NCBI GenBank assembly: GCA_963813815.1
Contig: CAWFAD010000016.1
Span: forward strand, 608,632-672,631
DNA: 64,000 nucleotides
Direction: 5' to 3'
DNA from: an uncultured bacterium
GTDB taxonomy: Bacteria; Krumholzibacteriota; Krumholzibacteriia; Krumholzibacteriales; Krumholzibacteriaceae
Of this stretch, positions 1 to 64,000 are shown piece by piece; positions within the stretch are counted from its first letter, which is position 1; every line of letters begins with the position of its first letter. The notes beneath the pieces were generated by a model. It saw only the letters and a list, made by a program, of their open reading frames with translations, searched no databases and had not been told where the DNA came from. The translations under genes and the position numbers were made by a program.

Positions 1-2
1 AC

Positions 3-497
3 GTGACGAACGTCGACCTCATTCCCGTGAAGATCATCTACAACTTCTTCAACGGGCCCGAATCGATGGTTTCCGTCATCTACATCGAGAGCTACAGCGA
101 GGGATTTCGCGGGATGATGTTTCTCATCTTCCCCCATCCCGAGGCGTCGAAGCTCATCGAGCTGACGACGGGAAAAAAGCTGCCGCCCGACGCGATGCGC
201 GACGAATACTCGATCTCGGTGCTCAAGGAGATCGGCAACATCATGTGCGGATGCTATCTGAACGCGCTCGCCACGTTCGTCAACCGGAAGCTGCTCCACT
301 CGGTGCCCCAGGTGTCGAACGACATGCTCGGGGCGGTCATGGATTCGGTTCTCGTGGACCTCAGCATGGAGTCGGACTATGCGCTCGTTCTCGAGACCGC
401 CTTCTCCATGGGGACGAACGAGTGCAAGGGCTTCCTCTTCTTCGTTCCGACGGCTGAATCCCTGGACACCATTTTCGAGGCTATCAAGGTCGACTGA
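3..497 (+). CDS. cheC: CheC-family chemotaxis phosphatase (5' partial)
   Basis: S-x3-E-x2-N motif (SVLKEIGNIM), 'YLNAL', 'SVPQV', C-terminal FLFFVP; directly upstream of cheY; probably begins before the window. Confidence 0.85.
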   Translation: MTNVDLIPVKIIYNFFNGPESMVSVIYIESYSEGFRGMMFLIFPHPEASKLIELTTGKKLPPDAMRDEYSISVLKEIGNIMCGCYLNALATFVNRKLLHSVPQVSNDMLGAVMDSVLVDLSMESDYALVLETAFSMGTNECKGFLFFVPTAESLDTIFEAIKVD

Positions 498-514
498 CGC
501 GAAAGGAGACACCA

Positions 515-892
515 GTGAAACTGAGGGTACTCATCGTTGACGACGCGATCTTCATGCGAAAGATGATTTCCGAGATCATCGTCGAGAACGGGATGGAGGT
601 CGCAGGGGAAGCGGATACGGGCGCCAAGGCCATCGAACGGTACAAGGAGCTCCGTCCGGATCTCGTGACCATGGACATCATCATGCCCGAGATGAACGGC
701 ATCGACGCCGTCCGCAAGATTCTCGAGTGCGATTCGCAGGCCCGGATCATCATGTGCAGCGCTCTCGGCCAGCAGGCCCTCGTGCAGGAGGCGATCGGCG
801 CGGGCGCCAAGGATTTTCTCATAAAACCGTTCAACGCGGCGCGCGTGGTCGAGGTGATCGCGAAGGTCACGAGTCAGGTGCCGACGGCATAG
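515..892 (+). CDS. cheY: Single-domain response regulator CheY (B. subtilis CheY / Myxococcus DifD-like)
   Basis: VLIVDDAIFMR, TMDIIMP (phospho-Asp), MCSALGQ, IKPF; AAGGAG RBS before GTG start. Confidence 0.92.
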   Translation: MKLRVLIVDDAIFMRKMISEIIVENGMEVAGEADTGAKAIERYKELRPDLVTMDIIMPEMNGIDAVRKILECDSQARIIMCSALGQQALVQEAIGAGAKDFLIKPFNAARVVEVIAKVTSQVPTA

Positions 893-915
893 CGACTCGC
901 TGAAAGGACGGGTGT

Positions 916-2718
916 ATGCCGGAGCTGACCGAACAGGAACGCAGCGTTCTCCTGAGCTTCGCTTCGCGCGTGGAGCGCAGCGACCCCGGGGCGCTCAACA
1001 ATCTCGGGGTGCTCTATTTCCGCAAGGGAATGTTCGCGGAGGCGATGGAGCAGTTCAAGGAAGCGCTCAAGGTCGATCCGAAATTCGACCTCGCGCGCGA
1101 GAACATCCGGTATCTCTTCGGAGAGACGGGGCTCGAGGACCCGGACGTGAAACGGTGGCGCGACGAGGTGCGGCGCGATCCGGGCAACTTCGAGGCGCTG
1201 CTGCAGTTCGGCGTGAGCACCATGAACATGGGGCGCTGCCGCGAGGCGACCGAGATATTCGCCGCCGCGGTGGAGCGCGATCCCGGCCACGCTGAGGCGC
1301 GCCTGCACCTGGCGACGGCCTACAAGGCGCAGGGGCTCTTCCAGCAGTCCCTCGAGCACTACCTGATTATGTACGAGGGTTTCTCGAAATCGGCGTCCTT
1401 TCACACCGATCTCGGCGAGGTGTACTACAACCTCGGCCGGACCGACGAAGCGATCGCCGAGCTCAACGCGGCGATCAAGCTCGACACCGATTACTGGCGA
1501 CCGCACTTTCTTCTGTCGTTCGCGTACGGAGACAGCGGCCAGCTCCAGGAGGCGCTCGAGGAGAGCCGCGTGGCGTCCCGCCTCAATCCGTCGTTTCAGA
1601 ACACGGAGGCCAACCTCACGCTTTCGATATACGGAAAGGGAGGAGCGGCCGAGAACATCGTCGCCGGCGGAAAGGACGTCGCGAGCGTCGAGAGCACGAG
1701 CTTTACGCTCGGGATGGCGTACCGCGAGCGCGGCTTCCTCAAGGAAGCCCTCAAGGAGTTCCAGAAGGCGCTCGGCGACATGCCCGACGCGGATCGCGTT
1801 TACATGGAGATCGGCAAGATTCACGCGGTTGAAGGGAGCTTCGAAGCGGCCGCGGAGGCCTGCCTCAAGACGCTCGAGGCCAATCCCGAAAGCGCCGAGG
1901 CGTATCGCCTCCTCGGAACCGTGTACCACCTGCAGGGCGATTACAACGGCGCGGCGCTCTGTTACCTCCAGTCGTTCCGCCTCAGCTCCGCCGACGCCGA
2001 CACCATGAACAACCTCGGCGTGCTGCTGTTTCAGGTCGGCCTCAAGGAAGAGGCGGAGCGCATGTTCAAGAAGGGGCTCAACCTGAAGCTGTACCACCTC
2101 GAGCTCAATTACAATTTCCTCAACTGCCATTTTCTCAAGGAGGAGTTCCCGATGGCGGAGAACCTCATCCAGCGGTTCGAAGCCTTCATGGGAAAGAGCC
2201 CGCTCCTCTACGAAAAACACGCGATTCTGAATTACAAGATGAACCGCCTGACGCTCGCTCTCTTCGATATCGAGAGCGCGCTCGCCCTCGACAAGAATCA
2301 CAGCGACGCTATATATCTCAAAGCGATCTGCTTCCTCCGCGAGGAGGATTTTCAGGCCGCGATCAACGCCGTGATCGAGGCCGTGAAAATCAATCCGCGA
2401 TACACGGGGTTGGCGTTCTTTCTCACGCTCGACCCGATGCGGCGGTCGAAGTCCCCCGCGATCGACGCGCGCGCGGCGGCCGAGCCCGAGGACGAGCTCA
2501 TCGAGCTCCTGCAGTGCGGCATCGAACGGCGATTCGACAAGATCAACGATTATCTCGCGTCCATCGTCGAGAAGGGCGTGCGCCGGCCGCGGGAGGGCGA
2601 TTCCCCGAAGAACGCCGCCGAGTCGCCGAAAACCCCGCCGGCGGACGATTCGAGCGAAACGAACGCCCTGCTCGAGGCCCTGACCGAGTTTCCCAACGCG
2701 AAGGGTGACGCGCTATGA
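916..2718 (+). CDS. Multi-TPR protein
   Basis: Repeated TPR motifs (ALNNLGVLY, DLGEVYYNLG, TLGMAY, MNNLGVLL); GAAAGGA RBS. Confidence 0.85.
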   Translation: MPELTEQERSVLLSFASRVERSDPGALNNLGVLYFRKGMFAEAMEQFKEALKVDPKFDLARENIRYLFGETGLEDPDVKRWRDEVRRDPGNFEALLQFGVSTMNMGRCREATEIFAAAVERDPGHAEARLHLATAYKAQGLFQQSLEHYLIMYEGFSKSASFHTDLGEVYYNLGRTDEAIAELNAAIKLDTDYWRPHFLLSFAYGDSGQLQEALEESRVASRLNPSFQNTEANLTLSIYGKGGAAENIVAGGKDVASVESTSFTLGMAYRERGFLKEALKEFQKALGDMPDADRVYMEIGKIHAVEGSFEAAAEACLKTLEANPESAEAYRLLGTVYHLQGDYNGAALCYLQSFRLSSADADTMNNLGVLLFQVGLKEEAERMFKKGLNLKLYHLELNYNFLNCHFLKEEFPMAENLIQRFEAFMGKSPLLYEKHAILNYKMNRLTLALFDIESALALDKNHSDAIYLKAICFLREEDFQAAINAVIEAVKINPRYTGLAFFLTLDPMRRSKSPAIDARAAAEPEDELIELLQCGIERRFDKINDYLASIVEKGVRRPREGDSPKNAAESPKTPPADDSSETNALLEALTEFPNAKGDAL

Positions 2719-3845
2719 CCATACAATCGTCCATACGGGAACTCGGGCTCTTCGACCTGTTTCAGCTGCTGCACATCAACAAGAAAACCGGCCGTCTCAT
2801 GGTCCATGACGGACCCGACGGAAAGCAGGCGGAGATCGTGTTCAAGGGGGGCGACGTGAGCTTCGCCGCCATGCACGACCGCGCGCCGAAGGCGATCGAG
2901 ACGCTGCTCGTCGAGTGGGGCGTCGTCGACGACGCCTCTCTCGGACGCATCGAGAAGAGCCGGAGCAAATATCGCACGCTCGTCGATTGCCTCGAGGGCG
3001 AAGGCATCGCCTCCCGCGGACACATCGAGACGTTCATCGCGAACTGCATCCGGGAAAACGTATACGAGATATTCAAGTGGGATCGCGGAGAGTGCCGCTT
3101 CATAGAGGAGGAGGTCGACGCGTGGCGCGACGTCCTCGTGCAGCTCAACACCGAGAATCTCATTCTCGAAGGCGCCCGCCGGATCGACGAGTGGTCGAAT
3201 ATCAGCAACAAGGTCCCCTCGCGCCACAGCATATTCAACCTGAGCGCCGACGCGCAGCAGGGCAGGCAGCTCAACCTGAAGCCGCGCGAGTGGGAAATTC
3301 TCGCCCTCATCGACGGCAAGCGCTGCGTCAAGGAAGTGAACGACGCCGTCGGCGGCGATCTTTTCACGACGAGCAAGCTCATCTACGGTCTCGTCGTCAT
3401 GGGCGTCATCGAGCTCGCGGGAGGCGGTGGAGCGGCGGGCGCCCCGAGCCCGCAGAAGGAAGCCCGCCTCGACGATCTCCTCAAGGCCGGGAGGGAGTAC
3501 TACGACCGGCTCAATCTCGACGACGCCGCGGCGCAATTCGAAAAGGCCGTCGCGATCGATCCCGAGTGTTTCGAGGCGCTCCGCATGCTCGGGGAGATCT
3601 ACTACAAGTCCGACCGCCTGAGCGAGGCGCTCGTGCATATCGCCAAGGCGCGGGCCCTCAATCCCGACAACCAGAAGGCGATGTTCATCAAGGGATACCT
3701 CCACGCCCGGATGGGAGAGGTAACGAAGGCCATCGCCGAATGGGAAGAGCTCATGGAAAAGGCGAAGAGCCAGAAGATCGTCGAGCTCGTCGCCCAGAAG
3801 ATCTCGCTCGCGCGCGAGTGGGAGAAAGTGCTTCAGGAGTACTGA
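2715..3845 (+). CDS. DUF4388 (PATAN-like) domain protein with C-terminal TPRs
   Basis: N-terminal IQSSIRELGLFDLFQLLHINKKTGRL, 'FKWDRGECRF', 'LILEGARRIDEW'; ATGA overlap with upstream gene. Confidence 0.85.
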   Translation: MTIQSSIRELGLFDLFQLLHINKKTGRLMVHDGPDGKQAEIVFKGGDVSFAAMHDRAPKAIETLLVEWGVVDDASLGRIEKSRSKYRTLVDCLEGEGIASRGHIETFIANCIRENVYEIFKWDRGECRFIEEEVDAWRDVLVQLNTENLILEGARRIDEWSNISNKVPSRHSIFNLSADAQQGRQLNLKPREWEILALIDGKRCVKEVNDAVGGDLFTTSKLIYGLVVMGVIELAGGGGAAGAPSPQKEARLDDLLKAGREYYDRLNLDDAAAQFEKAVAIDPECFEALRMLGEIYYKSDRLSEALVHIAKARALNPDNQKAMFIKGYLHARMGEVTKAIAEWEELMEKAKSQKIVELVAQKISLAREWEKVLQEY

Positions 3846-3871
3846 GCGCCCCCGCCGTCCTCAAAACCGCG

Positions 3872-3901
3872 TTGCCCCGCCGCCCGGCTCCATGCTACCA
3901 T
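3872..3901 (+). promoter_or_regulatory. Putative sigma70 promoter with extended -10
   Basis: TTGCCC-N18-TACCAT with TG at 3893-3894, upstream of GGAGG RBS and the S46 peptidase. Confidence 0.5.
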
Positions 3902-3949
3902 GCCACTTCCCGATGACCCCGTTCGGGCGAACTTCAGAGGAGGTAGCTC

Positions 3950-6127
3950 ATGCGTTCCCGCGTGCTCGTGATGGTGTCCGTGCTCGGCGGCGTGCTGCTC
4001 GCGGCCTCGTCCGCGCTTCTCGCCGACGAGGGAATGTGGCCGATCGACATGCTCGACAAGCTCCCGTGGGCGGAGCTCAAAGCGATGGGGCTCGCGCTCG
4101 AGCCGGATCAGATTTACGACGGGAAGGGGCACGGTCTCGCTCTCGCCGTCGTCGGTCTCGGGGGCGGCACCGGATCGTTCGTGTCGCCGAACGGGCTCAT
4201 TCTCACGAATCACCACGTCGCGTTCAGGGCGATCCAGCGCGCGAGCACGCCGGAGCACGACTACATCGCCGACGGCTTCTCCTCGGCGCTCGCCGAGGAC
4301 GAGATTCAGGCCCCCGGCTACACCGCGTCGATCCTCGCCGGCATCGAAGACGTCACGAAGAAGGTGCTCTCCGCCCTGACCGACGGGATGAGCGATCGCG
4401 AGCGGTACGATGCGATAGAGCGGCGCGTCAAGGAGCTCGTCGCCGAGGCGGAGAAAGGGCGCGACGTCGAGTGCCGCATCGTTTCCTTCTACGAGGGGCT
4501 GCAGTACAAGCTCTTCACCAGCTTCGTCTGCAAGGACGTCCGCATCGTCTACGCTCCGCCGGAGGCGGTCGGCAACTACGGCGGAGACGTCGACAACTGG
4601 ATGTGGCCGCGCCACACCGGCGATTTCGCGTTTCTGCGCGCGTATGTCGCCCCGAACGGCGCCTCGGCCGAATACGCCAAGGAGAACGTGCCGTACCGTT
4701 CGAACGTTTTTCTGCCGATGTCGACGCGGGGGGTCAAGGAAAACGATTTCACGATGATCATCGGATTCCCCGGCAAGACGGGGCGCCACGCGACCTCCCA
4801 CGACGTGGCGAATCTTCAGAACTACCATTACCCGAAGCGGATCGCGATCTACCGGGATTGGCTCGCCATCCTGCAGGACGAGGCCGGGCGCGGAAAGGAC
4901 GTCGCGATCAAGGCGGCCTCGTTCGACCAAATGCTCAACAACTCGATGAAGAACAACGAGGGGATGCTCGAGGGGTTCAAAAAGGGCAATCTGCTCGAGA
5001 AGAAGATCGATACGGAGAAATCGTTCGCGACGTGGCTCGCCATGAATCCCGACATGCAGTCGAGGTACGGCGACGTCCTGCCCGGCATCGCCGCCCTCTA
5101 CGAGGAGAAGAAGGCCTACCGGGAGAAGAGCATGCTCCTCGGTTTCATGAACATGGGCTGCCAGATGCTGAGCGCGGGCGGCACGCTCGATCGCTGGAGC
5201 GAGGAAAAGGCCAAGCCGGATCTCGATCGCGATCCCGGATTTCAGGAGCGCGACGTCCCTCGCATGAAGCAGCGTCTCCGGATACTCCAGATGAGCTACG
5301 ATCCGGGGATCGATCGGCGCGTGCTGAAGTATTTTCTCACGCTCGCCGCGTCTCTTCCCGCGGACCAGCGGATCGCCGCGGTCGACGCCGTTCTCGGGGG
5401 AGCGACGGGGGCCGAGGCCTCGGCGAGGATCGACTCCTGGCTCGACCGGCTCTACGCGGGCACGAAACTCGGCTCGCCCGAGGAGAGGGCGCGTCTCTTT
5501 GAGCTCTCGCGCGAGGAACTTCTCGCGCAGGGAGACGCCTTCGTCGAATTCGCCGTGGCTCTCGGCGCCGAGAAACGCGCTCTCGAGGAGCGGGAGCACG
5601 GCGCCGCGGGTGCCTTGCAGCGCCTCGGCTCGCGCTATCTCGAAGCGGTCATGGCGTGGAAGGGCGGGGCGATCTGTCCCGACGCGAACGCCACGATGCG
5701 TCTCACCTACGGCCGGGTCAAGGGTTACCGGCCGCGCGACGCCGTGCAGTACCGCTACATCACTTCCCTCTCCGGCGTCGTCGAAAAGCACACCGGCGAG
5801 GATCCGTTCAATTGCCCCGCGCGGCTCCTCGAGCTCGCCGAGGCGATGGACTACGGCCAGTACGAGGACGACGTCATCAAGGACGTGCCGGTCGCATACC
5901 TCAGCACCTGCGACATCACGGGGGGCAACTCGGGGAGCCCGGTCGTGAACGGGCGCGGCGAGTGCGTCGGCGCGGCCTTCGACGGCAATTACGAGAGCAT
6001 TTCCTCCGATTATCTGTTCCTCAAGGAGACGACACGCTCGATCAACGTCGATGCGCGCTACATCCTGTTCATCCTCGATCGGATGAGTGGGGCCAAGAGG
6101 CTGCTCGGCGAGATGAAGATCCGCTGA
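3950..6127 (+). CDS. S46 family dipeptidyl peptidase (DPP7-like)
   Basis: Signal peptide then ADEGMW; TNHH, DNWMWPRHTGDF, DITGGNSGSPV; FDGN (Gly, DPP7-like rather than the Arg of DPP11). Confidence 0.93.
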   Translation: MRSRVLVMVSVLGGVLLAASSALLADEGMWPIDMLDKLPWAELKAMGLALEPDQIYDGKGHGLALAVVGLGGGTGSFVSPNGLILTNHHVAFRAIQRASTPEHDYIADGFSSALAEDEIQAPGYTASILAGIEDVTKKVLSALTDGMSDRERYDAIERRVKELVAEAEKGRDVECRIVSFYEGLQYKLFTSFVCKDVRIVYAPPEAVGNYGGDVDNWMWPRHTGDFAFLRAYVAPNGASAEYAKENVPYRSNVFLPMSTRGVKENDFTMIIGFPGKTGRHATSHDVANLQNYHYPKRIAIYRDWLAILQDEAGRGKDVAIKAASFDQMLNNSMKNNEGMLEGFKKGNLLEKKIDTEKSFATWLAMNPDMQSRYGDVLPGIAALYEEKKAYREKSMLLGFMNMGCQMLSAGGTLDRWSEEKAKPDLDRDPGFQERDVPRMKQRLRILQMSYDPGIDRRVLKYFLTLAASLPADQRIAAVDAVLGGATGAEASARIDSWLDRLYAGTKLGSPEERARLFELSREELLAQGDAFVEFAVALGAEKRALEEREHGAAGALQRLGSRYLEAVMAWKGGAICPDANATMRLTYGRVKGYRPRDAVQYRYITSLSGVVEKHTGEDPFNCPARLLELAEAMDYGQYEDDVIKDVPVAYLSTCDITGGNSGSPVVNGRGECVGAAFDGNYESISSDYLFLKETTRSINVDARYILFILDRMSGAKRLLGEMKIR

Positions 6128-6157
6128 TCGCGCGGCGGAAACCGCGGGCGATGAACG

Positions 6158-7033
6158 ATGGGTGAACTCTACGCGCTGCTCACGGCGGTCATGTGGGCCG
6201 CCGCAGTCATATTTTTGAAGCGTTCGGGCGAAACGATGCCGCCCTTCGCTCTCAATCTGTTCCGCATCGGCCTGTCGAGCGTCGCGCTCGTGATCACCGT
6301 CGTCGCGGCGGGGCAGGATCTGCTGTACCCGGCGCCGCTCGCCGATTATCTCACGCTCTTCGCGAGCGGCGTCATCGCCATCGCCGTCTCGGACACCTTT
6401 TTCCTCATGGCCCTCAACCGCATCGGCGCGGGCATCATGGCGATCGTCGACTGTCTCTACGCGCCGAGCGTCGTGTTCTTCGCCTTCTTCATGCTCGGGG
6501 AGCGTCTCGGTCCCTGGCAATACGCCGGCATGGGGCTCGTGATCCTCGGCGTCGTCATCGCCTCGAGACACGAGCCGCCGTCGGGCGCGACGGCCAAGCA
6601 GATCCTCGCCGGCGTGTTCTGGGGGATCTGCTCGATGGCGACGGTTGCGTTCGGCATCGTGCTCGCGAAGCCGGTGCTCGCCCGTTCCCCGATACTCTGG
6701 GCGACGACGATGCGCCAGATCGGAGCGCTCATCGTGATGCTGCCGACGGCGCTCGCGATGCGCAATCGGCGCGAGGTGTTCTCGCTCTTCGTGCCGCGGC
6801 GCGGATGGCGGTATTCGATACCCGGCACGCTGCTCGGCTCCTATCTCGCGCTCATTTTCTGGATCGGGGGAATGAAGTACTCCCTCGCGGGGATCGCGGC
6901 CATTCTCAACCAGACGAGCTCCGTCTACATCCTCATCTTCGCGTCGATCTTTCTCAAAGAGCCCTTTACGGCGCGCAAGGTTGCCGCCTCCGTGCTCGCG
7001 ATAGCCGGCATCGTCATGGTGACGCTCGGGTAG
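6158..7033 (+). CDS. DMT/EamA family transporter
   Basis: About 10 hydrophobic helices in two EamA-like halves (LGERLG, FLKEPF). Confidence 0.85.
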   Translation: MGELYALLTAVMWAAAVIFLKRSGETMPPFALNLFRIGLSSVALVITVVAAGQDLLYPAPLADYLTLFASGVIAIAVSDTFFLMALNRIGAGIMAIVDCLYAPSVVFFAFFMLGERLGPWQYAGMGLVILGVVIASRHEPPSGATAKQILAGVFWGICSMATVAFGIVLAKPVLARSPILWATTMRQIGALIVMLPTALAMRNRREVFSLFVPRRGWRYSIPGTLLGSYLALIFWIGGMKYSLAGIAAILNQTSSVYILIFASIFLKEPFTARKVAASVLAIAGIVMVTLG

Positions 7034-7065
7034 GGGGAACGCCCGCGCGGGCGGAGGAGGAGGGG

Positions 7066-8184
7066 TTACCGCGGTTTCGGCTCGAGGGCGCCGCCGGAGT
7101 CGACGCCGAGCTCGTCGAACACGACCCGGCATTCCTCCGTCGCGTCGCGCGAGAGGATCTCCTCGCGCCGGATCGCCTCGTCGCGCGAGAGAAGACCGTT
7201 GCGGACGAGGTGCGCCATCGTGAATCCGTCGCGCGTGACGCCCGTGTCGCGCAGGTGCTGCAGGTTGCCGAAGCAGTGAATCCGGCAGTCCATGCGCGAT
7301 TCCTTGTCCGCGGGCGATTGCCACCCCACTTCCCGCTTGAGCGTTTCGATCATGGGGTACGGATCGTACTCGATGTAATCGAAGAGACTGAGCGAGGCGA
7401 CGCCCTTCCCCCCGTACGAGACCTCGAGGAAGGGGTTGAGAGCCCGCACTCCCTCCGGCGCCCCGGAGGCGAGATTGTCCCTCACGCCGTAGTAGAGGCA
7501 GCGCGCTCCGTGTCCGGCGCCGGCGATCGTGGCGCCGAAGCCTCGACGTCCCCGGGAGAGCGTCCGCATGGCCTTTCCCGCCCGCCGGAACACGTTGCCG
7601 AACCGCCCGAAGGCCTGCCGGTGCGTCATGGCCCGCGCGCTCATGAGGTACGCGGCGCTGTCCTCGAAGTCCGTCGAGCCCCAGATGACGAACGGTATCC
7701 CGTGCCGCCGGCATTCGTTGATGACGAACGAGCGGATGTTGTTTTCGCAGTTGCCGCACAGGCGCACGAACCGGCCGAGGCGTTTCGACGTCTCGAGGGC
7801 TTCCCGCACGAGGAGGCGGCGGAACGGGGTCGGAACGCCGATGACGAGCTCGACGCCGAGCGCCGCGCATTCGCGCTCGACGTTCCATCGGGCGAAATCG
7901 TTGGTGAATCCGCTGTCCATGAAGAGCGCGAGCGGCCGGAGCCCGAGCTTCCGGACGGCGTAGTAGAGAACGTAGCTCGAATCCTTGCCGCCGCTGATGG
8001 GAACGGCGCAGTCGTAGGAACCCGTCCGGGACGGCGGGAACAGGCGGCGGAGCGCTTCCTCGCCGAGGACGTCGCGCGGCGCGCGCCCCGGCGAGCCCGC
8101 CGAACGGCAGAAGCCGCAGACGCCGTTCTCGAAGCCCGCGCCGGGAAAGGTGTCGGGAATGATGCATCGTGAGCACCGCTGCAT
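7066..8184 (-). CDS. PP-loop N-acetyl-sugar amidotransferase-like protein (WbpG-like; adenine nucleotide alpha hydrolase superfamily)
   Basis: CxxC...CxxC N-terminus, YDCAVPISGGKDSSY, LGLRPLA, CGNC, DCRIHC; alternative in-frame ATG at 8223 overlaps the GH97 stop. Confidence 0.75.
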   Translation of the reverse strand: MQRCSRCIIPDTFPGAGFENGVCGFCRSAGSPGRAPRDVLGEEALRRLFPPSRTGSYDCAVPISGGKDSSYVLYYAVRKLGLRPLALFMDSGFTNDFARWNVERECAALGVELVIGVPTPFRRLLVREALETSKRLGRFVRLCGNCENNIRSFVINECRRHGIPFVIWGSTDFEDSAAYLMSARAMTHRQAFGRFGNVFRRAGKAMRTLSRGRRGFGATIAGAGHGARCLYYGVRDNLASGAPEGVRALNPFLEVSYGGKGVASLSLFDYIEYDPYPMIETLKREVGWQSPADKESRMDCRIHCFGNLQHLRDTGVTRDGFTMAHLVRNGLLSRDEAIRREEILSRDATEECRVVFDELGVDSGGALEPKPR

Positions 8185-8219
8185 GGCCGCCCCGTCCTTT
8201 CGAGGAAGAAGATCCTTCG

Positions 8220-10211
8220 TCATTTCACGCGCGCGAACCTGACGGCGCAGCCGCCCCCGGCGGCCAGATCGACCGTGAGGCTGTCGGCGCCGGAGACGCG
8301 GTGCTCCGTGACGAGCACTTCCCCCGGATCGGCGCCCGCGTTCGGTCCGTCGGCGTACACGGTCGCCGCGAAGCGGTCCCGGCCGAGAAAAGCGAGGGGA
8401 AGAACGATGCGCCGAGGCGTGCCGTCCGTCATCGCGCCGACGTACCATTCCTTGCCGCGGCGCCGCGCGACGGCGATATAGTCGGCGATCGCGCCGTCGA
8501 TCACCTTCGTCTCGTCCCATGTCGTGGGGACCGACGCGATGAACTCGAACCCGGGCCGGTCGCGATACGCGCCCGGCCAGTCGCACACCATCTGGAGGGG
8601 GCTCTCGTACACCACGTACATGGCGAGCTGCTGGCAGCGCGTCGTCATGACCTTCGGCGAGGAAGAGTCGGGAACGAAGACGTCCGGTCGCACGTTGTCG
8701 AATCCGCCCGGGCCGTAATCCATCGGGCCCGCGAGCATGCGCGTGAAGGGGATCGTGACGTTGTGCTCGGGAGTCACCCAGTCGTGCCATTTGACGTGCT
8801 TGTTTCCGCCCACGCCTTCGCGGGTGAGAAGATTCGGCCACGTGCGCTGGAGCCCCGTTTCCTTGAACGCGCCGTGGAGGGAGACGACGAGACGGCTCCG
8901 GGCGGCCGCGTCCAGCGTCTTTTCACACCACTCGACCATTTCCTGATCGTCGCGGTTCAGATGGTCGATTTTGACGCCGGCGGCGCCCCACCGCTCGTAC
9001 ACGGCGAAGATCGAATCGATCTGACGGTCGACGTTTTTCCAGTGAACCCAGAGAATGGCGCCGACGCCCCGCTCGCGCGCGTAGGAGAGGAGCTCGGGAA
9101 GCCGGAGCCGCGGATCGGGTTTCGTCGCGTCGAACGAATCGGGGTTCGCGATGACGGAATGCTCGGGGCCGTACCACGGCGGGTCGATCTCGACGTAGGG
9201 AATGCGGTTCTCCGCGGCGAAATCGACGTAGTATTTCTGATTCTCGAAGGTCATCCGGCTCGGAACGCCCGGCGCGTCGCTCCTGAAATCGGGCCACCAG
9301 GGAAAGAGCACGAGCCCGGGCTTGATGTAGTCGTCGTCGTCGACCTTGCTTCTGCGGGCGAGGCTCGTCACGATCGCCGATTCGACGAGCGCTCCGGGGG
9401 TTTTGCCGAGCATGATGACGCGCCACGGCGTTCGGCGGGGGGAGTTCGCGCGGACGCAGATCCCGCTCGAGTCGGGAAGCGGGGAGAGTCTCGAGACGAG
9501 GGTATGGGCGCTTCCCCCGAGCGCGCCGAGCGACATCCCCGCGTACTCGGCGAGGTCCGCCTCGGTGATCGCGAGCGTGATGCCGTCGTCGCGCTGAATG
9601 GTGAGCGGCACGGCGACGATCGATTCCGGACGGATGTCGTCGATCGAGATCTCGTCGTAGGGGCGGTCGAAGGCCGAAACCCACCGGTCGAGCCGTTGCG
9701 CCCAGCAGCGATGGTTGTCGGGGAAGCGGAAGGCGCTCCACTCGGCCACGAGCTCGAACGGCTTGAAGAGCTTCTGTTTGGGGATGACGTACCGGAACGC
9801 GACGCCGTCGTCGTACGCGCGGAGCACGAGGTCGAACCGCCGGTGCGGTTTGACCGTTTCCTTGAGCGAGACCGTGATCTCGTTGTAGCGATCGCGCGCC
9901 TTTTCACGTTTTCCGGCGACGAGGGTGTACTCGTCGTCCCCGCCGCGGCGATCGAACCCCGTGCGCTCGAGACCCTGAGCGAGCAGCCCGCCCTGTTTGA
10001 ACTCGAGGCCGAGCGGGGCGTCGGCGATGATGGACGTTTTGCCGTAGCTCACCGAGTAGCGCGGCGTTCCGGCCTCGTCGAGCGCGAGCGAGATCTCGGT
10101 GACGTACCCGGGGGAGACGACGCGGATCGGCTTCTCGTACCGGCCGGTGTAGATGAGGAGGGGAATGACGACGAACAGTATGATACCGGCGCCGATCCAA
10201 GCCTTCCGCAT
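8220..10211 (-). CDS. Glycoside hydrolase family 97 (retaining-type signature)
   Basis: RAYDDGVAFRY, TPWRVI, GVKID, PFTRMLAGPMDY, QLAMYVVYESPLQM, VPTTWDET; N-terminal anchor. Confidence 0.92.
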   Translation of the reverse strand: MRKAWIGAGIILFVVIPLLIYTGRYEKPIRVVSPGYVTEISLALDEAGTPRYSVSYGKTSIIADAPLGLEFKQGGLLAQGLERTGFDRRGGDDEYTLVAGKREKARDRYNEITVSLKETVKPHRRFDLVLRAYDDGVAFRYVIPKQKLFKPFELVAEWSAFRFPDNHRCWAQRLDRWVSAFDRPYDEISIDDIRPESIVAVPLTIQRDDGITLAITEADLAEYAGMSLGALGGSAHTLVSRLSPLPDSSGICVRANSPRRTPWRVIMLGKTPGALVESAIVTSLARRSKVDDDDYIKPGLVLFPWWPDFRSDAPGVPSRMTFENQKYYVDFAAENRIPYVEIDPPWYGPEHSVIANPDSFDATKPDPRLRLPELLSYARERGVGAILWVHWKNVDRQIDSIFAVYERWGAAGVKIDHLNRDDQEMVEWCEKTLDAAARSRLVVSLHGAFKETGLQRTWPNLLTREGVGGNKHVKWHDWVTPEHNVTIPFTRMLAGPMDYGPGGFDNVRPDVFVPDSSSPKVMTTRCQQLAMYVVYESPLQMVCDWPGAYRDRPGFEFIASVPTTWDETKVIDGAIADYIAVARRRGKEWYVGAMTDGTPRRIVLPLAFLGRDRFAATVYADGPNAGADPGEVLVTEHRVSGADSLTVDLAAGGGCAVRFARVK

Positions 10212-10302
10212 GAGAGCCTCCTTCGAGCCTTCGCCGAAACCGGACACGCGTCCCGCGCGCCCCTATTGTGCCCCATCCCCCGCGTCCTGCGCAATCCCTA
10301 TT

Positions 10303-10327
10303 CCCGCGGCGAAGCGTTCGCCGCGGG
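10303..10327. terminator. GC-rich hairpin between cstA and GH97 (possible terminator)
   Basis: Perfect 11-bp inverted repeat CCCGCGGCGAA-GCG-TTCGCCGCGGG; no clear U-tract. Confidence 0.4.
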
Positions 10328-10353
10328 CGCTTGCCGCAGGCATCGGTCGCGGT

Positions 10354-12027
10354 TCATCCTTCCGCGCGGCGCCGCGGGGCGAGCGCGCGAAACGCCTCGA
10401 CGACGAGCCAGCCGCACAACACGAGCAGGATGATGCCGCAGGTTCCCGCGATGGCGACATCCGGTCTCGTCGCGGTTCCCGTCGCGATCGATTCGAGGAA
10501 CGGAATGATCTGTAGCGCGAGCGACCAGAGCGTGAAGACCATCATGAAGATCATCGGCGCGACGGCGAACCACGCGCGCCGGCCGGTTCGCACGAGATAT
10601 ACCGACACCGCGAGCAGCGTGAGGCTCGCGAGAAGCTGGTTGCTCGTTCCGAAGATCGGCCAGGCGACGAGATAGCCCTTCTCCTCCGTCGCCATGAGGA
10701 ACGCGAGCGGCAGGAGGAGCGTGGCGAACGCCGCGAGCGCGGCCCCCCTCGCCGTCCGCCAGCCGAAGAGCTCCTGAAGGATGTAGCGCGCGAGACGGGT
10801 GCAGACGTCGAGCGTGTCGTAGACGAAGGTCGAAAACGCGAGCAGCGCGAATGACAGGGCGAGCCCCGGGTCGATCCCCAGCATCGCGAGATATCGCGAG
10901 AGCCCGCCGGCGTAGACGACGTTTGGGTCGGCCGCGAGCGCCGGATCGCCCTTGGGAAGCATCATCACCGTGGCGAGGGCGAGCACCGCGACGAGCCCTT
11001 CGAGGATCATCGACCCGTAGCCGACGACGCGGGTGTCCGACTCGCGGCAGATCTGCTTCGAGGTCGTGCCCGAGCTCACGATGCCGTGGAATCCCGAGCA
11101 CGCCCCGCACGCGACGGTGATAAAGACGAGGGGAATGACGGGTTTTCCGTTTTCGAGGCTGAGAATCCCGTCGAGGTTGAGCGCGGGATACCGGATCGCG
11201 TAGCCGCCGAAGAGCGATCCGAAGAGGGCGACGGCCATCGTGAGATAGAGAAACCAGCCGCCGAGATATCCGCGGGGCTGGAGGAGGAGCCACATCGGCA
11301 GGAGCGAGGCGATGAAACAGTACACGAGAAGCCCGGCTTCCCACGATTTGACCGGCACCGAGAGGAGCGCCCGCGAGACGGAGGGCGGCAGGAGCGTGCC
11401 GGCCCAGACGGCGAGCAGCACGAGTGGAACGAAGATCGCGGTCGCCGCGCCGAGGGAGAGCCTCGTTCTGCGCAGAACGATCCCCATGAGCATGCCGGCG
11501 CCGAGGTAGAGGATGGAGCTCGCCGCCACGCCGGGGCCGAAGGCTTGCGACGCGGTCGCCGTCTTGAAGGTCTGGGCCGTGATGTCGGTGAAGGCTATGA
11601 TGACGTAGACGAGGGCGAACCAGACGAACACGAGGAAGAGAATCCAGCTCGTGCGCGACATGTACCGCTTGACGATCTCGCCGATCGAAGCGGCGCCGTG
11701 CCTCACGGAGGCGAACATGCTGGCGAAATCGTGCACGCCTCCGATGAAGATCGCGCCGAAGAGAATCCAGATGAGCGCGGGAAGCCAGCCGAACCAGATG
11801 CCCGCGAGGATGGGTCCCACGATGGGCCCCGCGGCGGCGATCGCCGAGAAGTGCTGCCCGAGCAGGAGCGGGGCCTTCGCCGGCACGAAATCGACGCCGT
11901 CGTTCGCCGCGCACGCCGGGGTCGGCCGCGAGTCGTCGATCCCGAGCCGCCGGGCGAGAAATCGCCCGTACCAGACGTACCCGGCCCCGAGCAAAACCGT
12001 CGAGACGAGCACCACGGCTGATATCAT
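10354..12027 (-). CDS. cstA: Carbon starvation protein A family transporter
   Basis: DGVDFVP, QHFSAIAAAGPIVGP, GGVHDF, LLQPRGYL, ACGACSGFH, WPIFGTSNQLLA. Confidence 0.93.
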   Translation of the reverse strand: MISAVVLVSTVLLGAGYVWYGRFLARRLGIDDSRPTPACAANDGVDFVPAKAPLLLGQHFSAIAAAGPIVGPILAGIWFGWLPALIWILFGAIFIGGVHDFASMFASVRHGAASIGEIVKRYMSRTSWILFLVFVWFALVYVIIAFTDITAQTFKTATASQAFGPGVAASSILYLGAGMLMGIVLRRTRLSLGAATAIFVPLVLLAVWAGTLLPPSVSRALLSVPVKSWEAGLLVYCFIASLLPMWLLLQPRGYLGGWFLYLTMAVALFGSLFGGYAIRYPALNLDGILSLENGKPVIPLVFITVACGACSGFHGIVSSGTTSKQICRESDTRVVGYGSMILEGLVAVLALATVMMLPKGDPALAADPNVVYAGGLSRYLAMLGIDPGLALSFALLAFSTFVYDTLDVCTRLARYILQELFGWRTARGAALAAFATLLLPLAFLMATEEKGYLVAWPIFGTSNQLLASLTLLAVSVYLVRTGRRAWFAVAPMIFMMVFTLWSLALQIIPFLESIATGTATRPDVAIAGTCGIILLVLCGWLVVEAFRALAPRRRAEG

Positions 12028-12118
12028 GCGGCATCCTCCACGGCGCCGCGTTCGCGCGGCGGACGCCGCCCAGTAAACCATAGCGATGGCCGCCAGTCCA
12101 GCGGAGGTTTTCGCCGTC

Positions 12119-12147
12119 TTGACCGTGCCGGTCCCGTGCACTACGAT
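12119..12147 (+). promoter_or_regulatory. Putative sigma70 promoter
   Basis: TTGACC-N17-TACGAT upstream of the 12213 ORF. Confidence 0.5.
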
Positions 12148-12212
12148 GGCCTCGTGGCCGCCGGAACGTCGTCGCCGGCGGCGCGAGCGCGGGATTCCAC
12201 GAGGGAGCGATC

Positions 12213-14768
12213 ATGATGCGTGAACGTCCATTCGGCGTCTTTCTGCTGGCGATTTCATTCCTGGTTTCGGCCGTCGCTCCGTCCCCGGCGCGGGCCGGGG
12301 GCGCGATCCCCATCGTCCGAGGGCTCGCGCTGCCCGTGCCGGAGTGGTACGCGGAGGTCGTCGTCGCTCCGAATCCCGTGGAGGCGGCGCTCGCGCTCGG
12401 TTCCTGGAAAGCGCCGGCCGCCGGGGAAACGGCCGGCTGGCCGCGGGGAGAAACGACGGCCTGGCGCGCCGTCGCGGCCGGCTCCGACGGGTGGTTCTCC
12501 GACAGCGTTCTCGCGGGATGCTATCTCCGCGCGGCCGTCGACGTCGAGCGCGCTTCGGTGATGATCCTCCGCGCGAAGGGGGACGAGATGGTCTACGTGA
12601 ACGGCGTTCCGCGCGCCGGCAACCCGTACTGTCTTTCCGACGGGCGCGAGGCGTGGGAGACCGATTTCGACTACTCGCTCCTGCCCGTGGATCTCAGAAA
12701 GGGGAGGAACGAGTTTCTCTTTCGCTGCGCCCGCGGAGCTCTCAAGGCGGAGCTCTACCCCCCGCCGAAGCCGGTGTTTCTGAACGGGCGCGACGCCACG
12801 CTCCCCGATTTCGTCGCGGGCGTCGCGATTCGAACCGACGGCGCGATCGTCGTGGTGAACGCCACGGCCAAACCGCTCCGCGATCTCGTCATCCGGACGA
12901 GGGTCGGGGCGGTGGGCGATCCGGTGGAAACGAGCGTGCCGCTCATCGAGAAGCTCACCGTTCGCAAGGTTCGCTTCGCTCTCGCCGGAGCCGCGCCGGG
13001 AGGCCCCGGGGCGATCGCGGTCGATATCGCGCTGTGCCGAAAGAGCGGGTCGGGCTTCGAGGAGCTCGACAGCCTCTCGCGTGAGCTGCGCGTCGTCGAC
13101 GCCGGAGCGAACCGGGCGGAGACCTTCGTGAGCTCCGTCGACGGGAGCGTGCAGTACTACGCCGTCAATCCGGCGCGCGCTTCCGCGGGGGCCGGCCAGT
13201 CCGGCGGCGGCGATCCGAAGGCGCTCGTGCTCTCGCTCCACGGCGCCGCCGTCGAGGCGATCAACCAGTCGGCCTCGTACGAGCCGAAATCGTGGGCGCA
13301 TATCGTCGCCCCGACGAACCGCCGGCCCTACGGGTTCAACTGGGAGGAGTGGGGGCGCCTCGACGCCATGGAGGTGCTGGATCTCGTTCGAGAGCGCTAC
13401 CGCGTCGACGAGGAGCGCGTCTATCTCACCGGTCATTCGATGGGGGGGCACGGGGTCTGGCATCTCGCTTCGCTGTTCCCCGACCGGTTCGCCGCGGCGG
13501 CGCCGAGCGCGGGCTGGATCTCCTTCTGGACCTACCGCTTTCGCGGGAAGAACCTCGCCGACACCTCGGCCGTTCGCCGCATGATCCGGCGCTCGACCTG
13601 CCCGAGCGAAACCTTTCTCCACGCGCCGAACCTCTCGCCGCTCGGTCTCTACATTCTGCACGGCGCCGCCGACGACAACGTCCCTCCGTCGGAGTCGCGG
13701 ACCATGGTCGACTCGCTTCGCGGGATTCACGGCGATTTCGTGTATCACGAGGAACCCGGCGCCGGCCACTGGTGGGACCTCTCGGACGAGCCGGGAGCCG
13801 ACTGCGTCGACTGGCCCCCGATGTTCGATTTCTTCGCGCGGCACGCGCGTCCCGGAAAGGAGCGTGTTCGCGAGGTTCATTTCGCGACGTCGAATCCCGG
13901 CGTGTCGGCCCGCTGCAACTGGCTCGCGATCGATGCGCAGGTCGAGCAGCTCTCGATGAGCCGCGCCGACGTTCGTTTCGATCCGGGCATGAACCGCCTC
14001 ACGGGCGCGACCCGCAACGTCTCGAGGCTCGCGATCGATCTCGCCATGGCGCGCCCGGGCGAGCCGGTCTCGATAGCGCTCGACGGGCAGACGTTGCGCC
14101 ATCCCGGGCGGGGCGGCGGGGAGGAGACGCTCTGGCTCTGGCTCGTGAACGGCAGGTGGTCGGTCGGCGGCGAGCCCTGGAACGAGCAGAAAGGCTCGCA
14201 CCGTTACGGGACGTTCAAAGAGGCGTTCCGCAACCGCGTCGTTTTCGTGTACGGGACGAAGGGCAGCCGCGAGGAAAACGTCTGGGCCTACGGCAAGGCG
14301 CGCTACGACGCGGAGAAGCTCTGGTATCAGGGGAACGGCTCCGTCGAGGTCGTCTCCGACCGGGATTTCAAACCGGCCGCGGAGCCGGACCGAAGCGTCG
14401 TTCTCTACGGCAGCGCGTCCACGAACGCCGCGTGGAAGGCGCTTCTGGGGGATAGCCCCGTGCAGGTGCGCGCCGGCGCGGTCGAGTTCGGCGGCCGGGT
14501 GCTCGGCGGGAAGGATCTCTGCTGCGTCTTTGTCCGGCCCCGTTCCGGCAGCCGCACGGCGAGCGTGGCGGCCGTCGCGGGCACCGGGATAGCCGGAATG
14601 CGGATCGTGAACCGGCTGCCGTATCTGAGCCCCGGGGTGGGCCTCCCCGACTGCGTCGTGCTCGATCCGCGGGTCCTCACGCGGGGCGACTCCGGCGTCG
14701 TGCTCGCCGGATTTTTCGGAATCGACTGGAGCATCGACGGCGGCGAGTGGGCGGGAGCGGGGCGCTGA
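12213..14768 (+). CDS. Secreted alpha/beta hydrolase (S9 prolyl-oligopeptidase/esterase-like)
   Basis: Signal peptide; LHGA, YLTGHSMGG nucleophile, HGAADDNVP (Asp), GAGHWW (His). Confidence 0.8.
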   Translation: MMRERPFGVFLLAISFLVSAVAPSPARAGGAIPIVRGLALPVPEWYAEVVVAPNPVEAALALGSWKAPAAGETAGWPRGETTAWRAVAAGSDGWFSDSVLAGCYLRAAVDVERASVMILRAKGDEMVYVNGVPRAGNPYCLSDGREAWETDFDYSLLPVDLRKGRNEFLFRCARGALKAELYPPPKPVFLNGRDATLPDFVAGVAIRTDGAIVVVNATAKPLRDLVIRTRVGAVGDPVETSVPLIEKLTVRKVRFALAGAAPGGPGAIAVDIALCRKSGSGFEELDSLSRELRVVDAGANRAETFVSSVDGSVQYYAVNPARASAGAGQSGGGDPKALVLSLHGAAVEAINQSASYEPKSWAHIVAPTNRRPYGFNWEEWGRLDAMEVLDLVRERYRVDEERVYLTGHSMGGHGVWHLASLFPDRFAAAAPSAGWISFWTYRFRGKNLADTSAVRRMIRRSTCPSETFLHAPNLSPLGLYILHGAADDNVPPSESRTMVDSLRGIHGDFVYHEEPGAGHWWDLSDEPGADCVDWPPMFDFFARHARPGKERVREVHFATSNPGVSARCNWLAIDAQVEQLSMSRADVRFDPGMNRLTGATRNVSRLAIDLAMARPGEPVSIALDGQTLRHPGRGGGEETLWLWLVNGRWSVGGEPWNEQKGSHRYGTFKEAFRNRVVFVYGTKGSREENVWAYGKARYDAEKLWYQGNGSVEVVSDRDFKPAAEPDRSVVLYGSASTNAAWKALLGDSPVQVRAGAVEFGGRVLGGKDLCCVFVRPRSGSRTASVAAVAGTGIAGMRIVNRLPYLSPGVGLPDCVVLDPRVLTRGDSGVVLAGFFGIDWSIDGGEWAGAGR

Positions 14769-14853
14769 GAGTTTTTCGTTTCCTTTCCCGCGGACCCGCC
14801 GTAACATGGGCCGCGACGAATCGGTTCCGCATCCACGACAGAGGAGGTTCTCC

Positions 14854-15780
14854 ATGCAGTCACGCGCCGGCACACGGATGCTCGCGACGATCGCCGTGCT
14901 CGTTCTCCTGGCGCCGCCGGCCGGGGCGCAGCTCGCGGACCAGCTGTCCGCCTATTCCGGCGCCAACGCGGAGGGATACCTGGGACCGCTCGCGGACGCG
15001 CTCGGGGCCGACCTCAACGCCGGGATCTACCGGACGGCCTCCATTCCGGTAGCGGGCCCCCTTCTTCGGCTCGAGATCCAGATCATGAGCGTTCTGTTCT
15101 CCGGCGGCGATCGCACGTTCGACGCTCTCACCGAGGAGGGGTTCACGCCCGAACAGCGCGTCGAAGCGCCGACCGTCGTCGGCTCAACGACCGCGGTGAC
15201 CGTCGACGGGGACGGCGGAACGCGGTTCTCGTTCCCCGGCGGTTTCGATCTCAGCTCGTTCGCGCTCGCCGTGCCGCAGCTGCGAGTCGGCGCGCTGATG
15301 GGCACGGAGCTCCTCTTCCGGTACTTCGCGGCGCAGATGGGGGAGGACGATCTCGGCACCGTCAGCCTCTTCGGCATCGGAGCCCGCCATAGCATTTCCC
15401 AGTACTTCGGTCCCCTGCTCCCCGTCGACGTCGCGGCGGGCTTTTTCTGGCAGCAGCTCAAGCTCGGCGAGGACGATCAGGGCAACGACATTATCGCGAC
15501 GAGCGCCCTCTCGTTCGGGGTGCAGGCGAGCAAGGAGATCGTGAAGTTCGTCGCTCCCTACGGCGGGATCTCCTACGACTCGCACTCGACGGAAGTCACC
15601 TACGAGAACGACTCCTTCGACGCGGAGGAGACCGTCGATCTCGATTTCGAGCGAACCGATACGGTGCGTCTCACGCTCGGGCTCATGATCGATCTTCCGG
15701 TATTCAAGGCCTTCGCGGAGTACAACGTGGCGGCTCAGAACAGCTTCGCCTTCGGTATCGGGCTGGGATTCGGCGGCTGA
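14854..15780 (+). CDS. Putative outer-membrane beta-barrel protein (DUF6588-like)
   Basis: GAGGAGG RBS, signal peptide (AGA-Q), 'NAEGYLGPLADALGADLNAG', alternating strands ending FAFGIGLGF. Confidence 0.65.
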   Translation: MQSRAGTRMLATIAVLVLLAPPAGAQLADQLSAYSGANAEGYLGPLADALGADLNAGIYRTASIPVAGPLLRLEIQIMSVLFSGGDRTFDALTEEGFTPEQRVEAPTVVGSTTAVTVDGDGGTRFSFPGGFDLSSFALAVPQLRVGALMGTELLFRYFAAQMGEDDLGTVSLFGIGARHSISQYFGPLLPVDVAAGFFWQQLKLGEDDQGNDIIATSALSFGVQASKEIVKFVAPYGGISYDSHSTEVTYENDSFDAEETVDLDFERTDTVRLTLGLMIDLPVFKAFAEYNVAAQNSFAFGIGLGFGG

Positions 15781-15814
15781 CGCGCGGTCATCCGCGGGAA
15801 GGAGCTTGTTGAAC

Positions 15815-16432
15815 ATGAAACGTGCGAAGAAAGCAACCGTGCCGATCCTCCTGCTCGCCGGGCTCGCCGCGGTCTCGGGCAACTGCATCATGGAGGATCG
15901 CGTGGTCGAGGTCGTGCTGAACGATTCGACGTGCGCGGGCTGGTACGAGTATCATCAATCCTACGATTATACGAACGAGATGCCCCTCGCGTTCGCGGGG
16001 GAGATCGAGCGGATACTCGAGGACAACGATCTGTCTCGGGCGGACGTCGTTTCGGCGCACCTCGTGCGCGCGACGTACGGGGTCACCGAGTTCTCCCACA
16101 CGCACGACTGGCACGTGACCGGACTCGTGACGGTCAGGCGAATCGACGTTTCGGACGGTCCGAGCGTGCTGTTCGATTACGAGAGTCTGTCGATCGCGGG
16201 CGCGCTCGGCCTGAATCTCCCCGTGGTGCTCCAGGAAGGCGGCGTCGGCGTCATCAATCGAGCGCTCGCCGATTTCATCGCGGGGGAGAACCCCATTCTC
16301 ATGTTCGGGGTGGATAACAGCGGCGTCGTCCCCGAGCCGAGCGTCGTCGACCCGATTCAGTTCATCTGGCGGGCCTGCATCTACGTGCAGGTCATTACCG
16401 CCGTGGATGTGGAGGTGCCCGACCCGTTCTGA
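15815..16432 (+). CDS. Hypothetical lipoprotein
   Basis: AAGGAG RBS; basic N-terminus, hydrophobic core, SGNC lipobox-like. Confidence 0.65.
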   Translation: MKRAKKATVPILLLAGLAAVSGNCIMEDRVVEVVLNDSTCAGWYEYHQSYDYTNEMPLAFAGEIERILEDNDLSRADVVSAHLVRATYGVTEFSHTHDWHVTGLVTVRRIDVSDGPSVLFDYESLSIAGALGLNLPVVLQEGGVGVINRALADFIAGENPILMFGVDNSGVVPEPSVVDPIQFIWRACIYVQVITAVDVEVPDPF

Positions 16433-16445
16433 CCGCGCGTCGCGT

Positions 16446-17285
16446 TCATATCCGCAGCTCGACGGCGATGCCGATCGTGTTCCCGCGCGGGGCGAGAACG
16501 ATGACGGCGTCGCCCCCGCCCGAGCGGTGCAGGCGCGGAATGATCCATCCGACCGCGCTTCCCACGACGGCTCCCGCGATGACATCCGTCGGAAAATGCT
16601 TGCCCGCCTCGCACCGGGCGGCGCCGATCGCCGCCGCGGCGAGCAGCGATCCCGTCCAGACGTACGGCCGGGCCCGCGAATCCGGATGATACGCTCCGTG
16701 AACGGTCGAGAGAAAAACCGCCGAGGCGAATGCGATGCTCGCGTGGCGCGAAAAGAACGAGCGCCGGGGTTCGTCCTCGAGGCGAATCTCCATCGGCGCT
16801 TCCGGATTGTAGACCTGGGGGCGGATGCGCTCGAACGACGCCTTCGCGTAGGAGGGAATCGCCGCCGCGAAGGCGATGGTCTCGAGATACAGCGTCGATA
16901 GCTCCGGCCAGTCGCGCCGCACGGCGGGATCCGCCGCGAGCGCGAGCGGGGCGGCGACGAGCGCGGCGATGAGCACGTTGCTCGCGACCCGCGCGTCCTC
17001 GCTGTAGCTCGAGGCGGCCGGCCGGTCGAACGAGTTGATATCGTCGCGCGAGAGCGCCTCGATCTCCTCGGCCGTCATGTTCGGCGTCGAACCCTCCACG
17101 ATCGCCGCTCCGGCGATCGCGAGCGCGCCGGCTCCCGCGATCCAGCCGTCCCGCAAGACGCCGATCCGGTACGGCGGGCGCGCCTGAGCGGGGGAATATC
17201 CGCACGGACGGAGGGGGAGAGTCTCCGCGGCGATCGGCAGAGCCGCGGCGATCGCGAGCGCGCAGCACGCGCTGAACGCGCGCAT
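16446..17285 (-). CDS. PAP2-family phosphatase
   Basis: K-x6-RP (KASFERIRP), SFFSRH (variant of PSGH), R-x5-HFPTD; start approximate. Confidence 0.8.
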   Translation of the reverse strand: MRAFSACCALAIAAALPIAAETLPLRPCGYSPAQARPPYRIGVLRDGWIAGAGALAIAGAAIVEGSTPNMTAEEIEALSRDDINSFDRPAASSYSEDARVASNVLIAALVAAPLALAADPAVRRDWPELSTLYLETIAFAAAIPSYAKASFERIRPQVYNPEAPMEIRLEDEPRRSFFSRHASIAFASAVFLSTVHGAYHPDSRARPYVWTGSLLAAAAIGAARCEAGKHFPTDVIAGAVVGSAVGWIIPRLHRSGGGDAVIVLAPRGNTIGIAVELRI

Positions 17286-17362
17286 CCATGAGCCGCATCT
17301 GCGATCTCCGTGCCGCACGAGAATAGATGGTACCGGATTCCCCCGCCTCCGATAAAGCACAA

Positions 17363-20300
17363 TCAGCACCCGCGGCGCGCCGTGGCGCGCACGCGCCGCG
17401 TCCATTCCCGAGCGTCGTCGAGGAGCAGGTAGATCGTCGGAAGCAGCAGCAGCGTGACGAGGGTCGAGGCGGTGAGCCCGCCGACGATCGCGCGGGCCAT
17501 GGGGAAATAGGGCGGGCCGCCGCTTCCTCCGATCGAGGTCTTGATGACGGCGAGCGGCACGAGATTCAGCACCGTCGTCGAAGCCGTCATGAGGATCGGC
17601 CGCATCCGGTCCCTGCCGGCCTCGCGGATCGCGTCCTCGCGGGAGAGCCCGCTCTCCCTCAACCGGTTGATGTGATCGACGAGCACGATGCCGTTGTTGA
17701 CGACGACCCCGATGAGGATGAGGATCCCTATCATCCCCATCATCGTCATCGCCGTGCCCGTCGCGAGAAAGAACCAGTACACGCCGACGACGGCGAAGAG
17801 GATCTGCGTCCAGATCGCGGCGGGGAAGAGAAGCGATTCGAAGAGCGAGGCCATGACGAAATAGATGAGCGCGAGCGCGAGCACGAGGTTGAGGAGCATC
17901 GTCTGGAGCGCCTCGCGCTCCTCGGTGAATCCCTCGCCGTAGTTCCAAGTATAGCCGGGCGGAAAATGAAATCCGCCGAGCGCCGCCGCGATGCGCTTGC
18001 GCGCCTCTTCCATCGTAATTCCGTCGAGGTTGGCCGTGACGCTGAGCGAGGTCGTGCGGTTCTGGTGCCGGATGGTCCGTGGCCCGGGCCGCACGGCGAG
18101 ATCGGCGACGGAGGCGAGCGTCACCGGATCGAGTCCGCGCCCCATGAGGGGAACGTTCTCGAGCTGCGAGAGAGTCCGGCGGTCGCTGTCCTGAAACTCG
18201 AGGCGCACGTCGATCTCTCCCTCGCCGCTCCGAATGCGGGGTAGCATGATGCCCCGCATGGCCGCCGAGACGACCTGCGCCACCTCGTTGGTCGAAAAAC
18301 CCCGCTGGCGGGCCCGCTCGCGGTCCACGACCACCTGGATCTCCTTCTCGCCGGTCTCCGCCTCGGAACGCACGTCCTTGAATCCTTCCACGCGCTTCAG
18401 CGTCCACGCCACGTCCTGAGCGAGTTCGACGAGCTGCTCGCTCGACTTGCCGATGAGCTGCACGCGCGCCGACTGGCCGTCGCCGAACTGGCTGCGAAAA
18501 TCGAACGAAGGATTGCAGATGACGACCGGGGGGAGGTCCTTGCGGATCAGCTCCTCGATCTCTTTTCTCGATTTCTTCGCCTCCTTCCCCTTCTTGAGCG
18601 TGATGATCGACGTGGCGTAGCTGCCCTGGTAGAAGGTGTAGACCGATTCGATTTCGAACTCGTCCTGGCGGGAGAAGAGATACTCCTCGAACACGTCGAC
18701 CGCGTCCTCGACCTTCTCGAGCGTGTAGGAGCCGTTGATGTTGTAGAAGATGCGCAGGCGCCGCTCCTCCTCGTCGCCGAACATCTGCACCTTCACGAGC
18801 TTTATCGGAACGGCCACGCTCAGCAGCACGCCGACGATAATGAGAACCGTGGCGCGCCGGTGGTCGAGCGTCCAGGAGAGGCTTCGCACGTATCGCTCCT
18901 GAAGCCGGTCGATCGCCGTTTTCTTGCGCCGCGCGGGCGGTTTCAGCCGCCACGCGAGCAGCGGCACGAGCGTCAGCGATATGAGGAGCGAGATCCCGAG
19001 GGCGATGCAGATCGTGATCGCTATGTGCTTGAGAAACACGGCGATCTGGTCGCGGGGGCTCACGATGTTCGGGAGAAACACGATGGCGGTCGTGAGCGTG
19101 CCCGCCGTGACGGCCAGCGCCACCTCCCGCACGCCGACCTGAACGGCGTCCTTTCGCTTGGGGTCGAGGAGCTGGTGCCGATGAATGCTCTCCGTGACGA
19201 CGACCGCGTTGTCGACGAGCATGCCGATCGCGAGCATGAGGCCGAGCATCGAGAGGATGTTGAGCGAAACGCCGATGAAGTACATGAAGGTGAGGGTGAC
19301 GAGGACTGAGAGCGGCGCCGCGAGAGCGATGAGAAAGGTCGTCGAAAATCGCCGCAGAAAGAGGTAGAGCACGGCCACGGCGAAGCAGGCTCCGAGAAGC
19401 CCCGAACGGAGGATTTCGTTGAGCGAGCCCACGACCCCCTCGGCCTGGTTGTCCATGTAATAGATGCTGACCCCGGCCATTTCGGGCAGCTTCTTGATCT
19501 CGTCGATATCGGCGATGATGCGGTCCGTGACGTCGACGAGATTGGCGCCCGACTCCTTGAAGACGTCGACGCCGATCGCGGGCCGGCAGTTGAGGTGGCG
19601 GGCGTAATCAAGCCTCGGGTGCTCGTAGGCGACGATCGCGATGTCGCTGAGCCTAAGCCCGTTCGGGCCTACGACGATCTTTCCGATCTCTTCCGCGCTC
19701 GTGAGCTCCCCCATCGGACGCACGACGAGCCGCCGGTTCTCGTCGGTGATCATGCCGGCCGTGACGAGGAAGTTGCCCCGGCGAAGCGTCTCCACGAGAG
19801 AGGCGATGTCGACGCGGTGCGCGATGATCCGGTCCGCGAGGAGCTGAATGCGGATGTCCTTCTTGTTGACGCCGTAGAGGTCGACCCGCGAGACGCCTTC
19901 GATGCGCTCGACGCGCCGCTTGACGTTCCGCTCGAGCATGTCGTAGGAGTTCGAGAGATCCCGGTCGCTCGAAATGCGCAGCACGAGCATCTGCATGTCG
20001 GTGGTCGAGAATTTCCGTATGTAAAATCGCCGGAGATCCGCCGGGAAGAGACGGCGGACGCCCTCGAGCTTTTCCTTCGCCTCGAGCGCCTTGACGTTCG
20101 CGTCGACGCCCCAGTCGAACTCGAGATTGATGAAAGCGCCGTCGCTCCCCGATTCGGAGGTCATCTGCTTGATGCCGCTGATCGTGGCGAGCACTTCCTC
20201 GGCGGGTTTCGTGATCTGGCGCTCGATCTCCTCGGGAGTCGAGTTGGGGTAAGGGATCTCGACGCCGATGAACGGCGCGTCGAGCGCCGGGAAGTACTCG

Positions 20301-20401
20301 AGCGGAAGGAGCTTCGCCGACACGACGCCGAGGACGATGAAACACGCGAGGATCATGAACATCGTTACGGGGCGTCGTATGGCGGTTTCGGTGATGTTCA
20401 T
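17363..20401 (-). CDS. RND efflux permease (AcrB/AcrD/AcrF family)
   Basis: RRPVT N-terminus, GMLVDNAVVV, GVVVNNGIVL, RMRPILMT. Confidence 0.93.
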   Translation of the reverse strand: MNITETAIRRPVTMFMILACFIVLGVVSAKLLPLEYFPALDAPFIGVEIPYPNSTPEEIERQITKPAEEVLATISGIKQMTSESGSDGAFINLEFDWGVDANVKALEAKEKLEGVRRLFPADLRRFYIRKFSTTDMQMLVLRISSDRDLSNSYDMLERNVKRRVERIEGVSRVDLYGVNKKDIRIQLLADRIIAHRVDIASLVETLRRGNFLVTAGMITDENRRLVVRPMGELTSAEEIGKIVVGPNGLRLSDIAIVAYEHPRLDYARHLNCRPAIGVDVFKESGANLVDVTDRIIADIDEIKKLPEMAGVSIYYMDNQAEGVVGSLNEILRSGLLGACFAVAVLYLFLRRFSTTFLIALAAPLSVLVTLTFMYFIGVSLNILSMLGLMLAIGMLVDNAVVVTESIHRHQLLDPKRKDAVQVGVREVALAVTAGTLTTAIVFLPNIVSPRDQIAVFLKHIAITICIALGISLLISLTLVPLLAWRLKPPARRKKTAIDRLQERYVRSLSWTLDHRRATVLIIVGVLLSVAVPIKLVKVQMFGDEEERRLRIFYNINGSYTLEKVEDAVDVFEEYLFSRQDEFEIESVYTFYQGSYATSIITLKKGKEAKKSRKEIEELIRKDLPPVVICNPSFDFRSQFGDGQSARVQLIGKSSEQLVELAQDVAWTLKRVEGFKDVRSEAETGEKEIQVVVDRERARQRGFSTNEVAQVVSAAMRGIMLPRIRSGEGEIDVRLEFQDSDRRTLSQLENVPLMGRGLDPVTLASVADLAVRPGPRTIRHQNRTTSLSVTANLDGITMEEARKRIAAALGGFHFPPGYTWNYGEGFTEEREALQTMLLNLVLALALIYFVMASLFESLLFPAAIWTQILFAVVGVYWFFLATGTAMTMMGMIGILILIGVVVNNGIVLVDHINRLRESGLSREDAIREAGRDRMRPILMTASTTVLNLVPLAVIKTSIGGSGGPPYFPMARAIVGGLTASTLVTLLLLPTIYLLLDDAREWTRRVRATARRGC

Positions 20402-23400
20402 GCCGATGCTCCCGGCCTGCCCGGCTCTTCGTCCGATCTGTCGAGCGCGGCGTACACGACCGGGATGACCACGAGCGTGAGGAGCGTCGAGACGGAGAGC
20501 CCGCCGATCACCGTGATGGCCATCGGCGAGCGGATCTCGGCCCCCTCGCCCACGCCGAGGGCGAGCGGAATGAGCCCGAGGACCGTCGTCAGCGTCGTCA
20601 TGAGAATCGGCCGCAAGCGCGATTTGCCGCCGGCGATGAGCGCTTCCGTCTTTCTCATGCCGCCCGCGCGCAGCTGGTTCACGAAATCGATCAAGACGAT
20701 CGCGTTGTTGACGACGATGCCGGCGAGCAGGATGAGCCCGATAAAGACGACGACGCTGATCGTCGAGCGCGTCAGGAGGAGCGCCAGCACCGCGCCGATG
20801 AGCGCGAGCGGAATCGTGAACAGTATGACGAACGGGTGCAGGAAGGACTCGAACTGCGAGGCCATGACGAGGTACACGAGAAAGACGGCGAGCGCGAGCG
20901 CGAGGACGAGCGAGCGGAACGAAACCGCCATCTCGCGGTTCTGCCCGGCGAGGACGGTGCTGATGCCCGGAGGCATCGCGATGCCTCCGATGATCGCGTC
21001 GATGTCCTTCGCCGCCGCGCCGAGATCGCCGTAGGCGAGGTTGGCCGTTACGAGCGCCATGCGTTCCTGGTCGGCGCGTCTGATTTCCCCCGGCCCCATG
21101 TCGACGTCGACGTCCGCGACGGCGTCGAGGGTGACGGGAGCGGGGCTCTCCGGATTGATGATGATCTTGCGGATTCGCTCGATCGAATCGCGGTCGCGCT
21201 CCCGCGAGCGCACGAGGACGTCGATCTTGCGGTCATGCCACGAATAGCGGGTCGCCACCTCGCCGCGCACCTGGCCCACGACGCGGGAGGCGATTTGGTA
21301 GACCTGAAAGCCGAGCGCCGCAGCCCGCTCCCGGTCGAACCGGATCTGTATCTCCGGATGGCCGGCGCGCATCGTCGACTTCACGTCGGCGAAGCGGGGG
21401 TTGGCCTCGAGACGGCTCGATATTTCGTTGCTGATCCGCCGCAGCTCGGCGAGATTGTAGCCGCTGACCTCGATCTCGACCGGCGTTTTGAAGCTGAAGA
21501 GCGTCGGGTAGGAGAACTTGTAGTCGAGATCGGGGGTGCCCTCCATGCGGCCGCGGAGAGCCGCCATGGCGCGCGCCTCCTCGCGGCGGCCGGCGCCGGG
21601 TGCGAGCGCGACGTTGAGCTCGCCCCAGTTTTCGCCGCCCTGCTCGGGATTCGCGTCCATGCGGTTCCCGGTGCCGGCCACCGAGAAGGTGGCGGCGATG
21701 CCCGGAACCTCCCGGGCGGCCTCCTGAACCGCGGCGATCGCGGCGTCCGTGACCTCGAGCGGGGTGCCCGGCGGCAGACGGAACTCGACGCGGAACTCCC
21801 CTTGCGAGAGCTGCGGGATGAGCTCGACGCCGATGACCGGGACGAGCGCGAGGGATACCGCGAACGCCGCCGCGGCGAGGCCGATCACGCGCCCCCGGCG
21901 GACGAGGGCCGCCGCGAGGAGCCTCTCGTAGAATCTTTCGAACCTCGCGTAGACCCGCTGAAAACCGGCGAGCGCCGGCGCGAGCAGGCGGCGCATGAGG
22001 CGGGAGATGGCGCCCGCCGCTCTGTTCCAGAGCCGCGTCCAGAACACCGGGAGCGTGGTCCACAGAGCGGCGCGCGCGGCCCGCGCCAATCTCCGGCCTC
22101 GGCCGCGCAACTCCTCCGGGGGCTCGGCGGCCGCCGCGGCGGAGGGGGGCGCGGCCCGCAGGGAAGCGAGCATGGGAATGAGCGTGAGGGCGACCGCGAG
22201 GGAGGCCAGCAGCGAAAAGGTCACCGTGAGGGCCTGGTCGCGGAAGAGCTGCCCCGCGATCCCCTTGACGAAGACGAGCGGCAGAAACACCGCGACCGTC
22301 GTGAGCGTGGAGGCGGTGACGGCGCGGGAGACCTCGTCGGCGCCATTGCGCACGGCCTCCACGTGGCCCTCGCCCCGCTCGCGATGGCGCGCGATGTTTT
22401 CGAGCACGACGATCGAGTTGTCGACGAGCATGCCGATCCCGAGCGCGATGCCGCCGAGCGACATGATGTTGAGCGTGAGGTGCGCCCCGAACATCATGTT
22501 GAAGGTCGCGATGACGGAAACGGGAATGGAGAACGAGATGATCACCGTCGCCCAAAAGTTCTGAAGGAAGAAGTAGAGGATCACGACGGCCAGCAGTCCT
22601 CCGATGAGGGCGTTCGAGATGACCTCGTTCACCGCCTGTCCGATGAAGGTCGCCTGATCGTAGACCTTGACGATCTCCGCGCCCTTCGGAAGGATGCCGT
22701 CCACGCGCTTCAGACGCCGGGCGACCTCGCGCGAGACGGCGACCGTGTTGGCGTCCCCTTCCTTGTAGATCGCGATCTCGACCGCCTCGCGTCCGCCGAG
22801 CCGCGTGACCGCGTCGCGCTCCCGGTAGCCGTGCCGAACCGTCGCGATGTCGCGGAGGTACACGGGCCGCCCGCCGCTCGTCGAGACGATGACGTCGGCG
22901 ATCTCGTCGATCGACTGGAACTGGTTCAGCGTCCGCACGAGGTACTGCTGCGTTCCTTCCTCGATGCGGCCGCCCGAGAGGTTGACGTTTTCGGCTCCGA
23001 TCTGACGGGCGAGCTCTTCGGCCGGCACGCCGATTTGGGCGAGCCGTCCCTGATCGAAGAGCACCTGTATCTCGTCCTCGAGCCCGCCGCTGATCTTGAC
23101 CGCGGCCACGCCGATCGCCGCTTCGAGCTCCTTCTTGATTTCCTCCTCGGCGAACCGGCGGAGGAACTTGAGCTCCTCCTCGTCGAACGCGGCCTCATTC
23201 GCCGTGTCGGCGGCGTTCTCGGCCGAGCGGACGAACGCCAGCCGCATGACCGGGTCGAGCGACGGGTCGAATCGCAGGATCGTCGGGCGTTGAATCTCGA
23301 GGGGCAGATCGAGAGCGTCGAGCTTCTCGCGCACGTCGAGACCGGCGTAATCCATGTTGGTTCCCCAGGCGAACTCGAGGAGCACGTCCGATTGGCCCGA

Positions 23401-23655
23401 CCGCGATATCGAGCTCACCCGGTTCACGTTCTTCACGACCCCGAGCGCCTCCTCGATCGGTTTCGAGACGAGGTTCTCGACCTCGATGGGGGCCGCGCCG
23501 GGGTACTCGGTCCGGATCGTCAGCGTGGGGTAGCTGAGCTCGGGCAGCAGGTTGATCTTGAGGCGGAAAAAGGAGACGAATCCGAAGAGGATCACGGCGA
23601 GGGTGAACATCGCGATCGTCACCCGCCGCTTGATGGAAATATCGATGATGTTCAT
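20398..23655 (-). CDS. RND efflux permease (AcrB/AcrD/AcrF family)
   Basis: GMLVDNSIVVLENI, MASQFES, GIVVNNAIVL, RLRPILMT; ATGA overlap with second permease. Confidence 0.93.
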   Translation of the reverse strand: MNIIDISIKRRVTIAMFTLAVILFGFVSFFRLKINLLPELSYPTLTIRTEYPGAAPIEVENLVSKPIEEALGVVKNVNRVSSISRSGQSDVLLEFAWGTNMDYAGLDVREKLDALDLPLEIQRPTILRFDPSLDPVMRLAFVRSAENAADTANEAAFDEEELKFLRRFAEEEIKKELEAAIGVAAVKISGGLEDEIQVLFDQGRLAQIGVPAEELARQIGAENVNLSGGRIEEGTQQYLVRTLNQFQSIDEIADVIVSTSGGRPVYLRDIATVRHGYRERDAVTRLGGREAVEIAIYKEGDANTVAVSREVARRLKRVDGILPKGAEIVKVYDQATFIGQAVNEVISNALIGGLLAVVILYFFLQNFWATVIISFSIPVSVIATFNMMFGAHLTLNIMSLGGIALGIGMLVDNSIVVLENIARHRERGEGHVEAVRNGADEVSRAVTASTLTTVAVFLPLVFVKGIAGQLFRDQALTVTFSLLASLAVALTLIPMLASLRAAPPSAAAAAEPPEELRGRGRRLARAARAALWTTLPVFWTRLWNRAAGAISRLMRRLLAPALAGFQRVYARFERFYERLLAAALVRRGRVIGLAAAAFAVSLALVPVIGVELIPQLSQGEFRVEFRLPPGTPLEVTDAAIAAVQEAAREVPGIAATFSVAGTGNRMDANPEQGGENWGELNVALAPGAGRREEARAMAALRGRMEGTPDLDYKFSYPTLFSFKTPVEIEVSGYNLAELRRISNEISSRLEANPRFADVKSTMRAGHPEIQIRFDRERAAALGFQVYQIASRVVGQVRGEVATRYSWHDRKIDVLVRSRERDRDSIERIRKIIINPESPAPVTLDAVADVDVDMGPGEIRRADQERMALVTANLAYGDLGAAAKDIDAIIGGIAMPPGISTVLAGQNREMAVSFRSLVLALALAVFLVYLVMASQFESFLHPFVILFTIPLALIGAVLALLLTRSTISVVVFIGLILLAGIVVNNAIVLIDFVNQLRAGGMRKTEALIAGGKSRLRPILMTTLTTVLGLIPLALGVGEGAEIRSPMAITVIGGLSVSTLLTLVVIPVVYAALDRSDEEPGRPGASA

Positions 23656-23679
23656 GGGGCGCCCGTTTCCTCCGGCACC

Positions 23680-24735
23680 CTAGCGGGCGACGATTTGAAC
23701 CTTGGTGCTGTCCTTGAGACTGGCCTTGCCGGTCGTGACGACCGTGTCGCCCGACATGAGGCCGGCGAGCACCTCGACGTGCGTCGTGTTGACGAATCCC
23801 GTTTCGACGGGGAGCCGGTACGCCACGCTGTCCCGCACGACGAACACGGCGCTCTCGCGATCCTCGGTGATGATCGCGTCCTTCGGCGCCTTCACGACGT
23901 TCGCGTGGACGTCGTAGATGATCTGGATGCGCGCGAACATGCCCGGCCGGAGGCGCCCCGAGGGATCGCTCGCCTCGACCGTGACCTTGACCGTGCCGGT
24001 CGAGGGATCGATCACCGGGCTGATGCGCTTGATCCGGCCCTCGACGATCTCGTTCCCCATGGCGTCGATCGTCATCTGGGCGGCCTGTCCCGGACGGAGC
24101 TTCCCGAGCTGCCGCTCGGGGACGTGCAGGACGGCGACGAGCGGATTCAGCCCCGCCACGCGAAACACCGCCTGATTCGGGAGCACCATGTTTCCGATCT
24201 TGATGAGGCGCTCGGCGACGACGCCGCTGATGGGCGTGCGGATCGAGGTGTACTTGTAATCGAGCTCGGAGAGCTCGTATGCGGCGCGCGCCTGCTCGTA
24301 GTCGAACGCGCTCTGCTGGAACACCTCGGTGCTGACGAGCTTTTGCTCGTGGAGGCCGACGTTTCGCTCGTATATCATTTTGAGCTTGTCGAGGCTGGCC
24401 CGGGATTGAGCGAGCTGCACGCTGATCCTTTCGTCGTCGAGCTTGGCGATCACGTCCCCTACCTTCACGTACGCCCCCTCCTCGACGAGTATCGACTCCA
24501 CGACGCCCCCGACCTTGGCGACGACCCCGGTCTCCTCCTCGGCCCCGATCGTGGCGGTTCCTGTGAAGTAAGCGGCTATGTCACCGGAGATTACGGCGGC
24601 AACCTCGACGGGCACGGCGACCTTGTCGTCCTTTTTTCCGTTCTTGTCGGAGCCGCCGCGGCGGCCGCAGCCTCCCGATGCGCCGAGCGCGGCGATCATC
24701 GCGAGCAGCAGCAGCGTTTTCCATGCGTGTTTCAT
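23680..24735 (-). CDS. RND periplasmic adaptor (membrane fusion protein), probable lipoprotein
   Basis: SGGC lipobox, biotinyl-lipoyl-like halves (VEEGAYVKVGD, IRTPISGVV), LRPGMFA. Confidence 0.92.
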   Translation of the reverse strand: MKHAWKTLLLLAMIAALGASGGCGRRGGSDKNGKKDDKVAVPVEVAAVISGDIAAYFTGTATIGAEEETGVVAKVGGVVESILVEEGAYVKVGDVIAKLDDERISVQLAQSRASLDKLKMIYERNVGLHEQKLVSTEVFQQSAFDYEQARAAYELSELDYKYTSIRTPISGVVAERLIKIGNMVLPNQAVFRVAGLNPLVAVLHVPERQLGKLRPGQAAQMTIDAMGNEIVEGRIKRISPVIDPSTGTVKVTVEASDPSGRLRPGMFARIQIIYDVHANVVKAPKDAIITEDRESAVFVVRDSVAYRLPVETGFVNTTHVEVLAGLMSGDTVVTTGKASLKDSTKVQIVAR

Positions 24736-24771
24736 CGGTTCCCCCTCGGTTTCGGTAGAGCTTGCCCATTA

Positions 24772-24797
24772 TACGCTCGCGCTATTGATAAGTTGCA
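24772..24797 (-). promoter_or_regulatory. Putative ECF-sigma promoter for the RND operon
   Basis: Minus strand TGCAAC-N16-CGTA(TAAT), matching the AAC/CGT ECF pattern. Confidence 0.55.
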
Positions 24798-24820
24798 CAT
24801 AGGAGGCCTCGGGCGGCGAA

Positions 24821-24858
24821 TAAAAACGGCGCCCGGAGCCGAGGCATCCGGGCGCCGT
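24821..24858 (-). terminator. Rho-independent terminator of the POT transporter gene
   Basis: 12-bp perfect stem ACGGCGCCCGGA/TCCGGGCGCCGT followed on the minus strand by a T-run. Confidence 0.8.
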
Positions 24859-24883
24859 GTGTACGCGAAGCGGATCCTTCCGC

Positions 24884-26566
24884 TCAGCTCGTCGTCGCCC
24901 GCTCGAGGCGCTTCATCACCGAGAAGATGAACGCCGCCGAAAGGAGGCAGCAGACAACGAGAATGAGCCAGAGACTCCACAGCGGCACCTGGTCCCAGAG
25001 CCAACCGATGACGCCGAGGAGGTAGTTGCCTATGGCCGTGGCGGCGAACCATCCGCCTTGGCAGAGGCCCTTGTACTGCGGCGGAGCGACCTTCGCCACG
25101 AAGGAGATCCCCATGGGGCTGAGGAAAAGCTCGGCCACCGTGAGGATGAAGTAGGTCCAGATGAGCCAGTAGGGGGAGACGAGCATGTTCGCCGGCGCCA
25201 CCTGCCCCGCGAGCATCTTGGGGCTCGGGAGCCCGAGCGATCCGATGAGGAGCAGGCCGAAGGCGCCCGCCGTCATGAGCATCCCGTAGCCGATCTTGCG
25301 CGGCGCCGAAGGTTCCTTTCCCCTCCCGTTCAGCCATCCGAAAAATCCCACGACGACCGGCGTCAGGGCGACGATGAAGAACGGGTTGAAATGCTGGAAC
25401 TTCTGCGGGGTGAAAGGATTCGTCGCGCCGTAGCCGTAGTAGCGCCAGTACGCGAGCAGCGCGAACGCGGCGAACGTGACGATGCCGATCGCGCGCGCGC
25501 GGCCGGAACCGCCTCTCTTGAGCGCGAAGTAGGCGCCGAGCGCCGCGAGGAATATCGGCAGGAGGCCGAAGAGGTCGAACCAGAGATTCGTCGCCTTGCC
25601 GACGCTTTCCTGCGTGTAATCGCGCGCGAAGTAGGTCATGCAGACGCCGCTCTGATGGAACGACATCCAGAAGAACACGACGACGACGTAGACGAGCCCG
25701 AGCGCGATGAAGCGGTCCTTGATCTGCGCGGGGGTCAGCGTCTGGACGTGCGAGGGGACGCCCTGCGCGCGCGTCTTGTCCGTCACCATGTAGTCGGCGT
25801 GCTGGTAATATTTTCGGAAACCCCAGAAAACGAGCATCGAGATGATGAGACTGATGCAGGCGACGCCGAAGCCGTAATGGTACGACTTGCTGAGGGTATT
25901 GATGTAATGCTCCGAAAACGCGCCGAGCGTCTCCACGGTGACGGAGGGATCCTGCGCCTGCGCGAGGCCGAGGTATTCGGATGCGTTCTCGAGCGTGCCC
26001 TTGAGAAACTGGTTCGCGAGCGCCGGTATCCGGGGATTGTAAAAGAAACCGGCCTTCGAGAGGATCCAGTTGTTGATCGTCTCGGCGGCGGTCGGCGCGA
26101 ACATCGCGCCGATGTTGATGCCCATGTAGAAGAGGGTGAAAGCGCGGTCGCGGTTCGGCGCGAACTCGGGGGCCTCGTACATCTTGCCGACGAGGGCCTG
26201 GAGGTTTCCCTTGAAGAGCCCCGTGCCGAGCGCGATCGTGGCGAGCGCCGCGACGATGAGCGGGAAGCCCGTCGACATATTCGTCGGGAAGGCCAGCATG
26301 AGATAGCCGGCGAACATCACGACGAGCCCGATGCCGATCGTCTTGCCGTACCCGAGCACCTTGTCGGCGATGATGCCCCCGAGGAGCGGGAAGAAGTAGA
26401 CGAAGCCCATGAAAATGCCGTAGACGCGGCTCGACTCGGTCGAGGTCATGCCGTACTTCGCCTGCATGAACAGGACGAAGATGGCGACCATCGTGTAGAA
26501 GCCGAACCGCTCGCCCATGTTCGCGAAGAACGCGACGATGAGCCCCTTCGGATGTCCCTTAAACAT
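24884..26566 (-). CDS. POT/PTR family proton-dependent oligopeptide transporter
   Basis: HPKGL, NMGERFGFY (ExxER variant), GTGLFKGN, FYMGINIG, AELFLSP. Confidence 0.93.
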   Translation of the reverse strand: MFKGHPKGLIVAFFANMGERFGFYTMVAIFVLFMQAKYGMTSTESSRVYGIFMGFVYFFPLLGGIIADKVLGYGKTIGIGLVVMFAGYLMLAFPTNMSTGFPLIVAALATIALGTGLFKGNLQALVGKMYEAPEFAPNRDRAFTLFYMGINIGAMFAPTAAETINNWILSKAGFFYNPRIPALANQFLKGTLENASEYLGLAQAQDPSVTVETLGAFSEHYINTLSKSYHYGFGVACISLIISMLVFWGFRKYYQHADYMVTDKTRAQGVPSHVQTLTPAQIKDRFIALGLVYVVVVFFWMSFHQSGVCMTYFARDYTQESVGKATNLWFDLFGLLPIFLAALGAYFALKRGGSGRARAIGIVTFAAFALLAYWRYYGYGATNPFTPQKFQHFNPFFIVALTPVVVGFFGWLNGRGKEPSAPRKIGYGMLMTAGAFGLLLIGSLGLPSPKMLAGQVAPANMLVSPYWLIWTYFILTVAELFLSPMGISFVAKVAPPQYKGLCQGGWFAATAIGNYLLGVIGWLWDQVPLWSLWLILVVCCLLSAAFIFSVMKRLERATTS

Positions 26567-26791
26567 AAGCGATCCTCTCGCCTCCTTTGGGTCAACGCGT
26601 CTGGGATCGGCGGTGCCCGCCCGGCCCGCCGGGCGGACGATGGAGGAGATAGTACGCGAGAACGCGCGGAGACGGTAGGGGAAACTTTGGCGTCCGCGGC
26701 GGACGACCGGCCGCCGACGGCCTGATCCTCAATGACTATGTTTCCGGCGGGAAACCGGATATAATCCCCACCACGAAAGGGAGGACGATCG

Positions 26792-28501
26792 ATGGAACCA
26801 TCACGGGAACGGTCCGCCGGGAGCGGGGCCTTCGCCCTCGGAGACGCGGGCGAGCCGAGAATCGCGTACTTCTCGATGGAGATTGGGATCGACGAGGATA
26901 TTCCGACCTACAGCGGAGGGCTCGGCATCCTCGCGGGGGATACGCTCAAATCCTGCGCGGATCTCGGCGTCCCCATCGCCGGCGTGACGCTCCTGTCGGA
27001 GAACGGATATTTCTATCAGCAGATCGACGCCGGCGGGAACCAGGTGGAAATGCCGATCAAATTCGACGTCGAACACCACCTCGCTTCGACCCCCGTGAGG
27101 GCGGCCGTGACCGTGGAGAATCGCACGGTGCACGTTCGCGTCTGGTATTACCTGCTGAGAGGGATCGGTGGGCGCGTCGTTCCGGTGCTGTTTCTCGATA
27201 CGAACCTCGAGGAGAACGGCGAGTGGGATAGGACGCTCACGAGAAACCTCTACGGCGGCGACGCACGCTACCGGCTCGCGCAGGAGATCGTTCTCGGCGT
27301 CGGCGGGGTTCGGGCCCTCCAGGCGCTCGGGTACGGCGGGATCGAGAAGTTTCACATGAACGAGGGGCACTCCGCGCTCCTCGCGCTCGAGCTCCTGCGG
27401 CAGGGGGGAGACATCGACGGGGTGCGCCGGCGGTGCGTCTTTACCACGCATACCCCGGTCGCCGCGGGGCACGATCAGTTCGAGCTCGGTCTCGCGCGCG
27501 GCATGCTCGGCGAACTTCTGCCGGACACGCACATCGAGGACGTCACCTTCGAGGGCAAGCTCAATATGACGCGCCTCGCCCTCCACTTCAGCCATCACGT
27601 GAACGGCGTCGCGAAACGGCACGGCGAGATCTCCCGGCTCATGTTCCCCGGCTACACGATCGATTCGATCACGAACGGCGTGCATTCGACGACGTGGACC
27701 GCGGAGCCCTTCAAGCGCCTCTTCGACGCCCACATGCCGGGCTGGCGCTCGGATCCCTTCATCCTCCGCTCCGCGTTCGGCATCGCGAAGCAGGAGATCT
27801 GGGCCGCCCACATGGATGCGAAGCGGGAGCTCGTCGATTTCGTCAACGGGCGGTTCAACGCGGGGATGACGGACGAGGATTTCACGATCGGATACGCGCG
27901 AAGGCAAACCGCCTACAAGCGTCCCGATCTCCTCATATCGGACATGGAGCGTCTGAGGCGGATCGCCGAAACGGCCGGCCCCGTCCAGATCGTTTACGCG
28001 GGAAAGGCCCATCCGAAAGACGAATCGGGCAAGGAAGCGATCCGAAAGATCGTGGCCGCCGCCTCGGCGAGCGGGGGAAAGCTCAAGATCGCTTACATCA
28101 ACAACTACGATATCGCCGTCGGCAAGATGATGGTGGCCGGCGTCGATCTGTGGCTCAACACGCCCCGGCGGCCGCTCGAGGCCTCGGGAACCTCCGGCAT
28201 GAAGGCGGCGCACAACGGCATCCCGCAGCTCAGCACGCTCGACGGCTGGTGGCTCGAAGGGTGCATCGAGAACATCACGGGATGGGCGATCGGCCCGGAG
28301 AAGACGGCGCACCAGGAATCGGACGACGCCGTCGATCGCCGCGACCTCTACGAGAAGCTCGAAAAGAGCGTCCTTCCGAAATTCTACGGCGATCGCGACA
28401 ACTGGGTGCGGACGATGAGGAGCTGCATCGCCATCAACGCTTCGTTCTTCAACACAAACCGCATGGTGCAGCAGTACGTCGTGAACTCCTACTTCCTGTA
28501 G
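26792..28501 (+). CDS. glgP: Alpha-glucan (glycogen) phosphorylase, short form
   Basis: AYFSMEIG, YSGGLG, HMNEGH, FTTHTP, ITNGVH, EASGTSGMKA (PLP Lys). Confidence 0.95.
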   Translation: MEPSRERSAGSGAFALGDAGEPRIAYFSMEIGIDEDIPTYSGGLGILAGDTLKSCADLGVPIAGVTLLSENGYFYQQIDAGGNQVEMPIKFDVEHHLASTPVRAAVTVENRTVHVRVWYYLLRGIGGRVVPVLFLDTNLEENGEWDRTLTRNLYGGDARYRLAQEIVLGVGGVRALQALGYGGIEKFHMNEGHSALLALELLRQGGDIDGVRRRCVFTTHTPVAAGHDQFELGLARGMLGELLPDTHIEDVTFEGKLNMTRLALHFSHHVNGVAKRHGEISRLMFPGYTIDSITNGVHSTTWTAEPFKRLFDAHMPGWRSDPFILRSAFGIAKQEIWAAHMDAKRELVDFVNGRFNAGMTDEDFTIGYARRQTAYKRPDLLISDMERLRRIAETAGPVQIVYAGKAHPKDESGKEAIRKIVAAASASGGKLKIAYINNYDIAVGKMMVAGVDLWLNTPRRPLEASGTSGMKAAHNGIPQLSTLDGWWLEGCIENITGWAIGPEKTAHQESDDAVDRRDLYEKLEKSVLPKFYGDRDNWVRTMRSCIAINASFFNTNRMVQQYVVNSYFL

Positions 28502-29418
28502 CCGCGCGCCGCGATGAGCGCGCCGAGATTTCGGGGCAGGATTCCGTAGTCGTCGGCGAGATCGATCGCCTTCAGCTTGTCCACGGTCTCGGCGGGCAGA
28601 CGGTCGAGAGGCACGCGGCCCATGATGGCCTCCGTTTCCCGTTCCGAAAAGCGCGCCGCGTCCTCGATCCTGCCGATGAAATCCCGGTTCTCGGGACACG
28701 TCTCCTGACACGCCATGCATCCGATGAGGCAGCGATGGCTCGCGGGATCGAGCCACCCCGGAAAAGCGGGAGCGTCGCTTTCGTTGAGATAGGCGAGGCA
28801 GCGCTCCGCGCGAATGAGGAAGCGGTCGGGGGATATGCTGTTCGTTGGGCAGGCCGCGGCGCAGGCGGCGCAGCGGGTGCACCGCTCCATCATCGCCTCG
28901 TCGCGCCACGGGTCGCATCCGCAGGGGACGTCGGTGAAGAAGGCCGCCAGTCTGTTGAAGCTGCCGTTTCCGGGAACGTAGCAGACGTTGTTTCTGCCGT
29001 ACACGCCGAGGCCGCTCCGCACGGCGAGCTGCTTGAGCGGGAGATTCGCTTTCACGAAGCGGTGTCCGAGGCCGCCGAGCGACTCGCGGAGGAGCGCTTC
29101 GATTTCCGCGTCGACCTTCCAGCGATAGGTGGGAGGGACGATCGCCGCGATCTCCTTTTCCTTCCATTCGAAGAATGCCCGAATCATGGGCTGCGGAACG
29201 GCGATCGCGAGTATCGATCGGGCCTCGGGGAAATCAATGGTAGGGTCGAATTCGAAACTGGAGAGGCGCTCCCGATAAAAGGCCGCGTCGAGACCGCCGC
29301 TCTCGCGCAGTCGCTCGATCGCGGATGCGATCTCCCGCGCGCGCCGGAACGGCGCGAGACTGAAGCGCCAGCCTCGCGAGCCGAGCTCGCTCGAAAGGAT
29401 GCGGATCGTCTCTTCCAC
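28489..29418 (-). CDS. 4Fe-4S double-cluster protein, epoxyqueuosine reductase (QueG)-like
   Basis: PLKQLAVRSGLGVYGRN, CTRCAACAAACP, RCLAY, IGCMACQETCP; GTG start 2 nt after upstream stop; 3' end overlaps glgP by 13 nt. Confidence 0.8.
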   Translation of the reverse strand: MEETIRILSSELGSRGWRFSLAPFRRAREIASAIERLRESGGLDAAFYRERLSSFEFDPTIDFPEARSILAIAVPQPMIRAFFEWKEKEIAAIVPPTYRWKVDAEIEALLRESLGGLGHRFVKANLPLKQLAVRSGLGVYGRNNVCYVPGNGSFNRLAAFFTDVPCGCDPWRDEAMMERCTRCAACAAACPTNSISPDRFLIRAERCLAYLNESDAPAFPGWLDPASHRCLIGCMACQETCPENRDFIGRIEDAARFSERETEAIMGRVPLDRLPAETVDKLKAIDLADDYGILPRNLGALIAARGYRK

Positions 29419-29420
29419 GG

Positions 29421-31079
29421 TCAGCCGCCGACGGGGGGCGGAAGGCGCAGCGCCAGCCAGCCGGTTGGGTGGCTCATCGCGCCCCGCGGCACCGTGGTGC
29501 ATCTGCCGAGGGAGTCCCGGGACGCTCCCAGAAACAGGGCGAGAATTCTCTCGTGATCGAGAACGACGCTGATCCCCTCGTCCCGGATGTAGTCGTCGAG
29601 GCATCCGCCTCTGAGGGCCGCGAGCGCATCGCGGTTCACCTTGCCGTCGAGGTTGATGGTCTTCCGGCCCGACAGGTATCCGATCGTGCCGCACTGAAAG
29701 GAACCGATCGTGTCGCCCTCGTCCGTGTTCTCGCTCGCCCAGCAGGCGACGTCGTAGAAGGGGTATACGGGCTGCGAGCGAAACGCCTGCGAGTAGGCGA
29801 AGTAGACGAAGAGCGCCGCGTACCCGACGGCAGCCGCCGCGAACGCCAGACGCGTGCGCGCGCCGCGGCGGCGGTACCAGCCGACGGCGTCCTCGAGAAG
29901 GAAGGCGAAGTAAATAGAGCCCACGATGAAGATCGGGTAGTAGTAGCGGATGAAGTAGAACGATCCGAAGATATAGAGGGAATACGACGCGACGAGAAGC
30001 CCCGAGAACCAGAGCAGCGGATCGATCTCGCTCCTGCGGGCGCGCCCGACGTTTCGTTGCCACCGCGCCACCGCCCACGCGAAGAGCGCGAGGGCGACGA
30101 GGCCGATGGCGCCCGCCGCGACGCGAAAGCCGCCGACCGCGCCGGCCGCGGTGCCCGCTCGATCGAGCGAGCGGAAGAAAACGTGCACGGGCGGGATGAC
30201 CTGCATCGTCGCGAACGAGTGCGCGAGCTGCTTCCAGACGAACGAGTATCCCGGGCCGTCGGCGGCGAGGCTCTCGGGCGAGTAGTGGAAATAGTTGGTG
30301 TAGGCGAGCGACAGGTAGCGCGTCGCCGTGCCGCTGTCCTGCAGGGGGCTCCCGCTCTCGAGCATGTTATAGACGAGCCACGGTCCGTAGAGCGCGATAA
30401 CGCCGAGGGGAACGAGCCCCACGGGGAGAAGCCTCTTCGCCGGCGCGCCGCTCCTTCGGAGCAGCAGGAGATAATCGAGCGATAGAACGAGGACGAGGAG
30501 CAGCGAGTCGATGCGGGAGAGCACCGCGAGGCCGAGCAAGAGCCCGAGGGCGAGATATCGCCGCGCCGGCGGCCGTTCGACCTGACGCACGCGCGCGAGA
30601 TAATAGTAAAAGGCGAGGGCGATCATGAACGCCGCAAGGGCGGTTTCGAGTCCGTTCGCCCCCTGGCGGATGACGACCGGCGAGAACGCCCAAACGAGGG
30701 CGGCGGCGAGCGCGGCCGCCCTTCCCGCGTGGCGGCGCGCGATGAGGTATATGAGCCCGGCGGTGAGGCACGTGAAGACGGCGAGCATCGTGAGGGCGAT
30801 GTGAATGGGCAGAATGGGATCGCCGTTCGCGGCGAGATACACCGGCACGAGGAGGAAGACATAGAGCGGCTGGAATCCGCTCGTCGAGTGCTCCCCGTCG
30901 AACGTGACGCCCCGGCCGGCGGCTATGTTTTGAGCTATCTTGAAGGCGTAGAAGCTGTCGTCGTAGAGGAAGCCGTTCCGCGCGAGCACGGCGAACCCCT
31001 GCCATGCGATGGCCAGATGAAAGGCGAGAATGGCGAGCAGAATGCCGGTGGCGAGAACGGCATTGTTGTGTTTTTGCAT
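29421..31079 (-). CDS. GT-C fold membrane glycosyltransferase (ArnT/PMT-like)
   Basis: YDDSFYAFKIAQNI after first TM, TSGFQPLY, NGLET, LSRID, NLDGKVN; multi-TM. Confidence 0.8.
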   Translation of the reverse strand: MQKHNNAVLATGILLAILAFHLAIAWQGFAVLARNGFLYDDSFYAFKIAQNIAAGRGVTFDGEHSTSGFQPLYVFLLVPVYLAANGDPILPIHIALTMLAVFTCLTAGLIYLIARRHAGRAAALAAALVWAFSPVVIRQGANGLETALAAFMIALAFYYYLARVRQVERPPARRYLALGLLLGLAVLSRIDSLLLVLVLSLDYLLLLRRSGAPAKRLLPVGLVPLGVIALYGPWLVYNMLESGSPLQDSGTATRYLSLAYTNYFHYSPESLAADGPGYSFVWKQLAHSFATMQVIPPVHVFFRSLDRAGTAAGAVGGFRVAAGAIGLVALALFAWAVARWQRNVGRARRSEIDPLLWFSGLLVASYSLYIFGSFYFIRYYYPIFIVGSIYFAFLLEDAVGWYRRRGARTRLAFAAAAVGYAALFVYFAYSQAFRSQPVYPFYDVACWASENTDEGDTIGSFQCGTIGYLSGRKTINLDGKVNRDALAALRGGCLDDYIRDEGISVVLDHERILALFLGASRDSLGRCTTVPRGAMSHPTGWLALRLPPPVGG

Positions 31080-31148
31080 GAGATGCGCCGTCTCGTTAGC
31101 GGTAGCCGCCGATACGACATCCTTTCGTTTGAAGGTTCAGTGGCGTCA

Positions 31149-31178
31149 ATTATATCCGATACCCGGCCCCCGTGTCAA
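31149..31178 (-). promoter_or_regulatory. Consensus sigma70 promoter
   Basis: Minus strand TTGACA-N18-TATAAT, both hexamers perfect, about 70 nt upstream of the 31079 start. Confidence 0.75.
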
Positions 31179-33304
31179 TGCCCGGCGTCCGGCAAGGCTT
31201 TCCGGTCCCGTCCGGCGCGCTTTTCGGGATCGCTTCCGCGCCGCTGCGTTTCGAAAAATATGCTGATCTCGCGCTCGCCGCGGGGCTCGAGGAGGATGAA
31301 CGGCACCGGATCGCCGAGCCGCGCGACGGGCGATATGCGAGCCGGCGGGGCGACGCGCAAGCCGCGATCCCAGTGGTACTTGAGCAGCACGCGCGCGGGC
31401 GGCGGGGCATCTCCCTCCTCGATCGTCACGTCGAGTCTCCCGTAGGATGAGCGCACATCGACGCCCGGCTCCGAAGCGAACGAAGCGGCTCCCCCGGGGG
31501 CGCCGGCGGCGGTTTCCCAGAGCGTGAAGGCGCCGGAAGACCACGACTTCGCGAGACCGGCGCTCTCGATGCGCGCCGCGCAATCGGGCGTCGCCGTGAG
31601 GATCCAGTGGACGTTGTACAGGGCGAGGTACTCGCGAAGGCGTTCCGGGGCGAGATCGGCGAGCGGCGTTCCAAAGGCCTCGCACGTGCGGAAGGTCGCG
31701 AAGCTGTGCCGTATGAACGTGAACGGGTATGGTCCGCCGATCTGTTCGACTCGGGTTTGGAGCGGCAAGAGCGCCGGGAGAAAAACGTTGCCGTACGCCC
31801 ACGCGGGACCGTCCTCGATCATGAGACGCCCCGAACGGTCGATTCTTCGCGAGAGCTCCTCGACGAGGCCTCGCGTCTCGGGGGAGTGCGTCGTCGAGAG
31901 CGTATGCCGGTAGAACGCGCGCGAGGAGACGAGCGAGAGCGCGGGGGAGGCGATGACGAGGAGCACGAGCGCGCCCGAGCGCGCGGCCGACGCGCCCACG
32001 GCGGAGCGAGACGCCTTGCCCAGAGCCTCGAGGGCGGCGGCGGCTCCGGCTCCGGCGAGTGGCGCCGAGAAAATGAATGCCGGCACGAGGAACCGCCCCG
32101 GCTCCATCTGATTGAATACGGGGATGTGGATTCCGAACGCGCTGACGAGGAGAAGGAATACCGCGCCCGCGGCGGGCGCCGCGGCGTCGGCGAGACGCCG
32201 TCCGCGCGCGAGAATCACCGCGCCGGCGGCGGCGAACGCGAGAAGAGCGAGGGCGGGGAGGTTCCCGGGCCTCGCGAGCTCGCGGGCGAGGGCGCCCATC
32301 CCGCCGATTTGAAAGAAGGTTTCGGACGCCGTTTTGATGTCGAGATACCTGAAAAGCGGCACGAGCCAGACGGCGTTCACCGCGAGGACGATGAGGATGA
32401 AGAGGCCGCATCGCGCGGCGACGCGCCGGCACCACGCGCGGCGCTCGGAGCCCGGCGGCACTCGCCCGCGGGCCGCGAAAAAGAGCGCGGCGGAGGGTGC
32501 GGGCAGGAGTATCGCCGTCGTCGGATGAATGAGGCAGGCGAGTGGACCGAGAAGGTAGAGACGATTCACCCGTTCCTCGTCGAAGAACGAACGCATGAGA
32601 CCGGCGAGATAGAGGGAGAGGTGGCAGACCAGCAGGTACGAGAACATTCCCGCGAACCGGAAATGCCCCGCGTAGGGCCTTCCCCAGTGCCAGAAGGTGA
32701 GGAGCAGCAGAACCGCGTAGACCGACTCCCCGAAACGAAAGCGCATCCGCCGGCAGCCGGCGTACGCGGTGAAGACGAGCAGAAGATGGCCGAGAACGAT
32801 GAAGAGCTTGTAGGCGACGGCCGTGTCGATGAATCTCAGGAGCGCGCACCAGAGCTCGACGCCCTTCGAATCGATGTCGAAGATCGTGCCGCCCGGATGT
32901 CCGGCCATGAAATAAGGGTCGTAGGTGTGGAGCCTGCCGGTGCTCCAGAAGATTTCCTTCGCCCGCTCCGCCTGATAGAAATGGAGCGAGTGATCGAGGG
33001 TGAGGACGGGACGGCCGTTGAAAATATCCTCGGGAGGAAAGAAGAAAAACGTCGCGACGAGGTGGGCTCCGAAAACGACGGCGAGGATCGCGCGCCGGCG
33101 CGATTCGAGCGGGCCGCCGCTGAAGAGCCGCCATAAGGGCCGAAGCGCGAGAGCGGCGGCCGCCGCGAGCAGGGCTGCCGCCGGAAACGTCAAGGCGGCG
33201 GAGCCCCATATCCGGAGCGCCGCCGCCGTTCCTATCGCGAACGAGGCCGCGAGCAAGGCGACATCGGCTCGGGAGATCTTCCGTTCCGGCGCGTCAACGA
33301 GCAT
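31175..33304 (-). CDS. Multi-TM membrane protein, probable GT-C glycosyltransferase (YfhO-like)
   Basis: LDHSLHFY, YDPYFMAGHP, many TM helices, periplasmic C-terminal domain (LALYNVHWI, LLKYHW). Confidence 0.6.
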   Translation of the reverse strand: MLVDAPERKISRADVALLAASFAIGTAAALRIWGSAALTFPAAALLAAAAALALRPLWRLFSGGPLESRRRAILAVVFGAHLVATFFFFPPEDIFNGRPVLTLDHSLHFYQAERAKEIFWSTGRLHTYDPYFMAGHPGGTIFDIDSKGVELWCALLRFIDTAVAYKLFIVLGHLLLVFTAYAGCRRMRFRFGESVYAVLLLLTFWHWGRPYAGHFRFAGMFSYLLVCHLSLYLAGLMRSFFDEERVNRLYLLGPLACLIHPTTAILLPAPSAALFFAARGRVPPGSERRAWCRRVAARCGLFILIVLAVNAVWLVPLFRYLDIKTASETFFQIGGMGALARELARPGNLPALALLAFAAAGAVILARGRRLADAAAPAAGAVFLLLVSAFGIHIPVFNQMEPGRFLVPAFIFSAPLAGAGAAAALEALGKASRSAVGASAARSGALVLLVIASPALSLVSSRAFYRHTLSTTHSPETRGLVEELSRRIDRSGRLMIEDGPAWAYGNVFLPALLPLQTRVEQIGGPYPFTFIRHSFATFRTCEAFGTPLADLAPERLREYLALYNVHWILTATPDCAARIESAGLAKSWSSGAFTLWETAAGAPGGAASFASEPGVDVRSSYGRLDVTIEEGDAPPPARVLLKYHWDRGLRVAPPARISPVARLGDPVPFILLEPRGEREISIFFETQRRGSDPEKRAGRDRKALPDAGH

Positions 33305-33348
33305 GATGCCGGCATTCTATCAGAAATCGCCGAGCTCCGGGCGCGTAA

Positions 33349-34254
33349 CTATCGCCTGCGGCCTTTCTGTTTCGTTTCCGATTTCTTGTTTTCCTTCTCC
33401 GCCTCGGACTGTCCCCGTTCCTTCCCGGATTCCGGCCTTTTCGGCGTTAGGACCTCGCGCTCGACCCTGGGCGCGTACTCCTTGACGCGCGCTTGTTCCC
33501 GCTCCGGGAGAACCATTTTCCGAAGCGAGGTTTTCCCGGGACGGCCGGGTGTCGGCGGTGTTGTCATTATATCCCGCCGAACATTTGCCCGCTCTCTCTC
33601 GATCTTCACAGCGGGGATCGCCCGCTTCGTGACCGCTTCGACCCTCTTGATCGCGGGCGCTCGCTTGATCACGTTGCCGCGCCGCGATATCTCCCGGTAC
33701 TGGGGTCGGTCGATCCGGTGGTGTCCGACGTATTCGTTCGTGAAGTTGTTGATGTCGACCACGATCCAGACGTCGATATCCCACGGATCCCACGGATCTG
33801 GCCAGTACATGTGCGGCGGCGGCATGGGCGCCCACGCGCAGTAGTCGCCGAACGTGAACCACTGAACGCGGGCCGGGGACCATATGGTTCCGGGCACCCA
33901 GACCCATCCGAACCTCGGATGATAGTCCCAGAAGCCGTAGTGATACACCATCCAGCCGAACGGCTCGTACGATATCCACGCCCAGCCGTCGTGCGTCCAG
34001 GACCAATTGCCGTGAAAGAACGGCGACCAGCCTTCGACGACGTAGGGGCGCCACACCATCCCGTAGCGGGGGATGCGCACCCAATCTCCGTAATCGTTCA
34101 GGTAATCGTAGTCGCTGATGCGGATACCGGCGTGAATGCTCGTCGCGTAGCTGGCCGGGACGCATCCGATGCAGCCGACGACAGCCAGCACCAGCAAGAC
34201 CGAGAGCAGGAGCCCGGCGCCCCTTCGCCCTCCGCGATCGTTCGTTCCGATCAT
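33349..34254 (-). CDS. DUF6600-like Trp/Pro-rich exported protein
   Basis: LNDYGDWV, YGMVWRP, GWAWISYEPFGWMVYHYGFW, GWVWVPG, WSPARVQW; signal/lipoprotein-like N-terminus; GGAAAGGAG RBS. Confidence 0.75.
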   Translation of the reverse strand: MIGTNDRGGRRGAGLLLSVLLVLAVVGCIGCVPASYATSIHAGIRISDYDYLNDYGDWVRIPRYGMVWRPYVVEGWSPFFHGNWSWTHDGWAWISYEPFGWMVYHYGFWDYHPRFGWVWVPGTIWSPARVQWFTFGDYCAWAPMPPPHMYWPDPWDPWDIDVWIVVDINNFTNEYVGHHRIDRPQYREISRRGNVIKRAPAIKRVEAVTKRAIPAVKIERERANVRRDIMTTPPTPGRPGKTSLRKMVLPEREQARVKEYAPRVEREVLTPKRPESGKERGQSEAEKENKKSETKQKGRRR

Positions 34255-34390
34255 GACTCGCTCCTTTCCGCCCGAAAGGTTCCTTCGACACGCGCCATGC
34301 TAATGCCGCGAAGGTCGCCGTCAACCATTCTCAATCGTCGGAGCGGCCCCGCGACGGTTACAGGCGCCGGCGCGAAATGCGTGGAGCGAG

Positions 34391-35625
34391 TTATCTGACG
34401 AGGAGGAGCTTTTCGGCCTCGTCTCGCCGAGCGCGGTTATCCCGCGTATATCGGCCGCTCGCAACGGCTTGTTCCCACCCGTTTCGGCCGTTCCAAACGG
34501 ATCGGCCCGATTCGGCGGGCGTGTCGCCGTTCGCGAGCGTTTCCGACGAGACCGCCCCGCGCGTCATAGATCTCGACGAGGCGAATTCGCGGCGCCGGCA
34601 TGAGAAATTCGATGATCGCCGCGGCGTTGAACGGATTCGGAAGATCGGAAGCCCGAGTTGTCCGGCGGGCCGGGCGCCGGATCGTCGAGATGCATCCGCG
34701 GATACGATCTCGATCTCGGCGATATCGGAACCGTCGTCGCTGAATCGCGCCGCGGCCATGGTCCACGAGTCCGTCGCGAGCGGCTCGAGTCCCGCTGCCG
34801 ATTTTGGACGACGGGCGGCCGTAATGAAGCGTTCGCGGGTACATCGGATAGGCGACGCCGTCGAAGAGGATCTCCGAGATCGCCGGGCGGTCGCGATCCC
34901 GTCCTCGTAGTCGAGCCGCGCCCTCGCCTCGGCCCCGGAACCTTCGATCGCGAGATTCGCGAGAGTCGGCCGATCGTTTGCTACGAGCTCGATCGGAGTA
35001 ATTGTCCGAAGATGGCGTCTGCCGCCCGGGCTCCGATCCGCTTCCGCGGCCCCGCCGAGGAGCATGATGCGCTGGTGAACGCAGCGATACCGATCCGCGG
35101 ATCCGCGGGATCGAACCACGACGCGAAATGGCTGTTCGCGCGCGAGGTCCGCGAGAAAGCGCGGGATCAGGAGCGAGTTCGTTTCGGGAAACTGTGCGAC
35201 AACGACGTCGCCGATTTTCGTGAGGTTGCCGAGGCCCGTTTCCGTGACGAGATAGAGCCCCGGATTATGATTCCCGGTTGGTTATACGTATACATGAGTG
35301 CGAGCACCGTGTCCGGATCGGCGATGGCGGGATCGACGATGCCGAGCGGGTATCCGAAGAACGTGAGCCCCTGAACCACGGGAAATCCGCCGCCCGCGTT
35401 CTGGAGGGACGCGTAGAGCCGGCTGTCCGAGAAGCTCACGCGACAGTCGACGATGTCGAGATTCGCGCATTCGAACAGCTCGTCTCCGACCGCATCCAAG
35501 GCGAGACGCGTGAGATCCGCCGGCGCGGGCGAGACGCCATCCTCTACGCGGACTGGGATGAGGTCGAGCTCCGTTCCCTGCGCGAGACGAAAGCCAAAAT
35601 AGCTCGTTTCGGCTCGACGTGTCAA
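34391..35625 (-). pseudogene. Frameshifted remnant of a secreted protein with FlgD/T9SS-type-A-like C-terminal domain
   Basis: Pieces in different frames: LDIVDCRVSFSDSRLYASLQNAGGGFP..., ANDRPTLANL...LDYED, PNPFN...VEIYDARGGLV, VWNGRN...VASGRY...KLLLVR*. Confidence 0.65.
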
Positions 35626-35778
35626 CGCGCCGCGTATATCGAGCCGTCGGGACTGCCCGCTTGATTGATCCTGCTCGCGGCGTCGAGAAGGACCGCCGGA
35701 GGCAGGGACGCATCGTTTTCACAGGTCGGCGGGTTCGGAGGCAAGACCGGTCCCCGAGAACATGAGGACGAGTTCCTT
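35622..35778 (-). pseudogene. Decayed 3' fragment of a paralog of the gene at 58207-59166
   Basis: ELVLMFSGTGLA / PAVLLDAASRINQAGSPDG / IYAAR* versus ELVLMFPGTGLA / PAVLLDAASRINQTGRPDG / IHAAR*; DNA similarity to 58207-58226 and 58383-58510. Confidence 0.85.
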
Positions 35779-35779
35779 C

Positions 35780-36022
35780 GCCTCGCTCGCTGAACATCCG
35801 GACCGCCGTACTCTTTGCGCCACCGTAGGTACGTGTTCTCGCTGACGCTGAGCTGACGACAGACTTCTCCCACCTTCTGACCTTTGGAGAGCAGAACCTC
35901 GGCCTCTCGAAGTTTCGTGATGATCTGTTCCGAAGTAACTCGCTTCCTGCGCATGGGAAAACCCCTTCTCGATCGACCGGAGTATGACTCATTGCCCTGA
36001 TCAGATCGAGGGGGTCACGTCA
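35780..36022 (-). mobile_element. Truncated IS3-family element (IS407-group-like): left inverted repeat plus 5' part of orfA
   Basis: MRRKRVTSEQIITKLREAEVLLSKGQKVGEVCRQLSVSENTYLRWRKEYGG (HTH) from 35954; terminal TGACGTGACCCCC at 36022; no orfB or right end. Confidence 0.85.
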
Positions 36023-36077
36023 AAGTTTCATCTCGGGATCAGTGTTTATCATAATCTCGGAGCCCTACCTTCCGGTA

Positions 36078-36106
36078 TTGTCGACCTCCGGTTTCCGTGG
36101 GATAAT
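36078..36106 (+). promoter_or_regulatory. Putative promoter giving a leaderless transcript
   Basis: TTGTCG-N17-GATAAT with TG extension; -10 ends 6 nt before ATG 36113; no SD. Confidence 0.4.
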
Positions 36107-36112
36107 GCGCGA

Positions 36113-38413
36113 ATGAGATCCGCGCTTCTCGCTTGTATCGCTCTTGCCGCCGCCGCGCTCGCCTTCACGGCGGCGGGGCATTCCATGCCCGCCGCGCATG
36201 CGCGCGTTTCACGAGATATCGTTCTGCAAGCCGCCGACGGGATTGCGATCGACGCCCGTCTGTACGAGACGGGCAACGACGACGTTATCGTCTACTGCCA
36301 TCGCTTGCTCGGGGGGAAGGAAGGTGGGGAAGTGCGACTTCTCGCCGAGGCCGTGGCCGACCGGTACGATCTCATGACGTTCGATTTCAGAGGACACAAA
36401 TCGAGCCTCGGAACGGCCACGATCGGCGGGGACGAGGTGCTCGATCTGCGCGCCGCGCTTTCCTGTGCGAAAAAAATGGGCTACCGGAGAACGATCGTGC
36501 TCGGCGCCGGCATGGGCGGCACGGTCGGATGGCGAACGGCCGAGCTGTTCGGCAATATGGACGCGCTGATCGTCGTCAGCCCTTCGGGCCTGACGCCGTG
36601 GACCGCGCCGTTCGTCGTCCGACTGGTTTCCGACAAGATGCTCACTACATCCATCGGACGGGTGCCCCTTCGAATCATCACGAAAACGCGGCTCGGCTTC
36701 ACGAGCGAGCGTGGGTACCCCTTGAACCTGTCGGAAGCGCCGCGTCGCGTGCCGACGCTCGTCATACAATCCGAGAAGGATCGGTTCGTGAACGTGCGGC
36801 GATTGGTGGTTTCTTTCGAGGACTTCGCCGATTCCAAGTCGCTCATGATCGTCCCCGGGAGAAAGCACGCCGAGGATCTCATCGACCGCTCGACGATCGC
36901 CCGCGTGCGGACGTTTCTCGACAGCTTGTTCCGCGATGATGGAGGACGTCCCGTTTCGGCGGCCGAGAGAGTCGCCGGAAATCCCGTGTCGCCGGGGCAT
37001 CCCGCGGACGCTGTCCGAATCGCCCTCGAAGACGATTCTCCCCTTCCGGACCGCGTTGTATTGGATGAGTTCGAAGAACGCGCTCGCAATCGCGTCTTCG
37101 AGGCGGATGTCGATCGCCTCGGCGCAGATCCGATCGCGCGCGAGCTCTTGGAAATCTACGCGATGCACGGCTATACGCGGACCTCAGTCGACGTCTCCGA
37201 TTCGCTTCCGCCGTATCGAGCGAAGGTATCGAGCCCCCGGATTCGCGCCGTTTCGATCGCGGGAAATCGCTGGCTGAAGGAAGATTATATCCGCGGCGTC
37301 GCGCGACTCGGAGGCGACGCCTTCAACGCGTACGAGCTCGACCTCGCGGTGCGGCGGCTCGGCGCCGAGCCCGCCGTTCAATCGGCGACGTATCGCGTCA
37401 TCGAGCGCGAGGACGGCGACGTCGACGTCGTCGTGGACGTTATCGAACGCAGGCCGTATCGCTTCCTGCTCTCGACCAAGTTCACCGACGTCGACGATTA
37501 CGCCGGCGTCGGATTCACGTGGAACGAAGTCAATCCGACCGCCCTCCGGTACGAGGGGCGCGCGATGATCGGTCTCCTGGATCAAGACTTCTTGACGTTC
37601 CATACCGTCTCGAAGGATTACCTCCGCAATTCCCTCCGTCTCGGCGCGACATTTTTCGACAACATAAAAAGCCGCGACGACCTCGATTACGTTTTCACGC
37701 GGCAGGAGGTGCGCGAGATCGGCGGCGAATTCGCGGCCCGGTATCGCGCGCTCTCGAGCACGGCGCTCACTATCGGCTTGTACGGGAAGGAATACAGCTC
37801 GTCCGTCGTACGTCCGGGCCTGCCGGTGGAGGAAGGCTCCGCGGCCGGCGTTCGCTGCATGCTCGACCTGTCCGGCGCTCTGCCGCTGCGCAGGCTTCCC
37901 CGCTTCCTGTGGCGCAACACGGTCTATTTCGAGAAGGCCGGGCCCTTCCGGCTCGGCGACTTCTCTTTCGAGACGTATCAGGCGAACCTCTCGGGCGAGC
38001 TGAAACTTGGCCGGCACCACGCGGCCCGTGCGACGGTGCACGCCGGCCGCCAAAACGGCGCCGTGCCGCCCCAGGACGCGTTTTCTCTCGGGGGCATGAC
38101 GACGCTTCGAGGCTACGCCGACGATTCGTTCGTTGGGAACCGCGTCGTGTTCGCCTCCCACGCGCTCTATCTATCGGCGCGGAGCGTCGTCGGCGAAACG
38201 TCTGTCTGGGCGCCGATGCGTCTCGTTATCTACGGCGACGCGGGCACGGCATGGGGAGCCGGGGAAGGGTTCTCGTGGAACGAGCTTCGCTTCGACGCGG
38301 GGTTCGAGCTCGATTACATGGAGATGCTGCGGGCGGGATGCGTGTGGCCGGTGGGAGGTCTTTGGGAAGGGTCGCCCCGAATCTACATCGGATGGGGTGC
38401 GCATGTCATATAG
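36113..38413 (+). CDS. Alpha/beta-hydrolase-fold + POTRA + Omp85/BamA-TamA-like barrel fusion
   Basis: Signal peptide; FDFRGHKSS, E-x2-DL-x-AA, LGAGMGG, QSEKDRFV, GRKH; POTRA (IRAVSIAGNRWLKEDYIR...VDVVVDVIER); barrel lid FSLGGMTTLRGY, YGDAGTAW. Confidence 0.8.
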   Translation: MRSALLACIALAAAALAFTAAGHSMPAAHARVSRDIVLQAADGIAIDARLYETGNDDVIVYCHRLLGGKEGGEVRLLAEAVADRYDLMTFDFRGHKSSLGTATIGGDEVLDLRAALSCAKKMGYRRTIVLGAGMGGTVGWRTAELFGNMDALIVVSPSGLTPWTAPFVVRLVSDKMLTTSIGRVPLRIITKTRLGFTSERGYPLNLSEAPRRVPTLVIQSEKDRFVNVRRLVVSFEDFADSKSLMIVPGRKHAEDLIDRSTIARVRTFLDSLFRDDGGRPVSAAERVAGNPVSPGHPADAVRIALEDDSPLPDRVVLDEFEERARNRVFEADVDRLGADPIARELLEIYAMHGYTRTSVDVSDSLPPYRAKVSSPRIRAVSIAGNRWLKEDYIRGVARLGGDAFNAYELDLAVRRLGAEPAVQSATYRVIEREDGDVDVVVDVIERRPYRFLLSTKFTDVDDYAGVGFTWNEVNPTALRYEGRAMIGLLDQDFLTFHTVSKDYLRNSLRLGATFFDNIKSRDDLDYVFTRQEVREIGGEFAARYRALSSTALTIGLYGKEYSSSVVRPGLPVEEGSAAGVRCMLDLSGALPLRRLPRFLWRNTVYFEKAGPFRLGDFSFETYQANLSGELKLGRHHAARATVHAGRQNGAVPPQDAFSLGGMTTLRGYADDSFVGNRVVFASHALYLSARSVVGETSVWAPMRLVIYGDAGTAWGAGEGFSWNELRFDAGFELDYMEMLRAGCVWPVGGLWEGSPRIYIGWGAHVI

Positions 38414-38496
38414 GGACGCGCGGGCGATGTGCGCAATTCGCTGGATCGGACCGGGATCGCCGGCCGGCCGCGCCGCGTGCGCGCCGCCGGGCGTTC

Positions 38497-39214
38497 ATGG
38501 CCGCCGTGCTGTTGTCGTGCGCGACGGTCTCCTGCGGGGGGCAGGCGGACGTATCGTCCCGCTCGCGTCCCGCGTGCGTCGACGGCGGAGTCGATATGCA
38601 TACGCTCGCGATCCGGTTCGCTCCGGTCCTCATTCTGCACGCCGACGAGCCGTATCGAGTCGTCTCGGTCTTCGCCGTTTTTCACCCGTCGAAGCCGCTT
38701 GTCGCATACCACGTCTTCTTCGACGACGACGTCCTGTTCGCGGGCAGAGGCAAGTCGCTCGACCACGAAATCGCATGGGTGGAGTACGATCCGGTGACCC
38801 TTAAGGCGACGGACGTCTTCACGCTCTGGCATCGCACCGTGCTCAGAACGGATGCCTGCCTCATGGACGCGAAGGCCTCGGGACAGCGTCCGCGGTTGGA
38901 CGTGCAATGGGGCCAGCACGGGCTCTCTGCCGCACGGCTGGAAAAGCCTCGTCACCGCGCGTCCGAGGCTCGAGCTCGCGATGCACTACGAGCTCGCGCG
39001 CTATCTGAATCGCTTGCCGAAGGCGAGCGCGCGGGATACGGCCGTTTCGTTCGGCGGCTCGTACGACGATTACGTCACGTTCGATGTGAAAGGGTCGACA
39101 CGGCTGATTTTATCCGCGCGGGTTGCGTGATCGAGGGCGCCGCGCTCTCGGAGATACCTGAATCGCCGTCTCGGAGAGACGTTTCTCCTCAAGAAGGAAT
39201 GGCCGGATTGGTAG
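38497..39214 (+). CDS. Hypothetical lipoprotein, apparently with three frameshifts
   Basis: TVSC lipobox-like; RFAPVLILHADEPY...DHE...WGQHG continues in another frame LPHGWK...SYDDY and ends KKEWPDW* at 39214. Confidence 0.55.
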
Positions 39215-39265
39215 GAATGTCGGTCGGCTCGTCCCCGGCAGTTCCCGTTCGACCCGCATCCCGAA

Positions 39266-40133
39266 TCACAGTATCTTGGTAATGCCGATCTCCCACCGAA
39301 TGCCCCGGTATTGATTCGTGCCGGACCAATCGCCGAGCGTCGTGAGCTCCACGCGGAACGTCGGCCGCGGCCAGAGCGACACGCCGTAGCCGAACGAGTG
39401 CAGGTTGCCGTCGTGCTCGAAAACCTTGCGATCGACTCTCCGGGAAATCGCCGTTCGAGAATTTCACGAGATCGGCGAGCAGGTAGAACCGCATCCGCAG
39501 ATCGGGAAAGAGCTCATAGCCTCCCTGGCCGTAAAGTCTGATCTCGTCGCACGGCTTGTAGCTGCCCTTCTTCAGCCGGAACTTGTATCCGGCCCCGAAC
39601 TGAACGTACCAGTAGTGGGTCTGATTGAAGTAATCGAAATGGTATGCGGGAAAGATGTCGACCTGTCCGTCTCCGATGTGGAGTCCGTCCTCCCAGTCTT
39701 TCTTTTCCATGAGCGGCACCTTGACTCGGAGGGAGGAGGAGGATACGAAGGGAAAGGTGAGCCACTTGTGCTGCACGGTCAGCCAGAATTCCCTGACGGC
39801 GACCCGGTTCACGGGATCGGAACGCGTTTCCTCCTCCTGATAGGTCCAACCGAAGGGCACGATCGCTCCGATCGAAAGCGATCCGGTGATCCCGTACATC
39901 ACTTGAACGGGGAGCTCGAAATAGAGCAGCCCGGATACGTCCGGCAGATTGTGCGCGCGCCCGGCGTCGTCGAAATACGCGCTCGTGTAGAAGAACTTCG
40001 GATAGACGCGCAGCAGATAGCGCCCGTCCGGAGCGGTCGACGCTTCGTATTCCCCCGCGCGCGGCGAGGATGAACACGCGATCGCCGCGGCGAGCATCGC
40101 GATCGTGACCGCCTTCGCTCTACATGAAAACAT
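39266..40133 (-). CDS. Putative outer-membrane beta-barrel protein with one frameshift near 39438
   Basis: Signal peptide, aromatic alternating strands, GDGQVD; shifted frame gives VFEHDGNLHSFGYGVSLW...RWEIGITKIL* ending 39266; start overlaps upstream gene. Confidence 0.65.
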
Positions 40134-41718
40134 CGAGAACCTCCCCGTCGTAGCGAGGGATGCCGAGGTACTTGAGGTAAGTCGGATAGATGTCGACCGT
40201 GCGGGCGATCGGAATCGTGCCGTGCCTGATCCCGGGGCCGGCGACGACGCAGGGAACGTGCATCTGCGTCCGCTCGAGGCCGCCGTGGGAGGCCTTGTGG
40301 CCCTGATCCATGAGGTCCCATCCGGCCTTCGCCGTGACGACGAGGTCCCCGCAGCGCTGCGAATCGAAGAGCTGGGCGATCTGGAAGAGGCCGTCGGGAT
40401 AGGTCGTCTTTCTCGTGGCCATGAACCACTCGTCCTTGCCGTGGTGCCGGCCGTCGATGAGCGCCGCGCTCTGAGGATCCGCCGCGTAGCCGAGCGGGTC
40501 GTTTCCGCTCACGGAGTACCGGAACGAGGAATAGTCGCGCTCGATCCTTCCCTCACCGTCGCGCGAAAAGACGAGGAGCACGTTCTCCCGTTCCTTGGCC
40601 ATGACGAGCTCGATCCCTTCCTCGCCGCGCAGCAGCCTCACGAGATCGATCTTCGCCGTTCCGCCGCTCGGGAAGGATCTCAGCTCATCGTACTCGAGCT
40701 TTCTCGTCCAGTCGTAGGACAGGGTGCTCAGCCGTCCTTCCTTCTTGACCGCGAAATAGAGCAGCGCGAAAGAATTGCCGCTCACGCCCCGAGCAGCGTT
40801 GTTCTGGTGGAGGGAGTTGAACTGATCGTTGTCCGTGAGGTTCTGAAGCACGTTGAGGCCGTATTTCTTGAGCGTGTCCCTGATGTCGATGTGGCGCTGC
40901 GTGTCGACGAGCCCGTGATCGACGACGAGGGAGACGAGTGTTTGGTCGTAAATGCGCTTTTCCTCCAGCGTTTTCATGATCGAGCCGACATGCCTGTCCA
41001 CGTCCTCGGCCCGGTCGAGGATGATTGAGTCCCGCGAGCCGCGAAAGTGCGCGATGTGATCGATGGCGGGCATCCAGACGAGCGAAAAGCGGGGGATCGG
41101 GCCGCTGCCGCAGACCTTCCGAAAGGCGTCGACTGCGTATCCGTCCATCTTGTTCCAGATCTCCATTTCGCCGGTCAGCATGAACCACAGGGTCTTGGCG
41201 GGCACGTTGAGAACGTCGGAGGCGCCCCGCGAGGCGAAATCGAAGATGCAGGCCGTCCGCGCGTCGTGAAGTATCTCGAACAGCGTGTGGTTGGCCCTCG
41301 GAAAATCGGCGTTGAAGAGAACGTTGTGGATCGTGCAGTAGTCTCTGAGCGAGCGGCGTCCGCGATCGACCCAGCGAAGGCCTGGGCAATCGTTGTAGCC
41401 CGGCATGACGCCCGTGATGAACGGAAGGTGCGCTGGCCCCGTCGTCGAGGGGAACGTGCTGACGCACGTCTCGACGAGGGTGCCTCGATCGACGAGATGT
41501 TTTTTGATGTTCGGCAGGGCGCCGGCGGCGAGCATCTCCTCGAAGAGGTCTGCCCGGAGGCCGTCGACGAGTATCGTAACCCCGTACCTGTCGCTCACGA
41601 GCCGCTCCGTTCTGAACTGACGCTTCGCGCAGGCGCTGAAAAACGACGAAATCGATCCGAGACTCGCGAGGCTCGCTCCGGTGAACACGAGATAGCGAAG
41701 AGCGTCTCTCCGGTTCAT
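40120..41718 (-). CDS. Alkaline phosphatase superfamily nucleotide pyrophosphatase/phosphodiesterase, Tat-type lipoprotein
   Basis: MNRRDAL twin-Arg, FSAC lipobox; LVDGLR, FPSTTGPAH (Thr nucleophile), DHIAH, VDHG, SHGG; GGAGG RBS. Confidence 0.85.
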   Translation of the reverse strand: MNRRDALRYLVFTGASLASLGSISSFFSACAKRQFRTERLVSDRYGVTILVDGLRADLFEEMLAAGALPNIKKHLVDRGTLVETCVSTFPSTTGPAHLPFITGVMPGYNDCPGLRWVDRGRRSLRDYCTIHNVLFNADFPRANHTLFEILHDARTACIFDFASRGASDVLNVPAKTLWFMLTGEMEIWNKMDGYAVDAFRKVCGSGPIPRFSLVWMPAIDHIAHFRGSRDSIILDRAEDVDRHVGSIMKTLEEKRIYDQTLVSLVVDHGLVDTQRHIDIRDTLKKYGLNVLQNLTDNDQFNSLHQNNAARGVSGNSFALLYFAVKKEGRLSTLSYDWTRKLEYDELRSFPSGGTAKIDLVRLLRGEEGIELVMAKERENVLLVFSRDGEGRIERDYSSFRYSVSGNDPLGYAADPQSAALIDGRHHGKDEWFMATRKTTYPDGLFQIAQLFDSQRCGDLVVTAKAGWDLMDQGHKASHGGLERTQMHVPCVVAGPGIRHGTIPIARTVDIYPTYLKYLGIPRYDGEVLDVFM

Positions 41719-41955
41719 TTCGGCACCTCCGGATAAGGCTCGAGCGACGTGACGAGGTACAGTTTAGAGGCCAGAAAGCTCGAATCCAGCTTATAGGAAT
41801 GCTGGTGCCGCGTCAATTGTCCTATCGGAGGGGAGTTCGAGCTGGCTCGTGCGAGCGATTGAATATCCTTGCAGAGCGGCGCGGAGCCGTGCGACAATGC
41901 ACTCGTCCGCATACTTATGTGCTTCCGAGGGGACTCGCGTGAAAAAGGAGATAGC

Positions 41956-43245
41956 ATGAGATTCGCGAAAACGGGCGCGATATCTTTCGCCGCGGCTTGT
42001 TTCGTCCTTGTGCTTATCCTGGCGGGTTTGACGGTGTCTGCGGCGAACCCGGGTGTCGCTCCCGGCGACACGACGAAAGTCGAAAAAGAGCGGGTTCTGA
42101 AAGAAACCGCTCGGCCGGTCACTCATGAGAAGGAGACGAGGGTCGCTCCCGAGACGGATGATGAAGGCAGCTTTTTCTCGTCCTGCCTCGGGGGCTGCAT
42201 CGGCGAGCTTATCGGATCGATGCTCGGATCGATCTGCAGTGGTGCGTCCTCGGAAGGAGGCACGGAACACGTCGTTGTCCATGATGCCGGACTTCCCCAG
42301 AGCGGGAGCATGCCGGTGGCAATGGAGGAGGGGGAATCGGACGCGTATTATGGAACCGTGGCCTCTGCGAATATGGGGGAGGATTCGGTGGAGGTGTGGA
42401 ATAGGCCCGGCGGCGGTGAGGCGGGGGGATGGGTGCTTTGCGTGGTGGCGAACGGAACCGATGTGGCGGCGACGCAGTTCAAGTTCTTCGAAGAGGAGTT
42501 GTGGGTTCGCATACAAGCGGAGGGAGCGGAACCCGTCGATGGATGGGTTCACGAAAAGGAAATCGTCATCCAAAAAGAGATGGGCGATGTCGCGCAAGAC
42601 AGCATGGAGATCGACCGTCCTATAGAGCTTTCGAGCGCGCGGGACGCAGACCTTGACCGCCCGCGCTGGCATCTGCGGGCGAATATCTTCTATCCGGAGT
42701 TTACGTGCGAAGCCATCGATGAGGAATATAGCGGTTCCGCCGGGGGAGGGGGCATCGAGGCGGGTCTGTTTCTCACGAGATCGATCAATATCGGGCTCCT
42801 CTTCAATTATGCCCATGCCAATGGAACGCCGCTGTACAAATACGTGGGCGAGACCTTGACGGATTGGCCAATCGCGAGCGATCTCAATGTGCTCCATTTC
42901 GGCGCCCAGTTTGGGCAACTTCTGCGCATAAACACCTGGTATTTCGATTATGGCGTCGGGCCAGCTGTCTTTCTTGCGAAGGAAAGCGCTTCGATCGACG
43001 TGTACGATGGACTCATTCGGCAGGGCATGAGAACGGACGAGCTCTCCAAATGGAAATTCGGTGCGTCGGCCGGAATCGGAACCGGCTGGCTCGCCGGGGG
43101 AAGGGTTCCCCTCGGCGTTTCCATACGAGTCTCGTGGATGCCCTGGGAGGCCGAAAGGGAGAAATCCCTCACGCTCGATTACCTCGAGGATGACAGCATT
43201 TACATCGTCAACCTCGGCTTGAGCGTCGGCTTTCTGTCTTTCTAG
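41956..43245 (+). CDS. Exported protein with SH3b-like domain and C-terminal beta-barrel
   Basis: AAGGAG RBS, signal peptide; VWNRPG...WVRIQ...DGWVHE (SH3-like); strands ending NLGLSVGFLSF. Confidence 0.65.
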   Translation: MRFAKTGAISFAAACFVLVLILAGLTVSAANPGVAPGDTTKVEKERVLKETARPVTHEKETRVAPETDDEGSFFSSCLGGCIGELIGSMLGSICSGASSEGGTEHVVVHDAGLPQSGSMPVAMEEGESDAYYGTVASANMGEDSVEVWNRPGGGEAGGWVLCVVANGTDVAATQFKFFEEELWVRIQAEGAEPVDGWVHEKEIVIQKEMGDVAQDSMEIDRPIELSSARDADLDRPRWHLRANIFYPEFTCEAIDEEYSGSAGGGGIEAGLFLTRSINIGLLFNYAHANGTPLYKYVGETLTDWPIASDLNVLHFGAQFGQLLRINTWYFDYGVGPAVFLAKESASIDVYDGLIRQGMRTDELSKWKFGASAGIGTGWLAGGRVPLGVSIRVSWMPWEAEREKSLTLDYLEDDSIYIVNLGLSVGFLSF

Positions 43246-43271
43246 CGCTGCGCCGCGTGTCCGAGTGAAGT

Positions 43272-44519
43272 ATGGAACGCGCCAATAGGTATCGCGCTTT
43301 CGTGATCGCGGTCGGCGTATGCTGGGTCTCCTCGGCCTTCGCCCGTTCGCCCGTCGAATCGCGGGGAGCGGAAAAGAGCGTTTCTCCGGCTTCCGCTTCG
43401 ATTCGCTTCTACCAGAATTACATCAGCGATCTTCGGCTCGGCCGCTGTGCGTTCGAGCCGAGCTGCTCCCAGTATGCCCTCGATGCGATCGAAGAGCACG
43501 GCTTGTTCGAGGGAGCGGCTCTCGCCGCCGATCGGCTCCTAAGGTGCCATCGAAGTGCCCGCCCGTACTACGAGATGAATTCAAGGGGAAGGCTCGTCGA
43601 TTCGGCTCGCGAGAGATCCGGCGTCGGACGGCGCCCGGAAATCCCGGAATGGCTCCTTCCATCGCATATCGCGTCATGCGCCGTCGAGCACGACACATCG
43701 GATGCTCGCGGGATCATCGATCGGGAAGAGCGGCTTCTCGAGATAGCGGCTTTTGCCGACGCGCTGTCCGACGAGGGCGACTGCTATCGCGCGGCGACAG
43801 AATACCGTCGGTTGGCCTTTCTCACGGGAAACGAGGAAACCCGCAGGCGGTCGCAGATGATGATCGGCCGGTGCTACTTTCGACACGGAGAATGGGAGGC
43901 CGCCGCATCGGAGTATGCGGAGGCCGCATCGCTCGGGCTTTCCTCCGTTGAGCGATATGCCGCGCGGCAGATGGCGGCCGCCGCCCATTTCAACGCGGGA
44001 AGCTTCGGTCGCGCCTTGAGGGAGCTCGAGGCGCAGGTGCCCGTCGATCGCGCCGATTCCGTCCGGGCGGATTTCATTCGCGGGCTATGTCATCTTTCGC
44101 TCGGGGATTGGAAAAAAGGCGGCGGTCTCTTTCGGGAGCTGGCCGGATACGCTCCCGAGCCCGCCGCGGCTCAGGCGGCGTTCTATCTCGCGCAGAAGGC
44201 GCGGACGGGCCCGGACGTGCCGCGAAAGAACGCGGCGCTCGCGGGAGTGCTCTCGGCGGCGATTCCGGGAGCGGGCCAGGTGTACGCGGGACGGACGCGC
44301 GACGGTCTGCGCCACTTCGTGTTCGACGGCTTGCTCGTATACGCGGCGTACTGGCTGTTCAGGGAAGAGAATTACGCGGGCGGCTACCTGCTCGCCGGTT
44401 TCACGCTCCCCTTTTATGCGGGTAATATCGTCGGCGCGCGCAGGAGCGCGGAGGACTTCAACGATTCGCGAAGACTCGAGCACGTCTCGCGCTGGATCGA
44501 CGAGGTGACCGCGCGCTAG
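43272..44519 (+). CDS. YidD-like domain + TPR + C-terminal TM (DUF5683/TM2-like) fusion
   Basis: IRFYQNYIS...RCAFEPSCSQYALDAIEEHG...DRLLRCH; TPRs; KNAALAGVLSAAIPGAGQVY. Confidence 0.75.
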   Translation: MERANRYRAFVIAVGVCWVSSAFARSPVESRGAEKSVSPASASIRFYQNYISDLRLGRCAFEPSCSQYALDAIEEHGLFEGAALAADRLLRCHRSARPYYEMNSRGRLVDSARERSGVGRRPEIPEWLLPSHIASCAVEHDTSDARGIIDREERLLEIAAFADALSDEGDCYRAATEYRRLAFLTGNEETRRRSQMMIGRCYFRHGEWEAAASEYAEAASLGLSSVERYAARQMAAAAHFNAGSFGRALRELEAQVPVDRADSVRADFIRGLCHLSLGDWKKGGGLFRELAGYAPEPAAAQAAFYLAQKARTGPDVPRKNAALAGVLSAAIPGAGQVYAGRTRDGLRHFVFDGLLVYAAYWLFREENYAGGYLLAGFTLPFYAGNIVGARRSAEDFNDSRRLEHVSRWIDEVTAR

Positions 44520-44583
44520 CAGGGCGCCGATTCGCCGGTGCTGTCCTTATCGATGTCGGTGTCGACCTTCGAACGCTCCGCCG

Positions 44584-45969
44584 TTACATATCTTCGCGAA
44601 CAGGGCACTCCACGGCGCGATCGCTTCCGGGTACCGTCATGTCGAGTGATTCGACAAGGCCGGAGGCTTCCAACCCATCGCAATTGATCTCCACAAACCA
44701 GCCTTGGTATGTTCCATGCAAAACCGAATACTTCGTGTGGCCCGCACAGAACGCTCTTGTCTCATCGACGAACATTGAATAAAAAGCCGACTGATAATCG
44801 TAGCTTCCGAGCGCGATATGATGGCGCGCGTTGCCCGTCGCGGGATCGAAGACCGAGAACAGTGCTAGGCCATACTGCAGATTGTCTTCCGTGGTCATGT
44901 AATGTGAAACCGCCCCGGTCGCATAGAGCGCGCTCGCCGTTGCGAAAACCGAGCTGTAACTGTCGGACCGTTTGCTGATATTGATCGTTCTGAGCCAGTT
45001 CAAAACGCCGCCGGAAGACATTGAAGCGATGAAGCCGTTGTCGAAATACCCGCCGCCCGAGATCTCTTTATCCACTGCGTCAGCCGATCCGGCCGTGAAA
45101 ATCGTATTGCCGCGAAGGGCTATCGCGTTGATCCAGATGGGCAATGCGCTGGTCTGCTCGATGTTGGCCGTCCATTGCACGGCGAATTCCGCTCCGCCCC
45201 GTTTCGGTCCTCCCACGGCGCAGACAGCGGCGCTCTCGGTTGCTCCCGCCGCGTTCAATTTGGTGATCGTGACGTAGCATACGAACTCGTTGGCGGTCGC
45301 CTTGGCTGGATCGGACACGACGTCGTTGAAATACTGTCGCTCCATGTCGGCAAATATCAGCTCGTTCGTTATGGTGAGCGAGCTGTCGGCGTTAAGATCG
45401 AACGTTATGAGATACGGATGCAGGGGCGAACCTGCGATGTATGCGCCACCGACTGCGACGAAATGGAGCGAATCTATGACCGCGACGGAATTCAGGTAAA
45501 CGGCCGTATCCGGTACGCTCGCGATCGCCTCTGAGAGAGATGCACCGCCCGCGCCCCTGAGCCGGACGTAGCCGTGATCGAGGCCGCCGTCGCTGTCGTA
45601 GTCAATCCCGCCGACCGCGAGTAGGGCGTCGTCCAACCCGATTGTGTTGTTCGGAACGGGGCAGAGTTCCCGCGATTTCAGAGCATCGGTCCACACCGTC
45701 ACGCCGCTTCGATTCAGCTTGCCGATGGTTTGCGTGTTGTCGAGCAAGCCTCTGAAGAAAAAGAAGCCCGCGCCGTCATCGTACAAATTGTAAATGCTGG
45801 TGTAGCTACTCAAACTTCCGAGGAACACTTGATTCGAGATACGTTCGTTGCTGAGCGGCAGTTGCTGCTCCGTGGGTTGCGGCTCGGTCGCTTCCTCGCA
45901 TCCGAGAGAGAGCATCGAGCCGAGAGAAAGGACGAGAGACAACAGCGCAACGTTCCATCGAATGGTCAT
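44584..45969 (-). CDS. Hypothetical lipoprotein, probable beta-propeller
   Basis: SLGC lipobox, GGAGG RBS; repeated beta-rich units (LLAVGG, FVAVGG, FTAGS, YATGA, FCAGH). Confidence 0.65.
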   Translation of the reverse strand: MTIRWNVALLSLVLSLGSMLSLGCEEATEPQPTEQQLPLSNERISNQVFLGSLSSYTSIYNLYDDGAGFFFFRGLLDNTQTIGKLNRSGVTVWTDALKSRELCPVPNNTIGLDDALLAVGGIDYDSDGGLDHGYVRLRGAGGASLSEAIASVPDTAVYLNSVAVIDSLHFVAVGGAYIAGSPLHPYLITFDLNADSSLTITNELIFADMERQYFNDVVSDPAKATANEFVCYVTITKLNAAGATESAAVCAVGGPKRGGAEFAVQWTANIEQTSALPIWINAIALRGNTIFTAGSADAVDKEISGGGYFDNGFIASMSSGGVLNWLRTINISKRSDSYSSVFATASALYATGAVSHYMTTEDNLQYGLALFSVFDPATGNARHHIALGSYDYQSAFYSMFVDETRAFCAGHTKYSVLHGTYQGWFVEINCDGLEASGLVESLDMTVPGSDRAVECPVREDM

Positions 45970-46038
45970 CGTCGTTTCCTCCTTCAGACTACCGAGTCGC
46001 CCTCGCCATGCAAGAGCGTTCGGGCCAACTGGGCCTTG

Positions 46039-46710
46039 CTACTTCCCGCCCCAGCGGTAGTTTACGCCCAGCGAAAACGTGAAGTGGTCCAGGCGCGGCG
46101 TTGCGACTTCGTATTCGGCCCAGAAATATTGATCCATCAGGGCGTTCGCCTTCTCATCGACCTTCGCCATGCCTCCGAAGGGAATCCTCCATCCCACTGA
46201 AACCTCGAGCGAGCCCGGTTCATCGCGTAACGGAAAGATCTCGGCGCCGACCAGCAGGGCCAGGCCGGGCAAGGGCTCGTACTCGACTGCGTCCTGGATC
46301 TCGCCCTCCTCGAGGGGCTCGAACACTATCACCGCCGATGCGTTGCTTTTCAGCAACACCGACAGCTTCGGACGGACGTAGCATTTCGGGTCAAGGAACA
46401 GCACGGAAATGCCAGCCGCATACGTGGGCTTCCAAACCCAGGGCTCCGTACCGATCGCCGCCTCAGCGATAAAGTAGTCCGTTCCAACGAAGCCCTTGAA
46501 TCCCATCGTTGCATACTGCGATCCGAATCCTCCTCCAAGCCCGAACACCATCCCGTCGCCATCCGGCATCCAGCTAGACGTGGTGGCTCCGATAACGTTG
46601 GACGGATAGCCCGCGGTCGCCAAAAATGCGAGCGCACATACCGCGATCCCGCAGACGAGACGGGATGCGGCCGGGCGCCGTATCGCACACTTCAAGGCAT
46701 CTAATGCCAT
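46039..46710 (-). CDS. Hypothetical outer-membrane beta-barrel protein
   Basis: GGAGG RBS, signal peptide, terminal strand FSLGVNYRW. Confidence 0.6.
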   Translation of the reverse strand: MALDALKCAIRRPAASRLVCGIAVCALAFLATAGYPSNVIGATTSSWMPDGDGMVFGLGGGFGSQYATMGFKGFVGTDYFIAEAAIGTEPWVWKPTYAAGISVLFLDPKCYVRPKLSVLLKSNASAVIVFEPLEEGEIQDAVEYEPLPGLALLVGAEIFPLRDEPGSLEVSVGWRIPFGGMAKVDEKANALMDQYFWAEYEVATPRLDHFTFSLGVNYRWGGK

Positions 46711-46792
46711 GGATCGATCCTCCCCCCTCAAGAGTCGGTTTGCAAACCGGAAATCAATGAGGTGATCCCCGCATATGAATCATGGATATTCA

Positions 46793-47785
46793 CTATAGCC
46801 GCCATATGATAAATACGGCGGGCGCAGGCATTACGGGCAAACCCCAGTCGAGTCCAGCGACCCGAAAATAGACCAACAGTTCTGCGCCAAGCCGCATATC
46901 TCCTCTGCCAAACTGAATGCGATAGCCGCCTCCAGCGAAATAGCCCTGTCCATCCCAATTCAACACGACCGCACCGGCAGCGCTGGGACCGTGCTGAAAT
47001 CCCTTTTTCTCGCGCATGCGATAGCCTTCCAATACAAGGGAAAACGGAGGATCAGGGACAGGAATGAACCCCGCTCTGGCTTCGAGATGCCAAACATCAT
47101 GGAACCGTATTCCCAACCCCGCCGATAACAGATCGGGCGCTCCCAGTCCCGCCCGTACGTGCATGCGGTCAACCCCGGAGGCCGAATTTTCAGCCATGGA
47201 GGACCAGCGATGGCGGAGAGCAACAGAAGTATAGACCCAAGGAGATGCCTCTTCCCCTGAATCGAGCGCGACGTCGCTACCGAGTTGAAAGCACAGGAAA
47301 CTGCCTTTGAAATGTTTCTTGAATGCGCGTCCGTATTCTATCCCGAGCCCGATATACTTATCTTTGTCATCCTCCGTAGAAAACATGCCCCCGCTGCCGT
47401 AGACGGACACATATGACGACTCTCGATCGATCAACTGAACGCTGATTTCACCTCCAACCTGGTTTATCCAGTAGATGGACTTGAATACTCCCCGCAGGCC
47501 GATGCCAGGCGCCACAATACCCGCATCGACAAAGATCAATGGCAAAAAGCCTTCGGAATCTCCAAATCCAACGCCCGTTTCGATTCCAATGCCAGCCACA
47601 AAAGAGCTTCTTTCAGTGCTTTCTTTTGAGGGTGTTTTCGCGCCGGGACGCTCATCGGCCAGATGGAAGCCAATCGCTTGGACAGGAAAGTCTGCCGAGA
47701 GATCTGCCGGCGAATTGAATGCGGCGGCACTCGTGGAAGAGCCCCCGAGCACGATCACCGCGAACATAACTCTAACTAACCTCAT
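46793..47785 (-). CDS. Hypothetical outer-membrane protein, possibly two small barrels in tandem
   Basis: Signal peptide (AAA-F); two strand-rich halves ending VALRHRW and FIIWRL; low GC. Confidence 0.55.
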   Translation of the reverse strand: MRLVRVMFAVIVLGGSSTSAAAFNSPADLSADFPVQAIGFHLADERPGAKTPSKESTERSSFVAGIGIETGVGFGDSEGFLPLIFVDAGIVAPGIGLRGVFKSIYWINQVGGEISVQLIDRESSYVSVYGSGGMFSTEDDKDKYIGLGIEYGRAFKKHFKGSFLCFQLGSDVALDSGEEASPWVYTSVALRHRWSSMAENSASGVDRMHVRAGLGAPDLLSAGLGIRFHDVWHLEARAGFIPVPDPPFSLVLEGYRMREKKGFQHGPSAAGAVVLNWDGQGYFAGGGYRIQFGRGDMRLGAELLVYFRVAGLDWGLPVMPAPAVFIIWRL

Positions 47786-48225
47786 GTGCGGCTTCCCTCT
47801 CTCTGCTTTATGCGCGCTATGGGCTGGCGTTTCATTGAGTTTTCTGCTGCAGTTGACGCGTTCTTCCCTGGATACCGCCATGAGACCTAGACCACATGTT
47901 CTTAGGGTAGACCGCCGCTTTCGGATTATTATGGGAGATTCGATCCTATGTCAATATCAAGGTGTGTCCAACGTGCACCGCATCGTTCGGCCGGCCGGGA
48001 CGAGACCACTCACCGAATCGGCGGTCAGTCACGCCTATTTAGTTCTTTCACCCCCCCGAATTCTCATGTAACATTGGCCGGTGCAACAAATCGCAGCGGG
48101 GGGAGCTGCGCCCCATGAGGAATCCGGTATTTTCTCAAACCATTGGAGCTTCGGATTGTAGTTAAGGGGACGCGTCTATGCGGCTGCTGTCCTTGGCTTT
48201 CGGCTTTGACCCGGAGGAGCACACT

Positions 48226-48982
48226 ATGAGCCCTGCGCGGGTGAGAGCGGCATGCGGCGTGAGAGCGATCGGAATATCGCTCATCGTCTCATTTCTATCG
48301 ATGACCGTTTTCTCTCCACTCCTGATGGCGCAATCCGGCGAAGAGCAGATATACGAGCGCTTTGAGGCGGCGAGCTCGCTGCGCTCTCAGGGCAAATACG
48401 GCGAGGCGGTGGAGATACTGCGCGGCATCATCGAGGAGTTCGCAAAATCGGATGAGATCCTGCGGCGCGCGTACAGCGATCTCGTTTTCACGCTTCTTTC
48501 GATGCAGGATGAGGTCGGCGCCGAGCGAGAGCGCAAGGCAAGCGCTTTCCAGCTATCCGGACCTCACGGCGGATCCCGTCTATTTTCCCCCTCGCGTAAA
48601 CGAGCTCTACGACAATTTGAGGAATCAGATGTACGGTGCGCTCAATGTGACCACGAAGCCCGAATCGTGCCGCGTGTTTCTCGGCGAGGCATTCATGGGA
48701 ACGGCTCCGCTGAGCGTCAAATTTGTGCGAGTAGGCGATTATACGCTCAACCTCAGCAAATCCGGTTACAAGGACGAGTCGTCTCCCGTTCGCATCGAGC
48801 CGGGCAGCCCGACGAGCGTGCAACTGGCGCTGCAAAAGCAGCGGGGGAAGAAGTGGTGGCTCTTCCGCGCCGGGCCGGGTGTGGCTCTCGCGGGCGTACT
48901 GGCATATTTGGGATTGCGCGGTGAAGAGGGCACCCCGGAACCGGAGCCGTTGCCGGGACCGCCGGCACCCCCGACGCAATAA
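48226..48982 (+). CDS. Exported TPR + PEGA protein with C-terminal hydrophobic segment and Pro-rich tail (one frameshift near 48525)
   Basis: GGAGGAG RBS, signal peptide, TPR (QGKYGEAVEIL); shifted frame: FPP, GALNVTTKPESCRVFLG...GTAPL...KSGY (PEGA), KKWWLF-hydrophobic-LPGPPAPP. Confidence 0.75.
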
Positions 48983-49070
48983 CGAGGGTGCGGCACAGCC
49001 CGGGAGCCGGGGTCATCGCACGTGTCGTTCGGAAGTTGGATTCGCATAGATCACATTTTTGGGGAACGCA

Positions 49071-51267
49071 ATGAGCTCGACGGACAACAGCGTCTTCCGC
49101 CCGATCCCCAATCCATACATCGTCGGCAATCCGATAAAAGACCCGAAGATGTTCTTCGGGCGCGAGGACGATTTTCTCTACGTGCAAAAGAAGTTTTCCG
49201 GGGGCAAAGAGGGGGGGATGATCGTTCTCTGCGGTGCGAGGCGAAGCGGCAAAACCTCGGTCCTCTTTCAGATTCTCAACGGCCGCCTCGGCGATGATTT
49301 TCTGCCGGTGCTCGTCGACATGCAATCGATGGCGATTCGGGACGATCGGGATCTGCTCGGGAAGCTCGCGCACGAAGTGATCGGTGCGGTCAATCATCCC
49401 GATATCACGATCGAAGGATTTCTGGAGGAGGCCGAGGATAACCCCTTCACCGCCTTCGAAAATCTCGTGCGCAGGATAAACGCCGCCGTGGGGGAGAAGA
49501 AACTCGTCTTCATGTTCGACGAATACGAGCTCTTCGAAACGAACATCGACTCCGGAATCATCAGCCCCAGCATCCTCAATCTCCTCGGAAATCTCATAGA
49601 GCACAAGAGGGTCTTCATCGTTTTTACCGGTTCCGACAATCTCGAGGCGAGAGACAAGCCCTACTGGGATATCTTCTTGAGCAAGGCGCTCCACCGGCGC
49701 ATCAGCTTCCTCAGCAGAGGAGATACGCTTCGTCTGATGCATCGGCCGGTGGAGGAATACGTTCGATACGGCGAGCCGGTGCCGGAGGCGATATACGCGA
49801 TGACCGCCGGGCAGCCGTTCTACACGCAGGTCCTCTGTCAGAGCATCGTCGATCACCTCAACGAATACCGCCGAAACGACGTGCGTCCCGATGACGTGAG
49901 GCAAGTCGTCGGCGAGATCATCGAGAATCCGCTTCCCCAGATGATTTTCAGTTGGAACGCTCATACGCATCTCGAGAAGCTCGCGCTGTCCATCATCGCC
50001 GAGCTGAGCAGGGAAGAGCCGAAACCGGTCACGCCAGGCGACATCGTCGACTTCGCGGAGCGCGAGAACATCGGGTATCGCCTCGACGTGAACGAGCTGA
50101 ATAAAACGTTCGAGAACCTCTTTCACGGCGACGTGCTCGACAAGGAAGCGGACGCGGATGCATACCGATTCAAGATGGATCTGTGGCGGCTGTGGGTGAG
50201 CCGGATGCATTCGGTATGGCAAACGATCGACGAAATGGAGCACAGCGAGGAGGGGCCGGAGGCGAAGGGCATCTATTCGACGGCGATCGCGAGGCGGAGA
50301 AAGCGGAGGATCATCGCGATCTCGGCCGCCGCCGCCGTCATCTTGTTCGGCCGCCATGTATGCGTTCTACGTGCGCTTCGGAACGGGAAGGCACGGCGGA
50401 TGCGGTCGATACGTCGATTCTCACCGTCAGCACGAATCCGGCGGCGGCGAACGTATTCGTCGACGACAGATGGATCGGCGCATCACCGGTGACTGAAGCG
50501 GAGGTGCCGGCGGCGAGCAGGACGCTCAGGATCGAGCTCGCCGGATATCGAACCGTCGTCGACAGTCTCGCGCTCGAGAAGGACAAGCCCAAGGAGCTGA
50601 GCTACGATCTCGTCGAGCTCACGGGCGATCTCAGTATCGCCTCGGAGCCTCCCGGCGCCTCGATCACCGTTGACGGCAATGAAACCGGCGCTCGTGACTC
50701 CCGCCGTCGTAAGCGGTCTCTCGGCGAATGCGCTCCATCGGATCGAGCTCCGACCTCGCCGGATACCAGACGGGCGTTCGGGACGGCATTCGCATTCAGA
50801 GAGACTCGATCGTGACGCTCAGTCATTCGTTCAGCAAGATGTCGGGCTCGCTCAGCATCAGTTCCCAGCCCGCCGAGGCCGAGGCATATCTCGACGGGAC
50901 GCCTCATCGGCACGACGCCGTGCATCGCGAGAGGGCCTTGCCTACGGACGCCACGAGCTGAGGGTGGTCAAGGCCGGCTATCGCACGTACGGGCCCAGGG
51001 CATCGACATTTCGAAAGCCGAAGGACAAGATCGACGTGGCTCTGAGCATTCTCCCTCCCGGGAAGATCATATTCAGCATCGAACCCTACGCCTCGGTAGC
51101 CATCAACGGGCGCGTCGTAAGGATGGACGTGACATATTACGAGGCCGAGCTGCCACCGGGGACGGTATACCGTCCTTCTTCAGCATCCGAAGTTCGCGCC
51201 CTATAGCGAAGAGGTCGAGGTGAAATCGAACGAATCGGTGACCATACGGCACAGATTCTCGAATTGA
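49071..51267 (+). CDS. STAND-class P-loop ATPase + TM helix + about four PEGA domains (3' part multiply frameshifted)
   Basis: NPYIVGNP, FFGRE, Walker A GARRSGKTS, Walker B VFMFDEYE, TAGQP; RRRKRR-TM; PEGA pieces in three frames 50400-51267 ending VTIRHRFSN*. Confidence 0.8.
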
Positions 51268-51279
51268 GAGGAAACGACG

Positions 51280-53217
51280 ATGATCGGCACGGTGATCGAG
51301 GGGAAGTACCGCATCGATAAGAAGCTCGGGCAGGGCGGATTCGGCGAGGTGTTTCGAGGGGTCGATCTCAATCTCAAACGGGACATCGCCATCAAGGTTT
51401 TGACCGATGCGGGACACGAGGAGGCATTCAAGAAGCGATTTCTCCGGGAAGCGGAGTTCATGGCGAAGCTCATGCATCCCAATATCGTGGCCGTGTTCGA
51501 TTTCGGCGAGATCGAGAGTCGCCCGTACCTCGTGCTCGAATTCGTCAACGGACCGTCTCTCATGGACATGACCGAGAAGGCCGGTATTCCGCTGGCGAAA
51601 GTATATGACTTCGCGCTGCAGACATGCCGGGGCATGGCCTACGCGCATGGGCAGGGCGTCATTCATCGCGACCTCACGCTCAACAACATCATGATCAACG
51701 ACCGCGAGGAAGCGAAGATCCTCGATTTCGGGCTCGCGAAGCTCATGACGCCCGATGCGCGTACGACGGTACAGTTCGCCGGCACGCCGTACTATATCGC
51801 GCCGGAGCAGATTCAAGGTGATGAGATAGATCATCGCGTCGATATCTTCGCGTTCGGCGTTGGACTGTTTCGCCTCGTGAACGGGCATTTCCCTTTCGAT
51901 GCCGAGCATCCCGCGGCGGTGTACTACGAAATCGTCCACGAAACGGACATCGAGTTCGTTCTGGGTCTGCCGGAGGAGCTCAAAGAGATTCTGGCGAAGT
52001 GCCTCGAGAAAAATCCATCCAATCGATATCAGGATTTCGGGTCGCTCGCCGAAGAGATCAAGAAACTGGCGCCCTCCACTGCCGGTTCGGCGGCCGAGAT
52101 GCCCGCGGCTCCGGCCGCCTACGTTCGCAGCAGCAGGCGAAACCCCTATCTCAACCGGGTGATGATACAGAATCCGGAGGATTTCTTCGGACGCAAGAAG
52201 GAAGTAACGAGGATTTACTCGCGCCTCGATGCGCCACACCCGCAGTCGATTGCGGTCGTCGGCGAGCGCCGGATGGGAAAATCCTCGCTCCTGAACTACA
52301 TCTACCATCGCAAGAATCGAAAACAGTTCATGCAGAATTATCACAATGCGATATTCGCTTATATGGATTTCCAACGGAGCCCCGACATAACGGTGCCGAA
52401 GTTCATCGATATCCTCTTCAGCATGTTCGAGTTCGAGCAGAAAAGGGAACTGCCCGCCGTTCATGGTGAGAAGAATCTCGATCATTTGCGGGATGCGATC
52501 GAAGCGCTGAGTGGGAAGGACAAGCGGGTCATCGTTCTTATGGACGAGTTCGAGATGATAACGAACAACGAGAAATTTGATATGCAGTTTTTCTCGTTTC
52601 TCCGTTTTCTCGCCAATAATTTCAAGGTGGCATACATCACCTCCTCGGCAAGGGATCTCCAGCAGCTCTGCCACACGAAGGACATCGCGGATTCGCCGTT
52701 CTTTAATATCTTTTCGAACCTGCCGCTTCGCCCCTTCGGCCACGACGAGGCATTCGAACTGATCAGCGTGCCCTCGCAACGCGAGGGGATCATGCTCGCG
52801 CCCTACGCCTCGCAGATAATCGATCTATCGGGATATTTCCCGCTCTACCTCCAGATCGCCTGCTCGAACGTTTTCGAGTGGCTGCTCGAGAATAAGGGGA
52901 TGGAGCCGGAGTGGGCGGAGATAGCGAAATCGTACAAGGAGGAGGTCCATCCGCACTACAACTTCGTGTGGGAGCGGATGGATGAGGCATCGAAGGACGT
53001 CATCTCTCGCGTGGCCAAGGGCAACAACCTCGGCAACAAGGACAGGCATGTCGCGGAGGAGCTTACGAGGCGGGGCTATTTGAGGGACGAGCAGGGGAAA
53101 TTCAACGTGTGCTCGTCGACATTCGGGGATTTTGTTCTCGAGCCATCACAGAAAGGCGCAGGAAAGAAATCTTTGTTCGCGTTTCCGTGGGGAAAGAGCG
53201 CCAAGAAGTTCAATTGA
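51280..53217 (+). CDS. Hanks-type Ser/Thr kinase fused to a C-terminal STAND-class ATPase
   Basis: LGQGGFGEV, AIK, HRDLTLNN, DFG, GTPYYIAPE; NPYLNR, FFGR, GERRMGKSS, VLMDEFE, SGYFP; no TM. Confidence 0.9.
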   Translation: MIGTVIEGKYRIDKKLGQGGFGEVFRGVDLNLKRDIAIKVLTDAGHEEAFKKRFLREAEFMAKLMHPNIVAVFDFGEIESRPYLVLEFVNGPSLMDMTEKAGIPLAKVYDFALQTCRGMAYAHGQGVIHRDLTLNNIMINDREEAKILDFGLAKLMTPDARTTVQFAGTPYYIAPEQIQGDEIDHRVDIFAFGVGLFRLVNGHFPFDAEHPAAVYYEIVHETDIEFVLGLPEELKEILAKCLEKNPSNRYQDFGSLAEEIKKLAPSTAGSAAEMPAAPAAYVRSSRRNPYLNRVMIQNPEDFFGRKKEVTRIYSRLDAPHPQSIAVVGERRMGKSSLLNYIYHRKNRKQFMQNYHNAIFAYMDFQRSPDITVPKFIDILFSMFEFEQKRELPAVHGEKNLDHLRDAIEALSGKDKRVIVLMDEFEMITNNEKFDMQFFSFLRFLANNFKVAYITSSARDLQQLCHTKDIADSPFFNIFSNLPLRPFGHDEAFELISVPSQREGIMLAPYASQIIDLSGYFPLYLQIACSNVFEWLLENKGMEPEWAEIAKSYKEEVHPHYNFVWERMDEASKDVISRVAKGNNLGNKDRHVAEELTRRGYLRDEQGKFNVCSSTFGDFVLEPSQKGAGKKSLFAFPWGKSAKKFN

Positions 53218-53227
53218 ATGGAGGATC

Positions 53228-56200
53228 ATGAGTATGAAGGTGGCCAGCAGAACGCTTGGATTTGGAGGAGCGGCAACTAACTGCGCGCTGCTATCACTGT
53301 TCATAGCTCAAATAATTTCATCTCGGGCAAAGGCTGATATTTTCTCGGCGGAACCTGTTTGGAGATCTGCGGTGGAGCAGAATACTTGTAGCATCGCCTT
53401 GGGTGATGTTGATGGCGATGGAGATTTGGACCTCGTATGTGGTGACCTCGGAGAAGGCAGCACGCTATTTATGAATGAGGGTGGAGTGTTTTCGACAACC
53501 CCAATTTGGACAAGCCCGGATCAGAAAACCTGGAGTGTTGCTTTGGGCGATATCGATCGTGATGGAGATTTGGACCTCGTATGCGGCAATTATGATCAAG
53601 GCAATACGCTCTTCTTGAATGAGGGAGGGATATTCTCGACAACGCCAGCCTGGATAGGGCCGGATCTGAACACGCGGGTAACGGTTGCTCTAGGAGATAT
53701 GAATGGTGATGGATATTTGGATCTCGTGTGCGCGCAGCGCGAACAGGGCAGTGCGCTTTATCTTAATGAGGGAGGAGCGTTTTCAAGAACAGCGGTTTGG
53801 ACAAGTCCGGATCAGAATACCTGGAGCGTTGCTTTGGGGGATGTAGATTGTGATGGGGATCTAGACCTCGTGTGCGGTAATGACGCGGGGGGTAGCACGC
53901 TTTTCTTGAATGAAGGTGGAGTTATTTCGACGATTCCGGCTTGGACGGGTCCCGCGTCGGTGTCGGGTGGACAGAGCGTCGTACTGGGGGATATAAATGG
54001 GGATGGTTATCTGGATCTCGTTTGGTGCGCCGATGAGGCCAGTATGCTTTTTTATAACGAAGGGGGGATTTTTTCTGCGACTCCGACGTGGACGAGCCCT
54101 TATCAAAGCGCACATAGCGCCGTTTTGGGAGATGTAGATGGCGATGGTGACCTGGACTTTGTGTCAGGCAGTGCGGCGTCCACTGCTACCGTGCTATTTT
54201 TGAATGAGGGAGGAATCTTCTCGACTACCCCGGCATGGTCGAATCCTTATCCAGGCATAGACAGTGTCGCTTTAGGGGATATGGATGGCGATGGGGATCT
54301 GGACCTTGCTTGTGGCCGCTACTACCAGAGCAGCACGCTCTTCTTGAACGAGACTGAAGCCTTTTCGACGACTCCGGTTTGGGCAAGCCCTGATCAGAAC
54401 ACGCATGATGTCGTTCTCGGAGACGTGGACGGAGACGGGGATTTGGATCTCGTGTGTGGTACTTACGGGCCGGGCAGCACGCTTTTCTTGAATCAGGGAG
54501 GGGTCTTGTCGACGACTCCGAGCTGGACCAGTCCGGAACAGAGCACGCACAGTGTTGCTTTGGGGGATGTGGATGGTGATGGCGATCTGGACCTCGTGTG
54601 TGGCAACGGTGAACTCGAGAACAGTGCGCTTTTCTGGAATGAGGGGGGAGTCTTTTCAACTACTCCTGTTTGGTCGAGTCCTGACCAAAACGCATATTGG
54701 TGTAGTGTTGCTTTGGGAGATGTGGATGGTGACGGGGATCTGGATCTCGTGTGCGGCAACTACGGGTATGGAACGGCTAGCAGGCTCTTTTTGAATGAGG
54801 ACGGGATTCTTTCGGGGACTCCCGCTTGGTCGAGTCCGTGGCAGTATACGTCCAGTGTTGCTTTAGGAGACGTGGATGCGGATGGGGATTTGGACCTTGT
54901 GTGCGGTAACTACAATGCCGAAAGTGCACTCTTCTTTAATGAAGGAGGAATCTTCTCGGCGACTCCGGCTTGGATGAGTCCGGTGCAGTCGACTCGCAGC
55001 ATCGCCTTGGGGGATGTGGATGGGGACGGTGATCTTGATCTCGTGTGCGGAAACAGCGGGGCCAGCATGCTTTTTCTAAACGAGGGAGACGTCTTTTCAC
55101 AGGCTCCAGCATGGCAGAGCCCCTTGCAGTCGACGCATGATGTAGATTTGGGGGATGTGGATGGGGACGGCGATTTGGATCTTGTGTGCGGTAACTTCGA
55201 TGCTGGAAGCACGATATTTATAAATGATGGTGGAGTGTTTTCGATAACCCCAATTTGGACAAGCCCGGATCAGATGACCCGGAGTATTGCTTTGAGTGAT
55301 ATCGATCGTGATGGTGATTTGGACCTCGTGTGCGGCAACGAGGGGAACGAATCACTACTCTTCAATGGAAAAGGCAATCCGGTTTTTTCCGGAAATCCTT
55401 TGGCTCCCACAAATCAACTCCCGAACAATAGCGCTTTTCTGCGGGATGTCAGCGTAACGGAATTGGAAAAGAATGTTTATCGCGTTTCGGCCAAACTCTT
55501 TGATGTTGAGTCTGACCCGGGGTGGATCGTTCCCGAATATCAATTCGAGGGAGCAGCAGTCTGGCATCGGGCTGACATTCTCGAATACTCGAGTAATATT
55601 GGTCCATTGATCGCGTCTCCCTATGGTATGGAACAAGAGTTCAATTGGAATGTGTCAAAGGTGCCATTTGATAAGCGCGGAATTATTCTGCGCTTGCGCA
55701 CGATTTCTATCCCCGCCCGTGGCGGCAGTATTCAGCATGTAGCATCCTATCGCAAGAATGTTGGCCATGTTGACGTGCGCAGACCCGAGATTGCCTCGTC
55801 TGTTTCCCTGCTTCTATTTCCGACCGTGACCGTCGGTGATACGCTTGCTTTGGATTTGCTTCTCTCAAACTGCGGGAACGAGCCATTAGTAATTACGGGG
55901 TTCGATCTTCCATCCAGTGAAATATGTGCTGATGTTATTCTGCCGATTATCTTGGGGCCGGAGCAGAAAATTACTGTGCCCGTGTTTCTTGAACCTCGGC
56001 AGGAAACGAGCATCGAAGGCAGCTTGACGATCGAAAGCAATGATCCGCTTACCCCGAGCAAGACCATTCAAATTGGGACCGATATTCGTGCCTTGCAGGT
56101 AAACAGCAAACTTCTTACGACTGCGCCGGAGCTCCCCTTGGGAGAAGCGGTAACCGTTGTCGTAACTCCGCTGCCGCAGGTGCGGGTCGAGAATGGTTGG

Positions 56201-58183
56201 ATCTATCACCGAGCCGGCAATGAGGCCGGAACGTTTCAAGATAGCATCCAGCTATCGAAGTATGATGACAACTATATTGCGATAATTCCCGGTGCTGCGA
56301 TAGCTGAAGCCGGCCTCGAGTATTACATCAAAGTGGAGAATAGCGGCGTATTCGCCACCGATCCTCCGGGTGCGCCGAGTGATTCGGTTTATTCGCGGGC
56401 AGTCACATCCCCGGAGCACATCACAACGGTCGCTCAGCCCAACTCGGGGGCCGACTTTCTCGAGGGGAGAGATATTAAGGTGCTCGCTTCGCTGCCCCTT
56501 GGCTCGGAGTTTGTGGAGGGCACGCTGCATTATCGAATGGGAGGGGAATCGGCGTATCGCACGTCTCCGCTCGAGGCCGGCGATCCGCTGCCCTTTGCTG
56601 TAATCCCGGATAGTCTCGTGGGACCGGGGGGGCTCGAGTACTGGGTCGAGGTGCAAACGCTCACGGCGAGGCTGACAGATCCGCCGGGGGCGCCTGCGGG
56701 GTCTCCGCATTTCATCAGAGTGACCGTTCCTGATCTAGTGGAAGAAAAGCTGTATCCTGCGGAGGCCTATCGTATGGTATCGATTCCGCTTGATTTTGGG
56801 ATCGATTTCACGGGGACGCTCGAGGCGCTCCTCTCAGATCAAACGGCATTCGGGCCGTACGATCCGGTGAAGTGGCGATCGTTCCGTTACCTATCGGGGA
56901 CGAAAGCGTATGCCGAGCTGTCGGAGGCGACGAAGCCGGAGTTTGTACCGAAGCCCGGGAAGGCTTTCTGGCTCATTTCGGCGAGCAAGAATCGGATCGG
57001 CACGGCGCCGGTGCCAGGACTCTCGACTGCCACGGATAGCGCGTATGCGCTTGCGCTCGAGCCGGGATGGAACATGATCGGGAACCCGTTTTCATTTCGT
57101 GTGGCATGGGATTCTGTCATGATCGATGGTGTGAGGATAGCGGATGCTGAGTCGACGACGGTGGAGCCGCCGGTGGCGTATGTGATCAACAAGGGCTATC
57201 GGGTCGATGAGGAGATTCTCGAGCCGTTCGGCGGGTACTGGGTGAAGAACTTGAGCAATGCCGCCGTGGTGCTGCGGATACCCGCGGAAGAGGCGCCCTC
57301 GCCGCCTTCTCTCAGCGATTCGATGGCGGTGGCGGCGGCTGCGCCGATTGAGGATGGCTGGCGCCTCGAGCTTCGAGCCGTGAGCTGCGATGTGGAGGAT
57401 TCCGGTAACTACGCCGGCGTCGACCTCGGATCGACGGTAGGATGGGACTGGCATGACCGCTCGAAACCGCCGATGAATCCGGGACGATCGCTTTCCCTCT
57501 ATTTTCCGCATTGGAGTTGGGAGAGCCATGGAGACAACTATGCGGCCGATATTCGCGGCGCCTACGAGGCCGTGCCTGCCGCCGAGCTCAGGCTTGTGGC
57601 GCCCTCAGAGGAGCTCTGGGGCCACATCTGGCGCTTCGATGTGTCAAAGGACTTCGAAGAGGCGGGAGTCGGGGATGTCGTGACGCTCGAGGTTGCGGGG
57701 ATCGAGGGGTTGCCCCCCGAGGCGAGAGTTTATCTCATAGACAAGGAGCTTGGGCGGTGCGTTGATGCGCGGGTGGAAAGCGGTTATGCCTTCTACCTTT
57801 GGCGCCGGGAGCCGGTATCCGAGGTCGAGGCGCGGTTTGTTCTCATTGTGGGGAGCGAGGAGTTTGCGGAGAGCGGCAAGGATGAGCTACCGTCCCCTCC
57901 CGAGCGCACGGCGCTTCATCAGAACTATCCTAACCCCTTTAATCCGTCGACGATCGTTCGATACGACGTGGCGAATGCGTGCAATGTCAGATTGGCCGTC
58001 TACGACGCGAGCGGCGCATTGGTGAAGGTTCTCTGGGACGGCCATCGCTTGCCCGGCCGTTATGAGGCGGCATGGGACGGCAGAAATAAAAACGGCCGAT
58101 CTGTTTCGACAGGCATTTACTTTACGCGCCTGCAAACGGGCTCGGGGATCGCCCAAACCCGGAAGATGCTCCTCATTCGATAA
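53228..58183 (+). CDS. Large secreted FG-GAP/VCBS repeat protein with Ig-like domains and FlgD/T9SS-type-A-like C-terminal domain
   Basis: GGAGG RBS, signal peptide (AKA-D), 14 x GDVDGDGDLDLVCGN-type repeats, ASH-like Ig (SNCGNEPLVI...IESNDP), LEPGWNMIGNPF, HQNYPNPFNP...KMLLIR*. Confidence 0.9.
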   Translation: MSMKVASRTLGFGGAATNCALLSLFIAQIISSRAKADIFSAEPVWRSAVEQNTCSIALGDVDGDGDLDLVCGDLGEGSTLFMNEGGVFSTTPIWTSPDQKTWSVALGDIDRDGDLDLVCGNYDQGNTLFLNEGGIFSTTPAWIGPDLNTRVTVALGDMNGDGYLDLVCAQREQGSALYLNEGGAFSRTAVWTSPDQNTWSVALGDVDCDGDLDLVCGNDAGGSTLFLNEGGVISTIPAWTGPASVSGGQSVVLGDINGDGYLDLVWCADEASMLFYNEGGIFSATPTWTSPYQSAHSAVLGDVDGDGDLDFVSGSAASTATVLFLNEGGIFSTTPAWSNPYPGIDSVALGDMDGDGDLDLACGRYYQSSTLFLNETEAFSTTPVWASPDQNTHDVVLGDVDGDGDLDLVCGTYGPGSTLFLNQGGVLSTTPSWTSPEQSTHSVALGDVDGDGDLDLVCGNGELENSALFWNEGGVFSTTPVWSSPDQNAYWCSVALGDVDGDGDLDLVCGNYGYGTASRLFLNEDGILSGTPAWSSPWQYTSSVALGDVDADGDLDLVCGNYNAESALFFNEGGIFSATPAWMSPVQSTRSIALGDVDGDGDLDLVCGNSGASMLFLNEGDVFSQAPAWQSPLQSTHDVDLGDVDGDGDLDLVCGNFDAGSTIFINDGGVFSITPIWTSPDQMTRSIALSDIDRDGDLDLVCGNEGNESLLFNGKGNPVFSGNPLAPTNQLPNNSAFLRDVSVTELEKNVYRVSAKLFDVESDPGWIVPEYQFEGAAVWHRADILEYSSNIGPLIASPYGMEQEFNWNVSKVPFDKRGIILRLRTISIPARGGSIQHVASYRKNVGHVDVRRPEIASSVSLLLFPTVTVGDTLALDLLLSNCGNEPLVITGFDLPSSEICADVILPIILGPEQKITVPVFLEPRQETSIEGSLTIESNDPLTPSKTIQIGTDIRALQVNSKLLTTAPELPLGEAVTVVVTPLPQVRVENGWIYHRAGNEAGTFQDSIQLSKYDDNYIAIIPGAAIAEAGLEYYIKVENSGVFATDPPGAPSDSVYSRAVTSPEHITTVAQPNSGADFLEGRDIKVLASLPLGSEFVEGTLHYRMGGESAYRTSPLEAGDPLPFAVIPDSLVGPGGLEYWVEVQTLTARLTDPPGAPAGSPHFIRVTVPDLVEEKLYPAEAYRMVSIPLDFGIDFTGTLEALLSDQTAFGPYDPVKWRSFRYLSGTKAYAELSEATKPEFVPKPGKAFWLISASKNRIGTAPVPGLSTATDSAYALALEPGWNMIGNPFSFRVAWDSVMIDGVRIADAESTTVEPPVAYVINKGYRVDEEILEPFGGYWVKNLSNAAVVLRIPAEEAPSPPSLSDSMAVAAAAPIEDGWRLELRAVSCDVEDSGNYAGVDLGSTVGWDWHDRSKPPMNPGRSLSLYFPHWSWESHGDNYAADIRGAYEAVPAAELRLVAPSEELWGHIWRFDVSKDFEEAGVGDVVTLEVAGIEGLPPEARVYLIDKELGRCVDARVESGYAFYLWRREPVSEVEARFVLIVGSEEFAESGKDELPSPPERTALHQNYPNPFNPSTIVRYDVANACNVRLAVYDASGALVKVLWDGHRLPGRYEAAWDGRNKNGRSVSTGIYFTRLQTGSGIAQTRKMLLIR
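53400..55345 (+). repeat. 14 tandem intragenic repeats of about 48 aa (about 144 bp)
   Basis: Counted 14 (G/S)D-x-(D/N)-x-DG-x-LD motifs, each followed by LFxNEGGxFSxTPxW in all but the last. Confidence 0.9.
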
Positions 58184-58206
58184 TCCCGTCAGTGCGCGCC
58201 GAAACG

Positions 58207-59166
58207 TCAGCGCGCGGCGTGTATCGCGACCGTTCCGCCCTCCGGGGCGTCGGGCTGCACGTCCGCGGCGCACTGGATGCGGCTCGGGTCGCCGAGGATG
58301 AGCGGTTCGAGCGCGCCGGCGATGCGCTTGGCGAGTTGGTCGGCTTCCTGGTACGTGCGCGCCGACACGGCGACGCGGACGGGGCCGTCGGGCCGGCCGG
58401 TCTGATTGATCCTGCTCGCCGCGTCGAGAAGAACCGCGGGCGCGGCGGCGTCGCCCGCCCGGCCGGCGGGCTCGACGGCGAGACCGGTCCCCGGGAACAT
58501 AAGGACGAGCTCGGCGCCCGTAACGAGCTCGTAGGGGGGAAGCTCGAAACCCTTGCCGACGAAGTTGCGCTTGTTCCCCGCGCGGTCGTACGCCTCGACG
58601 ACGAACGAATAGGTGAGGCCGGGCGGCATGAGACTTCCGTCGGACGATCGGCCGTTCCAGCCGATCTCGCGGGGCGGGGATCCCTTTCCCTCGAAGGAAG
58701 CGACGGAGCGGCTCCGTGAATCCGCGATCGTGAGCCGCCACCGGTCGACGTCCGTGAGCGCGGGACGGAAGCGGACCACTTCGCCCGTCGCGAAAACCTC
58801 GAGCCAGGGCCTCGCGAGGTAGGGCGAGCGCCCACCGGCGGAGAGGTCCACGAGCGGAGCGATGAAATCGACCGCGCATCGGCCGAAGGCGTCGCGCGTG
58901 AAATCCCAGTCGAGGCCGGGCGCGCTGAGGGGATCGAGATCGAGCGAGAGCGCGGGGCGTTCGAACTCGATGCGGACTCTGTCCTCGCCCTCGATCGTGA
59001 GGCTCTTGAACACCGTTCCTTCCTCGTCCCCCTTGAGCGTCATCGAGCTGTCCGCGACGGCCCGCTCGACGGCCGGCGGCTTTTTCTCCTCGGCCGAGGC
59101 CCGCGAGCCGGCGGCGAAGAAGGCGACTCCCATCACGACGAGCAACCGAATGGCTTCGGCACGCAT
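58207..59166 (-). CDS. Exported protein with FlgD-like Ig domain and degenerate OmpA-like C-terminal region
   Basis: Signal peptide (ASA-E); WRLTIAD...IGWNGRSSDG...YSFVVEAYDRAGN; last gene of the exbBD-tonB operon. Confidence 0.6.
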   Translation of the reverse strand: MRAEAIRLLVVMGVAFFAAGSRASAEEKKPPAVERAVADSSMTLKGDEEGTVFKSLTIEGEDRVRIEFERPALSLDLDPLSAPGLDWDFTRDAFGRCAVDFIAPLVDLSAGGRSPYLARPWLEVFATGEVVRFRPALTDVDRWRLTIADSRSRSVASFEGKGSPPREIGWNGRSSDGSLMPPGLTYSFVVEAYDRAGNKRNFVGKGFELPPYELVTGAELVLMFPGTGLAVEPAGRAGDAAAPAVLLDAASRINQTGRPDGPVRVAVSARTYQEADQLAKRIAGALEPLILGDPSRIQCAADVQPDAPEGGTVAIHAAR

Positions 59167-59200
59167 GATTCCACGCTCCATCCCGTTCGGCGGCGGACGG

Positions 59201-60124
59201 TCAGCCCGCCAGCCGGTAGTTGAAAGTGATCGATCCCCACTGCTCTCCGGTTTCGCCGCCCCTCAGGGGCTCGAATCGCCACGCGATGAGCGCGTCGATC
59301 GCGTTCTGGTCGAAATCCTCGAAGCCGGAGGTCTTCTCGATGAGAATGTTCTCCTTTACCGTTCCGCTCGGCAGGACGATGAAGTAGAGCGTCAAGGTCG
59401 CCTCCACGCCCTCGCCCTTCGCCCAATCCGGATAGACGGGCTTCCGGTATGAAACGAGCGCACGATCGGCGACCGGTCCGGCGAGGCTCGCGCCGTCGAT
59501 GATCCGCCGCGCCGACGAGTCGGTCTTTTCGATTTTCGCCGCGGCGACGGCCTTCTCCGGCGGCGCGCTCGCCGCCGCGAGCCTCGTCCGCCGGGGTTCG
59601 CTCCGCGCGAGCGCGACGGGGGAGGGCGCCGCGCCTTCGCGGCGCGTCAGCGCCACCGCGTCCCTCGACGCCGTTCCGTCGTTCAAGACGCTCGCGAGCG
59701 AGGGACGCACGATCGCGCTCTGCACCGCGACGTCCGCGATCGACGCCTGCGCCGTAGCCCTCCGCTCGAGAGCGACGAGCTTGCGTTGCAGCAGATCTTG
59801 CGTCGCCTGCCGGTCCTGCGGCCGAGGAGCGAAATCGCTCTCGCTCGTCGTGCGGACGAAATGCTCCGGGTTCTGCGGGGGCGACGGCAGGATGAGCCTC
59901 TCCATCCGCGACTCCGTCTTCGCGGTCGCCGTGGACGCGGGCGGCGGGATCACGACGGGCTCGATCCAGCTGATCTCGGTGAGCGCCGGCGCCGGCGGGA
60001 CGATCGTGTGGCGCAGGGCGAGCATCAGGAACAGCAGCGCGTGGATGCCGAGACTCGCGAACGTCACTTTCCGCGTTCTCGCTTGAATCGCCGAAATCTC
60101 GAAACTCAAAGCATATGCGTTCAT
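59201..60124 (-). CDS. tonB: TonB family energy transducer
   Basis: TM with S-x3-H (SLGIH), Pro/Ala-rich linker, TonB_C (PVYPDWA...EG...TSG...DQNAIDALIAWRFEP). Confidence 0.85.
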   Translation of the reverse strand: MNAYALSFEISAIQARTRKVTFASLGIHALLFLMLALRHTIVPPAPALTEISWIEPVVIPPPASTATAKTESRMERLILPSPPQNPEHFVRTTSESDFAPRPQDRQATQDLLQRKLVALERRATAQASIADVAVQSAIVRPSLASVLNDGTASRDAVALTRREGAAPSPVALARSEPRRTRLAAASAPPEKAVAAAKIEKTDSSARRIIDGASLAGPVADRALVSYRKPVYPDWAKGEGVEATLTLYFIVLPSGTVKENILIEKTSGFEDFDQNAIDALIAWRFEPLRGGETGEQWGSITFNYRLAG

Positions 60125-60135
60125 GGGTTCCCCCA

Positions 60136-60549
60136 TCAGTTGCTCTGGAGTGTAGCGACGGCGAGCCGGTTGCCTCCCGCGGCCCGCGCCTTGCCGAGCA
60201 TTTCCCGTATCGCGCCGTACGGGACTTCCCGGTCCGCGCGCACGACGACGAGCACGTTCTTGTCGGACGCCTTCGCGAGCACGGAGCACAGGGTCGCGGC
60301 GAAGAGCTCCGGACGCACCGTGTTCTCGTTGATGGCGAGCTCGCCGCGTCTTCCCATCGTGATGCTCACGTTGAACTCGTTCTCGGCTCCGCGGGTGAGC
60401 GCGGACGGGAGGTCGACGTCGACGTCGGGGACGCAGAGCATCGGCGCCGTCATGAGCAGAATGCAGACGAGCGTGAGCGAGACGTCGATGATCGGCGTCA
60501 CGTTGACCCTGGCGGTCGCGGGAATTCCGCTCTCGATGATCCGTTTCAT
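60136..60549 (-). CDS. exbD: ExbD/TolR family protein
   Basis: VNVTPIIDV, VDLP, VVVRADREVPYG. Confidence 0.9.
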   Translation of the reverse strand: MKRIIESGIPATARVNVTPIIDVSLTLVCILLMTAPMLCVPDVDVDLPSALTRGAENEFNVSITMGRRGELAINENTVRPELFAATLCSVLAKASDKNVLVVVRADREVPYGAIREMLGKARAAGGNRLAVATLQSN

Positions 60550-60550
60550 G

Positions 60551-60961
60551 TTACCTCCCGAGCACGGCGATCTCCGCCGCCCCGCAGATCTTCGCCTGGT
60601 CGAGAACGTTGACGAAAGCGCCGTGCGACACGGCGTCGCCGCATTCGATAACGATCCGCCGCTCCGTTCGATTCTCGAGGAGCGGTTCGAGCGCGGCCGC
60701 GATCTCCGCCCGGGCGACGAGACGGCGGTTGACGAGCACGCTGTCCTCCGAGACGATGTTGAGCTCGACGCGTTCCTCTTTCTGCTCCTTGGCCGAGGCC
60801 TTCGCGCTCGCGAGCGCCTTGCGGATCGCGATGCTCGACTCGAAGGCGAGCGGCGTGAGCAGCAGCAGTATCACGACGAGCGTGAGCGAGACGTCGATGA
60901 GCGGCGTCATGTTGATGTCGTGAACGGCTTGGGTCGCCTGTAATTTCGATGCGCGCGCCAT
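60551..60961 (-). CDS. exbD: ExbD/TolR family protein (second paralog)
   Basis: INMTPLIDV, IVIECGDAVSHGAFVNVLD; alternative start 60970. Confidence 0.88.
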   Translation of the reverse strand: MARASKLQATQAVHDINMTPLIDVSLTLVVILLLLTPLAFESSIAIRKALASAKASAKEQKEERVELNIVSEDSVLVNRRLVARAEIAAALEPLLENRTERRIVIECGDAVSHGAFVNVLDQAKICGAAEIAVLGR

Positions 60962-60971
60962 GCGGTGCACC

Positions 60972-61709
60972 TCATTTCGAGCGAACGGTTTCGGTCTCGT
61001 CCGCGACGGATCCGGTCTCGTCCCGCTCGATCCGCCGCCGGCGCTCGCCCGCGTCGCGCACTTCGCGTGCCGCCGGACGGTGCTCGGGCGCGGAGGCGAG
61101 AGCGCTGCGGATGCTCCGCGCGTCGTTTTCCGCGATGGTGAGCATGACGTTCAGCTGCCGCGCGAAGTTGTTGTACAACATATAGGCGGGGATGGCGATG
61201 ATGAGGCCCACGGCCGTCGTCAGAAGCGCCTCGGCGACGCCCGCCGAAACCACGGACGGCGCGGCGGATCCGGTCGTCGACATGTCGTGAAACGAGCGCA
61301 TGATGCCCCAGACGGTTCCGAGAAGTCCCACGAGCGGAGCGACGGTGGCCATCGTTCCGAGGAACCCGAGGTTGCGCTCGAGGAGGAGGCGCTGCTCGCT
61401 GAGAGCGACCTGAAGGTGCTCTTCGGCCTTCTCGCCCTCGAGGAATTCGCCCTCGACGATCTGCGTGCCCACGGCGCCCATCGGATGGGGGCACGAGGAG
61501 AGGATCCGGGCCGCCTCTCGGAGATCGCCGCTCCGGATCTTCCGGAGCGCCCGGTCGAGCGTCTGATCCGGCCGGCCCTGGCGCCTCCAGTAGTAGTAGA
61601 TGCGCTCGAGCGCGATGCCGAGCGTGAGAACGCTGAACCCCACGAGCACCATCAGGATCACGCTCGTGCGCAACGCCTCGATGAAGTCGAAATTACTGAC
61701 CATGGTCAC
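60972..61709 (-). CDS. exbB: MotA/TolQ/ExbB proton channel family protein
   Basis: LGTMATVAPLVGLLGTVWGIM, GVAEALLTTAVGL; charged C-terminal tail. Confidence 0.92.
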   Translation of the reverse strand: MTMVSNFDFIEALRTSVILMVLVGFSVLTLGIALERIYYYWRRQGRPDQTLDRALRKIRSGDLREAARILSSCPHPMGAVGTQIVEGEFLEGEKAEEHLQVALSEQRLLLERNLGFLGTMATVAPLVGLLGTVWGIMRSFHDMSTTGSAAPSVVSAGVAEALLTTAVGLIIAIPAYMLYNNFARQLNVMLTIAENDARSIRSALASAPEHRPAAREVRDAGERRRRIERDETGSVADETETVRSK

Positions 61710-61733
61710 GCTCCTTCTCTCTGTGCGGTCGCC

Positions 61734-64000
61734 TTACTTCGATAGAGCCTTGAGCTCGTCGGCGCGCTCGCGCGCGGCCAGCACCAGCTCTTCGTCCTTC
61801 GAATTCGCGATGAGATCGCGGTAGGCGGCGAGCGCTTTGCCCGTCTCGCCCTTTTCCTCGTAGAGCGCCGCGCAGCGCGCCAGCGCGAGCAGCCGGAAGG
61901 GGTCGTCCTTTGCCGGCGACCCGATCGCTTTTCGATACTCGCGCACCGCGCCGTCCGCGTCGCCGCGCCGCTCCGCGCAGTAGCCGGAGCGGTAGCGGAG
62001 CTCGGCGGCGAGCGTTCCGGATGGGTTCGCCTCGAGCGCGAGGGCGAACTCGGCGAGCGCTTCATCCGTCCGCCCCGCCTTGTCGTGCAGGTCGCCGAGC
62101 TGATAGGCGACGTCCGCCGCCCGTTCGTCCTTCGACGAGTACCGCTCGCGGTAGAGCTCGAGGGTCCGGCGCGCGTCCTCGGCGTCGCCCAGCATGCGCT
62201 TGCAGAGCGCGAGGTTGAAAAGGGCGGCGGCGGCGATTTCCTTTGGAGCCTCCGCGTCGACGACGCCGGTGAAGTCGACGGCCGCTTCGAGATACATCTC
62301 TTCCTCGAACCGCATGGATCCGAGGCGGAAACTCACCGTCGGCCGGAATTCGCTCTCGGGAAAGAAGCTCAGAAACTGCCCGTAGGCGAGGAGAGCTTCC
62401 TGCCGGGAGCCCGCCTGGCGGTACGCGTCCGCCATGAGGTAATGGGCTCGATCGGCCGCGGAGTAGCCGGGGAACTGACTCACGACGCGGCGGAACTCCT
62501 CGGCGGCCTCGGCGAAGCGCTCGGCCTTGTAGCTTCGCATGGCGATTTCGAACTGCGCGTCCGCGGCGAAGGAGCTCGTCGGGTATCGCTCGACGAGGCG
62601 GGCGAGCACGTCGCTTCCGTCGGAGCGCTGGCCGAGCCGGTAGAGGGCGAGCTCGATCCCCCGCTCCGCGTCCTTCACGAAGGGGCTTCCCGGGAAACGG
62701 GAGGCGACCTCGGAATAGCGGCTGAGGGCCTCTTCGTCGTTTCCGGCGTTGTACTCGCACTGCGCGATGCGGAGGCACCCCATCGCCGCCGCGCTGCTCG
62801 AGGCGAAGCGGTCGAGGAGCGTCCCGTAGCAGCGCTTCGCTTCGTCGTAGGCCTCGGCGCGGAAGTAGAGGTCTCCCGCCCGAACGAGCGCGCGCTCGGC
62901 GAGGGCCGAGGTCGTGTCGAATTTCGCGAGCGACTCCCAGCGGTCGACGGCGTCGCCGTTCTGGTCGAGGCGCTGATAGCACAGACCCGCCTGGTAGAGA
63001 GCCTGCGTCCGCTTCGGGTGATCGCCGGCGCGACGGAGAAACTCGTCGTACGTTTCGGCGGCCTCCCGATATTCCTTTCTGTTGAAGAGGATGTTCGCCT
63101 TGTTGAAGAAGGCCGAGCAGAGGTTCGCCTCGTCGCCGTACGAGGCGTAGCGGGCGAGCATCCGTTCCTCCGTTTCGATCGCGAGATCGTCCTGCCCCTG
63201 CTGCGCGTAGGTCCACGCGAGCAGCCGGTTCGCCGGTATCGCGACCGCGTGGTCGGGGAACTCGTCGATGAGACGCTTCAGCATGACCTCCGCGTCCTGG
63301 TGGCGGGCCTGCGCGGCGAGCGCGTCCGCGTCGATGAGGATGGCGTACGCGCGCCACGGCGACCTGCTCGCCGGCATCTTCTGCAGCATGAGATGCGGCA
63401 CGCCGGAGAGCTGCCCGAGGTTTCCCGTCGTATGGTACGAGTATTCGAGGAGACAGAGCGCGGCCTCGACGAGCTCGCGATGGCTCTCGGAGGCGAACAC
63501 AATGGCGCCGCTGCTGTCGCTTGCGGCGTAGCGGTCGAGGACGAGCTGGAAGTACGGTGCCGCCACGAGCGGCCGCCGCGCCCCAAGGAGACCCACGCCG
63601 GCGAGATACGCCGCGGCGGGAGCCTCGGGCGAGAGCGGGTATCCGGCGACGACCGCCTGGTACGTGCTGGTGGCGTCGGCTCCGCGGCCGAGCGCGTCGA
63701 GGGAGCGGCCCACGCGGTACTGGGCGCGCGCCGCGAGCGAATGCTCGAAATAGTCGGAGAGCACCCGGGTGAACTCAATGATCGCGCCTTCGTAGTCCTT
63801 TGTGCTGAAGAGCGCCTCGCCGAGAAAGTACTGTGCGCGCGCGGCAACGTCGGTGAGCGCGCGCCGGGCGACGATTTCGTGGAGGAGAGAGACGCCCTGC
63901 TCGACGTCCCCGTCGAGATAGAGCGCCATCGCGCGGCGAAGCTCCGCCTCGTTCTTGATATCGGGCCTCGAAGACTTCTCCATCACGCGCCCCATTTCCT
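61734..64000 (-). CDS. Long TPR protein (CpoB/BamD-like repeats), probably 5' partial
   Basis: Many A-x-Y-x-LG ... YP/FP-x-S repeats; frame open to the window edge. Confidence 0.85.
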   Translation of the reverse strand, partial: EMGRVMEKSSRPDIKNEAELRRAMALYLDGDVEQGVSLLHEIVARRALTDVAARAQYFLGEALFSTKDYEGAIIEFTRVLSDYFEHSLAARAQYRVGRSLDALGRGADATSTYQAVVAGYPLSPEAPAAAYLAGVGLLGARRPLVAAPYFQLVLDRYAASDSSGAIVFASESHRELVEAALCLLEYSYHTTGNLGQLSGVPHLMLQKMPASRSPWRAYAILIDADALAAQARHQDAEVMLKRLIDEFPDHAVAIPANRLLAWTYAQQGQDDLAIETEERMLARYASYGDEANLCSAFFNKANILFNRKEYREAAETYDEFLRRAGDHPKRTQALYQAGLCYQRLDQNGDAVDRWESLAKFDTTSALAERALVRAGDLYFRAEAYDEAKRCYGTLLDRFASSSAAAMGCLRIAQCEYNAGNDEEALSRYSEVASRFPGSPFVKDAERGIELALYRLGQRSDGSDVLARLVERYPTSSFAADAQFEIAMRSYKAERFAEAAEEFRRVVSQFPGYSAADRAHYLMADAYRQAGSRQEALLAYGQFLSFFPESEFRPTVSFRLGSMRFEEEMYLEAAVDFTGVVDAEAPKEIAAAALFNLALCKRMLGDAEDARRTLELYRERYSSKDERAADVAYQLGDLHDKAGRTDEALAEFALALEANPSGTLAAELRYRSGYCAERRGDADGAVREYRKAIGSPAKDDPFRLLALARCAALYEEKGETGKALAAYRDLIANSKDEELVLAARERADELKALSK

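What the first reader, a model, noticed from the sequence alone, without database searches (positions are those of the whole stretch)
48226..58183. Candidate new signalling system: a split receptor kinase coupled by two STAND ATPases, with a TPR-PEGA partner and a secreted FG-GAP protein
Seen: four co-directional genes (gaps 88, 12 and 10 nt): (1) exported TPR-PEGA; (2) cytoplasmic STAND ATPase-TM-periplasmic PEGA x~4; (3) soluble Ser/Thr kinase-STAND ATPase; (4) large FG-GAP protein with a C-terminal sorting-type domain. Both ATPases keep the NPY/FFGR N-terminus, Walker A GxRRxGK[ST]S, Walker B hhhhDE and the G-x-x-P helix motif. Known: kinase-TM-PEGA receptors beside TPR-PEGA proteins are common in myxobacteria, STAND ATPases signal by oligomerising, and some MNS-clade STANDs are encoded as adjacent pairs. 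Inference: the usual kinase-TM-PEGA receptor is cut in two, and an ATPase-ATPase hetero-oligomer carries an envelope signal to the kinase, resembling a transmembrane NLR/resistosome. It could serve surface sensing or defence. I do not know a characterised system with this architecture.
Basis: partly seen in the sequence, partly recalled or inferred. Interest (0 to 1): 0.82.

Follow-up and report, generated by a model that had tools for sequence, protein, structure and literature searches.

The report
Paired-ATPase envelope receptor with protein kinase
Four neighbouring genes form a conserved, uncharacterised cassette in which a membrane-spanning receptor and a separate protein kinase each carry an ATP-driven switch domain, which looks like an undescribed way for bacteria to pass a signal from the cell surface to the inside.

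Summary
The four genes are real and belong together. Genes 1 and 2 are frameshifted in this assembly (about 7-8 single-base slips, probably read errors) but intact in relatives. Gene 2 is ATPase A-TM-PEGAx4; gene 3 is kinase-ATPase B (Pfam nSTAND2). Both ATPases keep intact Walker motifs and fold like archaeal MJ-type STAND ATPases. The A/B pair recurs in ten or more bacterial groups (66 of 80 B loci have A nearby), with exchanged sensors and outputs (kinase, cyclase, phosphatase, sigma-54 activator, TIR). Genes 1 and 4 track the pair (15 and 16 of 17 genomes, against 5 of 84). In one relative the same ectodomain, gene 1 and gene-4-type proteins sit with a one-piece receptor kinase, so the pair works like a receptor kinase in two parts. 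A literal split is unsupported. Defence is not favoured by gene context. ATPase-ATPase contact is inferred, untested: the complex predictor was unavailable. Closest print: the predicted nSTAND2 two-gene operon, which has one dead ATPase and no membrane sensor. This scan noted the same cassette before on other DNA.

The parts
48226..48982 (+). Gene 1: signal peptide, TPR-like helical domain, one PEGA domain, C-terminal hydrophobic helix and Pro-rich tail; one extra base near 48517 in this assembly
   Evidence: PEGA E 8e-11; frameshift mapped against L012 and L013; intact 253-292 aa orthologues; TPR-like by weak Pfam in L017 and in the G074 partner
49071..51267 (+). Gene 2: ATPase A, one TM helix, four PEGA repeats; 6-7 single-base slips after about 50350 in this assembly
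   Evidence: intact 729-747 aa orthologues; four-repeat ectodomain alignment
49089..50249 (+). ATPase A domain (open frame): Walker A at 49233-49259, Walker B at 49512-49529, GxP motif, winged helix
   Evidence: alignment A3; AlphaFold pLDDT 95, best solved matches 1FNN, 2FNA, 1W5T, 2QEN
50311..50376 (+). Approximate TM helix of gene 2, preceded by a basic patch; a slip lies in or just after it
   Evidence: three-frame reading; one hydrophobic stretch at residues 403-422 in intact orthologues
50405..51264 (+). PEGA x4 ectodomain of gene 2, spread over three frames here
   Evidence: PEGA E 7e-18; tblastn pieces; 52% identity to L012 over 340 residues after the ATPase
51280..53217 (+). Gene 3: Hanks-type kinase (catalytic loop at 51664-51687 without the usual Lys) fused to ATPase B; no TM segment; intact
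   Evidence: Pkinase E 9e-58, nSTAND2 E 1e-51; no TM; loop survey
52129..53154 (+). ATPase B domain: Walker A at 52261-52287, Walker B at 52537-52554, invariant SPFFNIF at 52693-52713
   Evidence: alignment A4; AlphaFold pLDDT 92, best solved matches 2QEN and 2FNA; PDB sequence hit 2FNA E 2e-9
53228..58183 (+). Gene 4: 1651-aa secreted protein: signal peptide, 13 FG-GAP repeats, Ig-like middle, conserved C-terminal module, FlgD_ig / T9SS-A-like tail; intact
   Evidence: co-occurs with the ATPase pair in 16 of 17 genomes

Best explanation
A trans-envelope signalling cassette built on a pair of MJ/MNS-type STAND ATPases. Shown by sequence and comparison: gene 2 is a single-pass membrane protein with ATPase A on one side and four PEGA repeats on the other; gene 3 is a soluble kinase fused to ATPase B; genes 1 and 4 are exported and are inherited with the pair. 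Inferred steps: (1) the gene-4 surface protein and the tethered gene-1 protein engage or cluster the PEGA ectodomain; (2) this switches ATPase A to its ATP-bound, assembling state; (3) A recruits B into a mixed oligomer, as in ORC/Cdc6 or paired NLRs; (4) the kinase domains are brought together, trans-phosphorylate and phosphorylate a target that is not encoded in the cassette. The likely job is reporting surface contact, or the export state of the gene-4 protein, rather than killing the cell. The window copy is probably intact in the organism (about 0.75).
For: Pairing: 66 of 80 B-anchored loci hold an A gene; 3 lack one with 5 kb or more read on both sides, 11 are cut short. 63 of 79 A-anchored loci hold B; 4 lack it, 12 are cut short. 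In 101 phylum genomes A and B are each in 15 and together in 13; the 4 single cases lie at contig ends. A carries sensor-type outer domains: PEGA, Kelch, periplasmic binding protein, two-component propellers, sortilin, FGE-like, multi-TM. B carries outputs: kinase 37, cyclase 20, TIR 6 of the best 150 representatives, some with two, plus SpoIIE 5, CHAT 4, sigma-54 activator 3, and caspase, TIR, ArsR, FliN and DUF835 1 each among 35 scanned. Walker A G-R-R-G-K and Walker B D-E are 88-100% conserved in both. The same outer parts are wired to a one-piece kinase with an ECF sigma factor in G073 and, more loosely, to TIR-TM-PEGA in G074. Genes 1 and 4 occur in 15 and 16 of 17 genomes with A or B, against 5 of 84 without. 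Neighbours are mostly housekeeping or envelope genes.
Against: No test of A-B contact was obtained. The A/B distance correlation (rho 0.71) is also what shared descent gives. No conserved substrate gene was seen beside the cassette. The kinase lacks the catalytic-loop Lys, as do 36 of 38 kinases in the two PEGA-linked clades, so activity is not certain. The split into membrane A and soluble B is not strict in the wider family: 31 of 150 B representatives have TM-like stretches, and some A proteins show no clear TM. TIR, caspase and CHAT outputs are immune-type. The cassette is patchy (ATPase B in 1 of 15 other genomes of the genus) and lower in GC3 than its flank (0.52-0.78 against 0.87), as defence genes often are. 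No expression data.
Confidence: 0.55

Rival explanations
1. An immune receptor pair: the ectodomain senses phage or predator attack on the envelope, the ATPases assemble a resistosome-like ring and the kinase arrests or kills the cell.
For: ATPase B belongs to Pfam nSTAND2, named from a predicted counter-invader operon. Relatives carry TIR, caspase and CHAT outputs. A similar ectodomain is fused to TIR in G074. Patchy spread and lower GC3. One ThsB-like TIR gene follows the kinase gene in L016; restriction-modification-like genes lie between A and B in L149 (read by eye).
Against: Of 120 neighbouring ORFs from 33 loci, 5 hit PADLOC at 1e-15, and each of the 5 is a housekeeping protein by Pfam (TatD, DEAD helicase, RidA, FtsH, amylase; no background control was run). 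Neither ATPase matches a PADLOC model well (A none, B E 1e-7 at best). Cyclase, SpoIIE, sigma-54 and FliN outputs fit ordinary signalling.
Confidence: 0.2
2. The ATPase pair is a motor or checkpoint for export and display of the large gene-4 surface protein, with gene 1 as periplasmic chaperone; the kinase only tunes it.
For: Genes 1 and 4 track the pair. Gene-4-type proteins keep a C-terminal module under variable N-terminal passengers (FG-GAP, beta-helix, RCC1, DUF11). Outer-membrane barrels sit beside the pair in Calditrichota- and Gemmatimonadota-labelled loci.
Against: Genes 1 and 4 occur together with no ATPase pair found (G026, G073). Most A/B pairs outside this phylum have no gene-4 relative nearby. 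B's variable domains are signalling enzymes.
Confidence: 0.1
3. Both genes act in one pathway, but each ATPase forms its own homo-oligomer and they communicate through a small molecule or a third protein.
For: In one complete chromosome A and B lie far apart (L050, L118). Spirochaete- and Calditrichota-labelled loci add a stand-alone second B. A and B are only 18-22% identical.
Against: Near-obligate pairing, with stop-start overlap or gaps under 25 nt in most PEGA/kinase loci. Kaur et al. 2021 predicted a hetero-multimer for the related nSTAND2 pair.
Confidence: 0.1
4. History: one kinase-TM-PEGA receptor gene was cut by insertion of two ATPase domains.
For: A one-piece kinase-TM-PEGA with this very ectodomain and the same neighbours exists in G073.
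Against: Order is A-TM-PEGA then kinase-B, not kinase-B then A-TM-PEGA. The G073 kinase is of another lineage (canonical loop, ECF-linked); holding it with the window clade is rejected at p-AU 0.028 on a quick tree. B-fused kinases come from at least five lineages. No kinase domain is listed for the best 120 of 245 long A relatives.
Confidence: 0.05

Closest known systems
nSTAND2 two-gene operon (Kaur, Iyer, Burroughs, Aravind 2021, eLife, PMC8195603, Fig. 6C; prediction only)
   Same: Two adjacent genes, each with an MNS-like STAND module and winged helix; predicted hetero-multimer; ATPase B hits the Pfam nSTAND2 model at E 1e-51.
   Different: There one ATPase is eroded and carries HEPN or GT4. 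Here both are intact, one spans the membrane with an outer sensor, and the output is a kinase. PEGA has 0 hits in their Fig. 6 source file. One row of it (Calditrichaeota: barrel, STAND+wHTH, kinase+cyclase) resembles a member of this wider family but is not discussed in the sections read.
MJ-type/MNS STAND ATPases: SSO1545 (2FNA), PAB2304 (2QEN); Npun2340/2341 family of Leipe et al. 2004 (name seen in PMC8195603, content recalled)
   Same: Fold (TM 0.55-0.61), N-terminal hhGR motif, Arg-rich P-loop, C-terminal winged helix.
   Different: The solved proteins are stand-alone ATPases of unknown role; identity 14-19%.
One-piece Hanks-type receptor kinases (kinase-TM-PEGA; PknB/Stk1-like topology), including ECF-linked kinases (ECF43, ECF59-62; PMC7826278)
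   Same: Same inputs and output; G073 uses this ectodomain on such a kinase next to a TIGR02999 ECF sigma factor; the window's own genome has an ordinary kinase-TM-PEGA.
   Different: Sensor and kinase lie on separate chains, each with an ATPase; atypical catalytic loop; no sigma factor beside the window cassette.
Paired NLRs, resistosomes and bacterial Avs proteins (general knowledge; resistosome chains appear among fold hits at TM about 0.5)
   Same: STAND-class switch; sensor chain plus executor chain.
   Different: Sensor is outside the cytoplasm; no LRR/TPR sensor behind the ATPase in the cytoplasm; no defence-island context; closer in fold to archaeal MJ-type and ORC/Cdc6 ATPases.

Membership tests
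STAND ATPases, MJ/MNS type (features recalled from Leipe 2004) | N-terminal hhGR motif, Walker A and Walker B | tested here: met
   88-100% conserved key residues in 81 A and 81 B sequences
STAND ATPases, MJ/MNS type (features recalled from Leipe 2004) | GxP helical bundle followed by winged helix | tested here: met
   GxP in A, GxxP in B; whole-length fold match to 2QEN and 2FNA
nSTAND2 two-gene operon (Kaur 2021) | Two adjacent genes each with a STAND module | tested here: met
nSTAND2 two-gene operon (Kaur 2021) | One module matches the nSTAND2 family | tested here: met
   Gene 3 E 1e-51, above the Pfam cut-off; gene 2 no hit
nSTAND2 two-gene operon (Kaur 2021) | NTP-binding motifs of one module eroded | tested here: not met
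   Walker Lys and Asp invariant in both. Stand-alone second B copies in other groups have more variable P-loops
nSTAND2 two-gene operon (Kaur 2021) | Effector is HEPN or GT4 | tested here: not met
   Kinase here; no HEPN or GT4 among the families shown for the proteins scanned
nSTAND2 two-gene operon (Kaur 2021) | Conserved arginine finger, toroidal hetero-multimer | tested here: inconclusive
   B has an invariant Arg after Walker B, A a partly conserved one before strand 5; position in an interface not tested
One-piece receptor Ser/Thr kinase | Kinase, TM and ectodomain on one chain | tested here: not met
   Gene 3 has no TM; stop and new start between genes 2 and 3 here and in orthologues
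Hanks-type Ser/Thr kinase | Gly-rich loop, AxK lysine, HRD..N, DFG, APE | tested here: met
   Read directly; Pkinase E 9e-58
Hanks-type Ser/Thr kinase | Lys two residues after the catalytic Asp (recalled motif) | tested here: not met
   Thr in the window; 10 of 11 other own-genome kinases with a readable loop keep Lys; 22 of 25 in the window's clade have Arg or Lys four after the Asp, the window has Asn
Avs / bacterial NLR anti-phage systems | Effector, STAND and cytoplasmic repeat sensor on one chain; defence-island context | tested here: not met
Avs / bacterial NLR anti-phage systems | Ligand-triggered oligomerisation and phage protection | not testable with these tools
   Needs bench work

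The most novel reading that the evidence does not exclude
The A/B ATPase pair is a general, plug-in class of bacterial transmembrane signalling, beside two-component, ECF and receptor-kinase systems. A membrane ATPase with an exchangeable outer sensor switches on a partner ATPase with an exchangeable output (kinase, cyclase, phosphatase, sigma-54 activator, flagellar switch domain, TIR, caspase) by nucleotide-dependent co-assembly, with no phosphorelay. This cassette is the version that reads a secreted integrin-like FG-GAP protein through PEGA and TPR partners.
Probability: 0.4. Interest if true: 0.88.

Novelty: new variant of a known kind. Interest (0 to 1): 0.68.

Why it matters
STAND ATPases are known as cytoplasmic switches, mostly in immunity and transcription. 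A pair in which one partner spans the membrane and the other carries ordinary signalling enzymes would be a separate route from surface to cytoplasm. It is present in many little-studied phyla: 893 clusters at 50% identity match the B profile at E 1e-30 or better. Natural swaps show which parts are interchangeable, and at least one cultured organism (Pelolinea submarina, L097) has an A/B pair, so it can be tested. It would also bear on how sensor-plus-executor NLR pairs arose.

Tried and rejected
Reads: one DNA run with a small word share was listed and no RNA holder; its contigs do not cover the frameshift sites, so no conclusion on errors, habitat or expression. Promoter and terminator scan: 6 and 8 sites against 5.1 and 8.6 expected, uninformative. 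Atlas search with the gene-4 middle: top score 0.86, unnamed clusters, a lead only. Protein-level frameshift control timed out and was replaced by a DNA-level one, whose 'in ORF' tag is unreliable in GC-rich DNA. The careful kinase tree did not finish; only quick trees were used. Word search with the ectodomain returned close orthologues, generic PEGA proteins and one weak kinase-PEGA (31 hits; only 8000 candidates scored). A collection scan with the ectodomain alignment was not possible for lack of a conserved stretch. The A/B distance correlation was not counted as proof of co-evolution. Rejected: chance adjacency (pairing counts), gene 4 as a mere passenger (profile), literal split (order, tree), strict nSTAND2 membership (both ATPases intact).
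Full report
1. Observation. Genes 3 (645 aa) and 4 (1651 aa) are open. Genes 1 and 2 are broken by frameshifts. A frameshift-aware alignment to intact orthologues puts one extra base near 48517 in gene 1. In gene 2 it finds six events at about 50389, 50693, 50751, 50902, 50930 and 51165, five of them extra bases. The first may be two extra bases flanking the end of the TM helix, as the three-frame reading suggests. These are probably assembly errors. In 161,063 bases aligned to a same-genus genome, 75 non-triplet indel clusters were listed, many at gene ends by eye; nine crowd into about 1.1 kb of a GalT-like gene, seven of them net insertions in this assembly. The same patchy, insertion-rich pattern in a housekeeping gene points to unpolished stretches. 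Reads could not settle it. I put an intact copy at about 0.75.

2. Anatomy. Gene 1: signal peptide, helical TPR-like domain, one PEGA, then a Trp/basic patch, hydrophobic helix and Pro-rich tail kept in all 14 aligned orthologues. Gene 2: ATPase A, one TM, four PEGA repeats. Gene 3: kinase plus ATPase B, no TM. Gene 4: signal peptide, 13 FG-GAP repeats, Ig-like middle and an FlgD/T9SS-A-like tail. A and B are distant homologues (profile probability 98%, 18% identity). Both fold with high confidence (pLDDT 95 and 92). Their nearest solved structures are the archaeal ATPases 2QEN and 2FNA and ORC/Cdc6 proteins; plant resistosome chains and Avs4 rank lower. Walker residues are 88-100% conserved in 81 pairs. 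The kinase has Thr where Hanks kinases have Lys two after the catalytic Asp. This holds for 36 of 38 kinases in the two PEGA-linked clades; 22 of 25 in the window's clade have Arg or Lys four after the Asp, a tyrosine-kinase-like spacing (motif recalled), while the window copy has Asn. 10 of 11 other kinases of the genome keep the Lys.

3. Synteny. L012, L013 and L017 have all four genes intact in the same order. Among 39 distinct A-TM-PEGA loci, 35 hold B, 36 a kinase, 29 gene 1 and 20 gene 4; among the 21 with enough flank the counts are 20, 20, 17 and 17. Genes 1 and 4 stay near the pair even when moved upstream or to the other strand. In an even sample of 101 genomes of the phylum, B is in 15, A in 15, both in 13; the four single cases lie at contig ends. 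Gene 4 is in 16 and gene 1 in 15 of these 17, against 5 each of the other 84. Kin are not independent, but the carriers are scattered over five families. In G100 the pair, gene 1 and gene 4 lie at three separate places of one chromosome. Close relatives in named records are labelled Ca. Krumholzibacteriota, Latescibacterota and Eisenbacteria.

4. The wider family. Scans kept the best 80 of 106 B matches and the best 80 of 207 A matches (79 loci); the two sets overlap. 66 of 80 B loci hold an A gene (3 lack one with full flanks, 11 are cut short); 63 of 79 A loci hold B (4 and 12). Record labels include Acidobacteriota, Spirochaetota, Chloroflexota, Calditrichota, Cloacimonadota, Gemmatimonadota, Glassbacteria, Fibrobacteraceae and Desulfobacterales. 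A carries PEGA, Kelch, periplasmic binding protein, two-component propeller, sortilin, FGE-like or multi-TM input regions, before or after the ATPase (58 chosen proteins). B carries kinases at either end, cyclases or TIR, or stands alone. Of the best 150 representatives (893 at E 1e-30): kinase 32, kinase+cyclase 5, cyclase 14, cyclase+TIR 1, TIR 5, stand-alone or fragment 40, other 53. Of 35 of those 53: SpoIIE 5, CHAT 4, sigma-54 activator 3, and caspase, TIR, ArsR, FliN and DUF835 one each, 18 unnamed. 31 of the 150 have TM-like stretches, so 'B is soluble' is a rule for this subfamily, not for all. Spirochaete-labelled loci pair A-TM-PEGA with a cyclase-B and an exported protein whose N-terminal domain is homologous to gene 1 (profile probability 95%, E 2e-8).

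5. Natural swaps. A search of 208 phylum genomes with the ectodomain gave 27 matches in 26 genomes: 25 on ATPase A, one on a one-piece kinase-TM-PEGA (G073) and one, weaker, on TIR-TM-PEGA (G074). The G073 sequence was in that alignment, but it had scored 248 bits on a profile without it and is 43% identical over 287 aa to a gene-2 orthologue. In G073 the order is ECF sigma factor (TIGR02999), receptor kinase, gene 1, two gene-4-type proteins, and no A or B was found. So the ATPase pair plus kinase fills the place of an ordinary receptor kinase. It is not the same kinase: the G073 enzyme has a canonical loop, and grouping it with the window clade is rejected at p-AU 0.028 on a quick tree of 22 chosen kinases. 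Gene-4-type proteins share a C-terminal module under variable N-terminal parts (FG-GAP, beta-helix, RCC1, DUF11), which makes that module a candidate ligand (inference).

6. Mechanism. Most likely (0.55): gene-4 and gene-1 proteins cluster or strain the PEGA ectodomain; ATPase A switches and recruits ATPase B; the kinases meet and activate. Topology and inheritance are shown by sequence; each dynamic step is inferred from how STAND and ORC-type ATPases work (general knowledge). The complex predictor was not available, so A-B contact is untested. Defence (0.2) draws on nSTAND2 kinship, TIR and caspase outputs, patchiness and low GC3. Against it, 5 of 120 neighbouring ORFs from 33 loci hit PADLOC and all five are housekeeping proteins by Pfam (no background control). 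Export motor (0.1), separate homo-oligomers (0.1) and literal split (0.05) are less likely.

7. Literature. Kaur et al. 2021 (PMC8195603): I read sections 7 and 15, passages by term, part 19 of 61 of the Fig. 6 source file and a term search of that file. It predicts a two-gene nSTAND2 operon with one inactive ATPase fused to HEPN or GT4; 'PEGA' has 0 hits in the main text and in that file. Its other 12 supplements were not read. Kaur et al. 2020 (PMC7159879; passages) reports TM-PEGA domains in iSTAND ternary and GAP1 systems, which are built differently. bioRxiv 10.64898/2026.01.04.697583 (passages) shows no paired membrane STAND text; its supplements are closed and may list these clades. PMC7826278 (passages) covers kinase-linked ECF groups. 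PMC11032199 (term search) had nothing relevant. Leipe et al. 2004 was not read; what I say of it is recalled. Searches (0 papers), 70, 84, 100, 115 and 124 were seen as listings and showed no description of this architecture; the library lacks most subscription journals.

8. Earlier notes of this scan. Notes on other genomes describe the paired-ATPase sensor and kinase (e1-7297735, e1-1170335), the same four-gene cassette (e1-1170334) and an ECF-linked version (e1-3787601). They are leads, not support. The idea of exchanged sensors and outputs across phyla came from e1-1170335 and was then tested here.

9. Verdict. A real, conserved and apparently undescribed cassette; a new variant of the paired MNS-type STAND systems, not a member of the nSTAND2 operon as defined. 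Interest 0.68. If the pair proves to be a general transmembrane signalling class (0.4), interest 0.88.

Noticed in passing
L201 (G073) 5853-16876, minus strand: ECF sigma factor, one-piece kinase-TM-PEGA, gene-1 orthologue and two gene-4-type proteins: the same outer parts without the ATPase pair.
   Followed up: yes
L236 (G074) 1790-10036, minus strand: TIR-TM-PEGA, then a TPR protein with the same tail as gene 1, then a DUF11 protein with the gene-4 C-terminal module.
   Followed up: partly
L200 (G026) 8031-11334: Gene-1 orthologue directly followed by a short gene-4-type protein without FG-GAP repeats; no receptor seen beside them.
   Followed up: partly
L066-L083, L090: Spirochaete-labelled four-gene version: A-TM-PEGA, exported TPR-like protein, stand-alone B, cyclase-B.
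   Followed up: partly
L134, L136, L151, L154, L163: Calditrichota-labelled version: A-TM, outer-membrane-barrel-like protein, often a stand-alone B, then kinase-cyclase-B.
   Followed up: partly
L051 4707-9062: ATPase B in one frame with an AcrB-family transporter (1451 aa); a real fusion or an artefact of the start call.
   Followed up: no
P0049: ATPase B fused to a FliN/FliM C-terminal domain, a possible link to the flagellar switch.
   Followed up: no
L149 6663-8551; L016 14640-15062: Restriction-modification-like genes between A and B in L149 (by eye); a ThsB-like TIR gene after the kinase gene in L016.
   Followed up: no
G000:C11:142432-143506: Second patch of dense, mostly inserted bases, in a GalT-like gene: this assembly has local error patches.
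   Followed up: yes
window 58207-63995, minus strand: Convergent cluster: long TPR protein, ExbB/TolQ, two ExbD-like genes, TonB and an FlgD_ig protein; the same order beside gene 4 in G004.
   Followed up: partly
window 44584-47881, minus strand: Three exported-looking genes without Pfam hits and with low GC3, divergent from gene 1; with the cassette they form a lower-GC stretch (46-58 kb).
   Followed up: no
window 41869-44519: A 458-aa exported protein without Pfam hit, followed by a YidD-TPR fusion.
   Followed up: no
window 35984-38413: Alpha/beta hydrolase fused to an Omp85-like barrel end (809 aa).
   Followed up: no
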